The translations under genes and the position numbers were made by a program. DNA of 64,000 bases from an uncultured Actinomycetes bacterium. GTDB taxonomy: Bacteria; Actinomycetota; Actinomycetes; S36-B12; UBA10799. The stretch spans positions 3,295 to 67,294 of the forward strand of contig CAZVKB010000004.1 in NCBI GenBank assembly GCA_964627505.1. Direction: 5' to 3'. A model generated the notes under the pieces. The model saw only the letters and a list, made by a program, of their open reading frames with translations, did not search any database and had not been told where the DNA came from. Of the stretch, positions 1-64,000 are shown one piece after another; within the stretch, counting starts at the first letter, position 1; each line of letters opens with the position of its first letter.

Positions 1-481
1 CGACCTCGATCAGATGCTGGCAGCGATCACCGAGGTACGGACGCTGGGCTATCCGGGTGTAGTTCTCGGAGCACTTAGCTACGGCCACATCGTCGAACCC
101 GATTGGCAAGTTCTGCACGTACTTATGTCTGCGTGTCACGGTTTGGAAGTGACGTTTCATCGTGCCTTCGACCATGTGACTCAGCAAGCCGAGGGCATCG
201 GCAGGTTGGCGGACTTAGGCGTGCGGCGGATCCTCACCAGTGGCAAACCAGGCCCCGCGGTGGAACATCTCAGCTGTCTGTCCTCGCTCCTAACATCCGC
301 AGCCAACGCTGGAGTTGGACTCATGGCAGGCGGCGGCATCTCCAGTTCGAATGCCCATAAATTGCTCGCAATCGGCATCAATGAGATCCATGCCTCCGCT
401 GGCGGTTCCCAAGGTGCCCAGGACTTATTCGAGGTGCGTAATCTCGCCGGACAGCTGGCTCGGTGGCCGTCAGGATCTTGA
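1..481 (+). CDS. cutC: Copper homeostasis protein CutC family, C-terminal part; the 5' end lies outside the window
   Basis: The reading frame is open to the window edge. TFHRAFD and GVRRILTSG motifs and the C-terminal GGGI...EIHAS segment are typical of CutC TIM-barrel proteins. Confidence 0.8.
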   Translation, partial: DLDQMLAAITEVRTLGYPGVVLGALSYGHIVEPDWQVLHVLMSACHGLEVTFHRAFDHVTQQAEGIGRLADLGVRRILTSGKPGPAVEHLSCLSSLLTSAANAGVGLMAGGGISSSNAHKLLAIGINEIHASAGGSQGAQDLFEVRNLAGQLARWPSGS

Positions 482-503
482 TCACCACCGCTGACACCCC
501 GCT

Positions 504-1253
504 TCACCCCGGTCGCGGATAACACAGTCCCGACGGGCTAACTGCTAGCCCCGGCGTCTGCATGTCCCATGTGAGCTCGCCCATGTGAGCCCGCAGAAGT
601 GCCGGCAACACTTGCGCTGTCGCGCGGGCATCGCCGAGAGCCGTGTGCGCATCGTTGAGATTCACATGCGCCCAGGAGCACAGGGTGGACAGTCGATAGT
701 CCGGACACGTCACCACCTGCCGAGCCAGCCGCAGCGTGTCGATCGCCGGCAACGTGGGCACATCCCGCTCCACGCCCGCAAACGCCGCAGTGAGGAAACC
801 CGCCTCAAACCTGGCGTTATGAGCAACCACCACTGCCCCGCCTAACCAACACAGGATGTCGTCCACCACCTCCCGAAACCGCGGTGCATGCGCCACCATG
901 TCATTGGTGATTCGGTGGATGCCGACGGCTCCAGTGTCTCGACCGCCACCTGGATTGATCAGGGTGGACCACTCGGCTTGCGGTTGCCCGTCGGCACCCA
1001 CCCGAACGATGCCGACTTCCACAATCCGATGGCCCTGCGCTGGGCTCAGCCCAGTCGTCTCCAGGTCCACCACCGCATACCCATCCCGGCCGCAGGGCGT
1101 ACCAGCGAAGGCCCCCGGGTAGCTGAAAAGCGGTCTCGGCGTGGCCTTCACAGCCGCCAACGTTACGCCGGGTTCGCGCGTTGCAGCCGACTGCCTCGGC
1201 GCCGCTGGCCAGAATCGGCGCCAACCGGCGCCCACCTGCTTGGACATTGCCAA
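504..1253 (-). CDS. DEDDh-type 3'-5' exonuclease (DnaQ/epsilon-like) with an N-terminal extension of about 55 aa
   Basis: ExoI motif VVDLETTGL, ExoII VAHNARFEAGFL and ExoIII HTALGDARATAQV. The start codon is uncertain within the first ~50 codons. Confidence 0.8.
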   Translation of the reverse strand: MAMSKQVGAGWRRFWPAAPRQSAATREPGVTLAAVKATPRPLFSYPGAFAGTPCGRDGYAVVDLETTGLSPAQGHRIVEVGIVRVGADGQPQAEWSTLINPGGGRDTGAVGIHRITNDMVAHAPRFREVVDDILCWLGGAVVVAHNARFEAGFLTAAFAGVERDVPTLPAIDTLRLARQVVTCPDYRLSTLCSWAHVNLNDAHTALGDARATAQVLPALLRAHMGELTWDMQTPGLAVSPSGLCYPRPG

Positions 1254-1335
1254 CCTCCCCCTCTGGACACTTTGTCCCGATAGCAGCCATCGTGATGGCC
1301 ACCTCCGACAAAAAACCGCCGGAAGGGTCGAGTGG

Positions 1336-3075
1336 TCAAGCCGAGGTGCGCTGCTGGGCCAAGCCTTCCTGTGTTGCCAGAATCAGCAAGCGGTCCCGAG
1401 CCCTGGTGACTCCTACGCTGATCAGATCGTGATAGGCCCCGCGGCTAGATGCATTGAGATCCGTGAGGATCACCGCCGGTGCCTCCAACCCCTTGAACGA
1501 GTGAATCGTGGAGTAACGCACCCGGCCTTTCTGTTTTGGCCCACCTCGGCGGTAATCCACCAGCAGCGGGCTCAGCCAATCGTCAGAGCACAACGCCGCA
1601 GCAGACTTCCGATAGCGACTCAGCACCACAATGTCTGACAACTCGAAACCGTCGGCCACCAAAGTCCGCACTGCCGCAACCAGCAACTCAGCCTGCTCTT
1701 CCGGCGTGGTGTAGGTGTGCAGCACCGGCTGATAACCGTCTGCGGGCCGACGATACGAGGCATACATATGATCCACCCCGCACAATTCGGCCGCCTCTTC
1801 GGCAATTCCAGGGACATTGCGGCAGTTGGTGGTCAGTCGAAATGTTGCGAATGAACCTGCCCGGTCGAGTAGTTCCAGACCAGCGGCTCGGGCATACAGC
1901 GCCTGGTCATCAAAGTCCCCGAAGAACAGCGCCCGGCCTGAACGCAGCCCGCCGTGCACCAGATAGTCGACCACCTCCAGCCAATTCTCCCGGCAGAGGT
2001 CCTGCACCTCGTCCACGATCAGGTAGTCAGCCGGGGCTAGCGCCGACGAACCGGCTTCCCCCACTTCGGACGCGGCTGCGGTATCCCGCGCGGCTACCAG
2101 CACTTCCCAAGCTGACACCGGCAGGGACACCTCCCAAAACTCGCGATCAGTGTCCTGACTCGCCGGCAATCCGGTGATGTCGAGCATGAGCTGCGGCAAC
2201 GTGTGCACGCTGAGACCGTCGATGTCTTCGGCCTGCTCGGACAGGTAACGGGCCAATGCGTGGTTGAAACACAGCAATACACCTCGTTTCCCCCGCGCAG
2301 CCTCCCGCCTCGCCGCTTCCAATGCCAGGAAGGTCTTTCCACACCCGGGCGGACCGGTCACCAATACCTGCTGATTGCCACTCAACCCATCGAGCACCAT
2401 CACCTGCTCGTCCAGCAAACGCGCGAGTTCTTGTTCGCGAGCGGCACGAATATCCTTTGGACTTGGGGCCACGTGGAGATGCGGCTTCAATCTGGCCGCA
2501 ATGGCGTTGGTTTGCTCCAGACTCGGTCCGATCACAGCAGGCCACTTATGACCCTTGTCGGCCCGGTTTGCACGTCCGGCGGCAAGCAAACGAATGATCG
2601 CCCCGGGCACGTCTGCTTCCAGATCCGTGTTGTCCAACACCTGCCAACCAAACCATTCCACACTCCCGGGCAACTCTCGCTTGGCGGGCGCGTGGGTGAA
2701 CCACACCCCGGCCTCGAAATGCACCGCGGTCAGGCCCATCCGCGAGTTGAGATACTCCCCGATCGCAAACTTTGCGTTATCCGCTTGGGCAAAAGGACTG
2801 TTCGAGGTAGGGGGCCGACGCCCCAACCGCCACATGCCGTTGCTGTCGCGTGACACCGAACGATGCGACTTCACTTCGATCACGGCAACACCGTGCCCCG
2901 GCACCACCACTACGAAGTCGGCCTCACCGCGCTGTTGGCGAGGATGATCGGCCAGCCGCAACGAGTGCAATGCGATCCAATCATCGCAATCCGGGCTCGC
3001 AGCCAAGGCACGGAACAGTGCCTGCTCGCCCGGTGGGGCATCGTCGCTGATGATGGGCGGAATCATCACCACCAT
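1336..3075 (-). CDS. NERD-domain (PD-(D/E)xK nuclease-like) protein fused to a UvrD-like SF1 helicase / AAA ATPase
   Basis: N-terminal GEADFVVV...VAVIEVK nuclease-like motif. Walker A GPPGCGKT, Walker B LIVDEVQDL, and a C-terminal STIHSFKGLEAPAVIL UvrD_C-like motif. I chose the ATG at 3075 because GGAGG lies 7 nt upstream; the ORF stays open to 3168. Confidence 0.8.
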   Translation of the reverse strand: MVVMIPPIISDDAPPGEQALFRALAASPDCDDWIALHSLRLADHPRQQRGEADFVVVVPGHGVAVIEVKSHRSVSRDSNGMWRLGRRPPTSNSPFAQADNAKFAIGEYLNSRMGLTAVHFEAGVWFTHAPAKRELPGSVEWFGWQVLDNTDLEADVPGAIIRLLAAGRANRADKGHKWPAVIGPSLEQTNAIAARLKPHLHVAPSPKDIRAAREQELARLLDEQVMVLDGLSGNQQVLVTGPPGCGKTFLALEAARREAARGKRGVLLCFNHALARYLSEQAEDIDGLSVHTLPQLMLDITGLPASQDTDREFWEVSLPVSAWEVLVAARDTAAASEVGEAGSSALAPADYLIVDEVQDLCRENWLEVVDYLVHGGLRSGRALFFGDFDDQALYARAAGLELLDRAGSFATFRLTTNCRNVPGIAEEAAELCGVDHMYASYRRPADGYQPVLHTYTTPEEQAELLVAAVRTLVADGFELSDIVVLSRYRKSAAALCSDDWLSPLLVDYRRGGPKQKGRVRYSTIHSFKGLEAPAVILTDLNASSRGAYHDLISVGVTRARDRLLILATQEGLAQQRTSA

Positions 3076-3387
3076 GGGTCGGCCTCCGCTCGCGTTTGCA
3101 ATAACGGTGCAGAGTCCCGGTCGCCAGGCCCCCGCCATCGGTCCGCATACCTGGCCATCCACCGTCACTGTTGACGTTGCCCGCTGCCCTGCCCGTCCAT
3201 CCTGCCGTACCGAGTGACCCAGCGATGACTTTTCCCTTGTTGATCATGAACTGCCGAGAAATGGCAGCGCATACCCGATGACGCCAACCGCGCTGGCCTT
3301 ACATTCCGCTTACAAAAAGTGCAGACGGACTCCACATCGCCCCGACACGTTGGAAACAGACACAGAATCCAGTGATTGGGGCGCCAC

Positions 3388-4803
3388 ATGAGTGTGACCA
3401 CGTTTACCCAGCCATCAGCCCCGCCGAACGTCACCCCCGCAGGGTCGGTGGCGGCGCGCAGCGGACCGACCAGGCCCAAAACCCGTCATCGGCTCTCAGC
3501 CACGGATGTCGCTGGGGTCATTGCCGGTGTACTCGGTGGCCTCATCCTCGGCTCGGGTTGGGTGCTAAGTGCACAGAACTGGAACACACCCGGCGGTCCG
3601 CTGACGGTCCTCGGATCGCTCACTGCCCTGCTCGGCACCTACCTCTGCCTACTTCTGATCGTCATCGTGGCCCGGGTGCCGTGGCTGGAACACCGCATCG
3701 GCCAAGACCGTCTGATCGCACTGCACCGTCGAATTGCGCCTTGGGCTATCGGGCTGATCACCGTGCATGTGCTGGCCACCACGTGGGGATATGCGCAGGC
3801 CGCTGGTATCGGGGTGTGGCGACAACTGGTCGAACTCGTCACTGGATACGCATGGATGGTGCCTGCGAGTGTGGCCTTGGTGGCCATGCTGTTGCTGAGT
3901 TTGATCAGCGTGCGTGCGGTACGGCGACATCTGAAGTATGAAACATGGTGGGTGGCACATCTGTACTTCTATCTGGCGGTGGCATTGGCCTTCGGCCACC
4001 AACTGAGCGCGGGTTCGATCTTTCCCGGTCAGCCGTGGGCCCGCGCAGGGTGGATCGCACTCTACGTGGGTGTCGCCGGGCTGGTGCTGGGAGCGCGGGT
4101 TGTCCTGCCGCTGGTCCGGAGTTGGCGTTATTCCTACCGCGTCGCCGAAGTTGTCACCGAATACCCGGGTGTCGTGGATGTGACGATCACAGGACGCCAT
4201 CTGGAGCGGCTCCCCGTGTGCGGCGGGCAGTTCTTCGAGTGGCGCTTCCTCACCCGCCAGTGGTGGTGGCAGGCACACCCCTACTCACTGTCCCGCGGAC
4301 CAGATGGCCAGACACTGCGCATCACCGTGAAGGCGCTCGGCGATCAGAGTTCGGCGATCGACCGCCTGCGTCCCGGCACCAGAGTGATCGCCGAGGGGCC
4401 CTACGGAATCTTCACCGCTGCCCACCGCACTGGCGGTGCCAGCGTGGTGGCGGTGGCCGCTGGTGTAGGTGTGGCACCGGTGAAATCGCTGTTGGACACG
4501 CTGGGTCCAGCCGATGACGTCAGCCTCATCTACCGGGTACCGGACCTCGCACCGGAATCCATTGCACTGCGGGCCGAGGTTGAGGCGATGGTGGCCAAAA
4601 ATCATTGGCACCTGGTGTATGTACCTGGCGCACCCGAGGCCTGCACCATGACCTCAGACATGCTGGTGCACCTGGCACCGAGCGCAACTGCTGCGGACAT
4701 CTTCGTCTGTGGGCCCCAGCAGTTCACGGCCACTGTGGTGTCGGCGGCCCGGGGCCTCGGTATCCCGCCCGAACGGATTCATCATGAACTCTTCACATTC
4801 TGA
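3388..4803 (+). CDS. Ferric-reductase-like transmembrane protein with a C-terminal FAD/NAD(P)-binding ferredoxin-reductase module
   Basis: Multi-TM N-terminus with paired His (HRRIAPW...TVHV; HLYFY...FGH). HPYSLS is an FAD-binding RxYS-type motif. GVGVAP is an NAD(P)-binding motif. An alternative TTG start lies at 3376. Confidence 0.8.
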   Translation: MSVTTFTQPSAPPNVTPAGSVAARSGPTRPKTRHRLSATDVAGVIAGVLGGLILGSGWVLSAQNWNTPGGPLTVLGSLTALLGTYLCLLLIVIVARVPWLEHRIGQDRLIALHRRIAPWAIGLITVHVLATTWGYAQAAGIGVWRQLVELVTGYAWMVPASVALVAMLLLSLISVRAVRRHLKYETWWVAHLYFYLAVALAFGHQLSAGSIFPGQPWARAGWIALYVGVAGLVLGARVVLPLVRSWRYSYRVAEVVTEYPGVVDVTITGRHLERLPVCGGQFFEWRFLTRQWWWQAHPYSLSRGPDGQTLRITVKALGDQSSAIDRLRPGTRVIAEGPYGIFTAAHRTGGASVVAVAAGVGVAPVKSLLDTLGPADDVSLIYRVPDLAPESIALRAEVEAMVAKNHWHLVYVPGAPEACTMTSDMLVHLAPSATAADIFVCGPQQFTATVVSAARGLGIPPERIHHELFTF

Positions 4804-4839
4804 GCCGTTCATCCCATCAGCGAAGAAAGGACGCCAATC

Positions 4840-5316
4840 ATGAAGCGCGCAATCATCGTCACGGCCGGCACGGTCGTGGGAGTAGGGGCTGCGCTTGCCT
4901 ACACTCCGCGGCCGCCCGCACTAGCCCTGCCCAGTGCGAGTGTGGTGCCGCCGATTTCCCCGCAAGCACCGAGCGCTCCGACCAGCCCGGTAACAGATGG
5001 CGCAGCTTCGGCGGTTGACACTGCTCTGCCCACCGCACCCAGCGGCGTGTTCACCGGAGACGTTGTGAGTACCCGATTCGGGGATATCCAGGTGCAGATA
5101 GCTGTTGCCCAAGGTGTGGTGCAGGATGCCGTGGCGGTGACCTACCCGGCGCTAGACGCCAAGTCGGCCGCCATTTCGGCGGCAGCGGTGCCGACCCTGC
5201 GCAGTGAGACGCTCGCTGCCCAATCCGCCGAGATCGCCACCGTCAGTGGTGCGAGCTATACCTCAGACGGGTGGGTCACCTCGCTGCAATCGGCGCTCGT
5301 CCAAGCAGGTCTGTGA
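4840..5316 (+). CDS. Exported FMN-binding domain protein with an N-terminal membrane anchor
   Basis: N-terminal TM/signal segment, an Ala/Pro/Ser linker, and a C-terminal FMN_bind-like domain. The flavinylation-type motif TVSGASYTS is encoded at 5245-5256. Confidence 0.75.
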   Translation: MKRAIIVTAGTVVGVGAALAYTPRPPALALPSASVVPPISPQAPSAPTSPVTDGAASAVDTALPTAPSGVFTGDVVSTRFGDIQVQIAVAQGVVQDAVAVTYPALDAKSAAISAAAVPTLRSETLAAQSAEIATVSGASYTSDGWVTSLQSALVQAGL

Positions 5317-5317
5317 C

Positions 5318-6100
5318 ATGACCGCGGTCCGACGTGCCAGCAGTGGGAGGTGGGAACGCATCGTGCATTGCGAACCCGTGTGGGGCACCGTGGTGAGCAT
5401 TGAGATCCGGGGGGCACACATGGCACAACAGTCGGCAGCGCAAGCCCTCGCGGCGGCGGCCGCCTGCGCCCATGAGGTGGATGCCCATTTCTCCACCTTT
5501 CGTGCTGACAGCGTCGTTTCCGCGCTGCGCACAGGCACCCTCACCTTGGCCGATACGCCACCAGCAGTGCAGGAAGTCTGGCGAGCGTGTGAATATACGA
5601 AATGGCTCACCCGCGGCGCCTTCGACTCGTGGGCGACACCAGGTGGCTTCGATCCGTCCGGTTTGGTCAAGGGTTGGGCCGCCGATCGCATGGCCGAATT
5701 AGTGGTGGACGCCGGGTTCCCAAATGTGACAGTCAACGCAGCCGGAGATGTGACGTGTCGAGGTGAACAGGCGCCCGGGGTGCCCTGGATCGTGGGCATT
5801 CGCGATCCGCGCTCTGCCGGTGACATCGTGCGCACCGTGGGTGTTTCAGCGGCCGCCGTGGCCACGTCCGGAAACTACGAACGTGGCGAGCACATCATCA
5901 ATCCCCACCATTACGACGCTGTCGCGAAACTCGACTCTGCGACCGTGATCGGGCCCGACGGCGCACTGGCTGACGCCTTGGCAACTGCTCTCGTCATTGT
6001 CGGCAATGCGGGGGTCGAGTTCTTCACCGATTTGCCCGGCTGGTCTGGATATCTGATCGCCGGCACGGATGTCAGTTACTTCGGCCCGGCGTTTGCCTGA
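5318..6100 (+). CDS. apbE: FAD:protein FMN transferase (ApbE family)
   Basis: ApbE-like motifs (GWAAD, ATSGNYERG, ADALATAL). The ATG sits 2 nt after the upstream stop. The longer ORF from 5204 overlaps the previous gene and was trimmed. Confidence 0.85.
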   Translation: MTAVRRASSGRWERIVHCEPVWGTVVSIEIRGAHMAQQSAAQALAAAAACAHEVDAHFSTFRADSVVSALRTGTLTLADTPPAVQEVWRACEYTKWLTRGAFDSWATPGGFDPSGLVKGWAADRMAELVVDAGFPNVTVNAAGDVTCRGEQAPGVPWIVGIRDPRSAGDIVRTVGVSAAAVATSGNYERGEHIINPHHYDAVAKLDSATVIGPDGALADALATALVIVGNAGVEFFTDLPGWSGYLIAGTDVSYFGPAFA

Positions 6101-6138
6101 CTACTTTCACCTCGATCGACGCACCCGTGCCGACAGTG

Positions 6139-7848
6139 TCACTTCGTACCATCAGCCCAGGTCAACAGCGCTTCCTGGACAGTGGTGACATACCCGTCCG
6201 GCCCGATCAGGTCGCTGATCCCGAAGTAGTCCAGCGTGGCACGGGCGTCGTCGGGGATTCGGGCGATCACAAACTTGGCCCCGGCGGCGCCGACCAGTGC
6301 AATCACCTTGCGCAGGGATTCCTCAGATGTCCAGTCCACGGTCTGTATCTCGGAGGCATCCAGCACAAAGACCGTCAAGGGCTGTGGCGGCGCCGACAGC
6401 AAGATCCGCACGTCATCGACTAGTCGGGAAGCATTGGCGAAATACAAATTCGCAGAGAAGTGGTAAACGATCAGCCCGGGAGCGGTCTGGATTCCAGGTT
6501 CCACCGACCGTTCCAGACGGTGTTCCTCAGCATTCAGTCCCAGCACGAAATTGTGGGGTCGAGAGGTGTGCGCGAGGTGCACCACGATTGAGGCCACGAT
6601 CGCCCACAGAATGCCAGCCCCGACTCCCACGAAAGCCACAATCACAGCCGTGCTCAGCGCTACCCAGAACTCATTCTTGTGAGGCAAGTGCATGAGCATC
6701 CGCAGCGTGCTCAGTTTGATCAGATGAATCGCAATCACGAACACGACTGCGGCCAGCGCCGACTCCGGCAGGTAATCGAACACCCCGGTGAGAAACATCA
6801 GCACCAGCGCCGTGAGCCCGGCTAGCACCAACATCGCCAGTTGCGAGTGGGCCCCGGACTTGTCGGCGATGGCGGTCTTCGTGGGTGACCCGTTGACGAC
6901 GAAGGTGGAGCCGAAACCAGCCGCCAAGTTGGCGCCACCCAATCCGATGAGATCGCGATTGGGCTTGTTGGGATCATCGTGGGCGATGGCGAACGCGCTC
7001 GATGTCGACACACTCTGCGCGATCACCACCAGCATCAGGACCAGCGCTGTCGGGCTCAGTGCGACCATGTCTGCCCAGGACACTGATGGCACCGTGATGG
7101 CTGGTAACCCCGCCGGCAGGGCACCGACTGTGGCTACTCCGTAATCTGTCTTCAGGTGCAGTAATCTCGCTGCAATCATGCTGCCGACCACCGCGATCAG
7201 CGGGCCCGGTACTCGGGGGGCGAACTTGCCCAACAACAAGATTGTGGCCACCACCGCCGCCGCAACAACCAGATCGGCGACGTTGCTCTCAGGTACATGA
7301 CGCGCCGTGTCCAGCAGTTTCTCGATGGTGGTGTCGCCGCTGGCAGAGACCCCCAACATGCCGTGCAGTTGTCCGAAGGCGATTTGAATCCCCACCCCGG
7401 TGAGAAACCCGGCGAGCACGGATCGGGACATGAAGTTGGACAGGAAGCCCAAGCGCAAGATTCCCGATCCCAGCAACAGCAGCCCCGTAATAATCGCCAA
7501 CACACACGTCAGCGCAAAAAAACGAGCCGGGTCGCCTGCGGCCAAAAGTCCAACCGCGCCCGCGCTGATAGCAGCGGTCGCCGAGTCGGCCCCCACCACC
7601 AGTCGTCGGGACGCCGCGATGACGGCAAACAGCAGCACGGGCAACAGGCAGGTGTACAGGCCTGTCTCGGCCGGCATGCCTGCGATCTTGGCGTATCCCA
7701 AGCCCTCCGGAATAGCCACCGCGGCCAGCGTGGCACCGGCGATCAGATCGGGGGTCAGCCAACGCCGCCGATAGGGCAACACCCCGCCCAACAGTCCATA
7801 GCGGGTGAGAAAACCGGTGCGCGGTGGTGAGACTGCGGGTGCATCCAT
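6139..7848 (-). CDS. SulP family inorganic anion transporter with a C-terminal STAS domain
   Basis: Polytopic membrane protein with a SulP-type N-terminus (LTRYGLLGG...DLIAG) and a STAS-like C-terminus. I used the ATG at 7848, which is preceded by GGGAGAG; the ORF stays open to 7956. Confidence 0.85.
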   Translation of the reverse strand: MDAPAVSPPRTGFLTRYGLLGGVLPYRRRWLTPDLIAGATLAAVAIPEGLGYAKIAGMPAETGLYTCLLPVLLFAVIAASRRLVVGADSATAAISAGAVGLLAAGDPARFFALTCVLAIITGLLLLGSGILRLGFLSNFMSRSVLAGFLTGVGIQIAFGQLHGMLGVSASGDTTIEKLLDTARHVPESNVADLVVAAAVVATILLLGKFAPRVPGPLIAVVGSMIAARLLHLKTDYGVATVGALPAGLPAITVPSVSWADMVALSPTALVLMLVVIAQSVSTSSAFAIAHDDPNKPNRDLIGLGGANLAAGFGSTFVVNGSPTKTAIADKSGAHSQLAMLVLAGLTALVLMFLTGVFDYLPESALAAVVFVIAIHLIKLSTLRMLMHLPHKNEFWVALSTAVIVAFVGVGAGILWAIVASIVVHLAHTSRPHNFVLGLNAEEHRLERSVEPGIQTAPGLIVYHFSANLYFANASRLVDDVRILLSAPPQPLTVFVLDASEIQTVDWTSEESLRKVIALVGAAGAKFVIARIPDDARATLDYFGISDLIGPDGYVTTVQEALLTWADGTK

Positions 7849-7873
7849 AGGCTCTCCCACACCGAAACGGGTA

Positions 7874-8557
7874 TCAGACTCCCGTGAGTCCGTCTGCTCC
7901 CAGCGGCAACTCCAGAGCAGCCAACGCCTGGGCGAACATTGTGTTCTTGATAGCACGCAAGGTGTCGGGATGCTTGCCTACCAGCGGTATCACATACTCG
8001 GCAGCGGTGGCAGTCAGGCCGTTTTCTTCGACACAGGCGTCCACGAGGCCGACCCGGGCCGCCTCCACACCGCCGAAGCGGCGCCCGGTAGTCATAGCAG
8101 CTACCGCGGTCTGCGGGGAAATCTTGGCTTGAATCAACGCCGCCATGCCTGGAGTGAAGGGAATATTGATGTCCACTTCCGGGAAGCAGAAGAATCCTCG
8201 ATCCCGGCGCATCACCCGGAAGTCGTGGGCCATCGCGAGCATCGCCCCGGCGCCGAACGCGTGTCCGTTGACGGCACACACCGTCGGCACCGGGAAGGCA
8301 CACATCCGCGCCAACAGATCATGAATGCGCCCGATGTACATCTGCACCTCGCCGGTATTGGCGATGAGCCACTCCAGGTCGAGTCCATTGGAAAAGAATT
8401 TGCCGGACGCCGTGGTGATCAACGCGGCGGGCGCACTGGCCTCGACCTCATCGAGCGCCGCAGCAATCTCGTCGAGCGCGGCCAACGAAAATCGGTTCTC
8501 GCCCGATCCCAGGTGCAAAGTGAAGATTGCCTCATCGTGCGTGAGTGCAACGCCCAT
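7874..8557 (-). CDS. Enoyl-CoA hydratase/isomerase (crotonase) family protein
   Basis: Crotonase-fold motifs FFSNGLDLEW and GHAFGAGAMLAMAHDFRVM. The start was trimmed to the ATG at 8557. Confidence 0.8.
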   Translation of the reverse strand: MGVALTHDEAIFTLHLGSGENRFSLAALDEIAAALDEVEASAPAALITTASGKFFSNGLDLEWLIANTGEVQMYIGRIHDLLARMCAFPVPTVCAVNGHAFGAGAMLAMAHDFRVMRRDRGFFCFPEVDINIPFTPGMAALIQAKISPQTAVAAMTTGRRFGGVEAARVGLVDACVEENGLTATAAEYVIPLVGKHPDTLRAIKNTMFAQALAALELPLGADGLTGV

Positions 8558-8677
8558 GTGAAACCTTTCCGAACCCGTGAGACGGTCGCGCAGGTGACCG
8601 ATGGCCAGCACTGTACCGGGACGGTGCGCGTCGACTATCGTCAGCGGCACCCACGATATTCCACCCAGGAGGTAACA

Positions 8678-9049
8678 ATGTTGGACTTCACCGAACGCAC
8701 CTTCAAATTGAGCGCCATGGATCCCAACGAGGTGGCCGGCCAGGTGGCGCCGCTGTTGGTGGAAGGGGAACAACTGTTTCTGGCTTTTCGTGGGGCCCGC
8801 GACTATGTGGCCTTCACCAGCAAGCGAATCATCGCCGTGGATGTGCAGGGGATGTCTGGAAAGAAGAAGGACTATTCATCGCTGCCGTACGCCAAGGTGC
8901 AGGTGTTCTCGGTAGAGACCTCTGGAGCATTTGACCGCGATGCTGAATTGGAATTGTGGTTCTCCGGGGTGGGGCGGGTGAAGTTCGAATTCAAGGGCGG
9001 AACGGACGTGGCATATCTCAGTCGGCTGGTCGCCACCTACGTCCTGTGA
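8678..9049 (+). CDS. Bacterial PH (pleckstrin-homology-like) domain protein
   Basis: A 123-aa protein resembling the bPH_2/YokE type (LFLAFRGARDYVAFTSKRIIAVD...). AGGAGG lies 6 nt upstream of the ATG. The rest of the 414-aa ORF 7805-9049 is antisense to the crotonase gene. Confidence 0.7.
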   Translation: MLDFTERTFKLSAMDPNEVAGQVAPLLVEGEQLFLAFRGARDYVAFTSKRIIAVDVQGMSGKKKDYSSLPYAKVQVFSVETSGAFDRDAELELWFSGVGRVKFEFKGGTDVAYLSRLVATYVL

Positions 9050-9064
9050 CCAGTTGGCTCTGAC

Positions 9065-10447
9065 GTGGTCTCGCCGGGAGTGCGGATTGCCTGGGATCTG
9101 CTGCGCGCGCGGCGGGCCGGTCCCGACGGCATCGCGGATCGCCAGCGTGCGCGCCTGCAGCAACTCGTCGCGCATGCACGAGCCACCTCGCCTTTCTACC
9201 GCGAGCACCTGCGCGCACTGCACGCAACCGACTGGGGACTCGCCGACATCCCCCCAGTCAACAAATCTGAACTGATGGCCGACTTCGACAACTGGGTAAC
9301 GGATCCTCGATTCGCCCGGGAGCGAGTGATGTCCTTCCTCAGCAGCAGCGCGGCGGTGGGCACGCCACTTGACGGGGCATTGATAGCGACGAGTTCCGGG
9401 GTGACCGGCCAACCCGGCATCTTTGTCCACGACGAGTTCGCCGTGGCTGTGTGTCAAGCCATGATCGTGGTGCGCGGCTACCTGGCGTGGCTGCGCTGGC
9501 CGCAAATCTCCGGATTCCTGCGCCACGGCGTCCGGGAAGCCGCCATCGTCGGAACCGGCGGCCACTTCGCCGGGGTGAGTTGGTTGGAACGAGCCCGGCA
9601 GCGGGCACCGTGGGTATCGAGAGTGATCAGTGTGCATTCAGCCCAATCCCCCATCGCGGCATTGGTGCGGGAACTCACGACCGTCGATCCGACCGCGTTG
9701 GTGGGCTACACCAGCGTGTTGCGGCTGCTGGCCGACGAGCAGATCGCCGGTCGGCTTGCGATTCACCCTTTGATCGCAGCAACATCTGGCGAAACCGCCA
9801 CAGATGGCGATCGGGCGCTGCTGGCCCGCGCTTTTGACTGTCCCATCAAGGAAACGTACGCCTGCTCCGAGGCGCTTTTCTTCGGATTTGGATGCGACCA
9901 GCGCTGGTTGCACGTCAGCGCGGACTGGGTGATCGTGGAGCCCGTGCAAGCTGACGGCAGCCCCACACCGCCGGGCGTGTTCTCGGATTCCGTGTTGCTG
10001 ACCAACCTGGCCAACCGGACCGCGCCGCTGCTGCGCTACCAGTTGGGGGATTCGGTGATGCGCCGCGCCGACCGATGCCCCTGCGGCAATCCGCTGCCGG
10101 CGTTTCGAGTGGCCGGCCGCAGGGACGACACGCTGGTGATGCACGATGCGACCGGGCAACCCGTGGCGATCTCCCCCGTGGCCTTCGGGCTACTGGCAGA
10201 GGCAGTGCCAGGGGTGCGCAACTGGCAAATCGTGCAGGTGGATCGCACGACCCTCACAGTGCGCGTCAGTGCAGATAAGACAGCAGCACCGACCGAATCA
10301 CAGGAGGCGATCGCGGAGGCATTCCGGGAACATCTGATGTCCGTTCTTCGTGCTCATGGAGTTGGCAACGTGACACTTGTGATCCAAGAAGCTCAGCTGC
10401 GGCCAGACGCGAAGAACGGCAAGTTCCGCCACGTCTACGCACTGTGA
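9065..10447 (+). CDS. Phenylacetate-CoA ligase / coenzyme F390 synthetase-like adenylate-forming enzyme
   Basis: N-terminal RQRARLQQLVAHARATSPFYREHL and an AMP-binding-type TSGVTGQPG motif. The size is typical of this family. Confidence 0.7.
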   Translation: MVSPGVRIAWDLLRARRAGPDGIADRQRARLQQLVAHARATSPFYREHLRALHATDWGLADIPPVNKSELMADFDNWVTDPRFARERVMSFLSSSAAVGTPLDGALIATSSGVTGQPGIFVHDEFAVAVCQAMIVVRGYLAWLRWPQISGFLRHGVREAAIVGTGGHFAGVSWLERARQRAPWVSRVISVHSAQSPIAALVRELTTVDPTALVGYTSVLRLLADEQIAGRLAIHPLIAATSGETATDGDRALLARAFDCPIKETYACSEALFFGFGCDQRWLHVSADWVIVEPVQADGSPTPPGVFSDSVLLTNLANRTAPLLRYQLGDSVMRRADRCPCGNPLPAFRVAGRRDDTLVMHDATGQPVAISPVAFGLLAEAVPGVRNWQIVQVDRTTLTVRVSADKTAAPTESQEAIAEAFREHLMSVLRAHGVGNVTLVIQEAQLRPDAKNGKFRHVYAL

Positions 10448-10498
10448 CTGCTCTTGGTCGCACGGGTGCGCTGGCGAGCAGTGGCAGTCAGCAGGCTC

Positions 10499-11329
10499 CT
10501 AGTTGGGCACCGGCGCGCAGTACTGTTCGGGACTTTGATCGGCGATGATGTCCACTGTGGTGCCCTGGCGGACAACGAACTCGCTGGCACCAATCTTGTT
10601 GGCGGGATCGCCCCAGTCGTACGTGTATCCCATGCGGGTCCATGGGTACGGGTTGGCAGGGTCGTAGGCCAAGGCTTTCTGCAAGCGGAACCAGTCGGCG
10701 TGGTTGGGGTATGCCGGGTCCTCAGGTTGCACAGTGCCGTCGTCGTACACGGCAGTGGTGTCAGCAATTTGGGGATCGGGCGTCGGCCGGAACATGCCAG
10801 ACAGCGGGACCATCATGGTCACCATAGTCACCGGTTTGGCGTGCGGCGGCATGCCCAGGTATTGCAGGGAGCGCAGTGCCGGATCGGTGCCACCCGCCGC
10901 GACATAGGAACGGCAGAAATCCTGCAACTCCGGCACCGGAGTCAGCCAAACTTCGCGACTGAGAGTCATGGGCTGGCCGACACTGTCCGCATAACCAGTC
11001 CAGTCCGTCAACGTGACCATTTCGGCTGCCGTGTTGTCGGCGTTGAACACAACGTTCGAGGCCCCTGGGGTGAGGGCCACCAACGAGGGCGCCAACTGGT
11101 CGGGCCCGGCAGTTTCGGCATCTGCCACCGCAGCTAGGTACGCCGCGGGCAACTGGGTAGCGGTGGGGCTGGCTGCGGCAGAGGCCGAAGTGGAACTCGC
11201 TGTTGCGGTCGGGTCGGTGCTGGTGTCCGTGCCACTACATCCGGTGACAGTCAGACCGAGCGTGAGGACGAACCCGGCAGCCACACTTGGTTGAACCATT
11301 CGCATAGTGATCACGTTACGCCTGGCCAC
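10499..11329 (-). CDS. Hypothetical lipoprotein
   Basis: Signal peptide with lipobox LTVTGC, followed by a Ser/Thr/Ala linker. I recognise no catalytic motif. Confidence 0.6.
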   Translation of the reverse strand: MARRNVITMRMVQPSVAAGFVLTLGLTVTGCSGTDTSTDPTATASSTSASAAASPTATQLPAAYLAAVADAETAGPDQLAPSLVALTPGASNVVFNADNTAAEMVTLTDWTGYADSVGQPMTLSREVWLTPVPELQDFCRSYVAAGGTDPALRSLQYLGMPPHAKPVTMVTMMVPLSGMFRPTPDPQIADTTAVYDDGTVQPEDPAYPNHADWFRLQKALAYDPANPYPWTRMGYTYDWGDPANKIGASEFVVRQGTTVDIIADQSPEQYCAPVPN

Positions 11330-11387
11330 TGTGCGTGTTCGAAAGGGTCGCAGCGCTCAATACCCCCCACGGCGACCGCAGCAGATA

Positions 11388-11834
11388 TCAGCCCAGCACG
11401 CCGATCTGATACTCAGCCAAGGTTTCGTTCGGCTCGCTCTGACTGCCGTGCTGACCGCTGAACGCTGAGGTTCCGTCGATGCCACACAGCCGATAGATGT
11501 TTTGGTCTCCGCCCGGGTGTTTGGTCGCCCAGGAGGTGACGTCATAGACCTTGCCATTGATGGCAGTCCAACAATCCGACTGCTTGTTGTGGGTGGCGAC
11601 CTCAGCCAGGGTGTACACGCCGGTCGATCCAGACGGCGAAGCAGACGGGCTCGTACTTGCGGTCGCCGAGCCCGACGCCGCGGTGGGGCTCGCAGAAGCG
11701 GGACTTGCGGCGGCGCTCGTCGCGGGTGCGCTGCTCGTAGTGGTGTTGGTGGCCGAACTGCTGCATGCGGTTAGAGCCAACCCTGAGACGATGATGCCCA
11801 GAATCAAAGTGGACGAACTGCGCGCGCGCTTCAT
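11388..11834 (-). CDS. Lipoprotein with a C-terminal cytochrome b5-like heme/steroid-binding domain
   Basis: Signal and lipobox LALTAC, a long Ser/Ala/Thr linker, then the b5-like core HNKQSDCWTAINGKVYDVTSWATKHPGG. The start was trimmed to the ATG at 11834. Confidence 0.7.
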   Translation of the reverse strand: MKRARSSSTLILGIIVSGLALTACSSSATNTTTSSAPATSAAASPASASPTAASGSATASTSPSASPSGSTGVYTLAEVATHNKQSDCWTAINGKVYDVTSWATKHPGGDQNIYRLCGIDGTSAFSGQHGSQSEPNETLAEYQIGVLG

Positions 11835-11919
11835 ACCGGTGCTCCTTAGGTGCGATGACGGTGCCGTGTCACAAACCCTGCCACATGAATACTCAGGCCG
11901 CTGCAGGCGCACCCAGCGC

Positions 11920-12891
11920 TCAGCGGTGGAAGTGCTGCCAGCCGCGATTGCCTTTGCGCTGACCGCCATCCACCACCACATCTACGGGGCCCTCCACCAC
12001 CGCACCGATCTTGACGAAACTGCCCGGCAGCGTGGCTCCCTTCGGGAAGGTCGCGACGAGGGCGTGGTCGTCGCCACCTGTGAGTACCCACGAGAGCGGA
12101 TCGACGCTGAATGCGATGGCCGTGTCACGTAAAACCGGGTCCACCGGTAACGCGGCGGCTTCGATATCTATCCGCACGCCAGATGCATCGGAGATGTGAC
12201 CCAGGTCGGCCAACAGCCCGTCACTCACGTCGATCATGGCCGTGGCACCTGCCGCTGCCGCAGCTGGACCAGCGGAGTACGGCACGTCTGGCCGACGCAC
12301 GGCATCCACGAGCAGTCGCGGCGACCGGAATCCGCGGCTGAGCACGGCCAATCCAGCCGCGGCCCAACCCTGGCGGCCGGCGATGGCGACTTGGTCCCCG
12401 ACAGCTGCACCACCACGTCGTACCGGCGGTACCTCCCCGAGGTCACCGATGGCAGTCACCGACAACACAATCGGTCCGTCGGTGGCATTGGTGTCGCCAC
12501 CTGCAATGACCGCTCCGATGGACTCTGCTTCAGCCTGAATGCCGTCGATCAAGTCCGCTACCCATCCAGCTTCCGTGGTGTCGGGCAACCCCAGCGCCAC
12601 CAGCAACGCCCGTGGTCGGGCCCCCATCGCCGCGATATCCGCCAGGTTGGCCGCCGCTGCTCGATGACCTACGTCCTCGGCAGTCGACCAATTGGTGCGA
12701 AAGTGCCGCCCCTCCACCAGCATGTCGGTGCACACCACTGTGGAGCCGGCAGGTGTCATCGTGACCACGGCAGCATCGTCCCCTACACCCACGGTGACGT
12801 ATTCCGAGGTGGGAAGTCCCTCGGTGATGACGTCAATGAGCGCAAATTCGTCCAGCTGCGACACCTGGTGGTGACGAGTGCTTCTGTCCAC
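11920..12891 (-). CDS. thiL: Thiamine-monophosphate kinase
   Basis: AIR-synthase-like fold motifs: EFALID, GVGDDAAV, TDMLVEGRHF, GGDTN. Confidence 0.9.
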   Translation of the reverse strand: MDRSTRHHQVSQLDEFALIDVITEGLPTSEYVTVGVGDDAAVVTMTPAGSTVVCTDMLVEGRHFRTNWSTAEDVGHRAAAANLADIAAMGARPRALLVALGLPDTTEAGWVADLIDGIQAEAESIGAVIAGGDTNATDGPIVLSVTAIGDLGEVPPVRRGGAAVGDQVAIAGRQGWAAAGLAVLSRGFRSPRLLVDAVRRPDVPYSAGPAAAAAGATAMIDVSDGLLADLGHISDASGVRIDIEAAALPVDPVLRDTAIAFSVDPLSWVLTGGDDHALVATFPKGATLPGSFVKIGAVVEGPVDVVVDGGQRKGNRGWQHFHR

Positions 12892-12958
12892 GTGTGAACC
12901 CCTTCGGTGTTTCGCGATAGTGTCGTACTCCTTGACAGCATAGATAGGAGTTCGCCAA

Positions 12959-13201
12959 ATGAGTGGCGTTCACGCATACGTTCTTGTGCAGACTGAAATT
13001 GGGCGTTCCGCCGCCGTGGCCCACGCTATCAACGGATTGCCGGGGGTGACGGCCGCAGAGGAAGTCACCGGACCTTACGACGTGATCGCTCGAGTGAGCG
13101 CCGAATCACTGGATCTGCTGGGCCGCGAAGTTGTCACCCCCATCCAACATGTCCCGGGAATCACTCGGACGCTCACCTGCAACGTGGTCACGCTCGGCTG
13201 A
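12959..13201 (+). CDS. Stand-alone Lrp/AsnC ligand-binding (RAM) domain protein
   Basis: An 80-aa protein with the AsnC_trans_reg pattern (AYVLVQTE...VTGPYDVIARV). AGGAG lies 8 nt upstream of the ATG. Confidence 0.7.
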   Translation: MSGVHAYVLVQTEIGRSAAVAHAINGLPGVTAAEEVTGPYDVIARVSAESLDLLGREVVTPIQHVPGITRTLTCNVVTLG

Positions 13202-13223
13202 TCCGCGGGCAGTCGATGCTCTC

Positions 13224-13697
13224 ATGATGGATCCTGCCCAGCGACTCCGGTTTCCGCGATTGTCCATGACTGTCAGTGGTTTTGGCGTGCTGGCAACGGT
13301 CGTGCTGCTCGCCGGGTGCGGGGCTCCAGTTGCGGTGACTCCGCCTGAACCGGCGTTTGCGGCCTGCGACGATTTGGCGCAGGAACTTCCCAAACGAGTG
13401 GAGGGGCAAGATCGGCGCACAACGACCCCCACATCATCGGCTACTGCCGCGTGGGGAGACCCGCCCATGGTGCTGCGCTGCGGTGTTGGTACGCCGGTCG
13501 CATACACGCCCACCGCGTCATTGGTCGAGGTCGGCGGCGTGTCGTGGTTTGCCGAACCGCTGTCTGCCGGGGTGCGGTTCACCACTATTGGCCGGGTGGT
13601 CAACGTCGAATTCACGGTGCCGGATGCCTATAGCCCGGAGGCTTACCCTCTGATCGACCTGACGGGGGCCATCACTAAAACCGTCCCGACGGTCTGA
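13224..13697 (+). CDS. DUF3515-like membrane-anchored or secreted protein
   Basis: Signal and lipobox-like LLAGCG, and the conserved AAWGDPPMVLRCGV segment. The position between thiL and ddl matches actinobacterial synteny. Confidence 0.65.
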   Translation: MMDPAQRLRFPRLSMTVSGFGVLATVVLLAGCGAPVAVTPPEPAFAACDDLAQELPKRVEGQDRRTTTPTSSATAAWGDPPMVLRCGVGTPVAYTPTASLVEVGGVSWFAEPLSAGVRFTTIGRVVNVEFTVPDAYSPEAYPLIDLTGAITKTVPTV

Positions 13698-13718
13698 CGT
13701 CTTATCACGCAGCTTTGC

Positions 13719-14825
13719 TCAGCGGCCCGAGACTTCTGGCTCGGCACCGCGTCGCAGTGCGTCCTCGCACAGGGCATCGATGAGATCCGGGTAGCTGACG
13801 CCAGAAGCTTGCCACACAGCTGGGTACATCGAGGTGGAGGTGAATCCGGGGATGGTGTTGGGTTCGTTGAGCAGAACCTCACCGTTGGCGGTGAGGAAGG
13901 TATCCACACGAGCCATGCCTTCGCACCCCAACGCCGAATACGCACGCAGGGCAAGTCGCTGAATTCGCGCACGCTCGTCCGGGGTCAGCGCGGCTGGCAG
14001 GCTGATGTCAGTGGATCCATCGAGGTACTTGGCGGTGAAGTCGTAAAAACTGTGACCGCCGAGGACGGTGATTTCTGCGCATTCGCTGACGATCGGCCCG
14101 TCGGGGGTGGCTAACACGCCGCATTCGATTTCGCGCGCGTTCTGCACCGCAGCCTCAACGATCACGCGACGGTCATGGCTCCGGGCTGCTTCCACCGCCG
14201 CCGGAATTTCGCCGGAGTCCACGACTCGGCTAATCCCGACGCTGGAGCCGGCACGAGCGGGCTTGACAAACACCGGCAGCCCCAGCGCTGCCACCTGGGC
14301 CAGGATCTGCGCCCGGTCGGAGGTCCAGGCATGATCGGTGATACCTACGTAGGGCCCGATGGGGATCTCAGCGGCCAGCAGCGCTTCCTTGGTGCGAATT
14401 TTGTCCATGCACACCGCAGATGCGGCGACTCCCGAGCCCACACACGGCACGTCGGCAAGTTCGCAGACACCTTGGATGGCCCCGTCTTCACCGCCATATC
14501 CGTGCAGCACCGGGAACACCACATCAACCTTCAGGACCGTGCCATCGGCGAGCACGAGGCCGGCAATCGCAGGATCGGGTGGGAACATGACCCGCGTACC
14601 GCCGCTGGGCACCTCGGGCACCACTGCGTCTCGGATGGTGTAGAGCTCAGGCTGGTCCGGGGCCAGAGTCCAAGCGCCGTCGCGGGTGATGCCGATCGGC
14701 GTGACCTGCCATCGGTCGCGGTCGATCGCGGCCAGTACGTTTCCGGCAGAGACGCACGAGATGCCATGCTCGGAACTGCGTCCGCCGAAAATCACCGCGA
14801 GATGGTGCTTGGATGGGGCCACAGC
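13719..14825 (-). CDS. ddl: D-alanine--D-alanine ligase
   Basis: FGGRSSEHGISCVS N-terminus and ATP-grasp motifs. I used the GTG at 14825; the ORF stays open to 14870. Confidence 0.9.
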   Translation of the reverse strand, partial: AVAPSKHHLAVIFGGRSSEHGISCVSAGNVLAAIDRDRWQVTPIGITRDGAWTLAPDQPELYTIRDAVVPEVPSGGTRVMFPPDPAIAGLVLADGTVLKVDVVFPVLHGYGGEDGAIQGVCELADVPCVGSGVAASAVCMDKIRTKEALLAAEIPIGPYVGITDHAWTSDRAQILAQVAALGLPVFVKPARAGSSVGISRVVDSGEIPAAVEAARSHDRRVIVEAAVQNAREIECGVLATPDGPIVSECAEITVLGGHSFYDFTAKYLDGSTDISLPAALTPDERARIQRLALRAYSALGCEGMARVDTFLTANGEVLLNEPNTIPGFTSTSMYPAVWQASGVSYPDLIDALCEDALRRGAEPEVSGR

Positions 14826-14885
14826 ACGTGACCTTACCCGCTGATCAGCATGGCGCCGTGGCGCCACCACGAGAGGTGTCTTGCG

Positions 14886-16058
14886 ATGTCCACAACGCCC
14901 GAATCAGCTGCGGATGCCGGCTTGGATGGTTCCACCCGAGTGGATCACGCTTGGTCCATGGCAACGCGCACGATTGCCGCTGGTCGGCCGCACCGGCCGG
15001 GAGCACCGTTGAATGTGCCGATCGTGCCTGCCACCTCGTTCACTGCCGGCGGCGATCTCGACTATGCCCGCGACAGCAATCCCACGTGGGTTGCGTTCGA
15101 AAACGTCGTGGGCGACTTGGAGGGGGGACGCGCGGTGGCATTCGGCTCCGGCATGGCAGCGATCGATGCCGCTTTTCGGGTGCTGATGGATCGCGTGGAA
15201 TCCCGCTGCCCGCGCATCGCTCGCCCACACGTGCACTATGCAGGGTCGTCAGGGCTGCTCAATCATTGGTCCAAGACCGGGCGAGTCACGCTGGTTGAGT
15301 ACACCCCAGGGGACGCTACGGATGCTGCAGCAGCTGCGCAGGGCTGCGACGTGCTCTTAGTCGAAACTCCTAGCAACCCCACTATGGACATCACCGACAT
15401 CGCCGCAGTCACCCAGATCGCGCATGAGGCCGGCGCGCTGGTGATGGCCGACAACACCTACGCCACGCCATTCGCGACCCGACCGCTGGCACTGGGTGTG
15501 GATCTTGTGGTGCATTCGGCCAGCAAATATTTCGCTGGACACTCAGATGCACTTCTGGGTGTGGCCGTTGCCGGATCTGCGGACCTGGCCGATGAGTTGG
15601 CCGCCCAACGTGTTCGGGGCGGTGGCGTGCCCGGTGTGCTGGAAGCGTGGCTGGGCACTCGCGGCCTGCGCACGTTCGTGCTGCGCATGCGTGCCGCGAC
15701 CGCCAACGCTGGCGTGCTGGCCGCGCGCCTCTCTGCTCATCCGGACGTGTCGTGGGTGCGTTACCCAGGGCTGCCGAACGACCCTGGCCATGCGGTTGCG
15801 ACCCGGCAAATGGCGCACTTCGGCGCAGTCGTGACATTCGCCCCGGCCGGCGGCGAGCCACGAGCACAGCAACTATGCGAAGCCACGCAACTGTGGTTGC
15901 ACGCCACGAGTCTCGGCGGTGTGGAGTCCACGCTGGAGCGCCGTCGCCGCCACGTCGACGAGAATCCGGCCGTTCCGGCAGATCTCATTCGTTTATCGGT
16001 CGGATGTGAAGATGTTGCGGATTTATGGTCCGATCTGGAGCACGCACTTTCGAGGTGA
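14886..16058 (+). CDS. Cys/Met-metabolism PLP-dependent enzyme (cystathionine gamma-synthase/lyase family)
   Basis: PLP-lysine motif HSASKYFAGHSD and the C-terminal RLSVGCED. Confidence 0.85.
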   Translation: MSTTPESAADAGLDGSTRVDHAWSMATRTIAAGRPHRPGAPLNVPIVPATSFTAGGDLDYARDSNPTWVAFENVVGDLEGGRAVAFGSGMAAIDAAFRVLMDRVESRCPRIARPHVHYAGSSGLLNHWSKTGRVTLVEYTPGDATDAAAAAQGCDVLLVETPSNPTMDITDIAAVTQIAHEAGALVMADNTYATPFATRPLALGVDLVVHSASKYFAGHSDALLGVAVAGSADLADELAAQRVRGGGVPGVLEAWLGTRGLRTFVLRMRAATANAGVLAARLSAHPDVSWVRYPGLPNDPGHAVATRQMAHFGAVVTFAPAGGEPRAQQLCEATQLWLHATSLGGVESTLERRRRHVDENPAVPADLIRLSVGCEDVADLWSDLEHALSR

Positions 16059-16095
16059 CCGGCGTGGGGGACGCCGATTGCGCTAGAACTACATT

Positions 16096-17154
16096 GTGGC
16101 CAAGAGTGCAGATCGGAAATCGCCGCGCATCGACCCTGCCGAGCCGCTCTCTGTCGGTCGGCAAGTCCGACGGGCGCTCATTGCGTTGGCGAGCGTCTTA
16201 GCTTTCGGAATTGCCGGCTACATGATGCTGGGTTTCTCTTCGTTGGACGCGGCATATCAAGCCGTGACCACGATGACCACCGTTGGATTCAAAGAAGTTG
16301 TCGAACCTTTCGGCACGTCGGAGAAGTTGTTCACCATCTTCTTCGTGCTGGTCGGAGTGGGCGTTGTGCTCTACACGCTGACCATGCTCCTGGGACTGTT
16401 CATTGAAGGTTGGCTCGGCCACGAATGGGAAAGGCGCCGAATGCAACGTCAGATTGAATCCCTGTCCGACCACGCGATCATCTGCGGGTGGGGTCGAGTC
16501 GGCCGAGCCACTGCTCATCAACTGCACAAGTCAGGCTTGCCGGTGATGGTGGTGGACAGCGAAGAAGACCGCTTCACGGACTGCCCCTACCCCTATCTCG
16601 TGGGGGACGCCAGCCGGGACGACGTGCTCCGACAAGCAGGTATCGAACGCGCCCGGACTCTCGTCGCCACCCTGAACACCGACGCGCTGAGTCTGTTCGT
16701 CACCCTGTCTGCTCGAGCCCTCAACCCGGACTTGGTGATCATCGCACGCAGCCGCGTCGACGACACCGAGCAGAAGTTGCTGCGGGCAGGCGCTGATCGA
16801 GTGGTGAATCCCCAACGCATCGGCGGCAACCGGATCGCCGGGTTTGCGCTGCAGCCGCATGTGACCGATTTCCTCGATGTCGCCATGCACGACGACGACG
16901 TCGAGTTCCAACTTGAGCAGGTCATGGTGCATCAGGACTCGCTGTTTGATGGCTCCACGATCCGGCAAGCCCGACTACAAGAGGGCGAGGGCGCACTCCT
17001 GCTGGCTTTGCGCAAACTGGCGGGCGGCACGTTCCGCACGAACCCGTCCCCCGATGAAGTTATGCGTCCTGGTGACGTGGTGATTGCCGTGGGCACTCCT
17101 GAGCAGATCAACGAACTTCGTCGACAAGCCGGCAGCTCGAAAGTAGACAACTAA
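16096..17154 (+). CDS. Two-TM ion channel with an RCK (TrkA-N plus TrkA-C) cytoplasmic domain and a non-canonical pore signature
   Basis: GTG start. Layout is M1, pore helix, TTVGFKE, M2, then the Rossmann motif ICGWGRVG and a TrkA-C-like tail. Confidence 0.8.
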   Translation: MAKSADRKSPRIDPAEPLSVGRQVRRALIALASVLAFGIAGYMMLGFSSLDAAYQAVTTMTTVGFKEVVEPFGTSEKLFTIFFVLVGVGVVLYTLTMLLGLFIEGWLGHEWERRRMQRQIESLSDHAIICGWGRVGRATAHQLHKSGLPVMVVDSEEDRFTDCPYPYLVGDASRDDVLRQAGIERARTLVATLNTDALSLFVTLSARALNPDLVIIARSRVDDTEQKLLRAGADRVVNPQRIGGNRIAGFALQPHVTDFLDVAMHDDDVEFQLEQVMVHQDSLFDGSTIRQARLQEGEGALLLALRKLAGGTFRTNPSPDEVMRPGDVVIAVGTPEQINELRRQAGSSKVDN

Positions 17155-17225
17155 CCTCCGCCTTCCCAACTTTCGGACCTGCAGGCGACCTCGATGCTCC
17201 GGAACGATCCACCGCACACCTTGCC

Positions 17226-18887
17226 TTAGCGCAGCAACAGATACCCAACCCCGATGGCTGTGATCGTGGCGGCAATGAATAGCGGCACGCCGAGCCGAAC
17301 GAAAGAGGCATTCGAGTAGCCGCCGGGTTGCATCACCATCAGATTGGACTGGTGGGAAAACGGGTTGATGAACGTGAACGAGATTGCAGTGGCCACCAAT
17401 GCCAGCAGCAGTACCGGTGACAGCGACATCTCCGCCGCAATCCCAATCGCCACTGGAGTGAGGATGGACGCAGCCGCAGCGTTCGTGGTGATGTTCGTGA
17501 GGATTCCCGTGGCCAACACAACCACCACCACCACCAGCGGCAGACTGCCAGCAGACAGGTAGGTGATCGCCCCCGCGATCACATCCGCAAGGCCGCTGCT
17601 CACCACAATCGCACCCAGGCCCACCGACCCGGCCAAGATGAACAGCACATTCCAGTCCAGAGCCCGCGCCGCAGCTCGCGGCGTCAACACCCCCGTCACC
17701 ACCATCAGCAATGCACCGGTGAAGGCGGCAATCTCCACCGGCGCCAGGCCGAACCCGGCGGTGATAATCACTGCCAGCAAGATCGCCAACGCCATCGGCG
17801 TCTTTCCGGGCTGCGGCACCTTTCCCGCAGCGTTCTGCCAGAGCGCCACTTCATTGCTGTCCTGCAGCACGGTTGGATCATCACACGTAAGGAAACAGGT
17901 CTCACCGGGCTTGGCTGGCGTTTCCTTGAGCGGCTTGGTGGTCTGGGCTGCGATCACTGTGAGGTCACCATCTGCGCCCAATTCCCGCATCGTGGCATGA
18001 GTACCGCTGGCGACAGAGGCGGAGTACAACCGTTGCGCCGACAGCCCAAATCGGGGACTCCCCCACAGCGCCCTGACCCCGCGCTCGGTGGCGGCGAACA
18101 CCATCGTGTCCCCAGCTGCGATCGCCACATCCGGCTCTTCCATCTGGCCGCGTCGTCGCACGCCGATCAGTTCGAATTCCTGTGTACTCTCCAAGCCCAG
18201 AACTGCCGGGGTCCGTCCGATGGCATTTGCATGATCTTCCACCCTGATCTCCGCCCGCCAATCCATTTCCGGGGCTTCACCGAGGTCGCCGGCTTTGAAG
18301 AGTCGGGGTGCTGCAATCAACAGCACCACCCAACCCACCAGGCACACTGGCAACGCGATCGGCGCGAAAGAGAACAAGTCCACACTCACACCAGCGGCTC
18401 CGGCGATTCCGGCGATCAGCAAGTTGGAGCTTGTGCCGATCAACGTGATTGAGCCCGCGAGCGTCGTGGCCTGTGCAATAGGTAGGAGCACTTGCCGTGC
18501 CGGAATGCCCCGCGTCTGTTGTAGTTCCTTCACCGCCGGTATCAACATGGCCACAATTGGCGTGGTGTTGATGGTCGCTGACAGCACCCCGACCGGCACG
18601 ATGATCTTGCGCAAAGTCTGCGACGCTGTCGTCACCCCGGAGAGCAACCGCCACGTCACCCGGGAAACCACTCCCGTGTGGATCACACCTTTAGCGATCA
18701 CCAACATGGCAGCTACGGTGATGATGCCGCCGTTGCTCAAGCCGGCGAATAACTCCGCGGAGGTCGCCATGCCGGTGAGACCGGCGACCGCCAGCGCACA
18801 GCCCAAGGCGAGCACCGGCGGCACCCGACCGGAGGCCATCGCCACCAATGTGACAATGACCAGAAGGGCCGCAAAGTAGATCATCAC
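17226..18887 (-). CDS. SLC13/DASS-type permease with central TrkA-C domains
   Basis: Polytopic membrane protein. A soluble insert of about 150 aa resembles a TrkA-C pair. The flanking repeat halves are typical of CitMHS/SLC13 permeases. Confidence 0.8.
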   Translation of the reverse strand: MMIYFAALLVIVTLVAMASGRVPPVLALGCALAVAGLTGMATSAELFAGLSNGGIITVAAMLVIAKGVIHTGVVSRVTWRLLSGVTTASQTLRKIIVPVGVLSATINTTPIVAMLIPAVKELQQTRGIPARQVLLPIAQATTLAGSITLIGTSSNLLIAGIAGAAGVSVDLFSFAPIALPVCLVGWVVLLIAAPRLFKAGDLGEAPEMDWRAEIRVEDHANAIGRTPAVLGLESTQEFELIGVRRRGQMEEPDVAIAAGDTMVFAATERGVRALWGSPRFGLSAQRLYSASVASGTHATMRELGADGDLTVIAAQTTKPLKETPAKPGETCFLTCDDPTVLQDSNEVALWQNAAGKVPQPGKTPMALAILLAVIITAGFGLAPVEIAAFTGALLMVVTGVLTPRAAARALDWNVLFILAGSVGLGAIVVSSGLADVIAGAITYLSAGSLPLVVVVVVLATGILTNITTNAAAASILTPVAIGIAAEMSLSPVLLLALVATAISFTFINPFSHQSNLMVMQPGGYSNASFVRLGVPLFIAATITAIGVGYLLLR

Positions 18888-19072
18888 TCAGGGCTCCCTC
18901 ACGCGACAATAGACCCAATGGATTGGCCGGACGCCCGGAACCTAGCGCCCAGACTCCCGCGAAGGCAACTGCTGGCCACATGTTGTTTACTTGCACGTCA
19001 CCTGATACCAATCTGCCGACCACCAAGCAGCGGGCCCACCCCCGACCTGCGCAGCATCTGGCGGACGAGCCG

Positions 19073-19909
19073 TTACACCCGATTGAACAGTTCCGGGTCT
19101 GGACCGGTCCGTTCGCCGCGATCCAAACCGTCGATAGCCGCCATCTCGGCCGGGCTCAAGTCAAAGTCGAACAACTCGAAGTTCTCCCGCATCCGGTCCG
19201 GGTGCATGGACTTGGGAAAGACGATGTCGCCACGCTGAATTGCCCACCGCAAAGTGACTTGCGCTGGCGTGCGCTCGTGCGCCTGCGCAATCTGCTCGAT
19301 CACCGGATCAGCCAACACCCGCCCGCGGGCGATCGGAGACCAAGCCTCGGTGGCGATGCCCAGTTCCGCATTGGTCGCACGCAGCGCATCTTGGCGCAGA
19401 TAGGGGTGTACCTCGATTTGGTTGACGGCTGGCACAACATCGGTCGCCGCGATGATCTGTTGCAGGTGTGCAGCATGGAAGTTGGACACCCCAATCGCCC
19501 GCACGCGTCCCTGCGCTAATAGTTCGACCAGCGCAGCCCACGCCTCCACATATTGCCCGCGCTTCGGTAGTGGCCAATGGATCAGAAACAAGTCCACATA
19601 TTCCAGTCCCAGCGCGGTCAACGAACCGTCGAAAGCTGCCAACGCTGCTTTTCGTTCATGAAAGCCGTTGTTCAACTTGGTCGTCACAAAGACCTCATCC
19701 CGCGGCAATCCGCTGTCCCGAATCGCTCGACCGACCCCAGCCTCATTGCCATACATCTGCGCAGTGTCGAGATGTCGATAACCCTGATCCAGAGCGGCCA
19801 GCGTGACCTGCGCTGCCTCTGCCGGTGGCACGAGGAAGGTGCCGAAACCTAGTTGCGGAATCGTCACACCGTTGTTGAGGGTGAGTTGCGGAATCTGATG
19901 AATACTCAT
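19073..19909 (-). CDS. Aldo/keto reductase (2,5-diketo-D-gluconate reductase-like)
   Basis: GYRHLDTAQMYGNE, LIHWP and IGVSNF motifs. Confidence 0.9.
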   Translation of the reverse strand: MSIHQIPQLTLNNGVTIPQLGFGTFLVPPAEAAQVTLAALDQGYRHLDTAQMYGNEAGVGRAIRDSGLPRDEVFVTTKLNNGFHERKAALAAFDGSLTALGLEYVDLFLIHWPLPKRGQYVEAWAALVELLAQGRVRAIGVSNFHAAHLQQIIAATDVVPAVNQIEVHPYLRQDALRATNAELGIATEAWSPIARGRVLADPVIEQIAQAHERTPAQVTLRWAIQRGDIVFPKSMHPDRMRENFELFDFDLSPAEMAAIDGLDRGERTGPDPELFNRV

Positions 19910-20020
19910 GGCCTGATGCTGCCATCCGCCTCCGACGCAATCAACGCACCGGCGCGCCCGATCCGAGTACCGCTGACAACAAAATCAGTCCGAGTGCTGC
20001 TGCGCACGCAACCTCACTGC

Positions 20021-21220
20021 CTACTCCAACACCGACAACACGATGTCGAGACCGTGCTCGAGATCCTCGATGGAAATCATCAACGGTGGCGCCAAACGCA
20101 ACGTCGTCTCGTGCGTCTCCTTCATCAGTACGCCCTGACGCAATGCGGCCTCGCACCGCTGCCGAGCCGTGACCTGGCCACCAGCAGTGACTACTCCAGC
20201 CCACAACCCCTTGCCGCGAACTTCCACCACGGATTCCGGCGCCTGGACTCGGAGCCGTTCCAGCATGGCAGTACCCAACTCCTCTGACCGCTGCTGCATC
20301 TCCCCCTCCCGCAACATCCGGATCACCTCACGCCCAATCGCCAAGGCCAGCGGGTTCCCGCCGAAAGTCGATCCATGCTCACCTGGGTGCAATACCGCCA
20401 AGACATCATCCCGAGACACCACCGCCGACACCGGGATGATGCCCCCGCCCAGAGCTTTTCCAAGCAGCACCACATCAGGTATGACCCCCTCCCAATCACA
20501 CGCCAGAGTCCGCCCCGTGCGACCCAGCCCGGATTGGATCTCATCAGCGATGAACAGGACGTTGGCCTCCCGACACGCAGCAGCCGCGGCGGTCAGGTAG
20601 CCCGCTGGCGGCACAACCACCCCTGCTTCACCCTGGATCGGCTCCACCAGAAACGCCACCACATTTTCGTCCGCCAACGCCGCGGTGAGGGCGCCGATGT
20701 CCCCGTAGTCCACCGCCTCAAAACCCGGAGTAAACGGACCGAAGTCATTGCGCGCCACCGGGTCATCACTGAAGGAAACGATGGTGGTGGTGCGACCATG
20801 GAAGTTGCCGTGTGCCACCAAGATCTTGGCTTGCCCAGGTGCCACACCCTTGACCCGATACCCCCACGCCCGCGCCGTCTTGATGGCGGATTCGACAGCC
20901 TCTGCACCCGAGTTCATCGGCAGCACCCGATCCAACCCCACGAGGTCGGCCAGTTCGGCGCAGAACGGACCCAGCTGGTCGGAATGCATCGCTCGACTAG
21001 TGAGCGTCACGCGATCGAGTTGTGCGCGTGCCGCAGTTACCAGGCGCGGGTGTCGATGGCCGAAGTTGAGCGCGGAATAAGCACTGAGGAAATCCAGATA
21101 GCGACGGCCTTCGACATCCGTCACCCAGGCGCCCTCCGCCGAAGCCACGACCACCGGCAGCGGGTGGTAGTTGTGGGCACCGTGGAGGTCTTCGAGGTGG
21201 CGCAGATCAGCAGCTGTCAT
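20021..21220 (-). CDS. rocD: Ornithine--oxo-acid aminotransferase
   Basis: GAHNYHPLPVV, LSAYSALNFGHRHP, a class-III aminotransferase body and DEIQSGLGRTG. The start was trimmed to the ATG at 21220. Confidence 0.85.
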   Translation of the reverse strand: MTAADLRHLEDLHGAHNYHPLPVVVASAEGAWVTDVEGRRYLDFLSAYSALNFGHRHPRLVTAARAQLDRVTLTSRAMHSDQLGPFCAELADLVGLDRVLPMNSGAEAVESAIKTARAWGYRVKGVAPGQAKILVAHGNFHGRTTTIVSFSDDPVARNDFGPFTPGFEAVDYGDIGALTAALADENVVAFLVEPIQGEAGVVVPPAGYLTAAAAACREANVLFIADEIQSGLGRTGRTLACDWEGVIPDVVLLGKALGGGIIPVSAVVSRDDVLAVLHPGEHGSTFGGNPLALAIGREVIRMLREGEMQQRSEELGTAMLERLRVQAPESVVEVRGKGLWAGVVTAGGQVTARQRCEAALRQGVLMKETHETTLRLAPPLMISIEDLEHGLDIVLSVLE

Positions 21221-21236
21221 AGCCCACAGCCTAGGG

Positions 21237-22121
21237 CTAGGACACCCCTTTCGGCATGTCCACAACCTCCGGCCACGGTCGCGTCGAGGCTAGTACGGCA
21301 AGGTCCAGCTCGTTCGCAACTGTCGGGACAACACCTGGCTCGGCGTCAACCGCAGCGCAGTATTGCGCAGTGCCACAGCCACCGGCGCTTGCCATTGGGC
21401 GATCCGGCCGAATTGCGCCGCCCGCGCCACCACCGCATTCGCACGTGCTCGCCGCCGCAAACCAGTGCCAACGATCACCATCAATGCCGCAGCCGCCGAA
21501 CCGCCGTCCCTCTCCCCAGAACTCTCCCGACCAGTCGGGCGTGAATTCTGCCTCCGCGCTGACCCCACGCCAGCAGGTGTACCCCGAGTAGCGCGGCGGA
21601 TGCCTGCCCAGCACGCCCGTCCGAACCTGCGAATCCAGCCCGTCGGCACCAATCAAAATGTCCCCTGAGATGCGCTCGCCGTCGACCAAGGTCACCGTGG
21701 CATGAGCGGCATCTACCGCTCCCGCCTGCGCCGATGTGCGCACATGCACACCCCGGGACATGGCTGCCGCAAGTAAGTGATGCTGGAGGGTGGCGCGGTG
21801 CAATCCCCACGCTGGTGCGCCCACGGCAATGCGCAGGGCAGCGGCCTCGTTGGGCCCGAGCGCCGAGAGCACCCGGCCAGCCGCATCACAAATCGTGACC
21901 GAATCCAACACTCGCGCCACATCCGGAAGGTCGCCGACGAGCCCTAACCGCTGCAACGCCAGCACCGCATTCGGCTGTACCGTCAGCCCCGCCCCCACAG
22001 TCGTGAGCACATCGGCCTGCTCCAGCACCGCCACCTCGATGCCAGCCTCAGCAAGAGCTGCCGCCACGGTCAGCCCCCCGATCCCGGCCCCGACCACCAC
22101 ACACTTCAATCTCTCCTGCAT
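21237..22121 (-). CDS. FAD-dependent monooxygenase, apparently C-terminally truncated or frameshifted (possible pseudogene)
   Basis: Intact GxGxxG (VVGAGIGGL) and GADGLDSQVR motifs. The C-terminal GDAAH region is missing, and the last ~70 residues are atypical. Confidence 0.6.
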   Translation of the reverse strand: MQERLKCVVVGAGIGGLTVAAALAEAGIEVAVLEQADVLTTVGAGLTVQPNAVLALQRLGLVGDLPDVARVLDSVTICDAAGRVLSALGPNEAAALRIAVGAPAWGLHRATLQHHLLAAAMSRGVHVRTSAQAGAVDAAHATVTLVDGERISGDILIGADGLDSQVRTGVLGRHPPRYSGYTCWRGVSAEAEFTPDWSGEFWGEGRRFGGCGIDGDRWHWFAAASTCECGGGAGGAIRPDRPMASAGGCGTAQYCAAVDAEPGVVPTVANELDLAVLASTRPWPEVVDMPKGVS

Positions 22122-22142
22122 GCCGCTACCTACAACCGCACT

Positions 22143-24791
22143 CTAAGCAAGGCCCGCGCCGCCGTGGGTACGTCGGAATTCCACGAACCAGTCCCACAGT
22201 TCGTCCGGCGGCATGGGCCGGGCGTACAGATACCCCTGAACTGACGTGCACCGCCGACGCTGGAGATAGTCAGACTGTTCCGACGTCTCCACCCCCTCTG
22301 CCACGCACCGCATGTTCAGCTCCTCGGCCAGTGCGATGATCGAACGCACCACCGCCTCCCCTGCCGGATCCACGCCAATCTGCCACACGAAGGAACAATC
22401 GATCTTGATGGTGTCAATCGGGAACAGCCGCAAGTTGGCAAGGGAGGAATAGCCGGTTCCGAAATCGTCCAAGGCGAACCGCACCCCGCGATCATGCAGA
22501 ACCCGCATCACTTCAGCGCTCGCCTCCGGTCGCCGCATGGCCCAGTTCTCAGTGATCTCCAATTCGAGTCGATCACTGTTCCAGCCGTTTCGTTCGAGTT
22601 CCCGTACCACCACATCGGCGAATCCGGTCTGCCCGAAATGTCGGCCGCTGACATTAACGGCCAGGTCAATGTCACCCATGCCGCGGTGCCGCCACTCGGC
22701 CACCTGGTGCAGGGACTGCGCCAACACCCACTCGCCGATCGCCAAGATGCTGCCACCTGCTTCCGCGACTGGAATGAACTCGGCCGGGCTGGGATTACCC
22801 AGCTCCGAGTTTTGCCACCGCAACAGCACCTCCACCCCAGTCATGGTCATAGTCGCAATGTCTATTTGCGGTTGGTAGAACAACTGAAATTCGCCGCTGT
22901 CCAACGCTTGTCGAAGTCCCCGCACGATCGCCCCCCGACGCTCCTGCAGACTGAAGGTTTCCGAATCGAAAAAGCGCCACGAGTTGCGGCCCTCGTGCTT
23001 GACCTCGTACATGGCGGTGTCGCCGCTGCGCAGCAGTGCGTTCGGGCCGTTGCCATCACGCGGGTACAGCGCGATCCCGATGGAGACCGAAGTGTGAATG
23101 AGGTTGGACTCCACCACAAACGGCCGACGCATGGCCCCGGCCACTTGTTCGGCCACGCGCGCCGCCTTGGCTTCGTCCGCATTCGGGATCACCACCACAA
23201 ATTCGTCCCCCGACAGTCGCGCTACCAGATCTTCGCTCGCCAATTGTTCCCGCAAACGCTCGATCGTGGCAATCATGAGCAGATCGCCGGCCTCATGCCC
23301 AAGCGAGTCATTGACCCCTTTGAAATCATCGATATCGAGATAGAGCAACGCAAACTCGTGACCGGTGAGTTCGGAATCTTCCACTAGTTCCGAAATTCGC
23401 TCCAGTAGCAACCGCCGGGTGGGGGCGCCGGTCAACGGGTCGTAGAACGCCAGCCGCTCGATCTCTTCCTGATTGCGCTTTCGCTCCGATATGTCCAGCG
23501 CGAGCGCAGCGTAGTTGCGGACGAAACCGTCTTCGTCGAGCATCCGGATAATCCGGGTTTCCTGCGGGTAGATCTCCCCGTTTTTGCGCCGGTTCCACAT
23601 TTCGCCGGACCAGTAATTGTCGGCGTTCAGAGCGTGCCAAAGTTCCTTGTAGAACGACTTGGGGTGCCGGCCGGATTGTAATACGGAAGGCTGTACCCCG
23701 ATCAGTTCAGCTTGGGTGTACCCGGTCATGCTTTCGTAGGCCTGGTTCACCGACACGATCCGGTTGTTGCCATCGGTGATGATCACCCCTTCGGCACTGC
23801 GGGCCAACACCTCCGCAGCCAGATGCAGATCCAATTGGGCTTGCCGGACATCGGTAAGGTCAGTCGCGATTCCCCCGACCGCGAAGATCCGACCACTGGT
23901 GTCGCGCAGCGGAAATCGGGTAGTGGCGATCACTTGGGTGTCGCCATCGTGCTCCCGCATTTCCTCCAGCACGATTTGGCGGCCTGTGCGAATCACCTCC
24001 GCCTCGAGGTTGTGGGCCTCGATCACTTCTGGCAACGGGAGCCAGTCGTGGCGGGTGTGTCCCAGCACCTCCTCCATCGGGCGAGCCAGCTCAGCCAACA
24101 TGGCCGTGTTTGCCAGCAGGCACGTCCCTTGCGTGTCGAAGGCGTACATCGGCAGGGCGGAACTGTCGAGCATGGCTTGGAACAGCACTCGGATCCGATC
24201 GGACTCCAACTCGGCGGTGCGGTCCTCGAGCAGCACCAGCAGCCGATCTGCGTCAACCCGTTTGGAGTCCAGCACGGCGAAGAGCAACTCCACCGGGATT
24301 CGACGCGCCGACCGACGTGGCAATACATGCAGATCGGCTAGTCGGACCGCTTCCCCGATCGGAATGGTGCGAGTGGCCGCATAGAACACGGTGCGCGAAT
24401 CTTCGTCGAGCATGGTGAGCAGGGATTTGGGCGCGAATCTGTTATTCGCCGGAAGTCCGAGCAACTCCACGGCCATGCGATTGGCTTCCAGAATCCGAAA
24501 CCCGAGGTCAATCACGATCGCCGCGACCGGCATGTTTTCAAAGATGGTGGAAAATTCTGACAGTGCTCTTGCCGCCCGCGCCTGGGTCTCCAGTAGTTCC
24601 TGATTCTGGACCTCGAGTTCGCTCTGATACAGGCTGAGTTCCTGCACCAGCGTTTGCACGCGCGCGGCGGCGTCGGCGTCGTGGAGCAGTTCGGGACTGT
24701 CTTGCGTTAATTGTGTGACTGCCCGGGCCCGGTCCCGCAGGTAGGAGAGGCGCTCGTGACGTTCCTGTTCGGGCTCTCCGTGGTCATTCAT
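22143..24791 (-). CDS. Multi-PAS GGDEF-EAL protein (diguanylate cyclase / c-di-GMP phosphodiesterase)
   Basis: N-terminal coiled coil and at least three PAS-like segments. GGDEF domain with SGDEF. EAL domain with EVL, DDFGTGYSS, KIDCSF and EGVET. The start overlaps the upstream gene by 8 nt. Confidence 0.9.
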   Translation of the reverse strand: MNDHGEPEQERHERLSYLRDRARAVTQLTQDSPELLHDADAAARVQTLVQELSLYQSELEVQNQELLETQARAARALSEFSTIFENMPVAAIVIDLGFRILEANRMAVELLGLPANNRFAPKSLLTMLDEDSRTVFYAATRTIPIGEAVRLADLHVLPRRSARRIPVELLFAVLDSKRVDADRLLVLLEDRTAELESDRIRVLFQAMLDSSALPMYAFDTQGTCLLANTAMLAELARPMEEVLGHTRHDWLPLPEVIEAHNLEAEVIRTGRQIVLEEMREHDGDTQVIATTRFPLRDTSGRIFAVGGIATDLTDVRQAQLDLHLAAEVLARSAEGVIITDGNNRIVSVNQAYESMTGYTQAELIGVQPSVLQSGRHPKSFYKELWHALNADNYWSGEMWNRRKNGEIYPQETRIIRMLDEDGFVRNYAALALDISERKRNQEEIERLAFYDPLTGAPTRRLLLERISELVEDSELTGHEFALLYLDIDDFKGVNDSLGHEAGDLLMIATIERLREQLASEDLVARLSGDEFVVVIPNADEAKAARVAEQVAGAMRRPFVVESNLIHTSVSIGIALYPRDGNGPNALLRSGDTAMYEVKHEGRNSWRFFDSETFSLQERRGAIVRGLRQALDSGEFQLFYQPQIDIATMTMTGVEVLLRWQNSELGNPSPAEFIPVAEAGGSILAIGEWVLAQSLHQVAEWRHRGMGDIDLAVNVSGRHFGQTGFADVVVRELERNGWNSDRLELEITENWAMRRPEASAEVMRVLHDRGVRFALDDFGTGYSSLANLRLFPIDTIKIDCSFVWQIGVDPAGEAVVRSIIALAEELNMRCVAEGVETSEQSDYLQRRRCTSVQGYLYARPMPPDELWDWFVEFRRTHGGAGLA

Positions 24792-27750
24792 GGTGTGTGG
24801 CCGCCTGTCGCCAGGGAGTGACGTTCACATGGCTGACGACCGCCCCGAAGCTGCCATCCATAATCCTCGAAACATTCATGACAAACCACCGCTGCTCGGT
24901 CGGTGAATGGCAGGGGTATTCCATCGAGAACGTCGCCTCGGTCCCCTCCAGCACATGCCGCAGGCCGACCACAGCTTCGTTTGCGGAATCCTCATCCGGC
25001 AGGCCGCCCATGCAGGCGTCGAAGTAGTTCGCCCCCGGGCCGGAGTGGATCATTGCCGGATCTCCGTTGGCGCGAGCAAACCGTACCCAGGCTGCGTTCA
25101 CCATCCGAATGGTGCCGTCGACGTCAACCACTGCCACGTGTTCTGGCAGTGCATCGATGACGGCTTGCAGGCGGCGGAGGTCGTGGAAGGCCGTGAAGTC
25201 GACAAACGTCGCCACGGCGCCTCGCACCGTTGGCGAACCCACTTGGTACGGCAGGATTCGTACCAAATAGGTGTGCCGACCGTCGAGTGAGCGCACTTCG
25301 CGCTCGGTCATACGCTCCTGGGTCATAGTGCTTTCCATGTCCACGATCAAATCGGGGTAATCCATGGAGTGCGCAAAGTCATCGAGCCGACGACCGATAT
25401 CGGAGTCCCGCAGCCGGAAAATCAAAGCTGCATCAGGGGAGAACCTCGTCAACACCAAGTTTTCGTCCACAAACACGGTGGCCACCCCCGCGGCTTTCGC
25501 CATGCTGTCGAGGTCGGCGTTCATGCGGTTGAGCACGAGTACCTTTTCCTGGTACTCCACATTGACCGTGTTGAGTTCTTCATTGAGGCTCTGCAGTTCT
25601 TCGTTGGAACTCTGCATCTCCTCGTTGGACGCCATCAGTTCCTCATTGGTGGCCTGCAGTTCCTCATTGGCCGTTTCCAACGCCTCGATGGTGGATTGCA
25701 GACTTTCCCGTGTGGCCATCAACTCACGTTCGAGGATGCTGATCCGCCGCACAGTCTCTTCATCGACATCAACCGAGCCGGCTTCCCCGTCGGTTGATAC
25801 ATCACCTGCGTTCTCGAAGCACAGCAGCGTGAACCGCTCCTCCTCGGGTTGCCGCAACGGATGCGCAGACAACCGCAGATGTTGCGTACTGCCGTCGAGA
25901 GCCGACACCTGCACATGGTCGGAGATGATCGCAACGTTGTCGCGATTCGATTTGTGCAGCAATGCTGAGGCGACCGGCACCAACGGCCCTGGCAACAACC
26001 GGTTGACCATCAGACTGGCCGACCCAGCACTCAAACGTACGAAGGGTGACACGTCGCCGAAGACATGCACCACCTCATGGTTGGCATTGACCAAAATCGC
26101 CGGGGGCGCGAACTCCCGCAACAGCGCCAAAGTCCCGGCCTCCAAGAGATCCGGATCGACGTGAGTCGGCGGCTGCGGGCGGGAGACTGAGCGCACCACC
26201 GAGGAACGACCCGCGGGCATGGGACCGGGCATCATCCGTTCCACAGAAAGCGGACGGGTTTTGCCCACCTTTTGAAAAATCTTGTGCCGAGAACTCACCA
26301 CCCGCAAACCTTCGGTGCCTGAGGACAGTGATTCGCTGGATCCCAAGAAGAGGTAGCCACCGGGCCGGATGGCATATTCCAGTGACCGCAGCGCGCGTTC
26401 CTGGGCTGACAATTTGAAGTAGATCAGGGTATTGCGGCACAGCACCAGATCCATGTTGGTGAAGGGTGGATCGGACAGCAGGTTGTGCCGTGCCACCACC
26501 ACGGACTGCCGCAGTTCGTTGGTCACCACAAATGAGTTGCCCTGTTTGATGAAGAAGTGCTCCAAGCGGTCGCGGTTGATCTCCACACTGGTGGATTCGG
26601 GGTACTGGCCGGCTCCGGCGCTTTCCACGCACCGCTGATCGACATCGGTAGCAAAAATTTTCAACGGCGGCCAGGTGCCGGCGCGCTGAAACGCTTCCAT
26701 GAAAAGGATCCCCAGGGAATAGGCTTCCTCCCCAGTGGCGGTGCCGGCCACCCACGCCCGAATCACTTCCCCACCTTTTTTGTTCGCCATGATGTCGGGG
26801 ATGACGACTTCGGCCAACAGGTCAAAAGCCTCGGCATCTCGGAAGAAACTCGTAACTGCGATCAACATCTCTTGCCGCAGTGTCAAAGCTTCGGAACGGT
26901 CGTTGAGCAGCAGTCGGTAGTAAGCGTCGAGGTCAGGGACGTGCCGCACCTGCATCCGTCGATCGATCCGGCGCAGAATGGTCGCCGGCTTGTAGTCCCG
27001 GAAGTCGATCCCACCCACTTCGAACAGCAGGGCCAGGATCGCTTCGAGCGCCTCATCCGCCGACAGGTGCGCCATGGACACCGGCACATTGCTGATCTCG
27101 GAGGGCGCAGTAAACGGCTCGTGGCGCATGTGCGCCATGATGCGGCCGGGCAGATCCTCCGCCGGCAGCACAGCATCCACCACACCGGTGCTGATCGCGC
27201 TTCTGGGCATGCCGTCGAACTTCGCCGATTCCGGCTCCTGCACACACACAAAGCCATCGGCGGCATTGATCGTCACCGTGCCCCGTGTGCCATCGGTGCC
27301 GGTGCCCGAGAGCACCACGCCAATCGCCTTCGATCGATACGTCTCAGCCAAGGACGCGAAAAAGATGTCGATCGGCAAGGTGAGTCCGTGCGGGCTCTTT
27401 GGGGTCAGGTGCAGATGCCCCTGACTGGCGTGCATGACCGCACCAGGAGGTATCAAATAGACGTGGCCAGGTTCGATGCGCATGTCATCCTCAACCACCA
27501 CCACAGGCATGCTGGTGTGGCGGGACAAAAGGTTGTTCATGATCGATTTGTGGTCTGGCGACAGGTGCTGGATCACCACGAAAGCCGCACCGCTATCAGA
27601 TGGACACGAGTCGAAGAAACGCTCCAGAGCGTCCAGCCCGCCCGCTGAGGCGCCGATGGCAACCACATAGCCATCACCGATTGCGGTTGGGGGGTGCCCG
27701 ACGACAGCCGATGGCTGCCCAGCCCCGACCAGGGGCGCCACCTCGGCCAT
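24784..27750 (-). CDS. CheB methylesterase - CheR methyltransferase fusion protein with coiled-coil and PAS domains; no kinase domain
   Basis: CheB-type AIGASAGGLDAL...VIQHL. CheR-type IRAWVAGTATGEEAYS. NEEL heptad coiled coil and C-terminal PAS-like segments (LPEHVAVVDVDGTIRMVNAAW). Confidence 0.85.
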   Translation of the reverse strand: MAEVAPLVGAGQPSAVVGHPPTAIGDGYVVAIGASAGGLDALERFFDSCPSDSGAAFVVIQHLSPDHKSIMNNLLSRHTSMPVVVVEDDMRIEPGHVYLIPPGAVMHASQGHLHLTPKSPHGLTLPIDIFFASLAETYRSKAIGVVLSGTGTDGTRGTVTINAADGFVCVQEPESAKFDGMPRSAISTGVVDAVLPAEDLPGRIMAHMRHEPFTAPSEISNVPVSMAHLSADEALEAILALLFEVGGIDFRDYKPATILRRIDRRMQVRHVPDLDAYYRLLLNDRSEALTLRQEMLIAVTSFFRDAEAFDLLAEVVIPDIMANKKGGEVIRAWVAGTATGEEAYSLGILFMEAFQRAGTWPPLKIFATDVDQRCVESAGAGQYPESTSVEINRDRLEHFFIKQGNSFVVTNELRQSVVVARHNLLSDPPFTNMDLVLCRNTLIYFKLSAQERALRSLEYAIRPGGYLFLGSSESLSSGTEGLRVVSSRHKIFQKVGKTRPLSVERMMPGPMPAGRSSVVRSVSRPQPPTHVDPDLLEAGTLALLREFAPPAILVNANHEVVHVFGDVSPFVRLSAGSASLMVNRLLPGPLVPVASALLHKSNRDNVAIISDHVQVSALDGSTQHLRLSAHPLRQPEEERFTLLCFENAGDVSTDGEAGSVDVDEETVRRISILERELMATRESLQSTIEALETANEELQATNEELMASNEEMQSSNEELQSLNEELNTVNVEYQEKVLVLNRMNADLDSMAKAAGVATVFVDENLVLTRFSPDAALIFRLRDSDIGRRLDDFAHSMDYPDLIVDMESTMTQERMTEREVRSLDGRHTYLVRILPYQVGSPTVRGAVATFVDFTAFHDLRRLQAVIDALPEHVAVVDVDGTIRMVNAAWVRFARANGDPAMIHSGPGANYFDACMGGLPDEDSANEAVVGLRHVLEGTEATFSMEYPCHSPTEQRWFVMNVSRIMDGSFGAVVSHVNVTPWRQAATHHE
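25575..25679 (-). repeat. Five tandem 21-bp units inside the CheB-CheR gene, encoding xNEELxx heptads
   Basis: Plus-strand units start at 25575, 25596, 25617, 25638 and 25659 (gttcttcattg / gttcttcgttg / tctcctcgttg / gttcctcattg / gttcctcattg). They translate to ANEELQA TNEELMA SNEEMQS SNEELQS LNEELNT. Confidence 0.8.
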
Positions 27751-27899
27751 GTTGCTGCCACCTTTCGGTCAGTTCCCCAATCGCGCCCATGGGCAGCATG
27801 CGACTCTCCGCATCGCCCTGCTCTGAAGGGGATCTCCACCCCCACCCTACGCCCATCCGGGCTAGTGGTTTCAACACATCGTCGGCTTCGGCAGCGAAA

Positions 27900-29048
27900 C
27901 TATTTAGAATCCGCCACATCGTTGTCCCACACCGGATGCGGCGAGTCACCCACCGGCAATAGCAACGTCAATACGATGGCGATCGCCGCCCCAATGAGCG
28001 TGTCGATGCCGCGCCACACCAACGCCTCCGACAACGGCGCGCTCACCTGCGCATAGCCGAGCACGGCCACCACCGAAACTCCCAGCACCGAGATTGCATA
28101 ACTGCGCTTGATGAACGCAAGCATCACCACCAGTCCCGCTGCCAGCACCAGCAAGCGCAACGACCCCGGCGGCACCACTACATCCACCACAGTGAGCACC
28201 ACCATGGCGGCCATGGTCCCCACGAGGCGTTGCAGAACACGGTCGATAGTCAGTGGCAGCGCTGGCGGAATGAGTGCGATCAAGGTCATCAACACCCAGA
28301 CCGTGTTGTGGTCACCGGTGGCCGTCACCACGACTGCGCCGATACCCAAGCCGATGGCAGAGCGAATCGTCGTGCGCCGCAGCCGCCGCAACTGCGGCTG
28401 CTTCACGAGTGTGAACGAGTACTTATGATGCGTGCGAGTGGCTGCAGTCTCGTCGGTTGACCGCACCCGCGTGGGAGCCTTGCGATGAGGCACCACAGCA
28501 ACGAGGGCGCGCAGCACTACCGTGAGCACTGTCATCGTGCCAAAACTGAGCAACAGGTATTCAAAACCCACCCCAGTACCCGCGCCGAACGCCAATGGCA
28601 CGAAGAACTGATACATCCCAAGATTGCCCAGCGTCGCCCACGGTTCTCCGTGCCACGCCATGAACCCGGCGATCAACGCCGCGCCCGCCAAGGCCACGCC
28701 TGCTGCGATCGGAATGCTGTGCACCCCGATCGCGAGCAAAGTCACCGGGAAGGCGAGCACCGACATCACAATGGCGCGGGTCAGTCCGGACTTCGTGCTC
28801 CCGCCGAGGGAGCCGAGGAAGGCGAACATGCCGGCAAAGACAGCTGGAAGCACAGCGTGGGTGAGTCCTTGGGTGGGGTGCCCTGCTGCCACCAGAACTG
28901 CGCGGACCACAAAAAACACCACCGCGATGTCGATCACCACGGCAATCCCCACGCGGATCAACACTGGTGTTGGCTCTGGCGCCAAGGCCCTACTGACGTG
29001 CCATCGCCATGGTCGAGCCGCGGCAGCAGGTGTGATGTCGGTGGACAT
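27900..29048 (-). CDS. FUSC-like / aromatic-acid-exporter-like integral membrane protein
   Basis: Roughly 10 predicted TM segments and a FUSC-like C-terminal IGAAIAIVLTLLLP. The start was trimmed to the ATG at 29048. The family call is tentative. Confidence 0.55.
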   Translation of the reverse strand: MSTDITPAAAARPWRWHVSRALAPEPTPVLIRVGIAVVIDIAVVFFVVRAVLVAAGHPTQGLTHAVLPAVFAGMFAFLGSLGGSTKSGLTRAIVMSVLAFPVTLLAIGVHSIPIAAGVALAGAALIAGFMAWHGEPWATLGNLGMYQFFVPLAFGAGTGVGFEYLLLSFGTMTVLTVVLRALVAVVPHRKAPTRVRSTDETAATRTHHKYSFTLVKQPQLRRLRRTTIRSAIGLGIGAVVVTATGDHNTVWVLMTLIALIPPALPLTIDRVLQRLVGTMAAMVVLTVVDVVVPPGSLRLLVLAAGLVVMLAFIKRSYAISVLGVSVVAVLGYAQVSAPLSEALVWRGIDTLIGAAIAIVLTLLLPVGDSPHPVWDNDVADSK

Positions 29049-29184
29049 ATCACCAGCATTCCGCCGGTAACCAGTGGGTGTCACAGCGGGGCGGGAAGAA
29101 GCCTGGATCGGCCTCCGATCAGGCCAGCTTGTCATTCATTCATGCAGTGTTTACCTATTAGCTAACTAATGAGTATCAAATCTT

Positions 29185-29227
29185 CACCAAGTTGAACAAG
29201 TACTTTCCATTACGTCAACACTTGGTG
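29185..29227 (+). promoter_or_regulatory. Inverted repeat (caccaagt ... acttggtg) in the AT-rich leader of the PiT gene; candidate operator or leader hairpin
   Basis: Perfect 8-bp arms at 29185-29192 and 29220-29227, separated by 27 nt. The site lies about 60 nt upstream of the GTG start, in the most AT-rich intergenic stretch of the window. Confidence 0.25.
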
Positions 29228-29285
29228 CGTGCCATGCTGAACGCCGTCTGTCATCTGCGCGTCACGACTAGGAAGAACTACGCCC

Positions 29286-30479
29286 GTGGACTGGTTGTTG
29301 ATTTCTGTTATTGCCATCGTTGCCCTCGCGTTACTTTTTGACTTCACAAACGGGTTTCACGACGCCGCCAACTCGGTCGGCACAGTTGTTGCCACGCGTG
29401 CCTTGCCGGCTCGGTATGCGCCGGCTTTCTCGGCGTTTTTCAACTTCGCGGCGTTGTTCATCGTTGGGACGGCAGTGGCCAACACCGTGGCGAAAACCGT
29501 GGACAAGGACGTGTCCAGCGTCGCGGTAATATTCGCGGCCCTCTTTGCCGCTGTGGTGTGGAACTACCTCACGTGGTGGGTGGGGATGCCGTCCTCGTCC
29601 AGTCACGCCATCCTTGGCGGCTTGGTGGGGGCAGGCGTGGCGGCTGGCTTTCACAAAGGCATCGGTTTCGATGCCATCAATCTGGAGAGCGTGGAGAAAG
29701 CCCTGGTGGGGCTCATCGCCTCCCCCGCAGTGGCAATCGCGATCGCATTTATCGCGATGTACGTCATTTTCCTGATCCAGAAAATCTTCAAGTGGCACGA
29801 CAACCACACCGTCTTCAAGGGCCTACAACTCGTGGCGGCCGCGGGCTTGTCCTTTGGACACGGGGCCAACGATGCCCAGAAGACCATGGGCGTGATCGCC
29901 GCGTTGCTGCTGACCACCGGCTACATCGAAGCGGAAGGAAAGACCGTCGGCGTGCCCATGTGGGTGAAGATCGCCGCGTATTCCGCCATTGCACTTGGCA
30001 CGCTCTGGGGCGGCTGGAAGATCATCGAAACGATGGGCTTGAAGCTGACCACCTTGCACGCCAACTCCGGCGCTGCCGCCAACATCGGATCCACCGTCGC
30101 CATCTTCGGCGCCACAAGTTTCGGCGCTCCGATTTCGACGACGCAAGCGGCTGCCAGTTCAGTCGTCGGCGCCGGCGTGGCCTCCGGAAAAGGTGCCAAC
30201 TGGAAGGTTGTGGGGGAAATGGTGATCGCGTGGATCTTGACGATTCCCGCCGCTGGCCTGGTGGGATTCATCCTCTATTGGCTCACCCAACTACCCACAG
30301 TACTGGCATGGATTGTGGTGGGTGCAATCGTGGTGGTGACAGGTGGGGCGATCATCTGGGCGATGCGCCACTCCATCCACGCCGATGATGTGGAAGCCGA
30401 AATTCCCTCCGAGGAAGAACTCGACGTGACCGAAGTCGAGCTGCACCCGCACCTCAAAGGCAGCGGACCAGTGCATTGA
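29286..30479 (+). CDS. Inorganic phosphate transporter, PiT (PHO4) family
   Basis: Duplicated PiT signature: NGFHDAANSV and GANDAQKTMG. Confidence 0.9.
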   Translation: MDWLLISVIAIVALALLFDFTNGFHDAANSVGTVVATRALPARYAPAFSAFFNFAALFIVGTAVANTVAKTVDKDVSSVAVIFAALFAAVVWNYLTWWVGMPSSSSHAILGGLVGAGVAAGFHKGIGFDAINLESVEKALVGLIASPAVAIAIAFIAMYVIFLIQKIFKWHDNHTVFKGLQLVAAAGLSFGHGANDAQKTMGVIAALLLTTGYIEAEGKTVGVPMWVKIAAYSAIALGTLWGGWKIIETMGLKLTTLHANSGAAANIGSTVAIFGATSFGAPISTTQAAASSVVGAGVASGKGANWKVVGEMVIAWILTIPAAGLVGFILYWLTQLPTVLAWIVVGAIVVVTGGAIIWAMRHSIHADDVEAEIPSEEELDVTEVELHPHLKGSGPVH

Positions 30480-30540
30480 TCTGAACCCAGTTGACACTGC
30501 CGCACAGTGACCAACCATTCGCGGTGCCCGATCGCCAAAT

Positions 30541-31053
30541 GTGGGTGAGGTACCAGCGGTGCGCTTGTCTTCTGCCCATAATGATCCCGTGGACCCTGAC
30601 CCGCCTGCCGCCGACGATGCGCAGCATCGCGCCGAGTCGACGGCCGAGTCTGCTGCATCAGAAGCGTCCGCTGGCGATCGGGAGAACCCCACCACCGAGA
30701 CCGACGACCCGTTTGCTTCACCTCACACACTTCGCCAATGGTCGTTTCTACGCCGGATTCCCCCGCCGGTCCGCAAACCACTGGTCGTCGTCATGGGGGC
30801 GACGCTGATCGTCACCGGCATGTTGCTGGTGGTGTTGCCAGGACCCTTCACCTTGCCGCTGGTGATCGCCGGCGTTGCGATCCTCTCCACTGAGTTTGTC
30901 TGGGCGTCGCGGGTGTTTGCCGTTGGCCATCATCACACCCGCCGATTGCTCGCCAAAACCCGCAACCCGTGGGTGATGGCCGGCCTGATTGTGCTCGGCT
31001 TGGCGCTCGCCGCCACTGGCTATTCGGTGTTCGTCGCGCCACGCCTGAGCTAG
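30541..31053 (+). CDS. PGPGW-domain small membrane protein
   Basis: RRIPPPVRKPLVVVMG...VVLPGPFTLPLVIAGVAILSTEFVWA. The acidic N-terminal tail means the GTG start is uncertain. Confidence 0.6.
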   Translation: MGEVPAVRLSSAHNDPVDPDPPAADDAQHRAESTAESAASEASAGDRENPTTETDDPFASPHTLRQWSFLRRIPPPVRKPLVVVMGATLIVTGMLLVVLPGPFTLPLVIAGVAILSTEFVWASRVFAVGHHHTRRLLAKTRNPWVMAGLIVLGLALAATGYSVFVAPRLS

Positions 31054-31070
31054 TTCTCCAGGACGTGCCG

Positions 31071-32168
31071 TTACCGACTGCGCTCCCCCGGCAACTCACC
31101 GATCCGGTGTGCGTCGGTCGTCTTCTCGTCAGCCGCATGTGCATCCGCCGCGCGGTCGTCCGTTGCGTGGTCGTGCGAACCGATAGCCGCCGGGTTTGGC
31201 TCTGTCTGACCTTCCGGTCCCGGCGCCGGGTCAGCGCCAGCGCTTGCAGTCGGGGCCAGGCCGGCCGTCGCACGCAGGCTCATCACCACACTGATGGCGA
31301 TCACCACCACGACCACAGCCAAACTCAGCAAGGTCGGGATCTTGATGTCGAAGCCCAGCAGCACCATCTTCACACCAACCCAGACCAGCACAATCGACAA
31401 TCCGGTGGTGAGGTAGATGAAGCGATGCATCAGGTCAGCAAGCAGGAAGTACATGGCCCGCAAACCCAAGATGGCGAAGGCATTGGCCGTGAACACCAAG
31501 AAGGGCTCCTGGGTCACCGCGAAGATCGCCGGGATCGAATCCACCGCAAAAATCAGATCGGTGAATTCCACGAGCAGCAACACCAACAGCAGCGGCGTTG
31601 CCAGCCAGACCCCGTTGCGCCGCACCCACATCTTGCCGCCGGCGTAGTCGTCGGTGTGCGGCACTTTGCGTCGGAACCATGTCACCAGCCGCGATTTCCC
31701 GACGTCGTAATGCTCGTTGCGGGATCGGAACATCTTGTACCCGGTGAAGATCAGGAACGCACCGAAGACGTACACGATGAACGACAGATTCGCGATCAGC
31801 ACGGCACCGAGCGCGATGAAGGCCCCGCGCATCACCAGCGCACCGATCACCCCCAGGAACAGCACGCGGTGCTGATATTCGCGCGGCACTGCGAAGTAAC
31901 TGAAGATCAATGCCCACACAAAGACGTTGTCCACAGCCAGCGACTTCTCGATGACATATCCGGAGAAGTATTGGCCGGCAATCTCACCGCCGTACAAGTA
32001 CCACAGAATAGCCCCGAAGGCGACGCCCAGCGCCACCCAGACCGAAGACCACACTGCGGCCTCACGCACCGAAATCACATGCGCCTTCCGGTGGGCGAAC
32101 AGGTCGATGGCAAGCATCAACAGGATGATTCCCAGGACTGCAAACCAGGCCCAAAGCGGCACGTTCAC
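31071..32168 (-). CDS. TerC family integral membrane protein
   Basis: TerC motifs (LAVDNVFVW, FAVDSIPAIFAVT). GTG start with GAGGAG 6 nt upstream. Acidic/His-rich C-terminal tail. Confidence 0.85.
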   Translation of the reverse strand: MNVPLWAWFAVLGIILLMLAIDLFAHRKAHVISVREAAVWSSVWVALGVAFGAILWYLYGGEIAGQYFSGYVIEKSLAVDNVFVWALIFSYFAVPREYQHRVLFLGVIGALVMRGAFIALGAVLIANLSFIVYVFGAFLIFTGYKMFRSRNEHYDVGKSRLVTWFRRKVPHTDDYAGGKMWVRRNGVWLATPLLLVLLLVEFTDLIFAVDSIPAIFAVTQEPFLVFTANAFAILGLRAMYFLLADLMHRFIYLTTGLSIVLVWVGVKMVLLGFDIKIPTLLSLAVVVVVIAISVVMSLRATAGLAPTASAGADPAPGPEGQTEPNPAAIGSHDHATDDRAADAHAADEKTTDAHRIGELPGERSR

Positions 32169-32270
32169 GTAAACTCCTCAATCATGCGGAAGCCGCAAGT
32201 GGCCCGCGCAATACCGACATTGAATGGGTGAACTGGGAATCATGTGTATTTATTCCGCTGTTATGGAACT

Positions 32271-32555
32271 ATGACAACCCGCCCCGCCCGCACCTGGACT
32301 TTCTTCAGTAACCACGGTCACGTCATGATCTTCCTGTCCGGACATCCCGATGCTCGCGTCCGCGACATTGCCCACGCTGTGGGCATCACTGAGCGCGCAA
32401 CCTCCGCGATCCTGCGCGATCTGGAAAACGCCGACTTCGTCACGGTCACGCGCGAAGGCCGACGCAATCACTATCGGATTCACCCTGAACGCACCATGCG
32501 CCACCCGATGGAATCACACCGTGCCATCGGCGAGGTGTTGAACGTGTTCGGATAG
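32271..32555 (+). CDS. Winged helix-turn-helix transcriptional regulator (ArsR/MarR-like)
   Basis: VRDIAHAVGITERATSAILRDLENADFVTVTREGRRNHY. Divergent from terC and upstream of the ABC-like/YhgE pair. Confidence 0.65.
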   Translation: MTTRPARTWTFFSNHGHVMIFLSGHPDARVRDIAHAVGITERATSAILRDLENADFVTVTREGRRNHYRIHPERTMRHPMESHRAIGEVLNVFG

Positions 32556-32589
32556 GACTGGCGGCACCAACAGCAATACCCTTGGCGCC

Positions 32590-33258
32590 ATGGCGACCTA
32601 CCCCCAGCCCGCACCTCCGATCCCGCCGCTGGACGACCCGGCCACGTCGATTTCGGCGGTGTGGGACAACGTCTCGGTCTCAATCCGCGGTCGACGGCTA
32701 TTGCGCGGGTTCAGTCACACGGCTCGTGCTGGCGGCATTCTCGGGGTGATCGGTCCAAGCGGCTCCGACTCCGACATCGTGTTGTCGACACTGGCGGCGC
32801 GTCGCCCGGCCACAGCGGGAAGCGTCACAATCGTCGGCGCCCCGCACAACGTCGCCATCGCTCGGCTGGTTAGTGCGCAGATTGACGATCCCCTCACAAC
32901 TGTTGGGGAATCTCTGCGAGCTGTGACCCCGCGGACCCCGACAGCGAGCCCAACTGAGATTCAGGGTTGGGCCACCTTCACCTCCGGCAGCGTGGACCTC
33001 ACCACTCGGCTCTGGGGCGAACTTGCGCCCGGTCAGCGCGTGCGCGCCGGCTTGGCCTGTGCCTTAGCCAGTGGCGCGACCGTGATTGCGGCCAATGCTG
33101 CCGACGTGAGTGTGCCAGCCGATATCGCCCGCACCTGGCAGGCCATCACCCAAGTCGCAGGTACCGGCAGGCTGGTGTTGGTCGGCTGGCCTACACCAAT
33201 GGCCAACATGTCAGCCACAGCCACCATGTTGGCAGCCACAGTGGAGGTACCTCGATGA
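32590..33258 (+). CDS. ABC ATPase-like protein with degenerate catalytic motifs
   Basis: ABC NBD layout, but Walker A reads GPSGSDSD (no Lys), the signature reads LAPGQ, and the Walker B region reads VIAANAA. The stop overlaps the next start (ATGA). Confidence 0.65.
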   Translation: MATYPQPAPPIPPLDDPATSISAVWDNVSVSIRGRRLLRGFSHTARAGGILGVIGPSGSDSDIVLSTLAARRPATAGSVTIVGAPHNVAIARLVSAQIDDPLTTVGESLRAVTPRTPTASPTEIQGWATFTSGSVDLTTRLWGELAPGQRVRAGLACALASGATVIAANAADVSVPADIARTWQAITQVAGTGRLVLVGWPTPMANMSATATMLAATVEVPR

Positions 33259-35081
33259 CCGCATCCGCCTATTTCGCCAGCATCCGCAGATGGTGGCGCT
33301 CCCCAATCGCCCGCCTCACCATCGTGGGTGCCGTGCTTGCGTCCGGGATCCTCGCTGGGATCATTTCGGCCGCCTTTGCCGACCCGCCAGCCCGCAGCGA
33401 CCGCATTCCCGCCGCTCTGGTCAACGATGACCAACCTGTCAACGTGGAAGGTTTACAGGTACACGCCGGACCCGATCTAGTGCAGGCGGTCCTGGCCGCC
33501 GACGCCCTGGATTGGCGGGAAATGTCGTTGGCAGAGGCAGAATCTGCCCTCAACTCAGGCGCAGTTCTGGCGTTGCTGCACATTCCGACGGGGTACAGCG
33601 CCGCGATCGCGTCCATGGACAGCAGTGCACCGATTCAGGCAACTGCGGAGTTTCGCACCAACGATGCTACGAACTATTTCATGGGGCCCGCCACCGCGGC
33701 GGCTGTAATGTCAGTGGAAGAGACAATCAGCAATTCCGTAACGTTGAACTTCCTCGACGAGGTGTATGCGGCCCTGCCCGAAGCCCGAGAGCAAGGCCAA
33801 GCCGCAGCGGTGGTGGTCGGCCAACTGGTCACTGACATCAACAACACCGCGACAGTGGCCCAGTCTGCGGCAACCGCTGCAACCGAAGCCGCCACCGCCA
33901 GCCAACAGGCGGCAACGAGCATCACAGAAGCCACTGGGGTGGCTGATCAGTCGGCCACCCAAGCTGCCGACTTAGCCGCGAGCACAACTGCGGCTGCTGG
34001 CAGCGCCACCGCGGTTCTGGCTGGCGCAAAATCTGTGGATGCCAGCCTGCAAACATTGCAGAACGATCTCACCAGCAAGGGGCTCACCGATGCTGCTGCC
34101 GCAGTCGGGGCTACCCGGACCAACCTGACGACTTCCGTCACCACTCCCGCCGAAACATTGACTGCCCAAACCGCCGCAGATGCCACCAAAGCCGGGCAAC
34201 TCAATGCCCAGACCGCCGCGGTGCCCCCACTGTTGGCACAAGCGGCGACGCAAACCGCGCAAGCCGTGGGTCAAGGTCAGTCTGCAGCCGCTGCTGCACA
34301 AACGATCAGCACCACTTTGAGCACACAAGTCGCGCCAGCGGCGGCCGGCCTCCAGAACTCGCTCAACGCTGCCGCTGCCAAGGTTCCACCTGTGTCCGCC
34401 GAACAACGCGCGGCGTTTGCGCAAGTACTCGCTGCACCGGTCGCCATCACCACCACCGTGGCCAATGACGTGGCTACTTTCGGCACCGGGATCGCCACCA
34501 TGGTGCTGCCAGTGGCATTGGGCGTCGGGGCGCTGCTGCTGGTCTGGCTGCACCCTGGCCTGCATCGACGGTTGCTCGCTGTCAGCGCCAGCAGTTGGCG
34601 GGTCGGTCTCACCACCTGGTTGCCGACACTCACCTGGAGTGCCGCGCAATCGGTGACAGCTGTGCTGCTTGTGGCGCTGTTCGGCGTCGCGGCCACCGCG
34701 TGGATCCCGCTGCTAGGCGTGCTCATCCTCACTGCTGCCGCGCTCGTGACTCTCACCGCATGGCTTCGGGCAGCATTCGGCGGCATCGGCTTGTACACCG
34801 CTGCTGTGTTGCTTGCGGTGCAGGCAGCGGCCAGTGGTGGGCTGTTCCCGAACCAAACGCTCGGACCAGTGTTCAATTGGCTGCACCCATTCCTACCGAT
34901 GAGTTATGCCGCTGATGCCATTCGTCGCACCATCGCCGGCGGACCGCTGACGCCGTTCGTGTGGGTCGACGTCCTGGTATTAGCCGGATTCACTGCGATC
35001 GGTGTCGGGTTGTTGATCGCCACTGCACACTGGCGTACCAGCGGGCGCACCAGAGACCTGGAACCGCTACCGATGGGTTAA
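33255..35081 (+). CDS. YhgE/Pip domain membrane protein
   Basis: N-terminal TM and a YhgE/Pip N-domain (ALVNDDQPV...LLHIPTGYS). A long Ala/Thr/Gln-rich coiled central region, then a C-terminal ABC-2-like TM bundle. Confidence 0.75.
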   Translation: MTASAYFASIRRWWRSPIARLTIVGAVLASGILAGIISAAFADPPARSDRIPAALVNDDQPVNVEGLQVHAGPDLVQAVLAADALDWREMSLAEAESALNSGAVLALLHIPTGYSAAIASMDSSAPIQATAEFRTNDATNYFMGPATAAAVMSVEETISNSVTLNFLDEVYAALPEAREQGQAAAVVVGQLVTDINNTATVAQSAATAATEAATASQQAATSITEATGVADQSATQAADLAASTTAAAGSATAVLAGAKSVDASLQTLQNDLTSKGLTDAAAAVGATRTNLTTSVTTPAETLTAQTAADATKAGQLNAQTAAVPPLLAQAATQTAQAVGQGQSAAAAAQTISTTLSTQVAPAAAGLQNSLNAAAAKVPPVSAEQRAAFAQVLAAPVAITTTVANDVATFGTGIATMVLPVALGVGALLLVWLHPGLHRRLLAVSASSWRVGLTTWLPTLTWSAAQSVTAVLLVALFGVAATAWIPLLGVLILTAAALVTLTAWLRAAFGGIGLYTAAVLLAVQAAASGGLFPNQTLGPVFNWLHPFLPMSYAADAIRRTIAGGPLTPFVWVDVLVLAGFTAIGVGLLIATAHWRTSGRTRDLEPLPMG

Positions 35082-35115
35082 CTGCGGTCACGGTAGCCAC
35101 GGGTGCGGACCTGGG

Positions 35116-37215
35116 TCAGAGGCTGCTCAACGCCGGCAGTTCCGCCCCCGGGATCGGGTCGAGCCCCACCGCCAACAAGTGCGTGACGTCGCCCTCAGTT
35201 GCCGGGCTGCCCTGCCAGGTGGTGAGGTCGGCCAAAACCTTTCGTCGAGCTTCTTCGGGATCGGGTGCCTGGGCTGCTGCTGTCCAACGGCGGCGCAGTT
35301 CCCATGCGCGCTCTCGGGTCTGCAACGTCCATTTCAGGCGATTCATCTGCGTGGCGGTGGCTGGCAAACGCCACACCTGGGAGATCGCGTCCGGCAGTAC
35401 GATCCGGTAGTCGTGTCCCCCGCCCGCAAACACCCCGGGGGTCGGGGTGAGTGCGTTACCCATGTCGAAGAACGTGGCGAAAAACGTGGTCACCGGCGTC
35501 CACGACGTGCCTTTGGGCGCCCCGACCGGGCGTCGATCCGCCGGTCCGAGCCAGGCGGGACGCCGCCACAGCACGTCGGCATCGAACTTGGGAATGGGAT
35601 CGTCGCCGTTTTGCAGCAGCAGATAACGCACCTGGTCCCGTTCGTCCTCAGACAAGTTGACCCAGTCCATGATGGCGCGCGTGATGAAGACTGGGCCGGG
35701 ACCCACCGGCGGTGGCGTCGCGATGCTGCGGTCACCCTCCAGTTGTTTCTTCCAGACCGTCGCGGCAGGCGTTCCGATCCAGAGTGCAGCTTCGATCCCC
35801 ACACCTTCCAGCCCGAACAGCCCGGTGTCGCGGAACACCTCTTGGGACACCTGGGAGCCCAACGATTCGCCGAAAAGTAGGAACCTGGGACGATCCGCTG
35901 GCGCCATGTCGCGAATGCGGGCCATGATCCCGTCGAGCACCATGCGCGTCTGGTGCACACCTGCGGACACTTTGCCCAACGAGAGCGCCGAGGGCAGCAC
36001 GGAATACTGAATCGCCGCGCTGGCGCAGTCACCACCTGTGAGGTATTCGAGTGCCTCGCACGCCACGTAGTTGACGTATCCCGAACCCGTGGGCGAAAAG
36101 AGGGCGAAGACCTTGCGTTGCAGTGCACCAGTGCGATCGATTTCGGCCAGTAGTTGCGCCGCCCGGGATTCTTCATCAGTCGCTGAGGCCAGTGCCGCGT
36201 ACACCCTAATCGGCTGCTTCGCCCCAGAAATGCCCATGACGGCATCGATGCTCTCCGGACTGGGTGCCATGCTGAGCCAGCGGCGACCTTCCCGGCTCAA
36301 CTGCGCCCACGGTATGCCGGATTCCGGGCACCCAGTCACGGTCGGCGAGGTCGGCGGCTGGGCGTGACCGGGTTCGATCCCCTCGCCGCCCTTCTCCAAC
36401 TTCGCTGACACCAGCGACACTCCCAACCAGCCCAATCCGTAGGTAGTGGCCAGCGCCCCAACCCGTCCGAAAGTGCGATGTTCCTCCGGGTTGCCTCCCA
36501 GCACCACCGCGGCCGCATGCGCGAAAGTCCTCGACAGTGCCACCTCGCCGTGGGCCAGAGCGTACGTCAAACCCGTCACGACGACACCGATCGTGGTTGC
36601 CTGGAGCGGGGCCACCGAACGCGTGGTGTCTTCGAAGTTCTTTCCGTCTTTGCCCTTGGCACCTACTTGAGCCTGCCAGGGCCGGGTGGCCAAGTAGGAC
36701 CCCACGCCGGTGGTGGCAGCCGCAACCAACGTTTCCCACGGTCGATATCTGCTACCGAGCGACTTCTCCAAGCCGAGTGAGGCGACCCCTGCGGTTCCGG
36801 CTGCTGCCAAACTGCCTGCCGCCAGACGGGCGATGGAGCGCCGCGGTGGTTCGTGTTCCCGCCAACGCAGCGCTGTCGCTGCCCCAATTCCCAAGACCGC
36901 CGATGTGACATCAACCGCCAACAGGGCGCGACGGGACGCCGGCGTGCCCGAGAAGCGTCTGGCGATGGATCCCAGCAGTGAATGTCCGGCCGCCCCCCAG
37001 GCATAACCGGCGGCCGCCCCGACGCCGGTTATGACCGCTTGGTTGGTGGTATCGCGGGACAGCAGGCCCGGCTGATACGACCGGCCAGCGAGCACAGCGG
37101 CCACCAGCACGCCCGCTCGGGCGGAGTGGTCGAGGGTATCGGCAGCGATGACAACAGCATCTTCCATAGGCAGATCCTGCCATGACCACCTGATTCGTGG
37201 CTGTGCCCGCGCCAA
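35116..37215 (-). CDS. Membrane-anchored alpha/beta hydrolase family protein (Abhydrolase_9-like), paralog 1
   Basis: N-terminal multi-TM region, then SPTGSGYVNY...LEYLTGGDCA...FGESLGS (nucleophile elbow GxSxG). Clear paralog of 47457-49436. Confidence 0.7.
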   Translation of the reverse strand: MARAQPRIRWSWQDLPMEDAVVIAADTLDHSARAGVLVAAVLAGRSYQPGLLSRDTTNQAVITGVGAAAGYAWGAAGHSLLGSIARRFSGTPASRRALLAVDVTSAVLGIGAATALRWREHEPPRRSIARLAAGSLAAAGTAGVASLGLEKSLGSRYRPWETLVAAATTGVGSYLATRPWQAQVGAKGKDGKNFEDTTRSVAPLQATTIGVVVTGLTYALAHGEVALSRTFAHAAAVVLGGNPEEHRTFGRVGALATTYGLGWLGVSLVSAKLEKGGEGIEPGHAQPPTSPTVTGCPESGIPWAQLSREGRRWLSMAPSPESIDAVMGISGAKQPIRVYAALASATDEESRAAQLLAEIDRTGALQRKVFALFSPTGSGYVNYVACEALEYLTGGDCASAAIQYSVLPSALSLGKVSAGVHQTRMVLDGIMARIRDMAPADRPRFLLFGESLGSQVSQEVFRDTGLFGLEGVGIEAALWIGTPAATVWKKQLEGDRSIATPPPVGPGPVFITRAIMDWVNLSEDERDQVRYLLLQNGDDPIPKFDADVLWRRPAWLGPADRRPVGAPKGTSWTPVTTFFATFFDMGNALTPTPGVFAGGGHDYRIVLPDAISQVWRLPATATQMNRLKWTLQTRERAWELRRRWTAAAQAPDPEEARRKVLADLTTWQGSPATEGDVTHLLAVGLDPIPGAELPALSSL

Positions 37216-37230
37216 ACGGCGGGCGTCGAA

Positions 37231-37518
37231 CTAGAAGTTATTCGTGTAGTACCAGCCGTAGCCGAACGTGTTGACGATCAATCCGATGATGCCCAGCACC
37301 ATGCCCGCAGTGGCCATACCGCCATTGGTCGCCGTACCCATCTGGGCGGCTTTGCGACCTTGCACCCCCAGAATGATCGCCACGATACCCAAAATCAGGC
37401 CGCAGCAGAAGAAACTCAAGATGCCCGTGATCAGCGACCACAGACCCTTCTTGTTGTCAGCGTCTGAGGCGCCGAGCGCCGCGGCACCGTAGATCGGTGG
37501 GGGTGGCGGAGTAGACAT
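37231..37518 (-). CDS. DUF4190-like small membrane protein
   Basis: Pro-rich N-terminus and two TM helices (LITGILSFFCCGLILGIVAIILG; GMVLGIIGLIV). Lies 15 nt upstream of the hydrolase gene. Confidence 0.7.
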   Translation of the reverse strand: MSTPPPPPIYGAAALGASDADNKKGLWSLITGILSFFCCGLILGIVAIILGVQGRKAAQMGTATNGGMATAGMVLGIIGLIVNTFGYGWYYTNNF

Positions 37519-37659
37519 GGCACCATCCTTGTCTCAATCGGCAGTCGGCCCTGTGCGCGACTTGTTGGTGTGGGCAACCTAGCGCAGCGCGCGCAGGATT
37601 TCCGGGCCACACGCGTTTCTCGGGCAAGTGACCTTGCACGCACCGGCTACCGTGCACAG

Positions 37660-38367
37660 ATGGCTGGTCCCGGTGCTCTGCTTGTTCTGACGGCCTACCT
37701 CGCCTGGGGCATCGCCACCAGCCCGCTGCCGATCGCCGGGGTGGCAGTGATGCTGCTCTCCGATCGCGCCAAACGCACGGCAACTGCGTTCACCGCCGCC
37801 TGGTGGATGTGTCAACTCGTGGCTATCTCGGTCTTCGCGGTTGTCGCCCACTACTTGCTGGCGATGCACGTCACAACCGATGAGCGCCGCGCCTTGGCCA
37901 CCGCACTGGCGGTGCTCGGCGTCGCCATGGCCTTCGCAGGTGTCGTCGCAGTTTTGTGGGAACGTTGGCGACCCAACCCGAATTCCGGCGCCCATACCCG
38001 CGCCTTCTTGGCTCGCGCCCAAGTCGCCGGCCCGAGAGATGCAGTGGGGATGGCCTTAGCTACCAGCCTGTTCAACATCACCAATCTGCCGTACTGGGTG
38101 AGCATCGGGCTGTTGATCGAACGCAGTCATGCGGAACTCGCAACTAAGGTGGCGGTTGTCCTCATCACCTCGCTGGTGGCGAGCTCAACATTCTTGGTCA
38201 TCACTGCGGCCGTACTGCTCACCGGAAACCGTCTGCAGCATCGCCTGGAATCGGGAAGGGACTTTCTGGTCCGGCACTCCGGTGGGGTGGTGCCAAGTTT
38301 CTTGATCATCAGCGGACTCGTCCTCATCGTGCTCGCTGGGATGGACCTCGGCTGGTGGCATCTGTGA
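37660..38367 (+). CDS. GAP (Sap-like) family membrane protein
   Basis: Six hydrophobic segments and a GAP-like N-terminus (LAWGIATSPLPIAGV). The start was trimmed to the ATG at 37660. The family call is tentative. Confidence 0.55.
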   Translation: MAGPGALLVLTAYLAWGIATSPLPIAGVAVMLLSDRAKRTATAFTAAWWMCQLVAISVFAVVAHYLLAMHVTTDERRALATALAVLGVAMAFAGVVAVLWERWRPNPNSGAHTRAFLARAQVAGPRDAVGMALATSLFNITNLPYWVSIGLLIERSHAELATKVAVVLITSLVASSTFLVITAAVLLTGNRLQHRLESGRDFLVRHSGGVVPSFLIISGLVLIVLAGMDLGWWHL

Positions 38368-38416
38368 TCCGTCCCCCTTGGTATGAACTCAGCGGCCATG
38401 GGGAACAATAGCCAAC

Positions 38417-39643
38417 ATGCCGCTTGTCACCATCGAACAGCTCAAAGACGTTTTCGGCCGACTCGCCCCTGGGGCCCGGGCAGTCGCATCAGGTAACTTC
38501 GCCACCCCGATGCCCTTGATCTCAGCCCTCGATGAGTCGCTTGAGACCTACACCCTGCACATGCTCAACGCCCATGGCGATTTGCCAGACCGTCCCGGCG
38601 TCACCTTGGAGACTGCGTTTGTGGGCCCTGCCATGCGCAACAAGGCCGGTCTGAGTTATGTCCCCAGCCGACTGTCGATGGTGCCGCTGCTGTATTTCGG
38701 TCCACTGCAACCAGACGTGGTCCTGCTGCACACAACTGTGCCGCGCGATGGCCGCGTGAGTTTGGGGATTGAAGTCAACGTCCTGCCGGCGGCTGTGGAA
38801 GCGGTACGGGCCCGCGGCGGAATCGTCGTCGGCATGATGAACCCTCAGATGCCCTACCTATACGGCGATGCCGAAATGCTCACCGGCCACTTTGACTACC
38901 TGGTTGAAGTTGACACTCCGCTGCCCGCGATCCGTGCCACCGCGCCGGACGAGCGCAGCCGCGCCATCGGGGGCAACGTCGCGGACATGATCGACGACGG
39001 TGCCTGCATGCAGTTGGGTATCGGCGCAGTCCCGGATGCCGTACTGGAGTCCCTGAAGGGGCACCGAGAACTCACCGTGTGGTCGGAAATGATCAGCGAC
39101 GGGGTGCACAGCCTGGAACGCGCTGGCGCATTGAGCAAGAAGCGTCCGATCGTCTCCAGTTTCATCTTTGGTTCCAACGAACTGTACGAGTGGATCGACG
39201 ACAACCACCGGATTCGCATGCTGCGCACCGAGAAGACCAACGATCCGGCGCTGATCGCACGCCATCCTCGGATGACCTCGGTGAACGCCGCCCTGCAAGT
39301 GGACCTGTTCGGTCAAGCCAACGCCAGCTCCATCAAAAACCGCATCTACTCCGGTTTCGGCGGGCAGACCGACTTCATCGTGGGGGCCATGCACGCCCCC
39401 CAAGGGCAGGCCTTCATCGCGCTGTCGTCGATTCATGACAAGTCCGGTTCGTCCAACATCGTGGATGCACTGTCCACCCGCGTCACGAGTTTCCAGCAGA
39501 CCGCGGTGGTCACTGAGCAGGGTGTCGCGCGGTTGTGGGGCTTGAGTCAAGCCGGCCAGGCGCGCGCAATCATCACCCACGCCGCGCATCCCAGCGCCCG
39601 CGACTTTTTGACCCAGCGGGCCGGGGAACTCGGTCTCGGTTAG
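38417..39643 (+). CDS. Acetyl-CoA hydrolase/transferase family protein (4-hydroxybutyrate CoA-transferase-like)
   Basis: GIGAVPDAV and SGFGGQTDF motifs, with typical size. Confidence 0.8.
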   Translation: MPLVTIEQLKDVFGRLAPGARAVASGNFATPMPLISALDESLETYTLHMLNAHGDLPDRPGVTLETAFVGPAMRNKAGLSYVPSRLSMVPLLYFGPLQPDVVLLHTTVPRDGRVSLGIEVNVLPAAVEAVRARGGIVVGMMNPQMPYLYGDAEMLTGHFDYLVEVDTPLPAIRATAPDERSRAIGGNVADMIDDGACMQLGIGAVPDAVLESLKGHRELTVWSEMISDGVHSLERAGALSKKRPIVSSFIFGSNELYEWIDDNHRIRMLRTEKTNDPALIARHPRMTSVNAALQVDLFGQANASSIKNRIYSGFGGQTDFIVGAMHAPQGQAFIALSSIHDKSGSSNIVDALSTRVTSFQQTAVVTEQGVARLWGLSQAGQARAIITHAAHPSARDFLTQRAGELGLG

Positions 39644-39718
39644 GCGATCGTTGCCGCATCACGGCGTGGGAGTGGTTATGGTTACGCCACCGCCATCCGT
39701 GATGTGCAAGGAGTCGCC

Positions 39719-41590
39719 GTGCCACACCGCACCATCAGTCCCCGAGACGTCCCGCATGGGCCGTCCGATGTGCTCGCATCGCCGAGTTTCCAGACTCTGA
39801 TCGACTCCATCGTCGCCGATACCGGTCGGCCTCGGGATTCGGTCAGTGAAGAAGTTCTCGACTGCTTGCAGGAAATGTGTGTGCTGCCCAGCGCGACCAA
39901 CACCTCGCAAGTGGTGTGGAAGCGTCTGAGCCGCTGGATGTCTCGGGCCTACCGGGTGGACGTGGATGATGCCGGTCTGCGCGACTTGCGGGAGCTCGGC
40001 AAAGACGCATCGTTAATCTTTCTGCCCAATCACAAGTCCTATCTGGACCCGATCATTCTGCGTTCGACGCTGGCGAAGCACGGCTTCCCCGGCAACTACG
40101 TGCTCGGCGGTGACAACCTCGCGTTCTGGCCGATGGCGCCGCTGGCCCGGCGCAACGGGATCGTGTTCATCCGACGCGAGTTCAAAGAAGCCGCCATCTA
40201 CAAAGCCACGTTGCGGACGTATCTGGCCTTTCTCTTGGCCAACCAGGCCAACCTTGAGTGGTACATCGAAGGCGGCCGCTCACGCACCGGAAAGCTGCGT
40301 CCCCCGCGCTACGGCATCCTGAGTTATGTGGTGGACGCTTTCCAGGCTGCTGGCGACGAGCGGGCTTACTGCGTACCCGTGTCGATCACTTACGACCAGC
40401 AGCACGAGATCGGCGCCATCTCTGCGGAAGAGCTCGGGGCGTCCAAGTCTCCCGAGAGCGTGAAGTGGCTGGTGCAATACGCCCGCGATCAATCGCGCAC
40501 CCTGGGCCGCGTACACCTGCGCTTCGGCGAGCCACTGTCGATCGGTGCGGCGATGGAGCAGGCGCGAGCCGTCGAGCAGGAAAAAGCGGCCGATCGTGGT
40601 GACGTCGAGGTAGTGGACCTCGACCGCTACGCCGTACCGAAGATCGCCTTCGAGGTGTGCTATCGGATCAATCAGGTGACGCCGATTACCCCGACCTCGC
40701 TGGTGACGTTCGCGTTGCTCGACAACGACGACCGGGCGCTCACCCAAGCCGAGGGCCGCGCCGTTGCCGATCCACTGTTGGAGTACATCAACAAGCGTGG
40801 CCTACCGCTGACGTCCGACGTGGACTTGTCGGAAAGCGGTGGTATTCGACGGGCCAGTACGCGGCTGATCCGCGAGGGGGTGATCGAAAAGTACACCGGC
40901 GGTACCGAACCGGTGTACTCGATCAACCCGGACCGGATGCACGAGGCTGGCTTCTACCGCAATTCCATCGCGCATCACTTCATCACACGTGCGATGGTCG
41001 AAGTGGCCATCGTCGCAGTGGCCACCCACGGTGCTGACGACGTGGCCAACGCGGTATGGCAGCAGGTCAAGCGACTCGAGGATTTGCTCAAGTACGAGTT
41101 CTTTTTCCCGGCCCGGGCCGAGTTGGCCGCTGACGTGGCCGCCGATGTGGCGCTCGTCGCCCCGGAATGGGAACAGGAGAACTTGCAGTCGGACACCCTG
41201 TTGGACCGTCTGCGTGAGACTCCATTGCATGTGGCCCACCGCACGATTGGCCCCTTCTTGGAGGCATACAAGGTAGTAGCGGTGCTCCTGGCAGAGCGCG
41301 CACCGAGCCGCCCGTTGGACCGCAATGAGTTCCTCAACGAGTGCATCGGCGTGGCCCGGCAGTGGTGGCTACAACGCAATCTGCACTCCCCGGAGTCAAT
41401 CTCCAAGAACCTGTTCTCCGGTGCCTACCAGTTGGCGGAGAACCGGGGCCTCACCGGCACCGGGGACGAAGAACTCACCGGCCGCCGGAAAGCCTTCGCC
41501 GACGAACTCAGCGAAGTTGTGCACTATGTGCAGTTGGTCCGGGAGATGGCCAACGATCAAGAAGGTCTTTCGAGAGGAGTTCGCGCATGA
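39719..41590 (+). CDS. Glycerol-3-phosphate acyltransferase, PlsB-like
   Basis: HX4D acyltransferase motif FLPNHKSYLDP, FIRR, and EGGRSRTGK. GTG at 39719 has AAGGAG 5 nt upstream; an alternative ATG lies at 39704. Confidence 0.75.
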   Translation: MPHRTISPRDVPHGPSDVLASPSFQTLIDSIVADTGRPRDSVSEEVLDCLQEMCVLPSATNTSQVVWKRLSRWMSRAYRVDVDDAGLRDLRELGKDASLIFLPNHKSYLDPIILRSTLAKHGFPGNYVLGGDNLAFWPMAPLARRNGIVFIRREFKEAAIYKATLRTYLAFLLANQANLEWYIEGGRSRTGKLRPPRYGILSYVVDAFQAAGDERAYCVPVSITYDQQHEIGAISAEELGASKSPESVKWLVQYARDQSRTLGRVHLRFGEPLSIGAAMEQARAVEQEKAADRGDVEVVDLDRYAVPKIAFEVCYRINQVTPITPTSLVTFALLDNDDRALTQAEGRAVADPLLEYINKRGLPLTSDVDLSESGGIRRASTRLIREGVIEKYTGGTEPVYSINPDRMHEAGFYRNSIAHHFITRAMVEVAIVAVATHGADDVANAVWQQVKRLEDLLKYEFFFPARAELAADVAADVALVAPEWEQENLQSDTLLDRLRETPLHVAHRTIGPFLEAYKVVAVLLAERAPSRPLDRNEFLNECIGVARQWWLQRNLHSPESISKNLFSGAYQLAENRGLTGTGDEELTGRRKAFADELSEVVHYVQLVREMANDQEGLSRGVRA

Positions 41591-43041
41591 GCGATCTGGG
41601 ATGGTTGCTCGAAGACGTTGCCCGCAGTCCGGACGGTCCGCAGGTGGCGGCATTCTTCGACTTCGACGGCACGCTGATCGATGGCTACTCCGCGCGCGCT
41701 TTCTTCTCGGAGCGGTTGAAGAATCGCGATATCGGTTTCCGCGAGTTGCTGCGTACCGTGGTGGAAAGCGCCAACGTGGAGCGCCGCGGTGCGGATATCA
41801 CGCGGTTGATGAACACCGCGGTCAAGGCGCTCGCCGGCCGGACCCAGGCGGACATCGACGCCGCGGGCGATGACCTGTACACCAAAAAGATTGCCGACAT
41901 GGTCTTCCCGGGTGCCCGCGCACTGGTGAGTGCGCATGTGGATAAGGGCCACACGATTGTGATCGCCTCGTCGGCCACGCCCCCGCAGATCGTGCCGGCA
42001 GCCCGGGCCTTGGGAATCACCCATGTCTTGGCCACTGAGTTCGAAGTCGATGACGACGGTGTGCTCACCGGCCGCGTCGCCGGCGATATTCGCTGGGGTA
42101 CCGGTAAAGCCGCTGCGGTGGCGGAATTCGCTGAGGACCATGGGGTTGACCTCACTGAGTCGTTCGCCTACAGCAACGGCGCCGAAGATGTGCCCATGTT
42201 GAAGGTGGTGGGCCGACCCCGTCCGCTGAACCCGGACGAGAAACTCCAGGACATCGCGAATGAACGCGGGTGGCCGACGTCGCGGCTGTTCCGACCGAAA
42301 TCCATCGGCCCGCTCGATATCGCCCGGACCATGCTCTCCTACAGCGCACTCGGCGTGGGCGTGGCGCTGGGTTCCACGACCGCGTTGGCCAACGGGAGTC
42401 GGCGCGCTGGGGCAAACCTGGCTGCTGGTGTGGGTTCCGACTTGGCACTGGCTGCCGGGGGCGTGAATCTCAACGTGCTGGGGCGCGAACACCTGTGGTC
42501 GGCCCGGCCCGCGGTTTTCATCTTCAACCATCAGAGCCAACTCGATGTGCTGATCTTGGGCGCGCTCTTGCGGCAGGACTTCACCGGGGTCGCCAAGATC
42601 GACCTGTCCCATGATCCGCTGTTCGCCCCGGTCGGGTACCTCATGGACATCGCCTACATCGACCGCGGCAACACCGAGCAAGCCAAACAGGCCCTCGCGC
42701 CGGTGGTGGCGGCCCTGCACGGCGGGCGCTCGATTGCCATCGCGCCAGAAGGCACTCGTTCGAGTTCGGACCGGATCCTGCCGTTCAAAAAGGGCGCGTT
42801 CCATATCGCTATCCAGGCCGGTGTGCCGATCGTGCCGATCGTGATCCGCAACGCCGGTGAGCTGATGCGCCCGCACGCGATCTTCATGGCTCCTGGCCGT
42901 TTGGATGTGCGGGTGCTCCCACCCATCGACCCCTCCGGCTGGACACCCGACATGCTCGACGACAAAGTGTCCGAAGTGCGCCAGCTCTACATCGATGCCA
43001 TGGCCAGTTGGCCGCGCTACATCGAACCTGTTGATGAGTGA
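41587..43041 (+). CDS. HAD-IB hydrolase / 1-acyl-sn-glycerol-3-phosphate acyltransferase (PlsC) fusion
   Basis: HAD motif FFDFDGTLIDG. PlsC motifs FIFNHQSQLD and IAPEGTRS. The ATGA overlap couples it to the plsB-like gene. Confidence 0.8.
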   Translation: MSDLGWLLEDVARSPDGPQVAAFFDFDGTLIDGYSARAFFSERLKNRDIGFRELLRTVVESANVERRGADITRLMNTAVKALAGRTQADIDAAGDDLYTKKIADMVFPGARALVSAHVDKGHTIVIASSATPPQIVPAARALGITHVLATEFEVDDDGVLTGRVAGDIRWGTGKAAAVAEFAEDHGVDLTESFAYSNGAEDVPMLKVVGRPRPLNPDEKLQDIANERGWPTSRLFRPKSIGPLDIARTMLSYSALGVGVALGSTTALANGSRRAGANLAAGVGSDLALAAGGVNLNVLGREHLWSARPAVFIFNHQSQLDVLILGALLRQDFTGVAKIDLSHDPLFAPVGYLMDIAYIDRGNTEQAKQALAPVVAALHGGRSIAIAPEGTRSSSDRILPFKKGAFHIAIQAGVPIVPIVIRNAGELMRPHAIFMAPGRLDVRVLPPIDPSGWTPDMLDDKVSEVRQLYIDAMASWPRYIEPVDE

Positions 43042-43612
43042 GAATGACCACCCGCTGACTGCGGCAGTTGCTTCCGATCGACTCAACTCGCCAATCGTGG
43101 TGGTGCCACTGACGCCTGACTGGTTCCCAGCCCTGCGCGCGTGCGCAACCGCGGTCTGGCACGCCGCCTACGATGACCTGCTGCCGCCCGGTCAGGTGGA
43201 CCACATGCTGGCCAACCGGTTACGGGCCGAGGCCCTCGAGAGCTATCTCGCGGCGGCGGACCGCTGGCTGGATCTGGCGCTCGGCGCCGACCATTCCGTG
43301 ATCGGCTACAGCTCGTGCCGGTTGGTACCGGAGGACGGGATGCTGCTGCTCGAGCAGATCTATGTGCATCCCGACTATTGGGGCGGGACTGCGGCAGATG
43401 CCTTGTGGAGCGTGGTGCGACAGCACGCGTGCGACAGTGGTTGCACGACGATCCAACTGCGGGTGAATAGGGGAAACTCCCGAGCGCAGCGCTACTACCG
43501 GAAACGCGGCTTCACTGTGACTGGGGAAATCGTGCAAGACATCGGCGGCGGATATGTGATGGACGACTACATCTTCACCGCGCCCGTGCAGACAGAACGC
43601 GCTCCGGCCTAG
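43034..43612 (+). CDS. GNAT family N-acetyltransferase
   Basis: QLRVNRGNSRAQRYYRKRGF acetyl-CoA-binding-type motif. Overlaps the upstream gene by 8 nt. Confidence 0.75.
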   Translation: MSENDHPLTAAVASDRLNSPIVVVPLTPDWFPALRACATAVWHAAYDDLLPPGQVDHMLANRLRAEALESYLAAADRWLDLALGADHSVIGYSSCRLVPEDGMLLLEQIYVHPDYWGGTAADALWSVVRQHACDSGCTTIQLRVNRGNSRAQRYYRKRGFTVTGEIVQDIGGGYVMDDYIFTAPVQTERAPA

Positions 43613-43635
43613 TCCGCTGACCGGACCACCAACCG

Positions 43636-44277
43636 CTAGCCGGCCCAAGCCACGGGCCCGGCGCCTTGTTCAGCAAGCAGAGCGTTGGTCCGGCTAAACG
43701 GTGCCGACCCGAAAAAACCGCGATGCGCCGACAGCGGACTCGGGTGCACACTGGTGATCGTGGGCACCCCTGCCAACAGCGGCTGCAACGTCTGGGCGTC
43801 CCGTCCCCACAAGATGGCCACGAGTGGGCCGCCGCGCGCCGAAAGCGCGGAGACGGCGGCAGCGGTGATGGCCTCCCAACCCTTGCCGCGGTGTGAGCCG
43901 GACGCCCCTGGACGCACGGTGAGCACCCGGTTGAGCAAGAGCACGCCCTGCTCGGACCATACGGCTAGATCCGACGGCAGCTCCACCCCGACGTCGCTGC
44001 GTAGTTCCTTGCCGATGTTCACCAACGTCGGTGGCAGCGGGGTGGTGCCCGGCGGCACGGCGAACGACAGTCCAACGGCATGTCCCGGCGTCGGGTAAGG
44101 ATCTTGACCCACAATCAGGACCTTGACGTCGGACATCGGCACACGCAGCGCCCGAAAGACGTTGGTACCCGTCGGCTGATAGCCGCGTCCGGCCACAACT
44201 TCGGCGCGGAGAAAATCGCCCATCGCCCGGATTGCCGGCTCGTGCGGGGCCAACGCGTCCGCCCACGATGACGCCAT
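43636..44277 (-). CDS. ung: Uracil-DNA glycosylase, family 1
   Basis: GQDPYP water-activating loop, a GVLLLN motif and VHPSPLSA. The start was trimmed to the ATG at 44277. Confidence 0.9.
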
Positions 44278-44312
44278 CACAGTGGACAGGGGCGGAGGGG
44301 CTGGGGACCCGC

Positions 44313-45197
44313 TCACCCGAGCTCCGCAACCAAACGCCAAAGGTGACCGGGGCCAATCAGCCCGGCACACCGATCGGCCACACGCGCACGCAGTTCGGCA
44401 TCGGCGGTGACCACGATGTCGTCCGGGCCGACACTTGCGACGATGGCATCATCTGCGCTGCCCCGGGCGGCTGTAACCAATACCGCTGGATGTGGACTGG
44501 CAGTGCTGCGACCCGCACCTTCCACAACCGCTCTGATCATGCCGACGAGTGCGCCGTCCACCGTGGCCCGCCCGACCAGCGGCGCAATGTCGTCAACCGT
44601 GCGCTGTGCACCCAACGCCCGATCCCGCCACCAACCATCGGGCCGGGAGCCCATCACGTTGGCGACATCCACCACCAGCGACACCCGTCGGCCGGTGAGG
44701 CTCGGCCATGCCGCCCGCAGCCCGGGGTGCAACGGCAGATCTGACGCGGCGGCGATCGGCAACCAGGCGGCGGCCGTACTCTCCGCGTTGATCACTGGGG
44801 CTACTTGTTCCCGGGTGCGCATGATCACTGTGGTGTAGGACCATGTGCCATGTTCGGCCCGATGCACGCCCAAGAGTGTGGCGGGCGCCTGCACACCAGT
44901 TTCCTCTTGGGTTTCCCGGATCGCTGCGGTCACCACATCCTCATGGCTGTCGCAGGCGCCGCCGGGCAGACCCCAAGTGCCACCTTCGTGCGACCACTGG
45001 GCCCGGTGCTGCATCAGAATTTGTGCATCGGCGGGTAACGGACCTGACGTGACTGTGGTCGTTTTGCCGCCAGCGATCAGCAACAATCCGGCGGCACCGT
45101 AGCGCCCCCAGTGCCGCTGTCCGCACGCGCACTCCACCCAGCCGTTACCGTCGGAGACTGCCACTCGCCAACCGTATCCCCTCTCCGGCACCCGCAC
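44313..45197 (-). CDS. NUDIX hydrolase fused to a C-terminal YacP-like NYN domain
   Basis: NUDIX box [26 protein letters not shown]. The C-terminal half has VVDVANVMG...DGWW...[14 protein letters not shown]...VVTADAELR, resembling NYN_YacP. Confidence 0.75.
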
Positions 45198-45244
45198 CTG
45201 ATCCCGGTTAGGGTCAAGGTATCCCCAGCCCGGAAAGGCCGCAC

Positions 45245-46621
45245 ATGGATCCCCGCATGGCCCCGTTCGACGCCGTGATGTTCGATGTCGAGACCGATCC
45301 GATTCTGCGCTCGGTGATCACCTCGGTGGTGGTGCTCGACAGTACGCCGGATCCGGCGCGTCTGCGCTTTCGGGTGGACCGGTTAACACGGCTGTTGCCC
45401 AAGTTGCGCCAACGAGTGGTCGGCCATGGGCTCTCGCCGATCCCGCCACGGTGGGAGACCGTCGCCGACTTCGACCTGGACTATCACCTCCAGCAGGTCA
45501 CTTTGCCCAACGGCAGCCTCAATGATCTGCTCGACCGGCTGGCGCTGTGGTCCGAGGCAGACTTCGATCATGCCCGGCCGCTGTGGGGGATCACCACCTA
45601 CGACGGGCTCGATGGTGGCCGAAGCGCAGTGGCGATCAAGATCCACCACTCCATCACGGACGGCGTGGGCGGCATGATGCTGGCAGCCGCGCTGTTCGAT
45701 GTGACTGCGACAGCGCCCGATCCCACCGATTTGCCTGCGCCTCCCGAACCGACCGCGCCGAGTTGGCGAGACCGATTTGTCGGGGCGACGCGGTTCGAAG
45801 CCAGATCGCTGCTTGGCGATGCGGCCGGGGCGTTGCGTGCCACGGCTGATGCGGGGAGGGCAGCGCTGGCGGATCCTTTCGGTAGCGTGCTGATGACACA
45901 GGAGTTCCTGGGTAGCGCGGGGCGAATTCTAGCGCCGGCGGATCAACCGATGTCGCCCCTGCTCACCCAGCGTTCGTTGGCCTTGTACTTCTCTGAGTTA
46001 TCGGTGGATCTCGGAGATCTCAAGGCGGCGGGGAAGGCGGCAGGGGGCAGTCTCAACGATGCTTTTGTGGCAGCAGTGGTGGGCGGCATGCGCGATTACC
46101 ACGAACGTTTCGGCGAGATTCCCCCGACGCTGCGGCTGCACATGCCGATCAACCTGCGTAGTGCCGATGACGCCGAGTCCGGCAACAAGTGGATTCCCGC
46201 GCGTTTTCCCGTGCCCCTCAACGAAGCTGATGCAGCACGTCGGATTCGACAACTGCACCCCTTATTGGCGCAAGCTCGCAACGAACCGGCGCTCGGCGTC
46301 AGCGAACAGGTGTACAAGGTGCTGATGACCTTGCCCAACAACGTGACCACCAAGATCGCCGGCGGTCTGATGAAGGGGACAGACTTCGTAGCGTCAAACG
46401 TGCCGGGGCCGCCGATCCCGGTGTTCTTGGTGGGAGCCCGGGTGCAGCGATTCCTGGCGTTCGCACCCAAAGGCGGGGCAGCGGTGAATGTCGCGCTGAT
46501 GTCGTACAACGGTCGGGCCGATGTCGGCATCAACATCGACCGGGTGGCAGTGGCCCACCCCGAGGTACTTTCCGAATGTTTCGCCGCGTCGTTCCAAGCC
46601 GTGGTGGCCACGGTCGCATAG
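45245..46621 (+). CDS. Wax ester synthase / diacylglycerol acyltransferase (WS/DGAT) family
   Basis: Catalytic HHSITDG motif and the C-terminal NVPGP motif, with typical length. Confidence 0.85.
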   Translation: MDPRMAPFDAVMFDVETDPILRSVITSVVVLDSTPDPARLRFRVDRLTRLLPKLRQRVVGHGLSPIPPRWETVADFDLDYHLQQVTLPNGSLNDLLDRLALWSEADFDHARPLWGITTYDGLDGGRSAVAIKIHHSITDGVGGMMLAAALFDVTATAPDPTDLPAPPEPTAPSWRDRFVGATRFEARSLLGDAAGALRATADAGRAALADPFGSVLMTQEFLGSAGRILAPADQPMSPLLTQRSLALYFSELSVDLGDLKAAGKAAGGSLNDAFVAAVVGGMRDYHERFGEIPPTLRLHMPINLRSADDAESGNKWIPARFPVPLNEADAARRIRQLHPLLAQARNEPALGVSEQVYKVLMTLPNNVTTKIAGGLMKGTDFVASNVPGPPIPVFLVGARVQRFLAFAPKGGAAVNVALMSYNGRADVGINIDRVAVAHPEVLSECFAASFQAVVATVA

Positions 46622-46626
46622 CGACG

Positions 46627-47460
46627 TCACCGCGGGCGGTAGCGCTGCCAGGCCGAGTTCCACGCGGAGCGAGAGGTGCGCGTCACGCGATCCCATTGCT
46701 CGCCCACTTGCTCGCTTAGTTGGTTTCCGAAGTGTTCCGGAACATGCTCGGTGAGAAAGTCGGGTAAGACAGTGCGCATGCGGGCGGCTCGGCGCCGCCG
46801 ACTTGCCGCAGCGGCCGCCACCCTTGCCCGCGCCGCCGCTTCCGGGTCGATCGCAAATGTGGCCGCTCGCAGTTCGGCAATGCCGTGCACGGGCACTCCG
46901 GAGGTTTCCAGCGCCAGCGCGTTGGTGAGGAGCACCGGGCGGTCGCCCAATGCCGGCAACATCAGCGCGTCCATGCGGCGGGCGAAGGCCACCGCCTCCC
47001 GCGCCCGCCGACCAGCGAGATTCGCCGGGACCTGGGTCACCACGAGCACCACCGGCAGTCGCTCGGCGACATCGGCCAACAGCGACATCTGGGCATCAGT
47101 GAGATCCCCGGTTCCCCAGCGCAGCACGAACCACGCGCTGTGCAACTGATCAGAGCTGCCGAATGTGTCGGTTGCGGCGAGGTGCGCATCTAACGCTTCC
47201 CACACTTCTACAGGCACGCCGATCCCGGGCCCGGATGCTGGTGCGGCGCCCGGCAACGGGGTGGTCCGCATCACTTGCAACTCCACGACATCATCGGGGT
47301 CGCGCAACACCTGGGCTCCCGGCAAAACTGCTGGTCCAAGTGCGGCCGCGACCGGTTCCGCGGCGAAGCAGGTCCGCGCCAGAGTGCGGACTCCGCAACC
47401 GGGCGGGCCAAACACCACCACGTTGAAGCGACCGCGCTCGGCGGAGACAGGAGTCGTCAT
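46627..47460 (-). CDS. Hypothetical protein with a degenerate P-loop (GTPase-like fold suspected)
   Basis: VVVFGPPGCGVRT at the N-terminus, with no Lys at the Walker A position. Arg-rich C-terminal helix. The start overlaps the stop of the upstream hydrolase gene (ATGA). Confidence 0.5.
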   Translation of the reverse strand: MTTPVSAERGRFNVVVFGPPGCGVRTLARTCFAAEPVAAALGPAVLPGAQVLRDPDDVVELQVMRTTPLPGAAPASGPGIGVPVEVWEALDAHLAATDTFGSSDQLHSAWFVLRWGTGDLTDAQMSLLADVAERLPVVLVVTQVPANLAGRRAREAVAFARRMDALMLPALGDRPVLLTNALALETSGVPVHGIAELRAATFAIDPEAAARARVAAAAASRRRRAARMRTVLPDFLTEHVPEHFGNQLSEQVGEQWDRVTRTSRSAWNSAWQRYRPR

Positions 47461-49436
47461 GCTGGCAGTGTGGCAGGAGCGTCGAGCGACGCGTCAGCGG
47501 TTGTCCACGACTTGAGTTGTCGGCTGATGGACTCCTTGGCCTGCGCGACTTGTTCGGCCACCAACCGCCGTTCCGCCCATGTCAACTCGCGGCGGCGCAA
47601 CGCCCGTTCCACCCGGCCCATCAGCGCCCCGTCGCCGGGCAGGTCGAAGGCGATTTGGGTGAATCGGCCGAGATCTGCGCGATAGTCGTGACCGCGGGCG
47701 GCGAAGCGACCAGGCACCACGTCTGAGGCGTTGAGCACGTCCACGGTGGTGAGCATGAATGACGTGATCGGTCGCCACCGCACGCCTTCGATCAGTGCCG
47801 GCGAGCGATTGGGTCCGTCGGCCATCCAATCCGGGGCCTGCACTGCCAGGGCAGGGCGGTACTTGGTGATGGGGTCGTCATGGTGGCTCAAGAGGATGAA
47901 TCTGGCGCTGCGGCGCCGCTGCTCAGACAATTCCAACCACTCGGTGTAAGAGGCAATCTCGACCACTTCCGAATCGGGATCGGTACGCTCTGGGTCGAGT
48001 CGCCACTGTTCGGCCCATTTGCTCTCTGCCGGTGTGCCGACGAACAGCGCCCGACTGATCCCCGCGCGATGCAGACCGGCCGTGCCTTCATGCAGAAAGG
48101 CGTCCTGCAGCGTGAAAGCGCCGAGGCTCTCCCCGACGGCGACGAACTTCGGGCGCTGGGCCACCGGGATCGCCCGCAGCCGACCGTTGATGGCGTGCAG
48201 CAGGGCTCGGTTCTGTTCCCGGCCGAGGTGCACACGGTCGAGGGACAAGAACGACGGCCGCAGCGAATACTGCAAAGCGATAGTCGCGCAATCCCCGCCG
48301 GTGAGGTACTCCAGCGTCTCGGCCACCACATAGTTCACATAGCCGGTGCCGGTGGGGGCAGCGAGGCACAGCACGGAGCGTTCGAAAGCGCCGAGGGTCT
48401 CCAACTCGTCCATTGCAATCGAGACCCGCGCATCCACTGTGGCGGCAGTCCCCAGCCCAACGAACACCCGGACCGGATCTTTTGCGGGTGCACCTGTGAC
48501 GTCCGAGATCTCCTCCGCCGGCAGCACCATATTGACGAATCGGCGCCCTTCGCGACCCAACGATTTCCAATCCACAGATGATCGCGGTCCCCCGCTGACG
48601 GTCGATGCGCCCGGGGGGACTTGGTAGGCATACTCCACCGCCGCCCCACCGAGTTCCGTGCGGCGATACACCGCCTCCAGACCCAGCCACATCAGGATTC
48701 CGTAGGGGGCTAGTGCCATCACGTGCCCGATGGGCTCAGCCAGACCGGCGAACCCGGGGGTCGCCCGCCGCACCCATGCCGACACCCCGCCGGCGACTCT
48801 TCGTTCCAAGGCCGCAAGCACCGACACACCGGTCATCACGGCGACACCTTGACCAATCGACGAGACCATAGGCACCGGATGCGGGGCGCGTCTTCGGTAC
48901 CAAATGATTTCCGCCGATGCCACGCTCGCCCCGAGCAGAAAACCCGCTGGGATCAGACTGGTGGGTACCTTGCCGGTGCGCCCGACGGTGAGGTCGACGC
49001 CAGCCTGGAGTCCGGCGATGGTCAGGCCGAGGCCACCGGCGGCGGCGATCTGCCATGCGGCGGTGCGAGCGGCGGCCCGCTTCACGGGTTCACCTCGGCG
49101 CCGCGGCAATGCGCGCTGCGCGGCGACTCCGGCCCCCAAAGCAACACCATGCGCTACTACGCCCAGCACCCGCCGGTTGCTCACCGACTGCTCGTCCCCA
49201 CCCGGCAACGCGCGCTCGGTGAGCGTGTCGATCAACGCCTGCGAAGCCCGCGAGACGCCATAGAGGACCACCGCACTCAGCCCTGTGAGCACAGCCTGCT
49301 GGGCTGGTTTGCGGGGCAGCAGGCTCGGCGCAAAACTTTGTCCCACCGCCAAGGTGGCTGCCAGCGTGGCTGCGCGGTCGTCGATGTCGCGCTCGGAAAC
49401 GCGGCGCAGCAGTTGTTGCAAACGCTCACCCATCAC
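47457..49436 (-). CDS. Membrane-anchored alpha/beta hydrolase family protein (Abhydrolase_9-like), paralog 2
   Basis: Same architecture as 35116-37215: APTGTGYVNY...LEYLTGGDCA...VGESLGA. Confidence 0.7.
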   Translation of the reverse strand: MMGERLQQLLRRVSERDIDDRAATLAATLAVGQSFAPSLLPRKPAQQAVLTGLSAVVLYGVSRASQALIDTLTERALPGGDEQSVSNRRVLGVVAHGVALGAGVAAQRALPRRRGEPVKRAAARTAAWQIAAAGGLGLTIAGLQAGVDLTVGRTGKVPTSLIPAGFLLGASVASAEIIWYRRRAPHPVPMVSSIGQGVAVMTGVSVLAALERRVAGGVSAWVRRATPGFAGLAEPIGHVMALAPYGILMWLGLEAVYRRTELGGAAVEYAYQVPPGASTVSGGPRSSVDWKSLGREGRRFVNMVLPAEEISDVTGAPAKDPVRVFVGLGTAATVDARVSIAMDELETLGAFERSVLCLAAPTGTGYVNYVVAETLEYLTGGDCATIALQYSLRPSFLSLDRVHLGREQNRALLHAINGRLRAIPVAQRPKFVAVGESLGAFTLQDAFLHEGTAGLHRAGISRALFVGTPAESKWAEQWRLDPERTDPDSEVVEIASYTEWLELSEQRRRSARFILLSHHDDPITKYRPALAVQAPDWMADGPNRSPALIEGVRWRPITSFMLTTVDVLNASDVVPGRFAARGHDYRADLGRFTQIAFDLPGDGALMGRVERALRRRELTWAERRLVAEQVAQAKESISRQLKSWTTADASLDAPATLPA

Positions 49437-49478
49437 ACCCTCCGGGAATAGCTGTCGGCTTGAGCCTATTGTGACCCC

Positions 49479-49808
49479 ATGGCCGATGATGACATCGAAC
49501 GCTTGCTCGCCGAGGTGGCAGCCGGATCGCAGCCCAAGGCCGAAGGGTCAGCAACCAACTCTGACTCAGCGCTGGCGCGGCGCGCTGCTGGGACGGACGT
49601 AACATCGGACAAGCCCGGTGGAGGTATGGGCACCACTGGGCGGGTGTTGGTGTCCGGGGGTGCAGGTGCGGCTGTGTCGTTGCTGACCTACGCAATCCCC
49701 GTGGTGGGTTGGATGGACACCACGGCCAATCTGCTGGCCGGGTTTCTCGGCGGAGTCACAGGGTTCGCAGTCGCCGGATATTTTCGCCGCCGGGACCGGA
49801 AGCGGTAG
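49479..49808 (+). CDS. Hypothetical small membrane protein
   Basis: A 109-aa ORF with an acidic N-terminus, two Gly/Ala-rich hydrophobic segments and a basic C-terminus. Divergent from the hydrolase gene. Confidence 0.45.
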   Translation: MADDDIERLLAEVAAGSQPKAEGSATNSDSALARRAAGTDVTSDKPGGGMGTTGRVLVSGGAGAAVSLLTYAIPVVGWMDTTANLLAGFLGGVTGFAVAGYFRRRDRKR

Positions 49809-49911
49809 TCGGACGTCGATCGCTGTGGCTGCGAGGAGTGAATCGCCCAAACTGGGAGAGCCACATCGCACAGCCTGGCCGAGAAGTTTGGCAAAAGTAT
49901 GCTGGCGGCGC

Positions 49912-50511
49912 TCAGTCCGACAGGCCATCCGGGTTGATGTTCCAGCCGCCAATCACCGGTTGCACACGTTCATGGCTGAGTACCGCGATACCTCCGGGAT
50001 CGAGCGCAAGAAACCTACCGCTGCGAGGCGCCAGGCCCAAGTAGGTGGCAGTGAGGATGCGCAGCATGTGACCGTGGGCGACCAACATCACGTTGTCCCC
50101 GGCCTCGATGTGCGGGTGCACATGGTCGAGCACGCGGCGCGCCCGCGCGGATACGCTCTCCGGACTCTCCCCCTCTGGAATCGGCGCATCCCAGATGACC
50201 CAGTTCGGGTCGCCCGTTTCAGCTCGGATCTCGGCAGTGGTCCGACCTTCGTAAATGCCGTAGTCCCACTCCAATAGGTCATCTGTGTAGCCGTCGGGCG
50301 TCAGCCCCGCCAGAGTCGCGGTGTCACGCGCCCGCGACAACGGGCTGCACAGCACCTCTGCGAAAGTCACCCGGGCCAGCATCGGGGCCACCTCGGATGC
50401 GCGGATGCGCCCACCCTCGGTTAATGGGATATCCGTGCGGCCCGTGTGTTGGCCGGATTTGCTCCATTGGGTTTCCCCGTGACGCAACAGGTAAATCTCG
50501 CCAAGATCCAT
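49912..50511 (-). CDS. Histidine phosphatase (phosphoglycerate mutase) family protein
   Basis: LLRHGETQWS catalytic RHG motif and a downstream LVAHGH motif. Confidence 0.85.
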   Translation of the reverse strand: MDLGEIYLLRHGETQWSKSGQHTGRTDIPLTEGGRIRASEVAPMLARVTFAEVLCSPLSRARDTATLAGLTPDGYTDDLLEWDYGIYEGRTTAEIRAETGDPNWVIWDAPIPEGESPESVSARARRVLDHVHPHIEAGDNVMLVAHGHMLRILTATYLGLAPRSGRFLALDPGGIAVLSHERVQPVIGGWNINPDGLSD

Positions 50512-50597
50512 AGTTGCTCACCCTGCCAGCCCAACAGCGCGGTGTCTTTCTGAACCGGGGAGTGTCGGGGTAGTCAGAGGGGGAATGTGCTGGCAAG

Positions 50598-51323
50598 GTG
50601 GTGGTCATGTCTTCACTCAATGGTGCGAGTGTGATCGTGGCTGGGGCCACGGGCGGTTTGGGTGCGCCTCTGAGTCAGTTGTTGGCCGAGGCTGGTGCCA
50701 AGCTCACGTTGACGGCCCGGCGCCCGGATGGGCTCGCTGCGCTACCGCCAGAGGTGCTCAGTACTGGGACGGTGGCGATTCCGGCCGACCTGTGTAAACC
50801 GCAGGCGGCTCAGACCGTTGTGGATGCTGCCATGCGTGCCCATGGCCGCATCGATGGGGTGGTGTGTGCCATTGGGGCGGTCGCTTTCGGTCCGGCGATG
50901 GAACTCCCCGATCAGGTACTGATTGACCTATTCACGCTCAACACGCTCGCGCCCATCCGACTGCTGAAAGCGGCATATCCACACTTGCTCGCGTCCGCAG
51001 AACAGGGGCGGGCCCCGTTTGTCATCAACATCAGTGCTGTAGTGGCTGAGCAGCCGACGCCGGGGATGGCTGGCTATGCCGCGTCCAAGTCCGCGCTGAC
51101 TGCATTCGATCGGTCTGCAGCGCGGGAGTTGCGCCGCAAGGGGATCCGACTGATCGATGTCCGTCCGCCACATACCGAAACGGGCTTGGCCGAACGGCCG
51201 GTGTACGGCCATGCGCCGCGGCTTCCGCGCGGATTGCCCCCGCGGACGGTGGCGAAGCGGATCGTGGGGGCGATCACAGAGGGCGATTCCGACGTCCCCA
51301 GTGGCGCGTTCATTCTGGGGTGA
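50598..51323 (+). CDS. Short-chain dehydrogenase/reductase (SDR)
   Basis: GATGGLG cofactor motif and the YAASKSAL catalytic YxxxK. Confidence 0.8.
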   Translation: MVVMSSLNGASVIVAGATGGLGAPLSQLLAEAGAKLTLTARRPDGLAALPPEVLSTGTVAIPADLCKPQAAQTVVDAAMRAHGRIDGVVCAIGAVAFGPAMELPDQVLIDLFTLNTLAPIRLLKAAYPHLLASAEQGRAPFVINISAVVAEQPTPGMAGYAASKSALTAFDRSAARELRRKGIRLIDVRPPHTETGLAERPVYGHAPRLPRGLPPRTVAKRIVGAITEGDSDVPSGAFILG

Positions 51324-51363
51324 GGTTTTCGGCGGCAAATCTGACGTTGGGGCAGCCCCTGCG

Positions 51364-51699
51364 TCACAGATACAGGCCGGTGGCTTCGTCCTCCACTCGT
51401 TCCGAAGCGATTGCGTGCACGTCCCGTTCGCGCATCAGTGTGTATGTCTTGCCGCCGATTTCGACATCGGCCAGATCGGCAGGCTCATACAGCACCCGGT
51501 CCCCGATCTCCAGGTGCCGCACATTCGGGCCCACCCCCACCACATGTGCCCACAGCAGCCGCCGCCCCATCGATGCCGTCGCGGGAATCACGATTCCCCC
51601 GCCCGATCGCCGCTCCCCGTCGGGACCTTCCGAGGTCACCAAGACCCGGTCGTGCAGCAATTTGATGGGAAGGGCAGTGGTCGTGTCGAGAGCGGACAT
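51364..51699 (-). CDS. GroES/Cpn10-like co-chaperonin paralog
   Basis: IKLLHDRVLV...GGIVIP...VGVGP...GDRVLY pattern of Cpn10. No groEL is adjacent. Confidence 0.7.
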   Translation of the reverse strand: MSALDTTTALPIKLLHDRVLVTSEGPDGERRSGGGIVIPATASMGRRLLWAHVVGVGPNVRHLEIGDRVLYEPADLADVEIGGKTYTLMRERDVHAIASERVEDEATGLYL

Positions 51700-51703
51700 G
51701 GCT

Positions 51704-52540
51704 TCAGCCTATTGCCGAGGGCTGGTGACCACGGCATTCCCGGACCCGAGCAACCACTTCATAGCAGGCGATCGCGGCCGCAGCGGCGACGTTCAACGAG
51801 TCCACCCGGGATGTCACCGGGATCCGCACCTGGGCAGTTGCCGCAGCCATCGCCGCCGGGGACAGACCATCGCCCTCGGTGCCCAGCAGCAGCGCCACTT
51901 TGCGATCTCCCCGCTGCCACTGTCCAAGATCCACGGCACCTGCCTCCGGGGTCAGCGCCATCACCGTGAAGCCCGCCTCGACGATCTCCTGCAACGCGCC
52001 GGGCCATGTGGGTGCAGTTGTCCACGGCAAAGCGAGCACCGCACCCATCGACGTCTTCACCGAGCGGCGATAGTAGGGATCCGCGCAGCGCGGCGACACC
52101 ACGGCCGCATCAATGCCTACCGCCGCCGCCGTTCGCATGATCAAACCAACATTGGTGTGATCGACGAGGTCTTCGAGTACCACGAGCGTCTCTGCCTGCG
52201 CCAAAATGTCAGCCAAAGCGGGCGCTTGCTTCCTGTGAAACGCCGCGAGTGCCCCTCGGTGCAATCGGAAGCCGACTACCCCGCGCAACACAGTCTCGCT
52301 CGCCACCATGACATCGATGTCGAAACTGCTGAGAGCCGCCTGCAGCCCGGGCAACCACTTTTCAGTCATCAGAGCGCTGCGCGGCTGATACCCCGCAGCC
52401 AGCGCACGCAGAATCACCTTTTCACCCTCGGCCAGAAACAACCCCTGCTCTGGTTCCATGCGCATCCGCCAGGCCATGTCGGTGAGGTCGCGATAGTCGG
52501 CCACGCGTGGGTCATCGGCCGCCACCGCAATGACGGGCAT
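51704..52540 (-). CDS. TrmH/SpoU family RNA 2'-O-methyltransferase
   Basis: The SpoU_sub_bind-like N-terminus and the LLLGTEGDGL and IPVTSRVDSLNVAAA motifs. The start was trimmed to the ATG at 52540. Confidence 0.8.
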   Translation of the reverse strand: MPVIAVAADDPRVADYRDLTDMAWRMRMEPEQGLFLAEGEKVILRALAAGYQPRSALMTEKWLPGLQAALSSFDIDVMVASETVLRGVVGFRLHRGALAAFHRKQAPALADILAQAETLVVLEDLVDHTNVGLIMRTAAAVGIDAAVVSPRCADPYYRRSVKTSMGAVLALPWTTAPTWPGALQEIVEAGFTVMALTPEAGAVDLGQWQRGDRKVALLLGTEGDGLSPAAMAAATAQVRIPVTSRVDSLNVAAAAAIACYEVVARVRECRGHQPSAIG

Positions 52541-52705
52541 CGCTAACTCCCCGCCGGCGAGACGTTCGCGGCAACCGCCACACCACCGGACCTGACGTCG
52601 CGATACCACCGGCAGGACAGTCCGTTGCGAATGGCGACGGCAACTCCATTGCTCTCTACACCCACAGCCGCCACCCTAATCCCCGCGTCTGCGTAGGCTA
52701 CCGCC

Positions 52706-53545
52706 ATGGACCAACCCCGTCAGCGCCTCGCGCCGCCGTCGGCATTGGTCACCCCGCCGCACTCCGCTGTTGAGGTCTACCCCCGCGCGGCCGTACTCAC
52801 AGCCTGGGTAAACGCCGTCTGTGCGGGAGTCGTCGATGGACTCGCCGAATGTCCAGCTCTCAACCCGAGGGATCCCTTCAGCGCCGCACTGGACTCGCCG
52901 TACTCTGCCCATCACCCCGCCTGGACATTCGCCCGGATGACCCTTGGTGAGGCTGTTGCGACCTGGCCGACCCGGGCATCAGCCCAATGCGCACTGCCAG
53001 TCCCTGGTGATGTTGCCGGTTTGCCGGCCGACGCCGTCGCGGCCCGATCCGCCGGTCAAGCCTTAGTGGTCCCCGGTCCCGACTTCGCGCTGGTGGTGTG
53101 GCCTTCGGCGGCGGGCGATGTCACCTCAGTCTGGCGCGCCACAACTGGCATGGCTGTCGCACGTGCGGATCGCGATATTCGCCATGCGCGGCAATTGGTG
53201 ATGGAGCGACTCACCGAGGCTGTGGCCTCCTTCGAGGCCAGCGGGCCGGTGCGGTCGTCGCGCGAACACGTCGCGCGCCGCATCTCTGCGTTGGATGCCG
53301 TCCCGATGCCGCCGGAGTCGCATCCGGCCGCCGTGTCGTTGGCCCGGCTCAGCGCCCAATTGTTGGTGATTGTCGACGCCGCGCTGCAGCCGCATGCTCC
53401 CAACACCCTCCCCACCCACGACAACCCGACCAACCCGACCAACCCGCACGACTCAACCACCCGTGCCCTGGCGCCGCTGGGGCGGGTGGGCAGAGCCGCA
53501 CTGGCGACTGCGTTTTCCGCCACCCACCCCCCGAGGAGTGCGTAG
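52706..53545 (+). CDS. Hypothetical protein
   Basis: A 279-aa ORF ending 6 nt before serB. I recognise no motif. Contains a 9-bp tandem repeat. Confidence 0.45.
   Translation: MDQPRQRLAPPSALVTPPHSAVEVYPRAAVLTAWVNAVCAGVVDGLAECPALNPRDPFSAALDSPYSAHHPAWTFARMTLGEAVATWPTRASAQCALPVPGDVAGLPADAVAARSAGQALVVPGPDFALVVWPSAAGDVTSVWRATTGMAVARADRDIRHARQLVMERLTEAVASFEASGPVRSSREHVARRISALDAVPMPPESHPAAVSLARLSAQLLVIVDAALQPHAPNTLPTHDNPTNPTNPHDSTTRALAPLGRVGRAALATAFSATHPPRSA
53422..53448 (+). repeat. Three tandem 9-bp units (caacccgac caacccgac caacccgca) encoding NPT-NPT-NPH
   Basis: Read directly from the sequence, inside the hypothetical gene 52706-53545. Confidence 0.7.
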
Positions 53546-53551
53546 CACGTC

Positions 53552-54778
53552 ATGCAAACCGTGTTGGTCACAGTCAGCGGCCGCGATCGTCCGGGCCTCA
53601 CCGCCGCCCTGCTGGAATCGATGTCGGCCACCGGTGCCGACATCCTCGACGTCGAGCAAATCGTGCTCCGTGGGCATCTCACGCTCTGCCTATTGGTGGC
53701 TATCCCGACTCATCACGTGGACTCGACCCTCACGGCGATCAACTCCGCGGCGGCCGCAGTGGACGTGAAGCTGATGGTCGATCGCCAACCGGCAGTGGCC
53801 GATCCCAGCCGGCATGGCCGCATCCTGGTCACAGTGATGGGCGAGCCGCTGCGCCCCGCAGCACTCGCCGGTATCACAGCTCGCATCGCCAAGCTCGGCG
53901 GAAATATCGATCGCATCGAGCGGTTGGCAGGTGAGCCGCTCGTGGTGCTGGCACTCACGGTGTCCGGGGCTGATGAGAGCGCCCTGCGCACAGCCCTGGC
54001 CGCAGAGTCCGCCGCAGTCGGCCTCGATGTTGCCGTGCAGCGCATGTCATTGTCACGGCGTGGCACCCACTTGGTGGTGATGGATGTCGATTCCACACTC
54101 ATCCAGGACGAAGTGATCGAACTCATCGCCCGCCACGCCGGGTATGAGGAGTCCGTGCGCGAGGTCACAGAGGCGGCAATGCGCGGCGAGTTGGACTTCG
54201 CTGAGAGTCTGCGCGCCCGCGTCGCCCTGCTCGCCGGGGTGCCAGCGGAACGACTCGACGACGTCCGCGCCGCCGTCCGGCTCACCCCCGGAGCCCGCAC
54301 CCTGTGCCGCACATTGAAACGGCTGGGGTATCGCATCGCTGTGGTGAGCGGCGGCTTCACGCAGGTGGTGGAGCCGCTGGCAGAACAACTGGGAATCGAC
54401 TTCGTGCTGGCCAACGAACTCGAAATCATCGACGGAGTCCTCACCGGCCAGGTGGTCGGCGAGATCGTCGACCGGGCGGGCAAAGCCGCCGCGCTGCAAC
54501 GCTTCGCAACCGCATGCCGCATTCCGCTGGGCCAAACCGTGGCCATCGGCGATGGTGCCAATGATGTCGACATGATCACGCTGGCGGGTCTGGGGATCGC
54601 CTTCAACGCCAAACCCGCACTCCGCACGGCGGCAGACACCTCAGTCAACGTGCCCTACCTCGATACCGTTTTGCACCTTCTGGGCATCAGCCGGGAGGAG
54701 ATCGACGAGGCCGACGCGGCCGCACAGTCCGACGCGGCGGCGAAGTTCGTACCCGCGGCAACCTTGCCGCGCGCCTAG
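53552..54778 (+). CDS. serB: Phosphoserine phosphatase with N-terminal ACT domains
   Basis: Two ACT-like segments, then HAD motifs MDVDSTLIQDEVIE, SGGF and GDGANDVDM. Confidence 0.9.
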   Translation: MQTVLVTVSGRDRPGLTAALLESMSATGADILDVEQIVLRGHLTLCLLVAIPTHHVDSTLTAINSAAAAVDVKLMVDRQPAVADPSRHGRILVTVMGEPLRPAALAGITARIAKLGGNIDRIERLAGEPLVVLALTVSGADESALRTALAAESAAVGLDVAVQRMSLSRRGTHLVVMDVDSTLIQDEVIELIARHAGYEESVREVTEAAMRGELDFAESLRARVALLAGVPAERLDDVRAAVRLTPGARTLCRTLKRLGYRIAVVSGGFTQVVEPLAEQLGIDFVLANELEIIDGVLTGQVVGEIVDRAGKAAALQRFATACRIPLGQTVAIGDGANDVDMITLAGLGIAFNAKPALRTAADTSVNVPYLDTVLHLLGISREEIDEADAAAQSDAAAKFVPAATLPRA

Positions 54779-54796
54779 CCCTGGAAGCTGGCTTCC

Positions 54797-55303
54797 CTAG
54801 CCCCGAGCGATCACGAACGAGCGCAAGGTGCCGGTGCCCCGGGCTTGGTGGATGTCACTCCACGGTCTGGGCAAATCGATTTCAGCCAGCGCCGAGGTGG
54901 GGAACTTCGTCGACATCTCCAGGTAGTCCGGTGTGGCCGAATCCGCCGCCAACCAGAACGCGAGCATCTCCGTTCCTGGGTTGTGTCCGACGATCAACAG
55001 CCTGGACACGTCGTCCGGCACTTGCGAAATGGCGATCAGCAAGTCGGTCACGTCGGCTTCGTACACTCGCTCATCGATCCGATGTGGCGGGATCGTTTCC
55101 ATCGCCGATGTCACCAGGTGAAAGGTCTCCCGCGTGCGTTGCGCAGGCGACACTAAGGCCAAGTCAATCGGCGGTCCCGCCGCAAGCACGGCACCGGCCA
55201 CCGGCGCATCGCGGCGTCCGCGCGGATTCAGCGGCCGCTCCTCATCTGGCACACCGGGCGGCCAGGCTGACTTGGCGTGACGCAGCAGGACAAGCGTTGG
55301 CAT
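54797..55303 (-). CDS. sixA: SixA-like phosphohistidine phosphatase (histidine phosphatase family)
   Basis: LLRHAKSAW N-terminal motif and a downstream VGHNP. About 168 aa. Confidence 0.7.
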   Translation of the reverse strand: MPTLVLLRHAKSAWPPGVPDEERPLNPRGRRDAPVAGAVLAAGPPIDLALVSPAQRTRETFHLVTSAMETIPPHRIDERVYEADVTDLLIAISQVPDDVSRLLIVGHNPGTEMLAFWLAADSATPDYLEMSTKFPTSALAEIDLPRPWSDIHQARGTGTLRSFVIARG

Positions 55304-55429
55304 GCGGTTACCTTAGACGCCCGCGTGCCGACGATGCAGGCCGCACACCAGGCGGGCAGGCACACTGGCCTGCCACCCGTGATGGCGTGACATCCTGCCA
55401 CCTGACCTGACGCAACATAGGGTGGGACC

Positions 55430-56914
55430 GTGCGCACCCTTGACCCGGACTTTCTCGAGTTGCCTGCCGAAGCCTGCGGATCTGCCGCGTTGGCGAGTGC
55501 GCAGTCCCTGGGTGCCATGTGGGCTGACGTGCGGGTGTCAGCCGACGTCGAGCGCAACGTCAGCATGCGCGACGGGTCGGTGGAGAACGCGGACAGTCAC
55601 GAGTCGATGGGGATCGGGGTGCGGGTGATCGTCGACGGCAGTTGGGGCTTCGCCAGTACCACCACGCTGACGCCCGGTGCCGCAGCTGCCGCCGCAACCC
55701 GAGCCGTGGCGATGGCCCGTTCGCTGTCGGCCTTGGTGACGACTCCGGTACAGCTCGCCGCCGAACCCGCAGTCCGTGGGACCTGGGTGAGCCCGTACGA
55801 CGTCGACCCTGTCACCGTTGCAGACGCTGAGGTGGCGCAACTCTTCGCCGAACACAGCGCGCGACTTCTGGCGACACCGCATGTGAGCCACGTCACCTGT
55901 ACTTTCCACGCGACGAAGGAGCGCACGTACTACGCCGATTCCGCCGACGCTGCCACGTGGCAGCAGCGGGTGCGCTGCCATCCGCAGGTCACTGCGTTGG
56001 CGGTCACCGACTCGGGGTTCGAGGACATGACCACCACGCTGCCGCCACAGGCCCGCGGGTGGGAATACCTGACCCTCCCGCAGTGGGATGAGCAGATTGT
56101 GCAACTCCCCGAACACCTCGCCGACCGGATCGCGGCACCGGCTTTGGAGCCAGGCCGTTATGACCTCGTGATCCACCCGTCCAATCTCTGGCTCACCATC
56201 CACGAAAGCGTGGGCCACGCCACCGAATACGACCGGGCGGTGGGTTTCGAGGCGAATTATGCAGGGACCTCATTCGCCACGCCCGAACAACTCGGCACCT
56301 TGCGCTACGGCAGCAGCCTCATGCACATCACCGGTGACCGCACCGCACCCAACGGCCTAGCCACGGTTGCCTGGGATCACGAAGGGGTAGCGGCGCAGGA
56401 ATGGGACATCGTGCGCGACGGCGTCCTCGTCGGCTACCAACTCGACCGATGGGGGGCCGCCGTGCTGGGCGCACCACGCTCCAACGGCTGCGCCTACGCC
56501 GACGATCCCAGTCACGTGCCGTTGCAGCGCATGCCCAACGTGTCGCTGGCACCAGCCGAATCAGGACCTGACGTACCTGCCCTGATCGCCGGCGTGACCG
56601 ATGGGCTGCTTGTGGAAGGCGACAAGAGTTGGTCGATTGACATGCGCCGCCGCAATTTTCAATTCACCGCGCAACGCTTCTGGCGCATCCGCAATGGGGT
56701 GCTGGCGGGGCAGGTCAAGGACATTGCCTACCAGAGCGACACCTTGGATTTTTGGCGTTCGCTGGTGGCCTTGGGTGGGGAGCAGACCTATGTGCTGGGA
56801 GGTGCCGTGAACTGTGGCAAGGGCCAACCCGGGCAAGTGGCGGCAGTCAGTCACGGCTGCCCGGCTGCGGTCTTCGAAGGCGTCAACGTGCTCAGCACCG
56901 GGCGGGTGACATGA
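55430..56914 (+). CDS. tldD: TldD family metalloprotease
   Basis: HESVGHATE metal-binding motif and a Gly-rich C-terminus (GGAVNCGKG). GTG start. Confidence 0.85.
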   Translation: MRTLDPDFLELPAEACGSAALASAQSLGAMWADVRVSADVERNVSMRDGSVENADSHESMGIGVRVIVDGSWGFASTTTLTPGAAAAAATRAVAMARSLSALVTTPVQLAAEPAVRGTWVSPYDVDPVTVADAEVAQLFAEHSARLLATPHVSHVTCTFHATKERTYYADSADAATWQQRVRCHPQVTALAVTDSGFEDMTTTLPPQARGWEYLTLPQWDEQIVQLPEHLADRIAAPALEPGRYDLVIHPSNLWLTIHESVGHATEYDRAVGFEANYAGTSFATPEQLGTLRYGSSLMHITGDRTAPNGLATVAWDHEGVAAQEWDIVRDGVLVGYQLDRWGAAVLGAPRSNGCAYADDPSHVPLQRMPNVSLAPAESGPDVPALIAGVTDGLLVEGDKSWSIDMRRRNFQFTAQRFWRIRNGVLAGQVKDIAYQSDTLDFWRSLVALGGEQTYVLGGAVNCGKGQPGQVAAVSHGCPAAVFEGVNVLSTGRVT

Positions 56915-58296
56915 GCGCATCAGCCCACCCCAGCTCCACCGATCCGGCGCCATTGGTGACCGAAGTCCTCAACACTGCAACTGCTGGCGAGGTGATCGTC
57001 GGGGTCACAGTCAGCGGCGAAGTCAATTCCCGCTGGGCGATGTCCATGCCCACGACCAACGGCAGCCAGTTCGCCGAAACCATCACGATCACCGCCATTG
57101 CGCCCAGCTGCGATGGCGCGAGTGCCGCCACAAGATCGGGACCCGTGGCGCTGTGGCGTGAACTGCTGGCCCAGGCCGAGGCTGCCGCCCGGGAAGGTTC
57201 GCCGACACTCGACCATGCCCCGCTCCTGCCCGGCTCTGCGCAGCCGGGATGGACGGCTCCCCCTGCGGACATGCCAATGCTCGACGTGCCCGACGCGCTG
57301 GTCGCGGCATTCGCGCAAGACAGCGACACCGAATATTTCGGGTATGCCGAGGAGTCCGCTGCCACCACCTATGTCGGCACCAGCACCGGTTGGCGTTGGC
57401 GCTCGCAGACTCGGTCCGCGCGCTTCGAGTTGTGCGGTAAGCAGGCCGAACGCACCCGATCGGCGTGGCACGGCGCAGCTGGTGAGCGGCTCAGCGACGT
57501 GGATGCACAGGCAGCTGTGACCGATGTGCGCGCCGGGTTGGCCCAGCAACAGCAACCGGTGCGCCTCGAGGCGGCCCCCACGACGGTGATCCTCACGCCC
57601 TCAGCTGTGGCCGACTTGCTGCTGTGCTTGTGGTGGGAAACCGACGCCCGGGCGGCAGCTGAAGGCCGTAGCGCCTTCAGCGGGGACGGTCCCGGCGGCA
57701 CCTCGCTGGGTTCGGTGCTCAGCCAGCGTCAGTTGTCGTTGCGCTCGGATCCGCACGCCAAGGGCATGTCGGCACCTGATCGCCTGTGGGCGCCCTTCAG
57801 CGGTTCCGGGATCTCGCTGTTCGACACCGGCAGCGCGATCGGCGACGTGGCGTGGATTGCCGACGGGCGACTTGCAGCCCTGATCACCAGCCGGGGGGCG
57901 GCTGCCGAATTCGGCATCCCGGCGCACGTGCCGGCGGAGAATCTGTTGCTCGCCGACGCCGACGGCCACGGCACACTCGCCGACGTGATCGCGCGCACTG
58001 ACCGAGCCCTGCTCATCACCAGCCTCTGGTACATCCGGGATGTGGACCCGCAGCAACTATTGGTCACCGGCCTCACCCGAGATGGCACCTACCTGGTGAC
58101 AGACGGGCAGATCACCGGGGCGACCGGCAACTTTCGCTTCAACGATTCCCCGCTCGACATGCTCACCCGCATCCTGGACGCCGGTGACTCGGTGCGCTGC
58201 TTGCCTCGGGAGTGGGCCGACTACTTCTCCCGCACCACGATGCCGCCGCTGGTGGTTGCCGAATTCGGTCTGTCCACTTCCTCGTCTGCGGTGTAG
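56911..58296 (+). CDS. TldE/PmbA-like partner of TldD
   Basis: ATGA coupling to tldD. PmbA_TldD-fold C-terminus (YIRDVDPQ...GLTRDGTYLV..G). It lacks the HExxxH-like motif, as PmbA partners do. Confidence 0.75.
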   Translation: MSASAHPSSTDPAPLVTEVLNTATAGEVIVGVTVSGEVNSRWAMSMPTTNGSQFAETITITAIAPSCDGASAATRSGPVALWRELLAQAEAAAREGSPTLDHAPLLPGSAQPGWTAPPADMPMLDVPDALVAAFAQDSDTEYFGYAEESAATTYVGTSTGWRWRSQTRSARFELCGKQAERTRSAWHGAAGERLSDVDAQAAVTDVRAGLAQQQQPVRLEAAPTTVILTPSAVADLLLCLWWETDARAAAEGRSAFSGDGPGGTSLGSVLSQRQLSLRSDPHAKGMSAPDRLWAPFSGSGISLFDTGSAIGDVAWIADGRLAALITSRGAAAEFGIPAHVPAENLLLADADGHGTLADVIARTDRALLITSLWYIRDVDPQQLLVTGLTRDGTYLVTDGQITGATGNFRFNDSPLDMLTRILDAGDSVRCLPREWADYFSRTTMPPLVVAEFGLSTSSSAV

Positions 58297-58406
58297 CACA
58301 CACGGAGACGTGGGCAAACTGGCCGTCAGGTCGTTGCGGTTGGTCGGGCCACCTGGCCGGAGGGCTATCGCGACAGTAGGTCGACTCGAGGGGATACGGT
58401 CAGTTC

Positions 58407-59399
58407 ATGCGCGCATGGCTCCTCGACGCCCCCGGCTCACAACTTCGTTTGGGACATCTCCCAGACCCGGCGCCGGGTCCCGGACAGTGGCTGGTTCGCG
58501 TGCGCTTCTGCGGCTTGAATCCAGTGGACTGGAAACTCGCTGCCAACGGACATCCCGATTGGGTCTGGCCGCAAGTGTTGGGGTTGGACGTCGTCGGCGA
58601 GGTGGTGGGCACCGGGGTCGATGCGCCGCCGCCCGCTGGGCTCATCGCCGCCCACCTCGACCTTGCTCAGCGTGGCGGTCTGGCGGAATACGTGACCCTC
58701 ACCCCGGGCGTGACGGCCGCACTCCCCGCCGGGCTGGATCCCTGGACGGCCGCCACCATGCCGTGCCCCGGGCTGACAGCTTGGCAAGCGGTCAGTCGGA
58801 TCGCGGACATCCTCGGGCGAGCCGGCCATAGTCGCCGGGCGTTGGTGCTCGGCGGGGGTGGCCCGGTGGGTTCCTTGGCTGTACAACTGCTGGTGCAGCA
58901 AGGTGCGCAGGTGGCTGCGACCTGCTCTGCCACCGATCGTGCGCGCGTGCACGACTTGGGCGCAATCTGGACTGCGGATTACCACAACCCGCAGGCACTG
59001 CCGGAACTTGTCACCGCAGCCGGCGGGCCGTTCGCCTGCGTCGTGAATACGGCGACGCCACAAGCAGCGGAGGATGCTCTGCCGCTTGTGGAATTCACAG
59101 GTGCGCTCGCGTCCATCACCGGCCGACCTCATGCGTCTGAGGTGCCGGAGTTCACTCTGGCACCGACATTGGTGGAAGTAGCGCTGGGGGCTATTCACTC
59201 CCATGGAACTCATGACCAGCAAGCCGCTTTCGGCGATGCCCTGCACCGACTGCTCGACGCTGTTGACCAGGGGCGGCTCACTGCGCCGCAAGCGACGGTG
59301 GTGCCAATGACCGACGTTGCTGACACTCTGACCAAAATGTCGCACAGCACCGGCAGCAAGTATGTCGTGGAAGTCGCCGCCAGTTCGAAGGAGTTTTGA
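58407..59399 (+). CDS. Zinc-type alcohol dehydrogenase / quinone oxidoreductase (MDR family)
   Basis: N-terminal GQWLVRVRFCGLNPVDWK and a Rossmann-fold motif VLGGGGPVGSLAVQL. Confidence 0.8.
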   Translation: MRAWLLDAPGSQLRLGHLPDPAPGPGQWLVRVRFCGLNPVDWKLAANGHPDWVWPQVLGLDVVGEVVGTGVDAPPPAGLIAAHLDLAQRGGLAEYVTLTPGVTAALPAGLDPWTAATMPCPGLTAWQAVSRIADILGRAGHSRRALVLGGGGPVGSLAVQLLVQQGAQVAATCSATDRARVHDLGAIWTADYHNPQALPELVTAAGGPFACVVNTATPQAAEDALPLVEFTGALASITGRPHASEVPEFTLAPTLVEVALGAIHSHGTHDQQAAFGDALHRLLDAVDQGRLTAPQATVVPMTDVADTLTKMSHSTGSKYVVEVAASSKEF

Positions 59400-59403
59400 T
59401 GAT
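59350..59403 (+). repeat. Left copy of a 54-bp imperfect direct repeat (51/54 identical to 62759-62812)
   Basis: Base-by-base alignment by hand. It covers the last ~14 codons and stop of the MDR gene plus an overlapping ATG. Confidence 0.85.
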
Positions 59404-59520
59404 GGTGGCGTTGGCTGGCCGGAATTGGCTCACGACCTTCGAGAACCGAGGTGGCTGCCAGAGCAGGTATCACGGGACATCTAGCTCATCTGGGCTGTCG
59501 GATGTGGCGTCCATGATCGA

Positions 59521-60666
59521 TCAATCGCGGCCAAGGATGGCTTCCTGGTATCGATCGTCGGTCCTGGCGACCACCGTGGGCCATCCGAAATCCGGTTGGT
59601 TCGCCATATTGCGATTGGTCACGGTCGTCCGCAGTTCCTGCTCAGACACCAGTCGGGCGATTGCCGCAGCGAGACCCTCGTCATCGTTGGCGAGTAGACC
59701 TTCCCGACCGTGACGCACGAACTCCGATATCCCGCTGTCGTGCAATGCCACAACGGGGAGTCCGAATGTCCGCGCTTCCAGGGCTGCGATCCCAAACGAC
59801 TCAAGGCGTGCGGGCGCCACATATATATCTGAGAGGGAGTAATAGGCACGTATCTCAGCGTGTGACTTCCAGCCCACGCACCGAACCCAACCCATTTTCC
59901 TGTGCACAAGGATCTTTTCGATTGCACCCCTGTCTGGACCATCTCCAACGATGATGGCGCGCAGTTGGATCTCAGCTGGGATTCGGGACCGAACTTCACC
60001 CAGAATGTCGATCAACGCCTCGCTGCGTTTCCGCACTGCCAACCGCCCTACGGAGATGATTGTCACCTCATTAGGTGGCCGCACCTTGCGCACCTCACAC
60101 TCGCGTTCAGTTGATCGCCAAAATGGGATGTCGATGCCATTAGACAGGACTGACACTTCCGCTCGACCGCCCAAGGCGTGTCTGAGTGGGCGCGCCGCTA
60201 CTTCGCTGACCGCGGTCCACACCACAGGCCACTTCCGCCAACAGAACAATGCGTCGGCCATCGCGAAGATGCGCGACCAGTTGGCCCACACCGAATGCAC
60301 TGTGACCACCACCGGCAGACCAGCCTTCACTGCAGTTCGCAACGCCGGCCAAGCGAAGGGGGACACTAATCCGGCATGAACGTGAACTACGTCGGTATCT
60401 GCCACCAGCTCTGACCGAAGTTGTTTTCCGATGCGATGAGTGACAGGCAGCTCGTAGGGCAAGTTGGTGACAAGGCGGTGGATTGGCACAGCACCGCTGG
60501 TGTAATCGTCAGCAGTTGTTGCCGGTAGGCCTCGCGTACCTGTGGCTGTCACGACTCGAGGCTGGTGTCCGATCGCAAGTTGTGCACGGGCTAATCCCTG
60601 CACCTGTAACTCGATTCCACCCGTCCTGGGCAGATAGCAGTCACTCACATGAGCGACGCGCAGCAT
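59521..60666 (-). CDS. GT4-family (GT-B, retaining) glycosyltransferase
   Basis: N-terminal HVSDCYLPRTGGIE and the C-terminal EX7E motif ESFGIAALEA. Locally lower G+C than the flanks. Confidence 0.85.
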   Translation of the reverse strand: MLRVAHVSDCYLPRTGGIELQVQGLARAQLAIGHQPRVVTATGTRGLPATTADDYTSGAVPIHRLVTNLPYELPVTHRIGKQLRSELVADTDVVHVHAGLVSPFAWPALRTAVKAGLPVVVTVHSVWANWSRIFAMADALFCWRKWPVVWTAVSEVAARPLRHALGGRAEVSVLSNGIDIPFWRSTERECEVRKVRPPNEVTIISVGRLAVRKRSEALIDILGEVRSRIPAEIQLRAIIVGDGPDRGAIEKILVHRKMGWVRCVGWKSHAEIRAYYSLSDIYVAPARLESFGIAALEARTFGLPVVALHDSGISEFVRHGREGLLANDDEGLAAAIARLVSEQELRTTVTNRNMANQPDFGWPTVVARTDDRYQEAILGRD

Positions 60667-60718
60667 GCTTTCTCCTCACTGCTCACCCCTCGGGCTACGT
60701 GTTTGGAAGACTAGGCCT

Positions 60719-61564
60719 GTGCCCTCCACCGTAGTGTTCCTCCATGCTCATCCCGACGATGAGGCTCTCATGACTGGCGGAACGATGGCACGGCTCGCTG
60801 CCGAGGGGCATCGGGTGGTGCTGATAACTGCGACAGACGGCGCAGCCGGCCTCACTGCTTCCACGACGATCAGCACCCGAACGTTGGCATCCGTTCGCCG
60901 TGAAGAATTGCAGAGATCGATAACCGTCCTCGGGGTAGCGAGACTCGTCCTGCTCGGATACGCCGACTCGGGTCTCGACGGCAACGGCACACCGTCGACA
61001 GCGGGGCTGGATCGCCAATCAGACGTGCCCTTCACTCACGTGGCGACCGAAGCCGCTGCGTCCAAGGTTGCTGCGATTCTCGAGGAAGAGACTGCCGATG
61101 TGCTTGTGGGCTACGACGCGGCGGGTGGGTACGGTCATCCAGACCATAAGCAGGTTCATCGCGTCGCCCGGCTTGCCGCACAGATGACGCCGGCGGTGAT
61201 GCTGCTGGAGGCAACTCTCCCCCGCGAACCTCTGGCGCGGGCAGTGACAGGCGCCCATCACCTGCGTCGCATCATCCCTGCGCTGGGTGGACTTGATCCA
61301 GCGACGTGGTCGGTCGCGCACACACCACGAGCAGACATCACCCACCGTGTCAACGTCCGACGCTTCGCTGATGTCAAACGAGCGGCCATCGCTGCACACG
61401 CATCCCAGCAGGCCGCCGACCGGGATGTGCGTACGTTGGAGGTGCTGCTGCGGTTGCCCCGACCCGCATTTCGGCTACTGCTGGGGTGGGAATGGTACGT
61501 CGGACCGCGGTCGGCACGCACCCGGTACGTCACCCATCCGCTTGCCAAGACGGCGAAAAGTTGA
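60719..61564 (+). CDS. PIG-L / LmbE family N-acetylglucosaminyl deacetylase
   Basis: Zinc-site motifs AHPDDE and GHPDH. GTG at 60719 was chosen to leave a divergent promoter gap; the ORF stays open to 60665. Confidence 0.8.
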   Translation: MPSTVVFLHAHPDDEALMTGGTMARLAAEGHRVVLITATDGAAGLTASTTISTRTLASVRREELQRSITVLGVARLVLLGYADSGLDGNGTPSTAGLDRQSDVPFTHVATEAAASKVAAILEEETADVLVGYDAAGGYGHPDHKQVHRVARLAAQMTPAVMLLEATLPREPLARAVTGAHHLRRIIPALGGLDPATWSVAHTPRADITHRVNVRRFADVKRAAIAAHASQQAADRDVRTLEVLLRLPRPAFRLLLGWEWYVGPRSARTRYVTHPLAKTAKS

Positions 61565-61568
61565 ACAA

Positions 61569-62666
61569 GTGACTCCACCCGAAGACGTCACCGGAGCCCA
61601 GAGCGTGTCGATGTGGCGCCCAACTGGCGGTCAAGTCGCATTGTCTTTGGGGGCCTTGGCATTGGGCGCAGCCCTGATCGCGTTTGCGCTGCCACAGGCG
61701 GCGGGCACAGATTGGTCGCAGGCGATCGCCGCACTGGCGAGCCTTCGCCCGCTGGAGATTGCTCTCATAACACTCTTATGGGCCGTCGGACTTTGGCTGT
61801 ACACCTTCGTCTACACAGGCAGTCTGCCCGGACTGCGACATTCCCAATCACTCGCACTAAATCTCACCGGTTCCCTGGTCTCGAATCTGCTCCCCTTCGG
61901 TGGCGCCGCCGGGGTGGCCAATACGTATGCCCTGACCTTCTCGTGGGGTTTCTCAGGTATCGCGACATCGCTGATGGTTCTGGTGAGTGGTCTGGCAAAT
62001 CTGCTCATGCGACTCGTACTTGTGCTGATCGGTCTGGTGGCATTGCAGATGAGCGAGGCCACCCTGTCGGCCGCGGGCGGTCGCATCACGCTGGGGACGG
62101 TCGTTGCCACGGCGTTGGTCACCGTCGCGGTCGTGGGGATGCTCGCCAATTCCCGCTTCGCCGGCGGCATCGGTTCACTTGGGGACCTGGTACTTCGCGC
62201 CTTGCGGCGGATGGGGCATCGCGCTGAACCACGCACTTCACTGCACGACTCTGCCATCGACATGCAGAAACGTGCGAAACCACTGCTGGCGAAGGGCTGG
62301 CTTCCGGTGGCCTTCGGGATGACTTCCTACTACGCAACCGAAACGCTGTTTTTCGGCATAGCGCTACACGCCCTGGGGGCACCCCTGCCCTGGAACGAAG
62401 TCATCGCGGCCTTTGCGTTATCCCGGGTGTTGACAGCCGCCACCGTGACTCCTTCTGGTGTCGGCATCTCGGAAGTGGGCACCGCGGCCGCCCTCGTACT
62501 GTTCGGCACACCACCGGCCATCGCAGCAGCAGCGGTGCTGGTGTTGGGGTTCTACACGTACCTGATAGAGATTCCAGTTGGTTTTGTCGGCTACATATGG
62601 GTGGCATTGATGCGACGGTGGCGGGTTCAAGGCAGCACTCCACCCGAGATTGCTCCGTCGCCCTAG
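61569..62666 (+). CDS. Flippase-like membrane protein (lysylphosphatidylglycerol synthase TM region / UPF0104 family)
   Basis: About 8 TM segments with the family-typical SLVSNLLPFGGAAGVANTY. GTG at 61569 lies 4 nt after the PIG-L stop; an alternative ATG lies at 61611. Confidence 0.7.
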   Translation: MTPPEDVTGAQSVSMWRPTGGQVALSLGALALGAALIAFALPQAAGTDWSQAIAALASLRPLEIALITLLWAVGLWLYTFVYTGSLPGLRHSQSLALNLTGSLVSNLLPFGGAAGVANTYALTFSWGFSGIATSLMVLVSGLANLLMRLVLVLIGLVALQMSEATLSAAGGRITLGTVVATALVTVAVVGMLANSRFAGGIGSLGDLVLRALRRMGHRAEPRTSLHDSAIDMQKRAKPLLAKGWLPVAFGMTSYYATETLFFGIALHALGAPLPWNEVIAAFALSRVLTAATVTPSGVGISEVGTAAALVLFGTPPAIAAAAVLVLGFYTYLIEIPVGFVGYIWVALMRRWRVQGSTPPEIAPSP

Positions 62667-62758
62667 AAGTAGTGGACTGTGAAGGGATAAGGCGATCCAG
62701 CTGTTCTGCCCACGCGATCAACTCGTCCGCGTGGGCGCGAATCAGGTGCTCGACAGCC

Positions 62759-62812
62759 CCGGCAGCCAGTATGTTGTGGAAGTCACCGCCAGTTCGAAGG
62801 AGTTTTGATGAT
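62759..62812 (+). repeat. Right copy of the 54-bp imperfect direct repeat
   Basis: It carries a C-terminal stub of an MDR-like frame (SQYVVEVTASSKEF-stop) and the true ATG of the NifX-like gene. Confidence 0.85.
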
Positions 62813-63167
62813 CGTTGCAGTGCCGGTAGATGAGCACGGACATGTCGGCCACTCGTGGGGGCGGGCGCATACTGTCGCCATTGCGCGGGTGACCGGTGAC
62901 AGCGTCACGGATTGGCACGAGTACCCCGTGGGCTGGGATGCACTCCACGATCAAGGCTCAGAAGGGGCGCATCACGCTCGGGTCGTGAAGTTCTTACGCG
63001 AACACGAGGTGTCCGGTGTGGCCTTGTCACACGTCGGGCCAGGAATGCAGCGCATGATGGCAACCATGGGCATTTACCTGGTTACCGGAGCCAGCGGCGA
63101 CGCAACAGAGGCCGTGATCGCATTGGCGCGTGACGCTGAAACCGAGCCTGAGTATCCCAACACATAA
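62808..63167 (+). CDS. NifB/NifX-family (dinitrogenase FeMo-cofactor-binding-like) small protein
   Basis: IVAVPVDEHGHVGHSWGRAHTVAI...GVALSHVGPGM...GIYLV pattern of the Nitro_FeMo-Co domain. Confidence 0.6.
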   Translation: MIVAVPVDEHGHVGHSWGRAHTVAIARVTGDSVTDWHEYPVGWDALHDQGSEGAHHARVVKFLREHEVSGVALSHVGPGMQRMMATMGIYLVTGASGDATEAVIALARDAETEPEYPNT

Positions 63168-63259
63168 CCCTCACTCATTCGCCATTTTGCCTGCGTGAGG
63201 CTGCTCGACGGCTGAATCAGACGTAGCCTGGGAGCATCGTCCATCGAGAGGCCGCTGCC

Positions 63260-64000
63260 ATGACCGACACCATGTCCACACCTGAAGAGACTTTCCTCGG
63301 CTACGGCATCCCAGACGACATCGATCACGTGCCACCCGGTGCGTTCGACGAGGTGCAGGCACTGCTGCGCGCGGGCCAGGACACGGGTGCGATGCGCTCC
63401 ACGGCTGCGCGCAAATCTGCGCTGCGAGCAGTCCTCGCCATGCTCACCGAGCATGAAGAAGCGTTCATCGACGCACTGCACGAGGACCTCCGCCGACCCC
63501 GCCTGGAAGCGATGCTGGCCGATATCGCCACCGTGAAGGCCGAAATCAAGTTTGCGCTCGCCCATGTCCGGACGTGGCAGCGCGGGACGTTCTCGATTCC
63601 GCCGGTGGTCGCGCAACCCAGCCTGGGTCGGGTGCTGCCCGAGCCGCGTGGCGTGGTTTTGATCATCGCGCCATGGAACTACCCCATCCAATTGAGTATC
63701 GCGCCGTTGGTGGGTGCCTTGGCGGCCGGCAACAGCGTGCTGCTGAAGCCCAGCGAACTCGCGCCAGCCTCGAGCGCGTTACTGGCGCGACTGATTCCCA
63801 TGTACCTCGACCCACATGTGGTGCAGGTGGTCGAAGGCGGCGTCAAGGTGTCCACCGAGTTGTTGGCCATGAAGTGGGACCACATTTTCTTCACCGGCTC
63901 GACTCGGGTCGGCCGCGTGGTGATGCAGGCAGCAGCGCAGCACCTCACCCCAGTCACGCTGGAGCTCGGTGGAAAAAGCCCGGCGATGGTGGCTGCCGAT
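63260..64000 (+). CDS. Aldehyde dehydrogenase (class-3-like), N-terminal part; the 3' end lies outside the window
   Basis: My own translation from the ATG at 63260 is open to the window end. It contains IAPWNYP, LKPSE, FFTGSTRVGR and ELGGKSP. Confidence 0.85.
   Translation, partial: MTDTMSTPEETFLGYGIPDDIDHVPPGAFDEVQALLRAGQDTGAMRSTAARKSALRAVLAMLTEHEEAFIDALHEDLRRPRLEAMLADIATVKAEIKFALAHVRTWQRGTFSIPPVVAQPSLGRVLPEPRGVVLIIAPWNYPIQLSIAPLVGALAAGNSVLLKPSELAPASSALLARLIPMYLDPHVVQVVEGGVKVSTELLAMKWDHIFFTGSTRVGRVVMQAAAQHLTPVTLELGGKSPAMVAAD

What the first reader, a model, noticed from the sequence alone, without database searches (positions are those of the whole stretch)
32271..35081. Catalytically degenerate ABC ATPase-like protein translationally coupled to a YhgE/Pip membrane protein, behind an HTH regulator
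The 222-aa protein has the order and spacing of an ABC nucleotide-binding domain, but its key residues are replaced. Walker A reads GPSGSDSD instead of GxxGxGK(S/T). The signature reads LAPGQ instead of LSGGQ. In my hand alignment the Walker B Asp-Glu position reads Asn-Ala (VIAANAA), and no H-loop His is evident. Its stop overlaps the start (ATGA at 33255-33258) of a 608-aa YhgE/Pip protein with a long Ala/Thr/Gln-rich coiled central domain. YhgE/Pip proteins are known as phage-infection receptors and as relatives of type VIIb secretion EsaA. A dedicated pseudo-ATPase partner suggests a structural or regulatory role rather than an energising one.
Basis: partly seen in the sequence, partly recalled or inferred. 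Interest (0 to 1): 0.55.

Follow-up and report, generated by a model that had tools for sequence, protein, structure and literature searches.

The report
Dead ABC-ATPase partner of YhgE/Pip
A small protein with the fold of an ABC-transporter ATPase but none of its catalytic residues is made together with a YhgE/Pip ("phage infection protein") membrane protein, and the same pairing turned up in every actinobacterial YhgE/Pip locus I sampled, which suggests these poorly understood envelope proteins are ABC-type machines that no longer run on ATP.

Summary
Three + strand genes are present:
- a winged-helix regulator at 32271-32555
- a 222-aa protein at 32590-33258
- a 608-aa YhgE/Pip protein at 33255-35081

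The last two overlap in ATGA, and a GGAGG sits 7 nt upstream of that ATG.

The 222-aa protein has an ABC nucleotide-binding-domain (NBD) fold: AlphaFold pLDDT 84, with best PDB matches ABCG1, LptB and FtsE. Profile alignment puts Ser at the Walker A Lys, Asn-Ala at the Walker B Asp-Glu, and LAPGQ at the signature. It has no Q-loop Gln and no H-loop His.

The pairing is not a local oddity:
- All 15 other actinobacterial YhgE/Pip loci examined carry an NBD-like gene directly upstream.
- None of 55 stand-alone partner sequences has the Walker A Lys, the catalytic Glu or the H-loop His.
- Seven YhgE/Pip loci from Bacillota and Deinococcota have no NBD gene at all.
- The partner appears to evolve under purifying selection at about the same rate as YhgE.

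Best reading: it is a non-catalytic NBD subunit that docks on an ABCG-like YhgE/Pip membrane domain. This is a new variant of a known kind. I found no description of it in the searchable literature.

The parts
32271..32555 (+). Winged-helix (ArsR/SmtB- or MarR-like) transcription regulator of 94 aa. It is probably the first gene of the operon, with 34 nt to the next start codon.
   Evidence: Pfam MarR, MarR_2 and HTH_24 hits at E about 1e-4, all below their cutoffs. NCBIfam HTH_metalloreg scores 38 bits against a cutoff of 55. A 100-aa gene occupies the same position in L001-L004. It is absent in the more distant loci.
32590..33258 (+). Non-catalytic ABC NBD-fold protein of 222 aa (pseudo-ATPase).
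   Evidence: Pfam ABC_tran 24.9 bits. Profile match to PDB chains of the ABCG1 NBD. AlphaFold2 pLDDT 84. Foldseek matches to ABCG1, LptB, FtsE, MacB and CcmA.
32752..32775 (+). Walker A equivalent, GPSGSDSD (residues 55-62). Lys is replaced by Ser and Ser/Thr by Asp.
   Evidence: Alignments; sequence.
33022..33036 (+). Signature-motif equivalent, LAPGQ (residues 145-149).
33082..33099 (+). Walker B equivalent, VIAANA (residues 165-170). Asp is replaced by Asn and the catalytic Glu by Ala.
33243..33258 (+). Translational-coupling junction. A Shine-Dalgarno GGAGG (33243-33247) lies inside the end of the NBD gene, followed by the ATGA stop/start overlap (33255-33258).
   Evidence: The same GGAGG-N7-8-ATGA junction is present in all six other window-type lineages.
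33255..35081 (+). YhgE/Pip family membrane protein of 608 aa.
   Evidence: TIGR03062 scores 136.5 bits and TIGR03061 scores 107.2 bits, both above their cutoffs. Pfam ABC2_membrane_3 scores 59.7 bits.
33255..33371 (+). N-terminal amphipathic helix (residues 2-15) plus TM1 (residues 17-39). This layout is shared with the ABCG-type membrane domains the model matches.
   Evidence: AlphaFold2 secondary structure. N-terminal alignment.
33771..34379 (+). Ala/Thr/Gln-rich extracellular region (residues 173-375) predicted as very long helices.
   Evidence: Composition is 31% Ala, 16% Thr and 10% Gln. Predicted helices span residues 173-274, 278-321 and 323-375. Foldseek gives weak matches (E 0.01-0.15) to chemoreceptor coiled coils.
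34479..35060 (+). C-terminal five-helix membrane domain of ABC-2 (ABCG-like) fold. It includes the TM2-TM3 cytoplasmic loop HPGLHRRLL with Arg439, which is invariant among the six aligned homologues.
   Evidence: Foldseek matches to the membrane domains of ABCH-9C, ABCG2, ABCG5/8 and ABCG1. Invariant R439. The loop motif is shared by NBD-linked YhgE proteins only.
35116..37215 (-). Convergent 699-aa membrane-anchored alpha/beta hydrolase (Abhydrolase_9). It is a recurrent neighbour, possibly functionally linked, and not part of the invariant core.
   Evidence: Pfam PF10081 scores 198 bits. The same neighbour is present in L003, L004, L005-L007 and L008. It is absent in L012 and L014.

Best explanation
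The 222-aa protein is a non-catalytic ABC nucleotide-binding-domain (NBD) subunit, a pseudoenzyme. It is made in fixed proportion with the YhgE/Pip protein through a coupled stop/start. It docks on the cytoplasmic face of the ABCG-like YhgE/Pip membrane domain, using the N-terminal amphipathic helix and the TM2-TM3 loop.

The complex has the layout of an ABC-2 half-transporter with a long helical extracellular stalk, but it does not bind or hydrolyse ATP. The NBD-fold subunit acts as a structural or dimerising cap, or as a docking platform for other factors. It is not the motor. The upstream winged-helix protein probably controls the operon in response to a small molecule or metal.

Shown here:
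- the NBD fold
- loss of all catalytic motifs
- the coupled gene junction
- conservation of the pairing
- purifying selection on the partner
- the ABC-2 fold of the membrane domain

Inferred:
- physical docking of the two proteins
- absence of nucleotide binding
- the scaffold or adaptor role
- what the regulator responds to
For: **Fold retained, catalytic motifs gone.**
- AlphaFold2 pLDDT 84.
- Foldseek hits to ABCG1, LptB, FtsE and MacB NBDs at E about 1e-12.
- Motif replacements confirmed.
- Acidic residues occupy the Lys and Ser/Thr positions of the P-loop (GPSGSDSD), which argues against phosphate binding.

**Obligate pairing.**
- The window and six other divergent window-type lineages (26-64% identity) all have the NBD-like gene ending in GGAGG-N7-8-ATGA at the YhgE start.
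- Nine loci from other Actinomycetota also have an NBD-like gene directly upstream of YhgE/Pip. They are Cellulomonas, two Arthrobacter, Rhodococcus, Tsukamurella, Streptomyces, Leucobacter, Demequina and one metagenomic MMPL fusion.

**Motif census.** Of 55 stand-alone partner sequences, 0 have the Walker A Lys, 0 have the catalytic Glu and 0 have the H-loop His.

**Selection.** dN/dS is 0.14-0.27 for the partner and 0.13-0.34 for YhgE in pairs of 62-75% identity. Amino-acid divergence of the two genes is matched across pairs.

**Matching partner fold.**
- The YhgE membrane domain matches ABCG and ABCH membrane domains.
- The NBD-like protein's best sequence and fold match is the ABCG1 NBD.

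**Cytoplasmic motifs.** NBD-linked actinobacterial YhgE proteins share a TM2-TM3 loop motif (RPLxxRxL; HPGLHRRLL in the window) and a C-terminal tail motif. Six of the seven NBD-less YhgE proteins of Bacillota and Deinococcota lack both; the Allomeiothermus protein has a similar tail, RLEPALLS.

**No active partner nearby.** No canonical NBD gene exists anywhere in the 64-kb window.
Against: - No protein-protein, nucleotide-binding or ATPase data exist. Docking is inferred only from homology and gene linkage.
- The AlphaFold models rest on shallow alignments of 11 and 6 sequences. The YhgE model is only moderately confident (pLDDT 73, pTM 0.44).
- dS is near saturation (above 1), so the dN/dS values are rough.
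- Within the window's own clade the signature-like motif L[AST]PGQRVRAGLA is well kept. That would also fit a protein that donates its signature to an active NBD encoded elsewhere.
- The second partner family keeps a highly conserved GSGRTS P-loop and an hhhhDD motif, so some relatives may still bind nucleotide.
- The sample is 16 actinobacterial and 7 non-actinobacterial loci. It is not a census.
Confidence: 0.55

Rival explanations
1. Asymmetric ABC exporter. The dead NBD pairs with a canonical NBD encoded elsewhere in the genome, giving one working ATP site, as in heterodimeric exporters with a degenerate site. The complex would then still be an ATP-driven pump.
For: The window clade keeps a fairly good signature-like motif, L[AST]PGQRVRAGLA, which could complete a partner's Walker A/B site. 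Degenerate sites are well known in ABC exporters (PMC7756269, found).
Against: No canonical NBD ORF lies anywhere in the 64-kb window, nor next to any of the 15 related actinobacterial loci. The one possible exception is an unrelated large ATPase 6 kb away in Cellulomonas. Translational coupling sets the dead NBD at about 1:1 with YhgE, and a homodimeric ABC-2 membrane domain would then carry two dead NBDs. The signature is degenerate in most other family members: LTMAE, LNAME, LNHSM.
Confidence: 0.12
2. Ligand-gated or nucleotide-sensing switch. The NBD-fold protein still binds a nucleotide or another small ligand without hydrolysing it. Binding drives NBD dimerisation, which changes the conformation of the YhgE/Pip membrane and stalk domains.
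For: The second partner family has a strictly conserved non-canonical motif set, GxRGSGRTS, hhhhDD and DxVKD. That pattern looks like a maintained binding site rather than decay. An MMPL-fused relative keeps the Walker A Lys and an H-loop His.
Against: In the window's family the P-loop is not conserved at all at the Lys position, which is Ser, Leu or Met, and in the window's own clade the P-loop carries acidic residues. This makes nucleotide binding unlikely for the protein in question.
Confidence: 0.2
3. Decaying relic. The gene is a non-functional remnant of a former ATPase that is drifting toward loss, as has already happened in Bacillota and Deinococcota.
For: The catalytic motifs are gone. 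YhgE/Pip proteins of other phyla have no NBD gene nearby. The partner is highly divergent between lineages, at about 20% identity.
Against: The reading frame is intact and its length is kept (about 200-240 aa) across lineages down to 26% identity. dN/dS is about 0.14-0.27, similar to YhgE. The fold is predicted confidently. The coupled junction is conserved.
Confidence: 0.05
4. Residual ATPase through non-canonical residues. The protein still energises transport using unrecognised catalytic residues.
For: None directly. It cannot be excluded by sequence alone.
Against: Walker A Lys, Walker B Asp and Glu, Q-loop Gln and H-loop His are all replaced at once, and the replacements differ between close relatives.
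Confidence: 0.05

Closest known systems
ABC-2 / type V ABC exporters (ABCG1, ABCG2, ABCH-9C, TarGH, PmtCD)
   Same: The NBD-like protein's best sequence and fold match is the ABCG1 NBD. The YhgE membrane domain matches ABCG and ABCH membrane domains. The gene order is NBD then permease, as in many ABC-2 operons.
   Different: All catalytic NBD motifs are absent. About 360 residues of extracellular domain and helical stalk are inserted after TM1. No evidence for a transported substrate exists.
YhgE/Pip 'phage infection proteins' of Bacillota (L. lactis Pip, B. subtilis YhgE, E. faecalis PIP_EF; PMC4999554)
   Same: Same curated family (TIGR03061 and TIGR03062 above their cutoffs). Same topology. 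Often sits beside a small transcription regulator.
   Different: None of the seven sampled non-actinobacterial loci has an NBD-like gene within 3-4 kb. Their TM2-TM3 loops lack the motif shared by the actinobacterial proteins, and only the Allomeiothermus protein has a similar C-terminal tail. A phage-receptor role is unknown for the window protein.
EsaA/YueB of the type VIIb secretion system (bioRxiv 10.1101/2020.08.17.254201)
   Same: Related N-terminal domain (TIGR03929 E 2e-12) and a long helical extracellular stalk.
   Different: The score of 47 bits is far below the cutoff of 122. No type VII secretion genes were seen among the flanking genes examined (about 27.9-39.6 kb). EsaA is not known to pair with an ABC NBD.
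Heterodimeric ABC exporters with one degenerate ATP site (TM287/288, TmrAB, CFTR; review PMC7756269)
   Same: Non-consensus substitutions at the Walker B Glu, the H-loop and the signature are tolerated in a functional ABC protein.
   Different: In those proteins one site stays catalytic and the degenerate site still binds ATP. Here the only NBD present has lost the P-loop Lys as well, so both sites of a homodimer would be dead.
Actinobacterial 'ATP-binding cassette domain-containing protein' partners of YhgE/Pip (Cellulomonas, Demequina, Leucobacter, Streptomyces, Rhodococcus)
   Same: Same position directly upstream of YhgE/Pip, same NBD fold family, and the same lack of Walker A Lys, catalytic Glu and H-loop His.
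   Different: Only about 20% identical to the window protein. These proteins keep a conserved GxRGSGRTS P-loop and an hhhhDD motif. Their operon ends with a TetR gene rather than starting with an ArsR/MarR-like gene.

Membership tests
ABC transporter nucleotide-binding domain (Pfam PF00005 ABC_tran) | RecA-like plus helical subdomain NBD fold | tested here: met
   AlphaFold2 pLDDT 84. Foldseek probability 1.00 and TM 0.6-0.7 to ABCG1, LptB, FtsE, MacB and CcmA.
ABC transporter nucleotide-binding domain (Pfam PF00005 ABC_tran) | Score above the Pfam gathering threshold | tested here: not met
   24.9 bits against a cutoff of 25.0, E 3.3e-5. No NCBIfam model comes near its cutoff.
ABC transporter nucleotide-binding domain (Pfam PF00005 ABC_tran) | Walker A GxxGxGK(S/T) | tested here: not met
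   GPSGSDSD. Lys is replaced by Ser and Ser/Thr by Asp.
ABC transporter nucleotide-binding domain (Pfam PF00005 ABC_tran) | Walker B hhhhD followed by the catalytic Glu | tested here: not met
   VIAANA. Asp is replaced by Asn and Glu by Ala.
ABC transporter nucleotide-binding domain (Pfam PF00005 ABC_tran) | Signature LSGGQ, Q-loop Gln and H-loop His | tested here: not met
   LAPGQ. The Q-loop position is Ser. No His follows Walker B.
ABC transporter nucleotide-binding domain (Pfam PF00005 ABC_tran) | ATP binding and hydrolysis | not testable with these tools
   Requires purified protein.
YhgE/Pip family (TIGR03061 + TIGR03062) | Both N-terminal and C-terminal domain models above their curated cutoffs | tested here: met
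   107.2 bits against 96.15, and 136.5 bits against 102.2.
YhgE/Pip family (TIGR03061 + TIGR03062) | Topology: one N-terminal TM, a large extracellular region, and five C-terminal TMs | tested here: met
   AlphaFold2 secondary structure. This is a prediction only.
YhgE/Pip family (TIGR03061 + TIGR03062) | Serves as a phage receptor | not testable with these tools
   Host is uncultured and no phage data exist.
ABC-2 type (type V) ABC exporter complex | ABC-2 membrane-domain fold | tested here: met
   PF12698 scores 59.7 bits against a cutoff of 31.6. Foldseek matches ABCH-9C and ABCG2/5/8/1 membrane domains.
ABC-2 type (type V) ABC exporter complex | Catalytically competent NBD partner | tested here: not met
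   The only NBD-like ORF in the 64-kb window is the degenerate one.
EsaA (type VIIb secretion) | TIGR03929 above its cutoff, and neighbouring T7SSb genes | tested here: not met
   47.1 bits against a cutoff of 122. The flanking genes are TerC, PHO4, FUSC, Abhydrolase_9 and DUF4190.
ArsR/SmtB or MarR winged-helix regulators (HTH gene) | Score above a curated family cutoff | tested here: inconclusive
   HTH_metalloreg scores 38 bits against 55. MarR scores 22.4 bits against 24.6. It is a winged helix, but the subfamily is unresolved.
Known anti-phage defence systems (PADLOC) | Match to any defence-system protein model | tested here: not met
   No hits for the NBD-like protein, YhgE or the hydrolase. 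The HTH protein gives only generic winged-helix hits.

The most novel reading that the evidence does not exclude
YhgE/Pip proteins as a whole descend from ABC-2 exporters that have given up ATP. Actinomycetota keep the NBD as an obligatory pseudoenzyme subunit that has been repurposed as a cytoplasmic adaptor. In at least one lineage it is fused to an MmpL-type proton-driven transporter. It would then couple another energy source or an export machine to an envelope-spanning YhgE/Pip stalk. Bacillota and Deinococcota have lost it altogether. The partner sequences would form a degeneration series: Walker A Lys, then Arg, then no P-loop.
Probability: 0.25. Interest if true: 0.75.

Novelty: new variant of a known kind. 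Interest (0 to 1): 0.55.

Why it matters
YhgE/Pip proteins are widespread in Gram-positive bacteria. They are known mainly because phages exploit them as receptors, and their own function is unresolved.

This finding shows that actinobacterial versions always come with an NBD-fold subunit that cannot work as a conventional ATPase. It gives three things:
- an evolutionary origin for the family, as an ABC-2 exporter
- a rare example of a free-standing, fully dead ABC NBD kept by selection
- a concrete, testable handle on function, through partner pull-downs and deletions in culturable Streptomyces, Rhodococcus or Cellulomonas

It also warns that 'ATP-binding cassette domain-containing protein' annotations next to YhgE/Pip genes should not be read as evidence for ATP-driven transport.

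Tried and rejected
1. **Genome scan with the four-sequence NBD alignment.** It found no relatives. The window's lineage is absent from the species representatives. The later scan with a YhgE alignment found only 38-39% relatives in uncultured Actinomycetota MAGs.
2. **Six-sequence YhgE alignment as a scan query.** It was too diverse to use.
3. **Word-indexed homology searches.** They returned very few hits for both proteins. The Ala/Thr/Gln-rich region probably swamped the candidate list for YhgE.
4. **Search for a canonical NBD paired with YhgE/Pip.** The closest canonical NBDs, P0244 and P0199, sit beside ordinary small ABC-2 permeases of about 250 aa. My recollection that DptN of the daptomycin cluster is YhgE/Pip-like could not be verified from PMC9113097, so I dropped it.
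5. **Rfam scan of 30000-38500.** I was looking for, among others, a yybP-ykoY riboswitch ahead of TerC. There were no hits at E <= 0.1.
6. **Promoter, terminator and inverted-repeat scans of 32000-35300.** They showed nothing above chance. No operator could be proposed.
7. **PADLOC defence-system models.** No meaningful hits.
8. **Abhydrolase_9 as a core component.** I rejected this as invariant because it is absent from L012 and L014.
9. **Literature searches for an NBD partner of YhgE/Pip.** They found nothing relevant.


Full report
**1. What is in the sequence**

The region holds three co-directional genes on the + strand:
- a 94-aa winged-helix protein at 32271-32555
- a 222-aa protein at 32590-33258
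- a 608-aa protein at 33255-35081

The last two overlap in ATGA (33255-33258). A GGAGG at 33243-33247 lies 7 nt before the ATG. The gap between the first two genes is 34 nt.

Upstream, a TerC gene runs divergently (31071-32168, - strand). Downstream, a 699-aa Abhydrolase_9 membrane hydrolase converges (35116-37215, - strand).

The 608-aa protein passes both curated YhgE/Pip domain models (TIGR03062 136.5 bits, TIGR03061 107.2 bits) and Pfam ABC2_membrane_3. Its match to the EsaA N-terminal model is far below cutoff, at 47 bits against 122. The regulator matches ArsR/SmtB and MarR models only below their cutoffs.

**2. The 222-aa protein is an ABC NBD without a catalytic site**

Pfam ABC_tran matches at 24.9 bits, a hair below the 25-bit threshold. 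A profile of the protein and its three closest relatives finds PDB ABC NBDs, with ABCG1 the best match at E 1.2e-5.

That alignment, and an independent one to an HMM built from 43 canonical single-domain NBDs, agree on every motif.

| Motif | Canonical | Window protein |
|---|---|---|
| Walker A | GxxGxGK(S/T) | GPSGSDSD (Lys to Ser, Ser/Thr to Asp) |
| Q-loop | Gln | Ser |
| Signature | LSGGQ | LAPGQ |
| Walker B | hhhhD then Glu | VIAANA (Asp to Asn, Glu to Ala) |
| H-loop | His | none; no His after residue 86 |

An AlphaFold2 model built on 11 family sequences is confident (pLDDT 84.1, pTM 0.81). It matches solved NBDs of ABCG1, LptB, FtsE, MacB, CcmA and LolD at Foldseek E about 1e-12 and TM 0.6-0.7.

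**3. The pairing is conserved, not a local accident**

*The window's own family.*
- An exhaustive HMMER search of 1.84 billion representative proteins found only about nine close relatives, at 26-40% identity and about 200-230 aa.
- A profile search added about ten more.
- All come from metagenomes or MAGs labelled only Actinomycetota or Actinobacteria.
- Wherever context was available, the gene lies directly upstream of a YhgE homologue. This holds for six further lineages: L001-4, L005-7, L008/9, L012, L013 and L014.
- In all of them the junction is GGAGG-N7-8-ATGA. This also explains the conserved Glu-Val near the protein's C-terminus, since GAG-GTn encodes part of the ribosome-binding site.

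*Other Actinomycetota.* YhgE/Pip loci again have an NBD-like gene directly upstream:
- Cellulomonas iranensis
- Arthrobacter (two strains)
- Rhodococcus erythropolis
- Tsukamurella tyrosinosolvens
- Streptomyces sp.
- Leucobacter tenebrionis
- Demequina capsici

These genes are annotated 'ATP-binding cassette domain-containing protein', 'ABC transporter ATP-binding protein' or 'hypothetical protein'. They are only about 20% identical to the window protein. Most carry a different, strongly conserved non-canonical motif set: GxRGSGRTS, hhhhDD and DxVKD.

*Motif census over 55 stand-alone partner sequences.*

| Position | Canonical residue present | What is found instead |
|---|---|---|
| Walker A Lys | 0 of 55 | Arg 32, Leu 17, others 6 |
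| Catalytic Glu | 0 of 55 | Asp 31, others 24 |
| H-loop His | 0 of 55 | - |
| Q-loop Gln | 1 of 55 | - |

*Other phyla.* Seven YhgE/Pip loci from Bacillota and Deinococcota contain no NBD-like ORF within 3-4 kb, by six-frame HMM scan. Their annotation shows only regulators or unrelated genes beside YhgE.

*Nearest canonical NBDs.* The closest canonical NBDs to the profile sit beside ordinary 240-250-aa ABC-2 permeases, not YhgE.

**4. The partner is under selection and matches the YhgE membrane domain**

For gene pairs of 62-75% amino-acid identity, dN/dS is 0.14-0.27 for the NBD-like gene and 0.13-0.34 for yhgE. The two genes show nearly equal divergence across lineage pairs. dS is close to saturation, so these are rough figures, but the gene is clearly not drifting.

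The YhgE model has pLDDT 73 and shows the following layout:
- an N-terminal amphipathic helix (residues 2-15)
- TM1 (residues 17-39)
- an alpha/beta domain (residues 52-136)
- three very long helices (residues 173-375; 31% Ala, 16% Thr, 10% Gln)
- five C-terminal TM helices

Foldseek matches the membrane part to ABCH-9C, ABCG2, ABCG5/8 and ABCG1, and matches the alpha/beta domain to a Thermotoga ABC-2 transporter domain. Both proteins thus point to the same ancestor, an ABCG-like (ABC-2, type V) half-transporter.

NBD-linked actinobacterial YhgE proteins share a TM2-TM3 loop motif (RPLxxRxL; HPGLHRRLL here, with Arg439 invariant) and a C-terminal tail motif. The NBD-less YhgE proteins lack the loop motif, and only the Allomeiothermus protein has a similar tail. 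This is what one would expect if those cytoplasmic elements are the docking sites. That last step is an inference.

**5. Mechanism**

Best explanation (confidence 0.55): the 222-aa protein is a non-catalytic NBD-fold subunit made stoichiometrically with YhgE. It docks on the cytoplasmic face of YhgE and acts as a structural cap or adaptor. The complex is not an ATP-driven pump.

Rivals:
- *Nucleotide- or ligand-sensing switch (0.2).* This is plausible for the GSGRTS family but unlikely here, because the P-loop is unconserved and acidic in the window's own clade.
- *Asymmetric pump with a canonical NBD encoded elsewhere (0.12).* The signature-like LxPGQRVRAGLA is well kept in the window clade. 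However, no canonical NBD lies in the 64-kb window or in any related locus.
- *Decaying relic (0.05).* This is contradicted by selection and by the conserved junction.
- *Cryptic ATPase (0.05).*

The linked regulators are ArsR/MarR-like here, TetR in Micrococcales and Streptomyces, and MarR, TetR, Rrf2 or LysR in other phyla. They suggest expression responds to small molecules. The substrate or signal is unknown.

**6. An unexpected relative**

In a metagenomic locus (L031), the YhgE homologue P0157 is preceded by a 969-aa fusion of an MMPL (MmpL-type RND) transporter with a C-terminal NBD, with a 4-bp overlap. That NBD has these features:
- It keeps the Walker A Lys (GPSGSGKT) and an H-loop His.
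- It has hhhhDD at Walker B and LTPLQ at the signature.
- It is closest to the GSGRTS partners, at 32-36% identity.

This suggests a degeneration series from Lys to Arg to no P-loop. It also hints that the NBD fold can tether another membrane machine to YhgE/Pip. A published table lists adjacent, co-induced YhgE/Pip and MMPL genes in Saccharopolyspora hirsuta (PMC9782250). The window has no MMPL gene.

**7. Comparison with what is known, and novelty**

The system works like, and descends from, an ABC-2 exporter. It fails the defining catalytic tests for an ABC ATPase. The membrane protein is a bona fide YhgE/Pip member and is not EsaA.

Degenerate ATP sites are well known in heterodimeric exporters (PMC7756269), but there one site stays active and the degenerate site still binds ATP. 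I found no paper describing an NBD partner of YhgE/Pip, dead or alive. No curated Pfam, NCBIfam or PADLOC family covers the partner.

I rate this a new variant of a known kind, with interest 0.55. It is not spectacular. It is a clean, general and apparently undescribed pattern that makes the long-unclear function of YhgE/Pip proteins more testable.

**8. Limits**

- All functional statements are inferred.
- The models rest on shallow alignments.
- The survey covers 16 actinobacterial and 7 other loci, not a census.
- The host is an uncultured actinobacterium known only from metagenome contigs.

Noticed in passing
L031:1095-4004 (+) and L031:4001-6037 (+): A 969-aa fusion of an MMPL (MmpL-type RND) transporter with a C-terminal ABC NBD overlaps by 4 bp the start of a YhgE/Pip homologue, with a divergent TetR gene upstream. 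Its NBD keeps the Walker A Lys and an H-loop His but has hhhhDD and LTPLQ. It is closest to the GSGRTS partner family.
   Followed up: partly
window 33243-33258; also the junctions of L004, L005, L009, L012, L013 and L014: GGAGG lies 7-8 nt before an ATGA stop/start overlap in every window-type locus. The invariant Glu (and usual Val) near the C-terminus of the NBD-like protein is probably conserved because GAG-GTn forms the ribosome-binding site of yhgE, not for protein function.
   Followed up: yes
P0167-P0195; L010:5146-5973, L026:5001-5936, L027:5001-5813, L028:5001-5714: A second, much larger family of YhgE-linked NBD-like proteins occurs in Micrococcales and Streptomyces. It has a strictly conserved non-canonical motif set (GxRGSGRTS, hhhhDD, DxVKD) and a downstream TetR gene. 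The conservation looks like a maintained, possibly nucleotide-binding but non-hydrolytic, site.
   Followed up: partly
window 35116-37215 (-); L004:3839-5881, L005:7849-10011, L008:2136-4181: A convergent membrane-anchored Abhydrolase_9 (PF10081) gene follows yhgE in the window and in relatives down to about 40% identity, where the upstream genes differ. It is missing in L012 and L014. This could be a functional link or simply retained synteny.
   Followed up: partly
window 34530-34560 (YhgE residues ~426-447) and the C-terminal tail; alignment: Actinobacterial, NBD-linked YhgE proteins share a TM2-TM3 loop motif (RPLxxRxL) and a C-terminal L-x-P-E-[LI] tail. NBD-less YhgE proteins of Bacillota and Deinococcus lack both; the Allomeiothermus protein has a similar tail, RLEPALLS. 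These are candidate NBD-docking elements.
   Followed up: partly
L017:2452-3480 (Arthrobacter sp. ERGS1:01): The NBD-like partner here is 342 aa long because of a C-terminal Pro/Glu/Thr/Val-rich tail with tandem 'VELVETPS' repeats. It is annotated 'ABC transporter ATP-binding protein' despite lacking the Walker A Lys and the catalytic Glu.
   Followed up: no
cluster 1 (window 33255-35078): The 90%-identity cluster holding the 608-aa YhgE protein also contains 29-41-aa 'small lipoprotein YifL' sequences from unrelated bacteria. This is presumably a clustering artefact of the low-complexity Ala/Thr/Gln region. The same region probably limited the word-indexed homology search.
   Followed up: no
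window 31071-32270: The divergent TerC-family gene has no detectable yybP-ykoY (manganese) riboswitch or any other Rfam match in its leader. No promoter-like or operator-like repeat was found in the shared 100-nt intergenic region.
   Followed up: yes
whole window; L012-L014: The window's organism has no close relative among the GTDB species representatives. The nearest YhgE loci are 38-39% identical and lie in MAGs labelled only Actinomycetota. Identical proteins occur on about 30 metagenome contigs of up to 70 kb.
   Followed up: partly

Follow-up and report, generated by a model that had tools for sequence, protein, structure and literature searches.

An intact MDR gene and an intact NifX-like gene of an uncultured actinobacterium lie in the 64-kb window (the whole stretch of DNA that was analysed), separated by a three-gene insert with one copy of a direct repeat at each end. 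The features of the locus are as follows, in window coordinates.

58407..59399, + strand: MDR gene, intact, zinc-type dehydrogenase/quinone-reductase-like (Pfam ADH_N, ADH_zinc_N)
59340..59413, + strand: left repeat copy, with the functional MDR tail, TGA at 59397-59399 and a 5-codon NifX-like start stub (ATG ATG GTG GCG TTG)
59366..59390, + strand: patch of the left copy at which this strain and L032, but none of 10 other strains, agree with the right copy; putative gene-conversion tract
59414..62749, no strand assigned: insert of 3,336 nt with three genes, GC 0.614, with non-coding ends of 107 nt and 83 nt towards the repeat copies
59521..60666, - strand: GT4 glycosyltransferase (Pfam Glyco_transf_4, Glycos_transf_1)
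60719..61564, + strand: PIG-L/LmbE-type de-N-acetylase (Pfam PIG-L, 3e-29)
61611..62666, + strand: UPF0104 / LPG_synthase_TM membrane protein, MprF flippase-domain family (Pfam PF03706, 1.9e-20)
62750..62822, + strand: right repeat copy, with a non-functional MDR-tail stub and, for the NifX-like gene, the GAAGGAG ribosome-binding site and the ATG
62808..63167, + strand: NifX-like gene, intact, Nitro_FeMo-Co domain (Pfam PF02579)

The MDR protein scores under every NCBIfam cut-off. An exact look-up gave no recorded gene product for it, although P0212, a member of the P0001 cluster, is identical; in a search of the GTDB representative genomes with the MDR query, only 30%-identity matches were confirmed among those listed. 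The NifX-like protein is identical on at least 24 contigs.

Positions 59350-59403 and 62759-62812 match without gaps at 51 of 54 positions, and the 27-nt 3' tail (CCGCCAGTTCGAAGGAGTTTTGATGAT) is identical in this strain. Both figures were given in a first-pass annotation of this DNA and are reproduced by realignment, the high identity being strain-specific. Local alignment extends the repeat to ~74 nt (59340-59413 against 62750-62822, one 1-nt indel) with a score of 103 against a shuffle maximum of 25; upstream of it the similarity drops to background. The repeat comprises the last ~19 MDR codons, which with the stop fall within the left copy, the TGATG and the first 5 NifX-like codons. Both copies are duplicates of a single MDR-stop/NifX-start junction, with one half functional and the other half a stub in each. 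The earlier description of the two halves is correct: the left copy completes the intact MDR gene (58407-59399) and runs into the NifX-like stub (ATG ATG GTG GCG), while the right copy holds an MDR-tail stub, closed upstream by the in-frame TGA 62680-62682, and starts the intact NifX-like gene (from 62808). The MDR-tail stub of the right copy is frameshifted by a 1-nt deletion. There are two repeat copies in the 64 kb and two per conspecific locus, with equal spacing, and none at other loci; the 25-nt repeat tail occurs exactly 2 times in the window with up to 3 mismatches allowed, where shuffles expect 0. The sole other long direct repeat in the 64 kb is a weak 41-nt pair (76%). No significant inverted repeats pair the two insert ends, and scans for Rfam families, tRNAs, promoters and terminators gave nothing above chance.

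Within the insert, the GT4 gene is convergent with MDR and divergent from the PIG-L gene. The PIG-L reading frame is open from 60665, and public gene calls start at ATG 60770; the AHPDDE motif is encoded upstream of 60770, and GTG 60719 is the probable start. The UPF0104 / LPG_synthase_TM gene has an alternative start at GTG 61569, and its product matched no NCBIfam family. Pfam finds only the three cargo genes between the repeat copies, and no recombinase domain (integrase, transposase, excisionase), in agreement with the earlier remark that the segment holds neither integrase nor transposase. In four further actinobacterial contexts (L023-L029), whose neighbouring genes are unrelated, the GT4/PIG-L/LPG_synthase_TM trio has the same divergent arrangement, and GT4 homologues of 57-72% identity always adjoin PIG-L and LPG_synthase_TM. 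The three genes are a self-contained module that recurs in other genomic contexts. In the other lineages neither repeats flanking the module nor repeat-like sequence beside it was found, and the window holds no remnants of the flanking sequence of the L023 module.

Among windows of its size the insert ranks at the 12.5th percentile in bulk GC, which makes it no outlier. GC at third codon positions (GC3) is 0.626 in the GT4 gene (the lowest), 0.667 in PIG-L and 0.696 in LPG_synthase_TM, other genes having about 0.74; that of the NifX-like gene itself is also low (0.675). The GC3 z-scores are only rough, because the reference set was chosen by a GC3-GC2 filter that favours high GC3 and included an antisense ORF inside PIG-L. 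The first-pass annotation had called the cassette locally AT-richer and contrasted 29/60 G+C at 59821-59880 with 45/60 at 58621-58680. Both counts are correct; the description holds for third codon positions, mainly in the GT4 gene, and not for the unremarkable bulk composition.

The module is present in all 10 of the 10 conspecific contigs listed, which are independent assemblies from different samples. The insert differs from these contigs by 1.15% and the downstream flank by 1.02%, a match which indicates that the insertion predates the split of the sampled strains. By this measure the event is old and fixed in the sampled strains, and the module does not represent an active mobile element. 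An empty site in relatives had been named beforehand as the observation that would confirm insertion, and the presence of the three genes in all close relatives as one that would count against it. No empty MDR/NifX-like junction was found among the genomes examined, a limited sample, all conspecific contigs listed are filled, and at the species level all close relatives (10 contigs) carry the three genes. The JGI metagenomes gave 0 matches to a pattern for the empty site (an MDR-specific and a NifX-specific anchor with 60-85 nt between them) or to the degenerate repeat core, but these negatives carry no weight, as the filled locus is unmatched there as well. A search for the cassette plus repeat on plasmids, ICEs or phages had been suggested; plasmids, phages and viral contigs gave no relevant match to module or repeat. 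The plasmid collection contains one irrelevant 112-nt match, in an 11.85-Mb record of Nonomuraea gerenzanensis.

In sister lineages L013-L016 the gene order is TldD-PmbA-MDR-Flavodoxin_2-NifX-like, and in sister lineage L030 it is Flavodoxin_2-NifX-like; the Flavodoxin_2 gene between MDR and NifX-like encodes 222 aa. The MDR orthologues of the sister lineages share 71-73% identity, and the NifX-like orthologues, located 3' of Flavodoxin_2, 77-80%. Since MDR and NifX-like are near neighbours there with other DNA between them, it is in this interval that gene content has changed. The ancestor may have had either a direct junction or a flavodoxin gene in the interval, as the two Flavodoxin_2-bearing lineages are more closely related to one another than either is to this species. 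More distant NifX-like homologues are unusable as an outgroup, as the MDR neighbour is absent beside every one examined. Around the flavodoxin gene in a sister lineage the only repeat is an 8-mer, which is not significant, and the window contains no Flavodoxin_2 remnants.

The left repeat copy is polymorphic. Between this strain and the 10 conspecific contigs it has differences at 9 of 74 positions, as against 1-2% elsewhere, while the right copy is invariant across the 10 contigs except for 62807 (G/C); at 6 of the 9 differing positions this strain equals the invariant right copy. The two copies are identical at 51/54 positions in this strain, at 46/54 in the ten conspecific contigs and at 53/54 in L032. 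In L032 there are 0 differences in 45 nt, as against 7 in the 30 nt further out (Fisher p=0.001), and P0213 and P0216 have identical gene bodies and different tails. Across the patch the MDR C-terminus changes from ..VIAGENEF to ..V(A/T)ASSKEF. These patterns suggest that gene conversion between the copies, later than the insertion, is the best explanation of the 27-nt identity; the MDR tails of outgroups are too diverged to polarise the polymorphism. Alternatively, as the seven differences cluster in 15 nt, a patch may have been acquired in the other haplotype. A reading of the identical tail as an att-like core does not agree with a tail identity that varies among strains. The hybrid tail of L032 (..SKYVVEVTASSKEF) was considered as an excision product and rejected: the sequence runs on into the left spacer, so that L032 represents a filled left junction.

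The history that we judge to have somewhat better than an even chance is an insertion with target duplication at the MDR/NifX-like junction, followed by conversion. MDR and NifX-like would once have been coupled in translation, the stop of the one overlapping the start of the other in TGATG. Into this junction a segment of 3.3 kb with the GT4/PIG-L/UPF0104 module would then have been inserted, with duplication of about 75 bp of target, the left copy retaining the MDR C-terminus and stop and the right copy the NifX-like ribosome-binding site and start. Both genes would have survived because each copy keeps the functional part of one of them. The copies would then have diverged to about 85% identity, and in the lineage to which this window belongs gene conversion may have replaced ~25 nt of the left copy with right-copy sequence, creating the 27-nt identical run and altering the last seven MDR residues. 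The first-pass annotation had likewise proposed insertion into this junction with duplication of the target. The duplicated junction, the variable interval and the occurrence of the module elsewhere agree with it; the empty site, a deviating bulk GC and an att-like core do not form part of the evidence. As an empty junction was seen in none of the genomes examined, insertion and its direction are here inferred.

The most likely route is a recombinase-independent (illegitimate or template-switch) insertion with target duplication, which is favoured because the locus has no recombinase, no terminal inverted repeats and no attP-like partner, and because the duplication is too long for a transposase. 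Transposons and insertion sequences also duplicate the target directly on both sides, but their usual target-site duplication is 2-14 bp and we know of no transposase that makes one as long as about 75 bp; here about 75 bp are duplicated, without a transposase or terminal inverted repeats. On the other hand, no recombinase-free mechanism for a 75-bp target duplication is, to our knowledge, well established in bacteria, and this length is closer to that of the att identity segments in actinomycete integrative elements.

Site-specific integration is nevertheless unlikely. According to this explanation the copies are attL and attR of a tyrosine-recombinase element, or of a cis-mobilisable islet that depends on an integrase gene at another place; the element would have targeted the MDR 3' end, brought along sequences mimicking the MDR tail and the NifX head and so reconstituted both genes. 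Actinomycete integrative elements such as pSAM2 and SLP1 form islands at gene 3' ends flanked by att-type direct repeats, and the locus resembles them in its imperfect direct repeats of tens of bases, its foreign-looking cargo and the reconstituted 3' end of the target; the low GC3 of the cargo is also in favour. The imperfect repeats of 54-75 nt lie exactly at the MDR 3' end and are within the length range usual in Actinomycetota (att identity segments of about 45-110 bp), and the copies differ at the outer edges and are similar in the centre, like attL/attR hybrids. However, there is no gene for an integrase, excisionase, replication, transfer or other backbone function, and the 107/83-nt spacers are too short to hold a decayed recombinase; the site targeted is no tRNA gene, and the insert is in every conspecific contig listed and as old as its flanks. 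Furthermore, no attP-bearing element was found among plasmids, phages and viral contigs and no empty site among the genomes examined, the module elsewhere lacks flanking repeats and repeat-like sequence, and the central identity is strain-specific, leaving no conserved core. A related suggestion, for which we see only a very slight chance, is that the junction repeats are working recombination sites and the module is a cassette without a recombinase, which leaves as an excised circle and integrates again at an empty MDR/NifX junction. RecA-dependent recombination between the copies, which are 46-53/54 identical and apparently still exchange sequence, could bring this about, or an integrase supplied in trans. 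If true, an amino-glycolipid (membrane-charge) module would be spreading among Actinomycetota on a mobilisable cassette of a new kind.

The stubs could also be remains of a segmental duplication, in which the MDR-NifX pair was duplicated around the module, or the module landed between tandem copies, and deletions then left 5 codons of the inner NifX copy and about 20 codons of the inner MDR copy. Each stub is a fragment of a gene, and their order and orientation are correct; the one in the right copy is pseudogene-like with its 1-nt frameshift and preceding in-frame stop, and towards its left edge the right copy loses similarity only gradually. We consider this improbable: it requires at least three events, as against one insertion with duplication, the spacers of 107 nt and 83 nt and the sequence beyond about 59330 and 62745 contain no MDR or NifX-like remnants, and no intermediate form was seen in any contig examined. 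It is quite improbable that the module stood between MDR and NifX-like in the ancestor and was replaced by the flavodoxin gene in the sister clade, with the repeat an independent product of, for example, local gene conversion or duplication. With only two clades to compare, gene content may have changed in either direction, and the nearest GT4 homologues (69-72%) have diverged about as far as the flanking orthologues (71-80%), which is compatible with vertical descent; but a copy of the NifX head after MDR and of the MDR tail before NifX-like, both of which need a former direct junction, is left unexplained, and the nearest module homologues are in unrelated contexts. The window comes from a metagenome-assembled contig, and an assembly artefact has to be considered together with chance similarity and a genome-wide intergenic repeat, the last having been raised by the first-pass annotation. 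All three are effectively refuted. The shuffle controls gave no matches, no fewer than 10 independent assemblies, made from different samples, share the structure, and there are no dispersed copies as in REP/MITE-like repeats, only two in the 64 kb and exactly two per conspecific locus at equal spacing.

The module probably makes and translocates an amino-sugar membrane lipid. Co-located genes for a glycosyltransferase, a deacetylase and a flippase make GlcN-phosphatidylglycerol in Pseudomonas aeruginosa (gpgSDF, in which GpgS is a GT4 enzyme; PMC12713373) and an aminohexosyl glycolipid in Clostridioides difficile (hexSDF; PMC10128005). The trio looks like an uncharacterised counterpart of these amino-glycolipid systems, as it combines a glycosyltransferase, a de-N-acetylase and an MprF-flippase-domain (UPF0104/COG0392) protein and is kept together in L023-L029. 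It differs in its deacetylase, which is of the PIG-L/LmbE type and not of the COG3233 or polysaccharide-deacetylase type, and in its GT4 gene, which is transcribed divergently and not within one operon. The GT4 protein scores 51 bits against the NCBIfam GlcNAc-PG synthase NF053787 (cut-off 480) and does not reach GpgS orthology. Its best NCBIfam matches are to BshA (94.8 bits, cut-off 273.7) and MshA (76, cut-off 462), and those of the PIG-L protein to MshB (113, cut-off 224) and Mca, all of them sub-threshold. A GT4 GlcNAc-transferase followed by a PIG-L-family de-N-acetylase is also found in GPI-anchor synthesis (PIG-A, a GT4 enzyme, and PIG-L) and in mycothiol synthesis (MshA/MshB). The module shares this pairing, which in the GPI route is followed by flipping, whereas its proteins are far below the equivalog cut-offs for mycothiol and bacillithiol enzymes. 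The lipid-flippase-type partner argues for a membrane-lipid substrate over a soluble thiol.

As a lead to a mobile element the locus is weak, being old, present in all sampled strains and without machinery of its own. It is a clean natural example of how incoming DNA may split an operon junction while duplication of the junction preserves both genes, and of duplicated copies that apparently still exchange sequence and rewrite the C-terminus of a protein in some strains. The more useful by-product is the cargo, a trio that is conserved among uncultured Actinomycetota. The recently described gpgSDF and hexSDF systems influence membrane charge and resistance to daptomycin and bacitracin, and if the trio is their counterpart, a new glucosamine-bearing lipid would be predicted in these uncultured Actinomycetota.

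The junction between the zinc-type dehydrogenase gene (MDR) and the NifX-like gene (Nitro_FeMo-Co) is present in two copies that bracket a three-gene insert (the module). The direct repeat around a cassette described in the first-pass annotation is borne out: positions 59350-59403 and 62759-62812 match without gaps at 51 of 54 positions, and the final 27 nt are identical. Local alignment gives a repeat unit of ~74 nt (59340-59413 versus 62750-62822, one 1-nt indel) with a score of 103, against a maximum of 25 for shuffles; upstream of ~59330 and ~62745 the similarity between copies is at background level. With up to 3 mismatches allowed, the 64-kb window has exactly two occurrences of the 25-nt tail of the repeat (100 shuffles have none), and no other long direct repeat was found in the window except one weak 41-nt pair.

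Features of the locus
58407-59399, MDR
59340-59413, left repeat copy; MDR part functional, NifX-like part a stub
59521-60666, minus strand, GT4 glycosyltransferase
60665-61564 (ORF; probable start GTG 60719), PIG-L/LmbE de-N-acetylase
61611-62666, UPF0104/LPG_synthase_TM membrane protein
62750-62822, right repeat copy; MDR part a frameshifted stub, NifX-like part the real gene start
62808-63167, NifX-like gene

The unit runs from the last ~19 MDR codons through the TGA and the ATG that overlaps it to the fifth NifX-like codon. That each copy keeps one gene intact and the other as a stub, as reported earlier, agrees with our reading of the sequence. The NifX-like stub of the left copy is ATG ATG GTG GCG TTG in the window and M-M-V-A-V in other strains, and the MDR stub of the right copy is closed upstream by TGA 62680-62682. 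The NifX-like ribosome-binding site (GAAGGAG, 6 nt before the ATG) falls within the MDR tail, so duplication of the junction let both genes stay intact.

The interval between the copies is 3,336 nt long and contains three genes only, none of them a recombinase, as had been noted for the cassette. The non-coding ends of the insert measure only 107 and 83 nt, too little to house a decayed recombinase. The two insert ends are not paired by any inverted repeat, neither a tRNA in the window nor an Rfam family within 58-64 kb was found, and no promoter or terminator signals rose above chance. Within 60665-60772, public gene calls start PIG-L at ATG 60770, by which the conserved motif VVFLHAHPDDE is lost; from GTG 60719 the protein has 281 aa, similar to its homologues (284-285 aa), and the divergent GT4/PIG-L intergenic region is 52 nt.

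The claim that the insert is less GC-rich stands for its two 60-nt counts, which were correct on recount, but not for the bulk, where the contrast is weak: insert GC (0.614) lies at the 12.5th percentile of same-size windows (window range 0.60-0.67), and the 60-nt contrast is mostly due to an unusually GC-rich stretch just upstream. GC3 of the module (GT4 0.626, PIG-L 0.667, LPG_synthase_TM 0.696) is below that of other genes (about 0.74 in a reference set biased to high GC3; 0.77-0.80 in the immediate neighbours); NifX-like (0.675) and MDR (0.71) are also lowish. The low GC3 lends mild support to the module having had a different history.

An identical NifX-like protein is encoded by many metagenomic contigs. 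Ten conspecific contigs, L003-L012 (ten distinct places among those listed), show ~98.3% nucleotide identity to the window, and 10/10 repeat its layout, the copies always 3,409 nt apart.

Divergence between the window and L003-L012, by region
Upstream, 1.95%
MDR, 1.75%
Left repeat copy, 12.2% (9/74)
Insert, 1.15%
Right repeat copy, 1.4%
Downstream, 1.02%

Given these regional divergences, and with all contigs filled, the insert is older than the split of the sampled strains; it is old and carried by every strain sampled. The conspecific contigs split from ~14196 (locus coordinates) into a strain-variable defence region, ~4 kb past the window end and beyond a CitMHS/ArsB-type transporter. It contains an OLD-family nuclease and a type I restriction-modification system in L003, and an OLD-like protein, AbiEii, an AAA_21 protein and an IS (HTH_Tnp_1/rve) in L005; L004 is without these defence genes or IS, and housekeeping genes continue.

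The left copy is a ten-fold divergence outlier in this comparison, and at 6 of its 9 differences the window base is the right-copy base. The right copy is constant across strains except for 62807 (G/C). Left-to-right identity therefore varies by strain, from 46/54 in the ten contigs and 51/54 in the window to 53/54 in L032, a conspecific contig of 695 nt with a filled left junction, which differs from the right copy at 0 positions in the central 45 nt and 7 in the outer 30 nt (Fisher p = 0.001). The MDR protein tail occurs in three versions (..VIAGENEF, ..VAASSKEF and ..VTASSKEF), and the protein alleles P0213 and P0216 have identical bodies and different tails. We read this pattern as an old duplication followed by right-to-left gene conversion: the copies would have drifted to about 83-85% identity after the duplication, and in one haplotype lineage the right copy would then have converted the left. 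Possibly the other haplotype imported a patch instead; outgroup MDR tails are too diverged to fix the polarity of the tail polymorphism. Under conversion or imported patch alike, the 27 perfectly matching nt do not represent a conserved core. The "core" identity of the repeat (46-53/54) differs by strain and probably stems from exchange between the copies at a later time.

Linkage with the tail alleles is also seen for four more SNPs at 59237-59260, shortly before the left repeat (LLDAV versus LLNVV), giving two MDR 3'-end haplotypes and one recombinant (P0216); diversity at the MDR 3' end is several-fold higher than in the remainder of the locus. A 3-nt indel at 58623 is polymorphic among strains in the MDR proline run (330 or 331 aa). 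In L032, a contig of low coverage (0.95x), a ~32-nt deletion between two TTG microhomologies in MDR (395-410) splits the gene call; it probably arose in assembly or sequencing.

In the closest other lineages MDR is 71-73% and NifX-like 77-80% identical. The order in sister contigs L013-L016 is TldD-PmbA-MDR, 45 nt, Flavodoxin_2 (222 aa), 81 nt, NifX-like; L030 has Flavodoxin_2-NifX-like, and L031 has MDR in a different context on either side. These orders indicate that MDR and NifX-like are syntenic across the group, with a variable interval between them. The MDR orthologue of L031 (374-1440) is 73% identical, and its homology to L013 extends from 16 nt ahead of the start codon to ~62 nt past the stop. 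A CRISPR-Cas cluster (Cas3-HD, GSU0053, GSU0054, Cas4-Cas1 fusion) lies directly upstream of TldD in L013 (1-6924), and SerB and a His_Phos_1 gene take its place in the window species; with these differing genes the conserved block is only TldD-PmbA-MDR-(X)-NifX-like. No repeat was found flanking the sister-lineage Flavodoxin_2. As each of the two lineages with Flavodoxin_2 has the other as its nearest relative, an ancestor with a direct MDR|NifX junction and one with the flavodoxin gene are both compatible. NifX-like homologues at a greater distance lie among unrelated genes. The comparison with related genomes yielded no empty MDR|NifX-like site in any contig or lineage compared, and two exact-pattern scans of JGI metagenomes gave 0 matches, the filled locus being likewise unmatched there.

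The presence of both halves in each copy requires MDR and NifX-like to have once met at a direct junction. The simplest history would be a single insertion into it with ~75 bp of junction duplicated, the predicted empty junction being MDR ...AAAATG + one repeat copy + GTGCCGGTAGATG.... A duplication of ~75 bp excludes ordinary transposition. Its length suits the att identity segments of actinomycete integrative elements, and an integrase acting in trans might have integrated the module; however, integrase, polymorphic presence, an attP elsewhere and a tRNA target are all missing, which makes this course unlikely and favours a recombinase-independent insertion, perhaps by template switch or by repair of a staggered break. 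Possible microhomologies at the joints, CCGG at one and TG at the other, have too little length to weigh as evidence. A segmental duplication whose subsequent trimming left the stubs is more doubtful still, and a module ancestral at the site, with the repeat arising independently, appears the least probable.

On balance we lean towards recombinase-independent insertion of the module with target duplication. The insertion proposed earlier is supported in part: the footprint holds, but the insert is old and present in every strain sampled, its compositional contrast is weak, and it shows no sign of mobility. The locus is a fresh example of an already known class of events, in which duplicated target borders a gene-module indel.

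PIG-L and LPG_synthase_TM genes adjoin the GT4 homologues (57-72% identity) in every case, with a constant architecture: GT4 divergent from PIG-L, then LPG_synthase_TM. The neighbourhoods of the trio in other Actinomycetota are unrelated to one another (DUF2157, hydrolase and BaxI in L023-L026; RpiA and Peptidase_S13 in L027; a NaeI restriction-modification system and helicases in L028-L029), which indicates a conserved functional module at varying places. No flanking repeats or repeat-like sequence were found near the L023-L029 trios. NCBIfam matches of GT4 to BshA, MshA and GlcNAc-PG synthase, and of PIG-L to MshB and Mca, are all far under the cut-offs. Two operons of this make-up are characterised: gpgSDF of P. 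aeruginosa makes GlcN-phosphatidylglycerol, GpgS being a GT4 and GpgF a COG0392/UPF0104 protein (PMC12713373); hexSDF of C. difficile makes an aminohexosyl glycolipid, raising daptomycin and bacitracin resistance (PMC10128005). A general role in translocating phospholipids in prokaryotes has been proposed for UPF0104 domains, which in Actinobacteria are frequently linked to glycosyltransferases (bioRxiv 10.1101/2022.03.11.483950). Like gpgSDF and hexSDF, the module joins a glycosyltransferase, a de-N-acetylase and an MprF-flippase-domain protein, but it belongs to neither family. By analogy, it may work in their manner, adding GlcNAc to a membrane lipid, de-acetylating it and flipping the product; the cargo is a modestly interesting, uncharacterised module of amino-glycolipid type.

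Follow-up and report, generated by a model that had tools for sequence, protein, structure and literature searches.

A divergent GT4 glycosyltransferase, a PIG-L deacetylase and an MprF-like membrane protein form a candidate amino-sugar lipid module in an uncultured actinomycete

The window is a 64,000-nucleotide stretch of DNA from an uncultured Actinomycetes bacterium, and within it three neighbouring genes had been described in the initial annotation as a single cassette. All three open reading frames are present where they were placed; the part of that description that does not stand is the implied co-orientation, as the genes are not arranged as one operon. The GT4 glycosyltransferase gene (59521-60666, minus strand, 381 aa), the proposed synthase, is divergent from a plus-strand pair. 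This pair consists of the gene for a PIG-L/LmbE-family zinc N-deacetylase (60719-61564, 281 aa), the proposed deacetylase, followed by that for a UPF0104/LPG_synthase_TM polytopic membrane protein (61569 or 61611 to 62666), the proposed translocase or membrane partner. The start codons of the GT4 and PIG-L genes are separated by a 52 nt intergenic region (60667-60718), and a similar gap lies between the two divergent genes in L006, L011 and L089, measuring about 56-58 nt in those metagenome-assembled loci that are closest to the window. An AGGAG ribosome-binding site can be read upstream of the GT4 ATG, and no sigma-70 consensus promoter was found in the 52 nt divergent region.

The PIG-L protein probably starts at GTG 60719, as judged from homologues that begin VP(S/F)TVVFLHAHPDDE and from the 52-58 nt divergent gap in relatives. 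The ATG at 60665 is less likely, and the start in the public gene call (60770, 264 aa) would delete the zinc-binding motif. A 459-aa frame running from 61287 is an over-extension of the membrane protein, which begins either at GTG 61569, 4 nt past the PIG-L stop (365 aa), or at ATG 61611 (351 aa, as in the public gene calls); in the relatives L018 and L089 the two genes overlap. The cassette is bordered by a 66-nt plus-strand direct repeat (59344-59409 and 62753-62818; family D1 of the repeat search), the copies of which are 91% identical with a spacing of 3409 nt, and pairwise alignment shows that their similarity ends at the repeat boundaries. The left copy comprises the 3' end of an ADH-like gene and the first codons of the next gene. 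The right copy comprises 17 codons surviving from the 3' end of ADH, with 14 of the 17 residues identical to the ADH C-terminus by tblastn, and then the intact start of a gene encoding a Nitro_FeMo-Co domain.

The assignment of the three proteins to their families was borne out by Pfam profile searches. The GT4 protein matches Glycos_transf_1 (2.4e-26) and Glyco_transf_4 (7e-18), and has both Rossmann-like domains and the EX7E motif of the retaining GT-B class. This motif, E289-E297 (ESFGIAALE), had been noted previously, and both of its glutamates are invariant in 84 family members, as are R212 and K213. Among proteins of solved structure it is closest to PimA (58 bits, aligned over the full length), MshA (over the C-terminal half alone) and BshA. 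The Pfam hits include no match to the PIGA domain, the nearest solved relative being the PI-dependent PimA. The top NCBIfam profile matches are to enzymes that use UDP-GlcNAc, namely BshA (95 bits) and MshA (76 bits). Equivalence to MshA, BshA, GpgS or Mgs was rejected, as the NCBIfam equivalog cut-offs are not reached (51 bits for the GpgS model NF053787, which has a cut-off of 480).

The PIG-L protein matches PF02585 (3e-29) and contains the expected AHPDDE and GHPDH motifs within HAHPDDE and GGYGHPDH. Residues H11, D13, D14, R60, D83, Y138, H140, D142 and H143 are invariant in the 84 members. LmbE-like/PIG-L enzymes are distinguished by an HxDD + H metal motif, a general-base Asp and substrate-binding Arg, Asp, Tyr and His residues (PMC4101496), and the cassette protein carries the full set, with the zinc motif and equivalents of MshB R68, D95, Y142, H144 and D146, as befits an LmbE-like/PIG-L zinc deacetylase. 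Its closest solved structure is MshB (64 bits, residues 5-154). Identity as an MshB, Mca or BshB equivalog was rejected on scores below the NCBIfam cut-offs. Sequence prediction finds no transmembrane segment or signal peptide in either the GT4 or the PIG-L protein, which fits the earlier suggestion that synthesis and deacetylation both take place at the cytoplasmic face of the membrane.

The membrane protein matches LPG_synthase_TM (PF03706; 1.9e-20) over profile positions 3-301 of 302. Its AlphaFold model (pLDDT 85.9) contains 11 helices, and a Foldseek search of the PDB ranks four MprF structures first (7f47, 9goe, 9j8q and 9j8s; probability 1.00), with TM-scores of only about 0.5 (TMq 0.51-0.55). 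Matches below these have TM-scores under 0.2, leaving MprF as the sole structural match to the model. Sequence and profile searches of the PDB with this protein returned no match, and its sequence likeness to MprF is weak. The aminoacyl-PG synthase domain is absent (21.6 bits against bifunc_MprF NF033480, cut-off 600). A set of polar and charged intramembrane residues (N84, N92, N130, R134, R272, E288 and E320) is invariant within the subfamily.

The association of the three genes extends well beyond the window. A co-occurrence check across Actinobacteria, as had been recommended, used the best 80 genome loci, which were found via the membrane protein alone and whose ranking is biased by query alignment; all three genes occur together in 77 of them, a grouping far beyond chance. 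These 80 loci span Streptosporangiales, Pseudonocardiales, one Nocardioidaceae MAG and uncultured lineages, with the trio occurring also in Thermomonosporaceae, and the cassette genes are the only genes at them that are conserved across lineages. Gene order differs in at least one locus, L062, where it is membrane protein, GT4, PIG-L on a single strand, so the linkage outlasts rearrangement. The neighbour-joining trees of GT4 and PIG-L agree in broad outline. In two naturally fused proteins, P0390 (737 aa) and P0400 (747 aa), an LPG_synthase_TM domain at the N-terminus precedes a GT4 orthologue with 39-40% identity to that of the window along its entire length, and a PIG-L gene lies 12 nt downstream of each; the glycosyltransferase is thereby physically tied to the membrane protein. 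The module is widespread (438 clusters at 50% identity, E <= 1e-30), evolutionarily old and sometimes fused as an MprF-like single protein. Pairs of GT4 (40-43% identical to the window protein) and PIG-L (51-56%) of the same subfamily also occur with no adjacent membrane gene, between dapF and miaA in L085, L086, L088 and L090 and as a co-oriented pair in L087. At these sites the third gene is either dispensable or encoded elsewhere, and what the pair makes there may be something other than a lipid.

Linked genes for a glycosyltransferase, an N-deacetylase and a UPF0104 membrane protein are the mark of a synthase-deacetylase-flippase (SDF) module, and on balance we lean towards reading the cassette as a split MprF-like lipid-modification module of this type. 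It is established that the proteins belong to these families, that the active sites are intact, that the genes stay linked and co-evolve, and that domains have fused; upon this we base a proposal for substrate, product and flipping, namely that the trio most probably produces a membrane lipid of glucosamine type and carries it to the outside. The GT4 enzyme, presumably associated with the cytoplasmic side of the membrane, would place on the head group of an inner-leaflet lipid an N-acetylhexosamine, most likely alpha-GlcNAc donated by UDP-GlcNAc. The PIG-L zinc hydrolase would then strip the N-acetyl group from this HexNAc-lipid to give a HexN-lipid with a free amine, converting an anionic or neutral lipid into a zwitterionic or cationic one, a step suggested by the intact catalytic residues and the cytoplasmic location. 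Finally, the UPF0104 protein, a putative translocase or membrane partner with the fold of the MprF flippase domain, would shift the amino-sugar lipid to the outer leaflet, where it would reduce negative surface charge; here the fold, the gene linkage and the domain fusion are the guide. As a guess, the acceptor may be phosphatidylinositol (PI) in the first place, because the GT4 resembles PimA along its full length, the deacetylase is MshB-like and Actinobacteria are rich in PI, followed by phosphatidylglycerol (as in GpgSDF) or glycosyl-diacylglycerol (as in HexSDF). The initial annotation had arrived at synthesis and flipping from the sequence, and this putative sequence of steps is supported by the profile matches, the non-Msh scores, the linkage, the fusions, the tree congruence and a model that matches MprF structures alone.

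Several other explanations have to be weighed. Ordinary mycothiol synthesis by MshA and MshB was to be checked according to the initial annotation, and MshB is indeed the top deacetylase match in both NCBIfam and the PDB, with MshA among the top GT4 matches. However, MshA reaches 76 bits where the cut-off is 462.5 and aligns over the C-terminal half only, while MshB and Mca score 113 and 102 bits against 224.35 and 277. These sub-cut-off scores effectively refute the identity; moreover, adjacency and fusion to a membrane protein are foreign to mycothiol synthesis and neither mshC nor mshD is linked in the loci examined, making this explanation very improbable. The enzymes might instead produce another soluble GlcN-glycoside (a conjugate of a cyclitol or an organic acid, of GlcN-Ins or GlcN-malate type, or a secondary-metabolite sugar like that of BtrM/BtrD), the membrane protein being an exporter or an unrelated neighbour. 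There are familiar pairs of GT4 and PIG-L proteins whose acceptors are soluble (MshA/MshB, BshA/BshB and BtrM/BtrD; PMC4101496), the top HMM matches are BshA, MshA and MshB, GT4 enzymes of comparable similarity (MshA, BshA) use such acceptors, and the pairs lacking a membrane gene occupy a housekeeping site between dapF and miaA. Yet this is hard to reconcile with the fusion of the membrane protein to GT4 or with linkage of the trio in 77 of the 80 best loci, neither a cysteine ligase nor any other later-acting enzyme is linked in those 80, and the UPF0104/MprF fold is known for lipids rather than for small-molecule export (PMC12713373). We consider a soluble product unlikely.

Two further alternatives retain the membrane as the site of action, and both are improbable, if a little less so than a soluble product. 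The one to which we give slightly less credence holds that the lipid is made as proposed but that the UPF0104 protein is a membrane dock, a substrate-presenting subunit for GT4 or a regulator, with the product staying in the inner leaflet or being moved by other proteins. Flippase activity is proven for neither GpgF nor HexF, a flipping assay exists for neither, and the final lipid is still made in gpgF and hexF mutants (PMC12713373, PMC10128005). The domain fusion is equally compatible with docking and with flipping, and there are relatives in which the membrane gene is not adjacent. The specific match of the fold to the MprF flippase domain, and the invariant polar and charged intramembrane residues expected of a translocation path, speak against such a role, although each does so weakly. 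The other, which has a slightly better claim, is that GT4 and PIG-L act not on bulk phospholipid but on a lipid-linked carrier or glycan intermediate, for instance a sugar on polyprenyl phosphate or a lipoglycan precursor anchored to PI, and that the membrane protein exports it so that GlcN reaches a cell-wall polymer or lipoglycan. Precedents for this logic are ArnC/ArnD/ArnEF and the addition of GalN to mycobacterial arabinogalactan, and the genes follow the same plan: a transferase, a de-N-acylase and a membrane translocator. The fusion places the acceptor at the membrane while leaving the lipid unspecified, and the GT4 resembles PimA and PimB', the starters of lipoglycan synthesis. Nevertheless, neither a GT-C nor any other extracytoplasmic transferase is conserved beside the trio in the 80 loci, polyprenyl-phosphate sugar synthases are normally GT2 and not GT4 enzymes, and both proven SDF systems yield free membrane lipids.

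If the cassette is an SDF module that makes a glucosamine-type lipid, its distribution suggests where such a lipid may be sought. Since 1977, Lechevalier phospholipid type IV has been defined in Streptosporangiaceae by "unknown glucosamine-containing phospholipids" (GluNU). Among the 80 best loci, a ranking biased by query alignment, 60 genomes are named (cultured), and 51 of these belong to this family, whose carriers include Streptosporangium, Nonomuraea, Microbispora, Microtetraspora, Planobispora, Planomonospora, Sphaerisporangium, Planotetraspora and Rhizohabitans. Type IV patterns, with ninhydrin- and sugar-positive phospholipids and no PG, are described for these genera (PMC3035251, PMC8049491). 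The concentration of the trio in a family with unexplained glucosamine phospholipids makes its members testable candidate genes, and it is a tentative possibility that the trio is the genetic basis of the GluNU lipids, the product being glucosaminyl-phosphatidylinositol exported by the MprF-like flippase. The trio offers a concrete candidate locus, accessible to knockout, for chemotaxonomic markers that have gone decades without a structure or genes. The trio also occurs in Thermomonosporaceae and Pseudonocardiales, which are not known as classically of phospholipid type IV, a caveat to this link. Glucosaminyl-PI, if it is made, would give bacteria an equivalent of the two opening steps of GPI-anchor synthesis in eukaryotes and archaea, and the trio would offer a bacterial model of the GT4 and PIG-L lipid chemistry found there. 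More widely, beside aminoacylation by MprF, a second way of lowering surface charge is emerging in the amino-sugar modification of membrane lipids, which affects resistance to daptomycin, bacitracin and cationic peptides.

The cassette can finally be compared with known systems. In the Arn pathway, which places L-Ara4N on lipid A, a lipid-linked N-acylated amino sugar is deacylated cytoplasmically and flipped, cutting surface charge. Deacylation of an amino-sugar lipid at the cytoplasmic face followed by flipping is likewise proposed for the cassette; unlike it, Arn employs a GT2 enzyme, a CE4-type deformylase, an SMR-like flippase, an undecaprenyl phosphate carrier and a finishing GT-C transferase, an enzyme type with no example linked to the cassette. 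MshA/MshB and eukaryotic PIG-A/PIG-L share the pairing in which a GT4 transfers GlcNAc to an inositol-type acceptor before zinc deacetylation by a PIG-L-family enzyme, and all catalytic residues of MshB are conserved in the cassette PIG-L. The cassette proteins are not equivalogs of these enzymes and lack a PIGA-domain match, and we know of no dedicated UPF0104 partner in either the mycothiol or the GPI pathway. MprF is a bifunctional protein of about 840 aa with a C-terminal aminoacyl-PG synthase domain. The membrane protein has the fold and Pfam family of its flippase domain, the natural fusions with GT4 mirror its layout of flippase and cytosolic lipid-modifying domains, and a lower negative surface charge would be expected from both. 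In contrast to MprF, the cassette protein has only 351-365 aa and no aminoacyl-tRNA-dependent synthase domain, and the positive charge would come from an amino sugar, built in two steps, rather than from an amino acid.

The closest parallels are the two SDF systems characterised so far, one from a firmicute and one from a proteobacterium. HexSDF (C. difficile, 2023) makes an aminohexosyl glycolipid, aminohexosyl-hexosyl-diradylglycerol, has a role in daptomycin and bacitracin resistance, and accumulates the N-acetyl lipid when the deacetylase is mutated (PMC10128005). It shares with the cassette the logic of synthase, deacetylase and MprF-like membrane protein, but HexS is of the MGDG-synthase type and HexD is a possibly extracellular CE4 polysaccharide deacetylase, as opposed to a GT4 and a cytoplasmic PIG-L, and its two-component regulator has no linked counterpart at the cassette. 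In GpgSDF (P. aeruginosa, 2025), which comprises a GT4, a deacetylase and a UPF0104 protein, GlcNAc-PG is made first and GlcN-PG second (PMC12713373). The likeness here extends to the cytoplasmic location of both the GT4 synthase and the N-deacetylase, to a membrane protein of UPF0104/COG0392, to the sequence from GlcNAc-lipid to GlcN-lipid to proposed flipping, and to the expected effect on membrane charge. The differences are a non-homologous deacetylase (COG3233/CE4-like in GpgSDF, PMC12713373; PIG-L/LmbE in the cassette), a GT4 that is not a GpgS equivalog and is transcribed divergently, and a host of another phylum. The lipid-modification idea of the initial annotation is right yet less novel than it seemed, the same logic having been published, and in part proven, for HexSDF (PMC10128005) and GpgSDF (PMC12713373). 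Actinomycetes carry a third version, built independently around a PIG-L deacetylase, and the cassette is best viewed as an uncharacterised actinobacterial form of the SDF concept whose apparently new parts are this deacetylase and a GT4 distinct from GpgS.

The interval 59521-62666 of the window holds three genuine genes, as judged from open reading frames and Pfam matches, and their families are those proposed in the initial annotation. A GT4 glycosyltransferase of 381 aa is encoded on the minus strand at 59521-60666 (Pfam Glycos_transf_1, 2.4e-26; Glyco_transf_4, 7e-18), and its residues 289-297, ESFGIAALE, form the EX7E motif. On the plus strand lie a PIG-L/LmbE zinc deacetylase (PF02585, 3e-29) and, starting 4 nt past its stop codon, an LPG_synthase_TM/UPF0104 membrane protein of 351-365 aa (PF03706, 1.9e-20, profile positions 3-301 of 302). 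Co-orientation of the three did not hold, as the GT4 gene is transcribed divergently from the other two. The likeliest start of the PIG-L gene is the GTG at 60719, because homologues begin exactly there and the closest metagenome-assembled genome (MAG) loci show a similar divergent GT4/PIG-L gap of about 56-58 nt. The N-terminus is then VPSTVVFLHAHPDDE; a second motif, GGYGHPDH, is also present. The start at 60770 found in public gene calls (loci L001-L003 and L091-L098) lies 51 nt too far downstream, giving a protein of 264 aa that has lost the HPDDE zinc-binding motif. A membrane-protein reading frame of 459 aa from 61287 was rejected as an over-extension. The idea that a low G+C points to horizontal transfer was likewise rejected, since the cassette (0.60-0.63) falls within the window's own range (0.60-0.67). 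Consensus scans for promoters and terminators, and tRNA and Rfam searches, gave nothing useful.

The residues expected of active enzymes are in place. Alignment of 84 members of the PIG-L subfamily shows no variation at H11, D13, D14 and H143, which are the zinc ligands and the general base, or at the equivalents of MshB Arg68, Asp95, Tyr142, His144 and Asp146; residue roles are those reviewed for LmbE-type deacetylases (PMC4101496). The R212/K213 pair and both EX7E glutamates of the GT4 protein are also invariant. Judged by these features, the proteins of the cassette look functional. No signal peptide or hydrophobic segment was found in the GT4 or PIG-L protein, from which both should act on the cytoplasmic side of the membrane. 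The third protein was modelled with AlphaFold (mean pLDDT 85.9), and the top four Foldseek matches of this model in the PDB are all MprF structures (probability 1.00, TMq 0.51-0.55), after which nothing comparable follows (next TM-scores <0.2). The likeness to the MprF flippase first read from the sequence is thus borne out by the predicted structure. The same protein drew no match from the PDB by sequence or profile, and among the PDB searches it is fold comparison only that makes the link to MprF. An aminoacyl-phosphatidylglycerol synthase domain is absent.

The three genes form a conserved unit. Scanning one genome per species (GTDB) with the membrane-protein alignment gave 357 confirmed loci, and in 77 of the best 80 of these all three genes occur together (tblastn), nearly always as GT4(-), PIG-L(+), membrane protein(+); the co-occurrence of the trio, which the initial annotation proposed to examine, is accordingly widespread, with its order mostly kept. 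A Nocardioidaceae MAG (L062) carries membrane protein, GT4 and PIG-L, in that order, on a single strand. Of the three exceptions, L034 is interrupted by a contig end. In the other two, from Streptoalloteichus tenebrarius (L016) and a Streptosporangium sp. (L077), a UPF0104 gene (7001-8026) has no GT4 or PIG-L gene within 7 kb, and these may be paralogues with another partner. Neighbour-joining gave broadly congruent trees for GT4 and PIG-L, which group the window proteins with the trios of uncultured Actinomycetes (L005-L015, L089). When 1.84 billion cluster representatives were searched with a profile, 438 clusters fell in the membrane-protein subfamily at E <= 1e-30. Clustering of all neighbouring reading frames revealed no fourth gene conserved across lineages; a large SARP/AfsR-like regulator gene downstream of the trio is restricted to Streptosporangiaceae synteny. 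It encodes about 1130 aa (about 8150-11530 in most Streptosporangiaceae loci, L017-L084), directly follows the trio in 51 loci, all from Streptosporangiaceae or close MAGs, and its putative assignment comes from reading of winged-helix/BTAD-like (N-terminal), NTPase-like and TPR-like repeat regions. Its product may regulate the module, or its position may reflect lineage synteny alone.

The strongest computational argument for a membrane lipid as acceptor comes from domain fusions among the cluster representatives of the same profile search. In two homologous proteins, P0390 (737 aa) and P0400 (747 aa), an LPG_synthase_TM domain is followed in a single chain by a complete GT4. The GT4 parts share 39-40% identity with the GT4 of the window along its full length, which is the level shown by the unfused Streptosporangium trio orthologues. 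P0400 (L100, 1320-3563; L101, 222-2465) has a PIG-L gene 12 nt downstream; the contig of P0390 (L099, 413-2626) ends 15 codons into a PIG-L gene that follows. The fusion physically attaches the glycosyltransferase to the membrane protein at its cytoplasmic end. MprF is built in the same way, with a cytosolic lipid-modifying domain behind its flippase domain, except that here the modification would be glycosyl, not aminoacyl. A further member of the membrane-protein subfamily, P0498 (594 aa), carries a fused N-terminal PAP2_3 domain ('PAP2 superfamily'), a family that includes Aur1/Ipt1-like lipid head-group phosphotransferases; it hints that the UPF0104 domain partners with further lipid head-group enzymes.

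A GT4 enzyme paired with a PIG-L deacetylase also recalls the first steps of mycothiol synthesis, in which case tight clustering with MshA and MshB would be seen. The scores lie far under the equivalog cut-offs: 76 bits against 462 for the GT4 on the MshA model, where only the C-terminal half is matched, and 113 bits against 224 for the deacetylase on the MshB model, which effectively rules out identity with the mycothiol enzymes. On the Mca model the deacetylase reaches 102 bits against a cut-off of 277. The nearest solved relatives of the GT4, all distant, are PimA (58 bits, full length), MshA and BshA, and a search of 5.8 billion proteins returned no named or characterised orthologue, only generic names. 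At about 100 bits or less, the likeness of GT4 and PIG-L to characterised enzymes is weak and does not discriminate the acceptor.

In some relatives the enzyme pair stands apart from the membrane gene. The PIG-L subfamily is larger than that of the membrane protein, and six contexts of PIG-L homologues at 50-60% identity were examined. In four of these (L085, L086, L088 and L090) a divergent GT4/PIG-L pair lies between dapF and miaA and the membrane gene is missing, a fifth (L087) shows a co-oriented pair, also lacking the membrane gene, and the sixth (L089) has the full trio, adjoining a restriction-modification system. The dapF-miaA pairs belong to uncultured Actinomycetota, including a Nanopelagicales MAG; PIG-L (about 5001-6771) is immediately preceded by GT4 on the other strand, and no UPF0104 gene lies close to the pair, which sits in the miaB-miaA-...-dapF-hflX core region. 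The membrane partner is therefore not obligatory for the enzyme pair, and the product of the dapF-miaA and L087 pairs may be non-lipid. On the GT4 tree, trio clades surround a single clade made up of the dapF-miaA pairs, a position suggesting that the third gene was lost or moved elsewhere. For the module of the window itself, we infer the acceptor, the sugar and the flipping.

The cassette is flanked by a zinc-type alcohol-dehydrogenase-like (ADH) gene on one side and a small Nitro_FeMo-Co-domain gene on the other. A 66-nt direct repeat (59344-59409 and 62753-62818, copies 91% identical) brackets the 3.4-kb cassette and contains the last 17 ADH codons and, overlapping them, the start of the Nitro_FeMo-Co-domain gene. 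These flanks occur in none of 80 related loci. All eight metagenome contexts with an identical downstream protein contain the cassette, and an exact 27-nt pattern for the empty junction found no match in metagenome contigs. The cassette has the look of an old insertion that separated two translationally coupled genes and duplicated their junction; its mobility is suggested only by the repeat and by a context that is unique. A tandem PmbA/TldD-type metallopeptidase pair (55430-58296), unrelated to the cassette, lies upstream of the ADH-like gene. Strains with an identical cassette (L091-L098) diverge at about 10200-12360, about 4 kb past the right end of the window, in a variable island, where some contigs encode an OLD-family nuclease, type I restriction HsdR or AbiEii and the remaining ones carry unrelated genes.

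Streptosporangiaceae account for 51 of the 60 named genomes among the best 80 of the 357 loci, a ranking biased by the query alignment. In the chemotaxonomy of this family the phospholipids are of type IV, with 'unknown glucosamine-containing' phospholipids that react positively for ninhydrin and sugar, and phosphatidylglycerol is lacking; the scheme is that of Lechevalier 1977, as cited in these papers (PMC3035251, PMC8049491, PMC3035289). The trio is a candidate for the synthesis of these lipids, if a rather doubtful one: it is also found in Actinomadura, Actinocorallia, Spirillospora and Saccharothrix, and the correlation with Streptosporangiaceae is not clean.

As a hypothesis, the aminoglycolipid module is supported, being reinforced by conservation and the fusions, and the initial annotation was right in kind; it does not describe the first system of this kind, since two analogous synthase-deacetylase-flippase (SDF) systems have been published. 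The novelty is accordingly moderate. Literature searches found no paper that links PIG-L with UPF0104 or describes the actinobacterial trio. HexSDF of C. difficile consists of an MGDG-synthase-like enzyme, a CE4 deacetylase and an MprF-like protein; an aminohexosyl glycolipid depends on this system, as does resistance to daptomycin and bacitracin, and the N-acetyl form builds up in a hexD mutant (PMC10128005). GpgSDF of P. aeruginosa comprises a GT4, a COG3233 deacetylase and a UPF0104 protein, and makes GlcNAc-PG and then GlcN-PG, likewise in E. coli (PMC12713373). In both systems the flippase role is a prediction, and mutants in the flippase gene still make the lipid (PMC10128005, PMC12713373). 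The cassette of the window follows the same logic with different parts, in that its deacetylase is a PIG-L protein, from a fold family unrelated to those of HexSDF and GpgSDF, and its GT4 is not an equivalog of GpgS (51 bits against a cut-off of 480).
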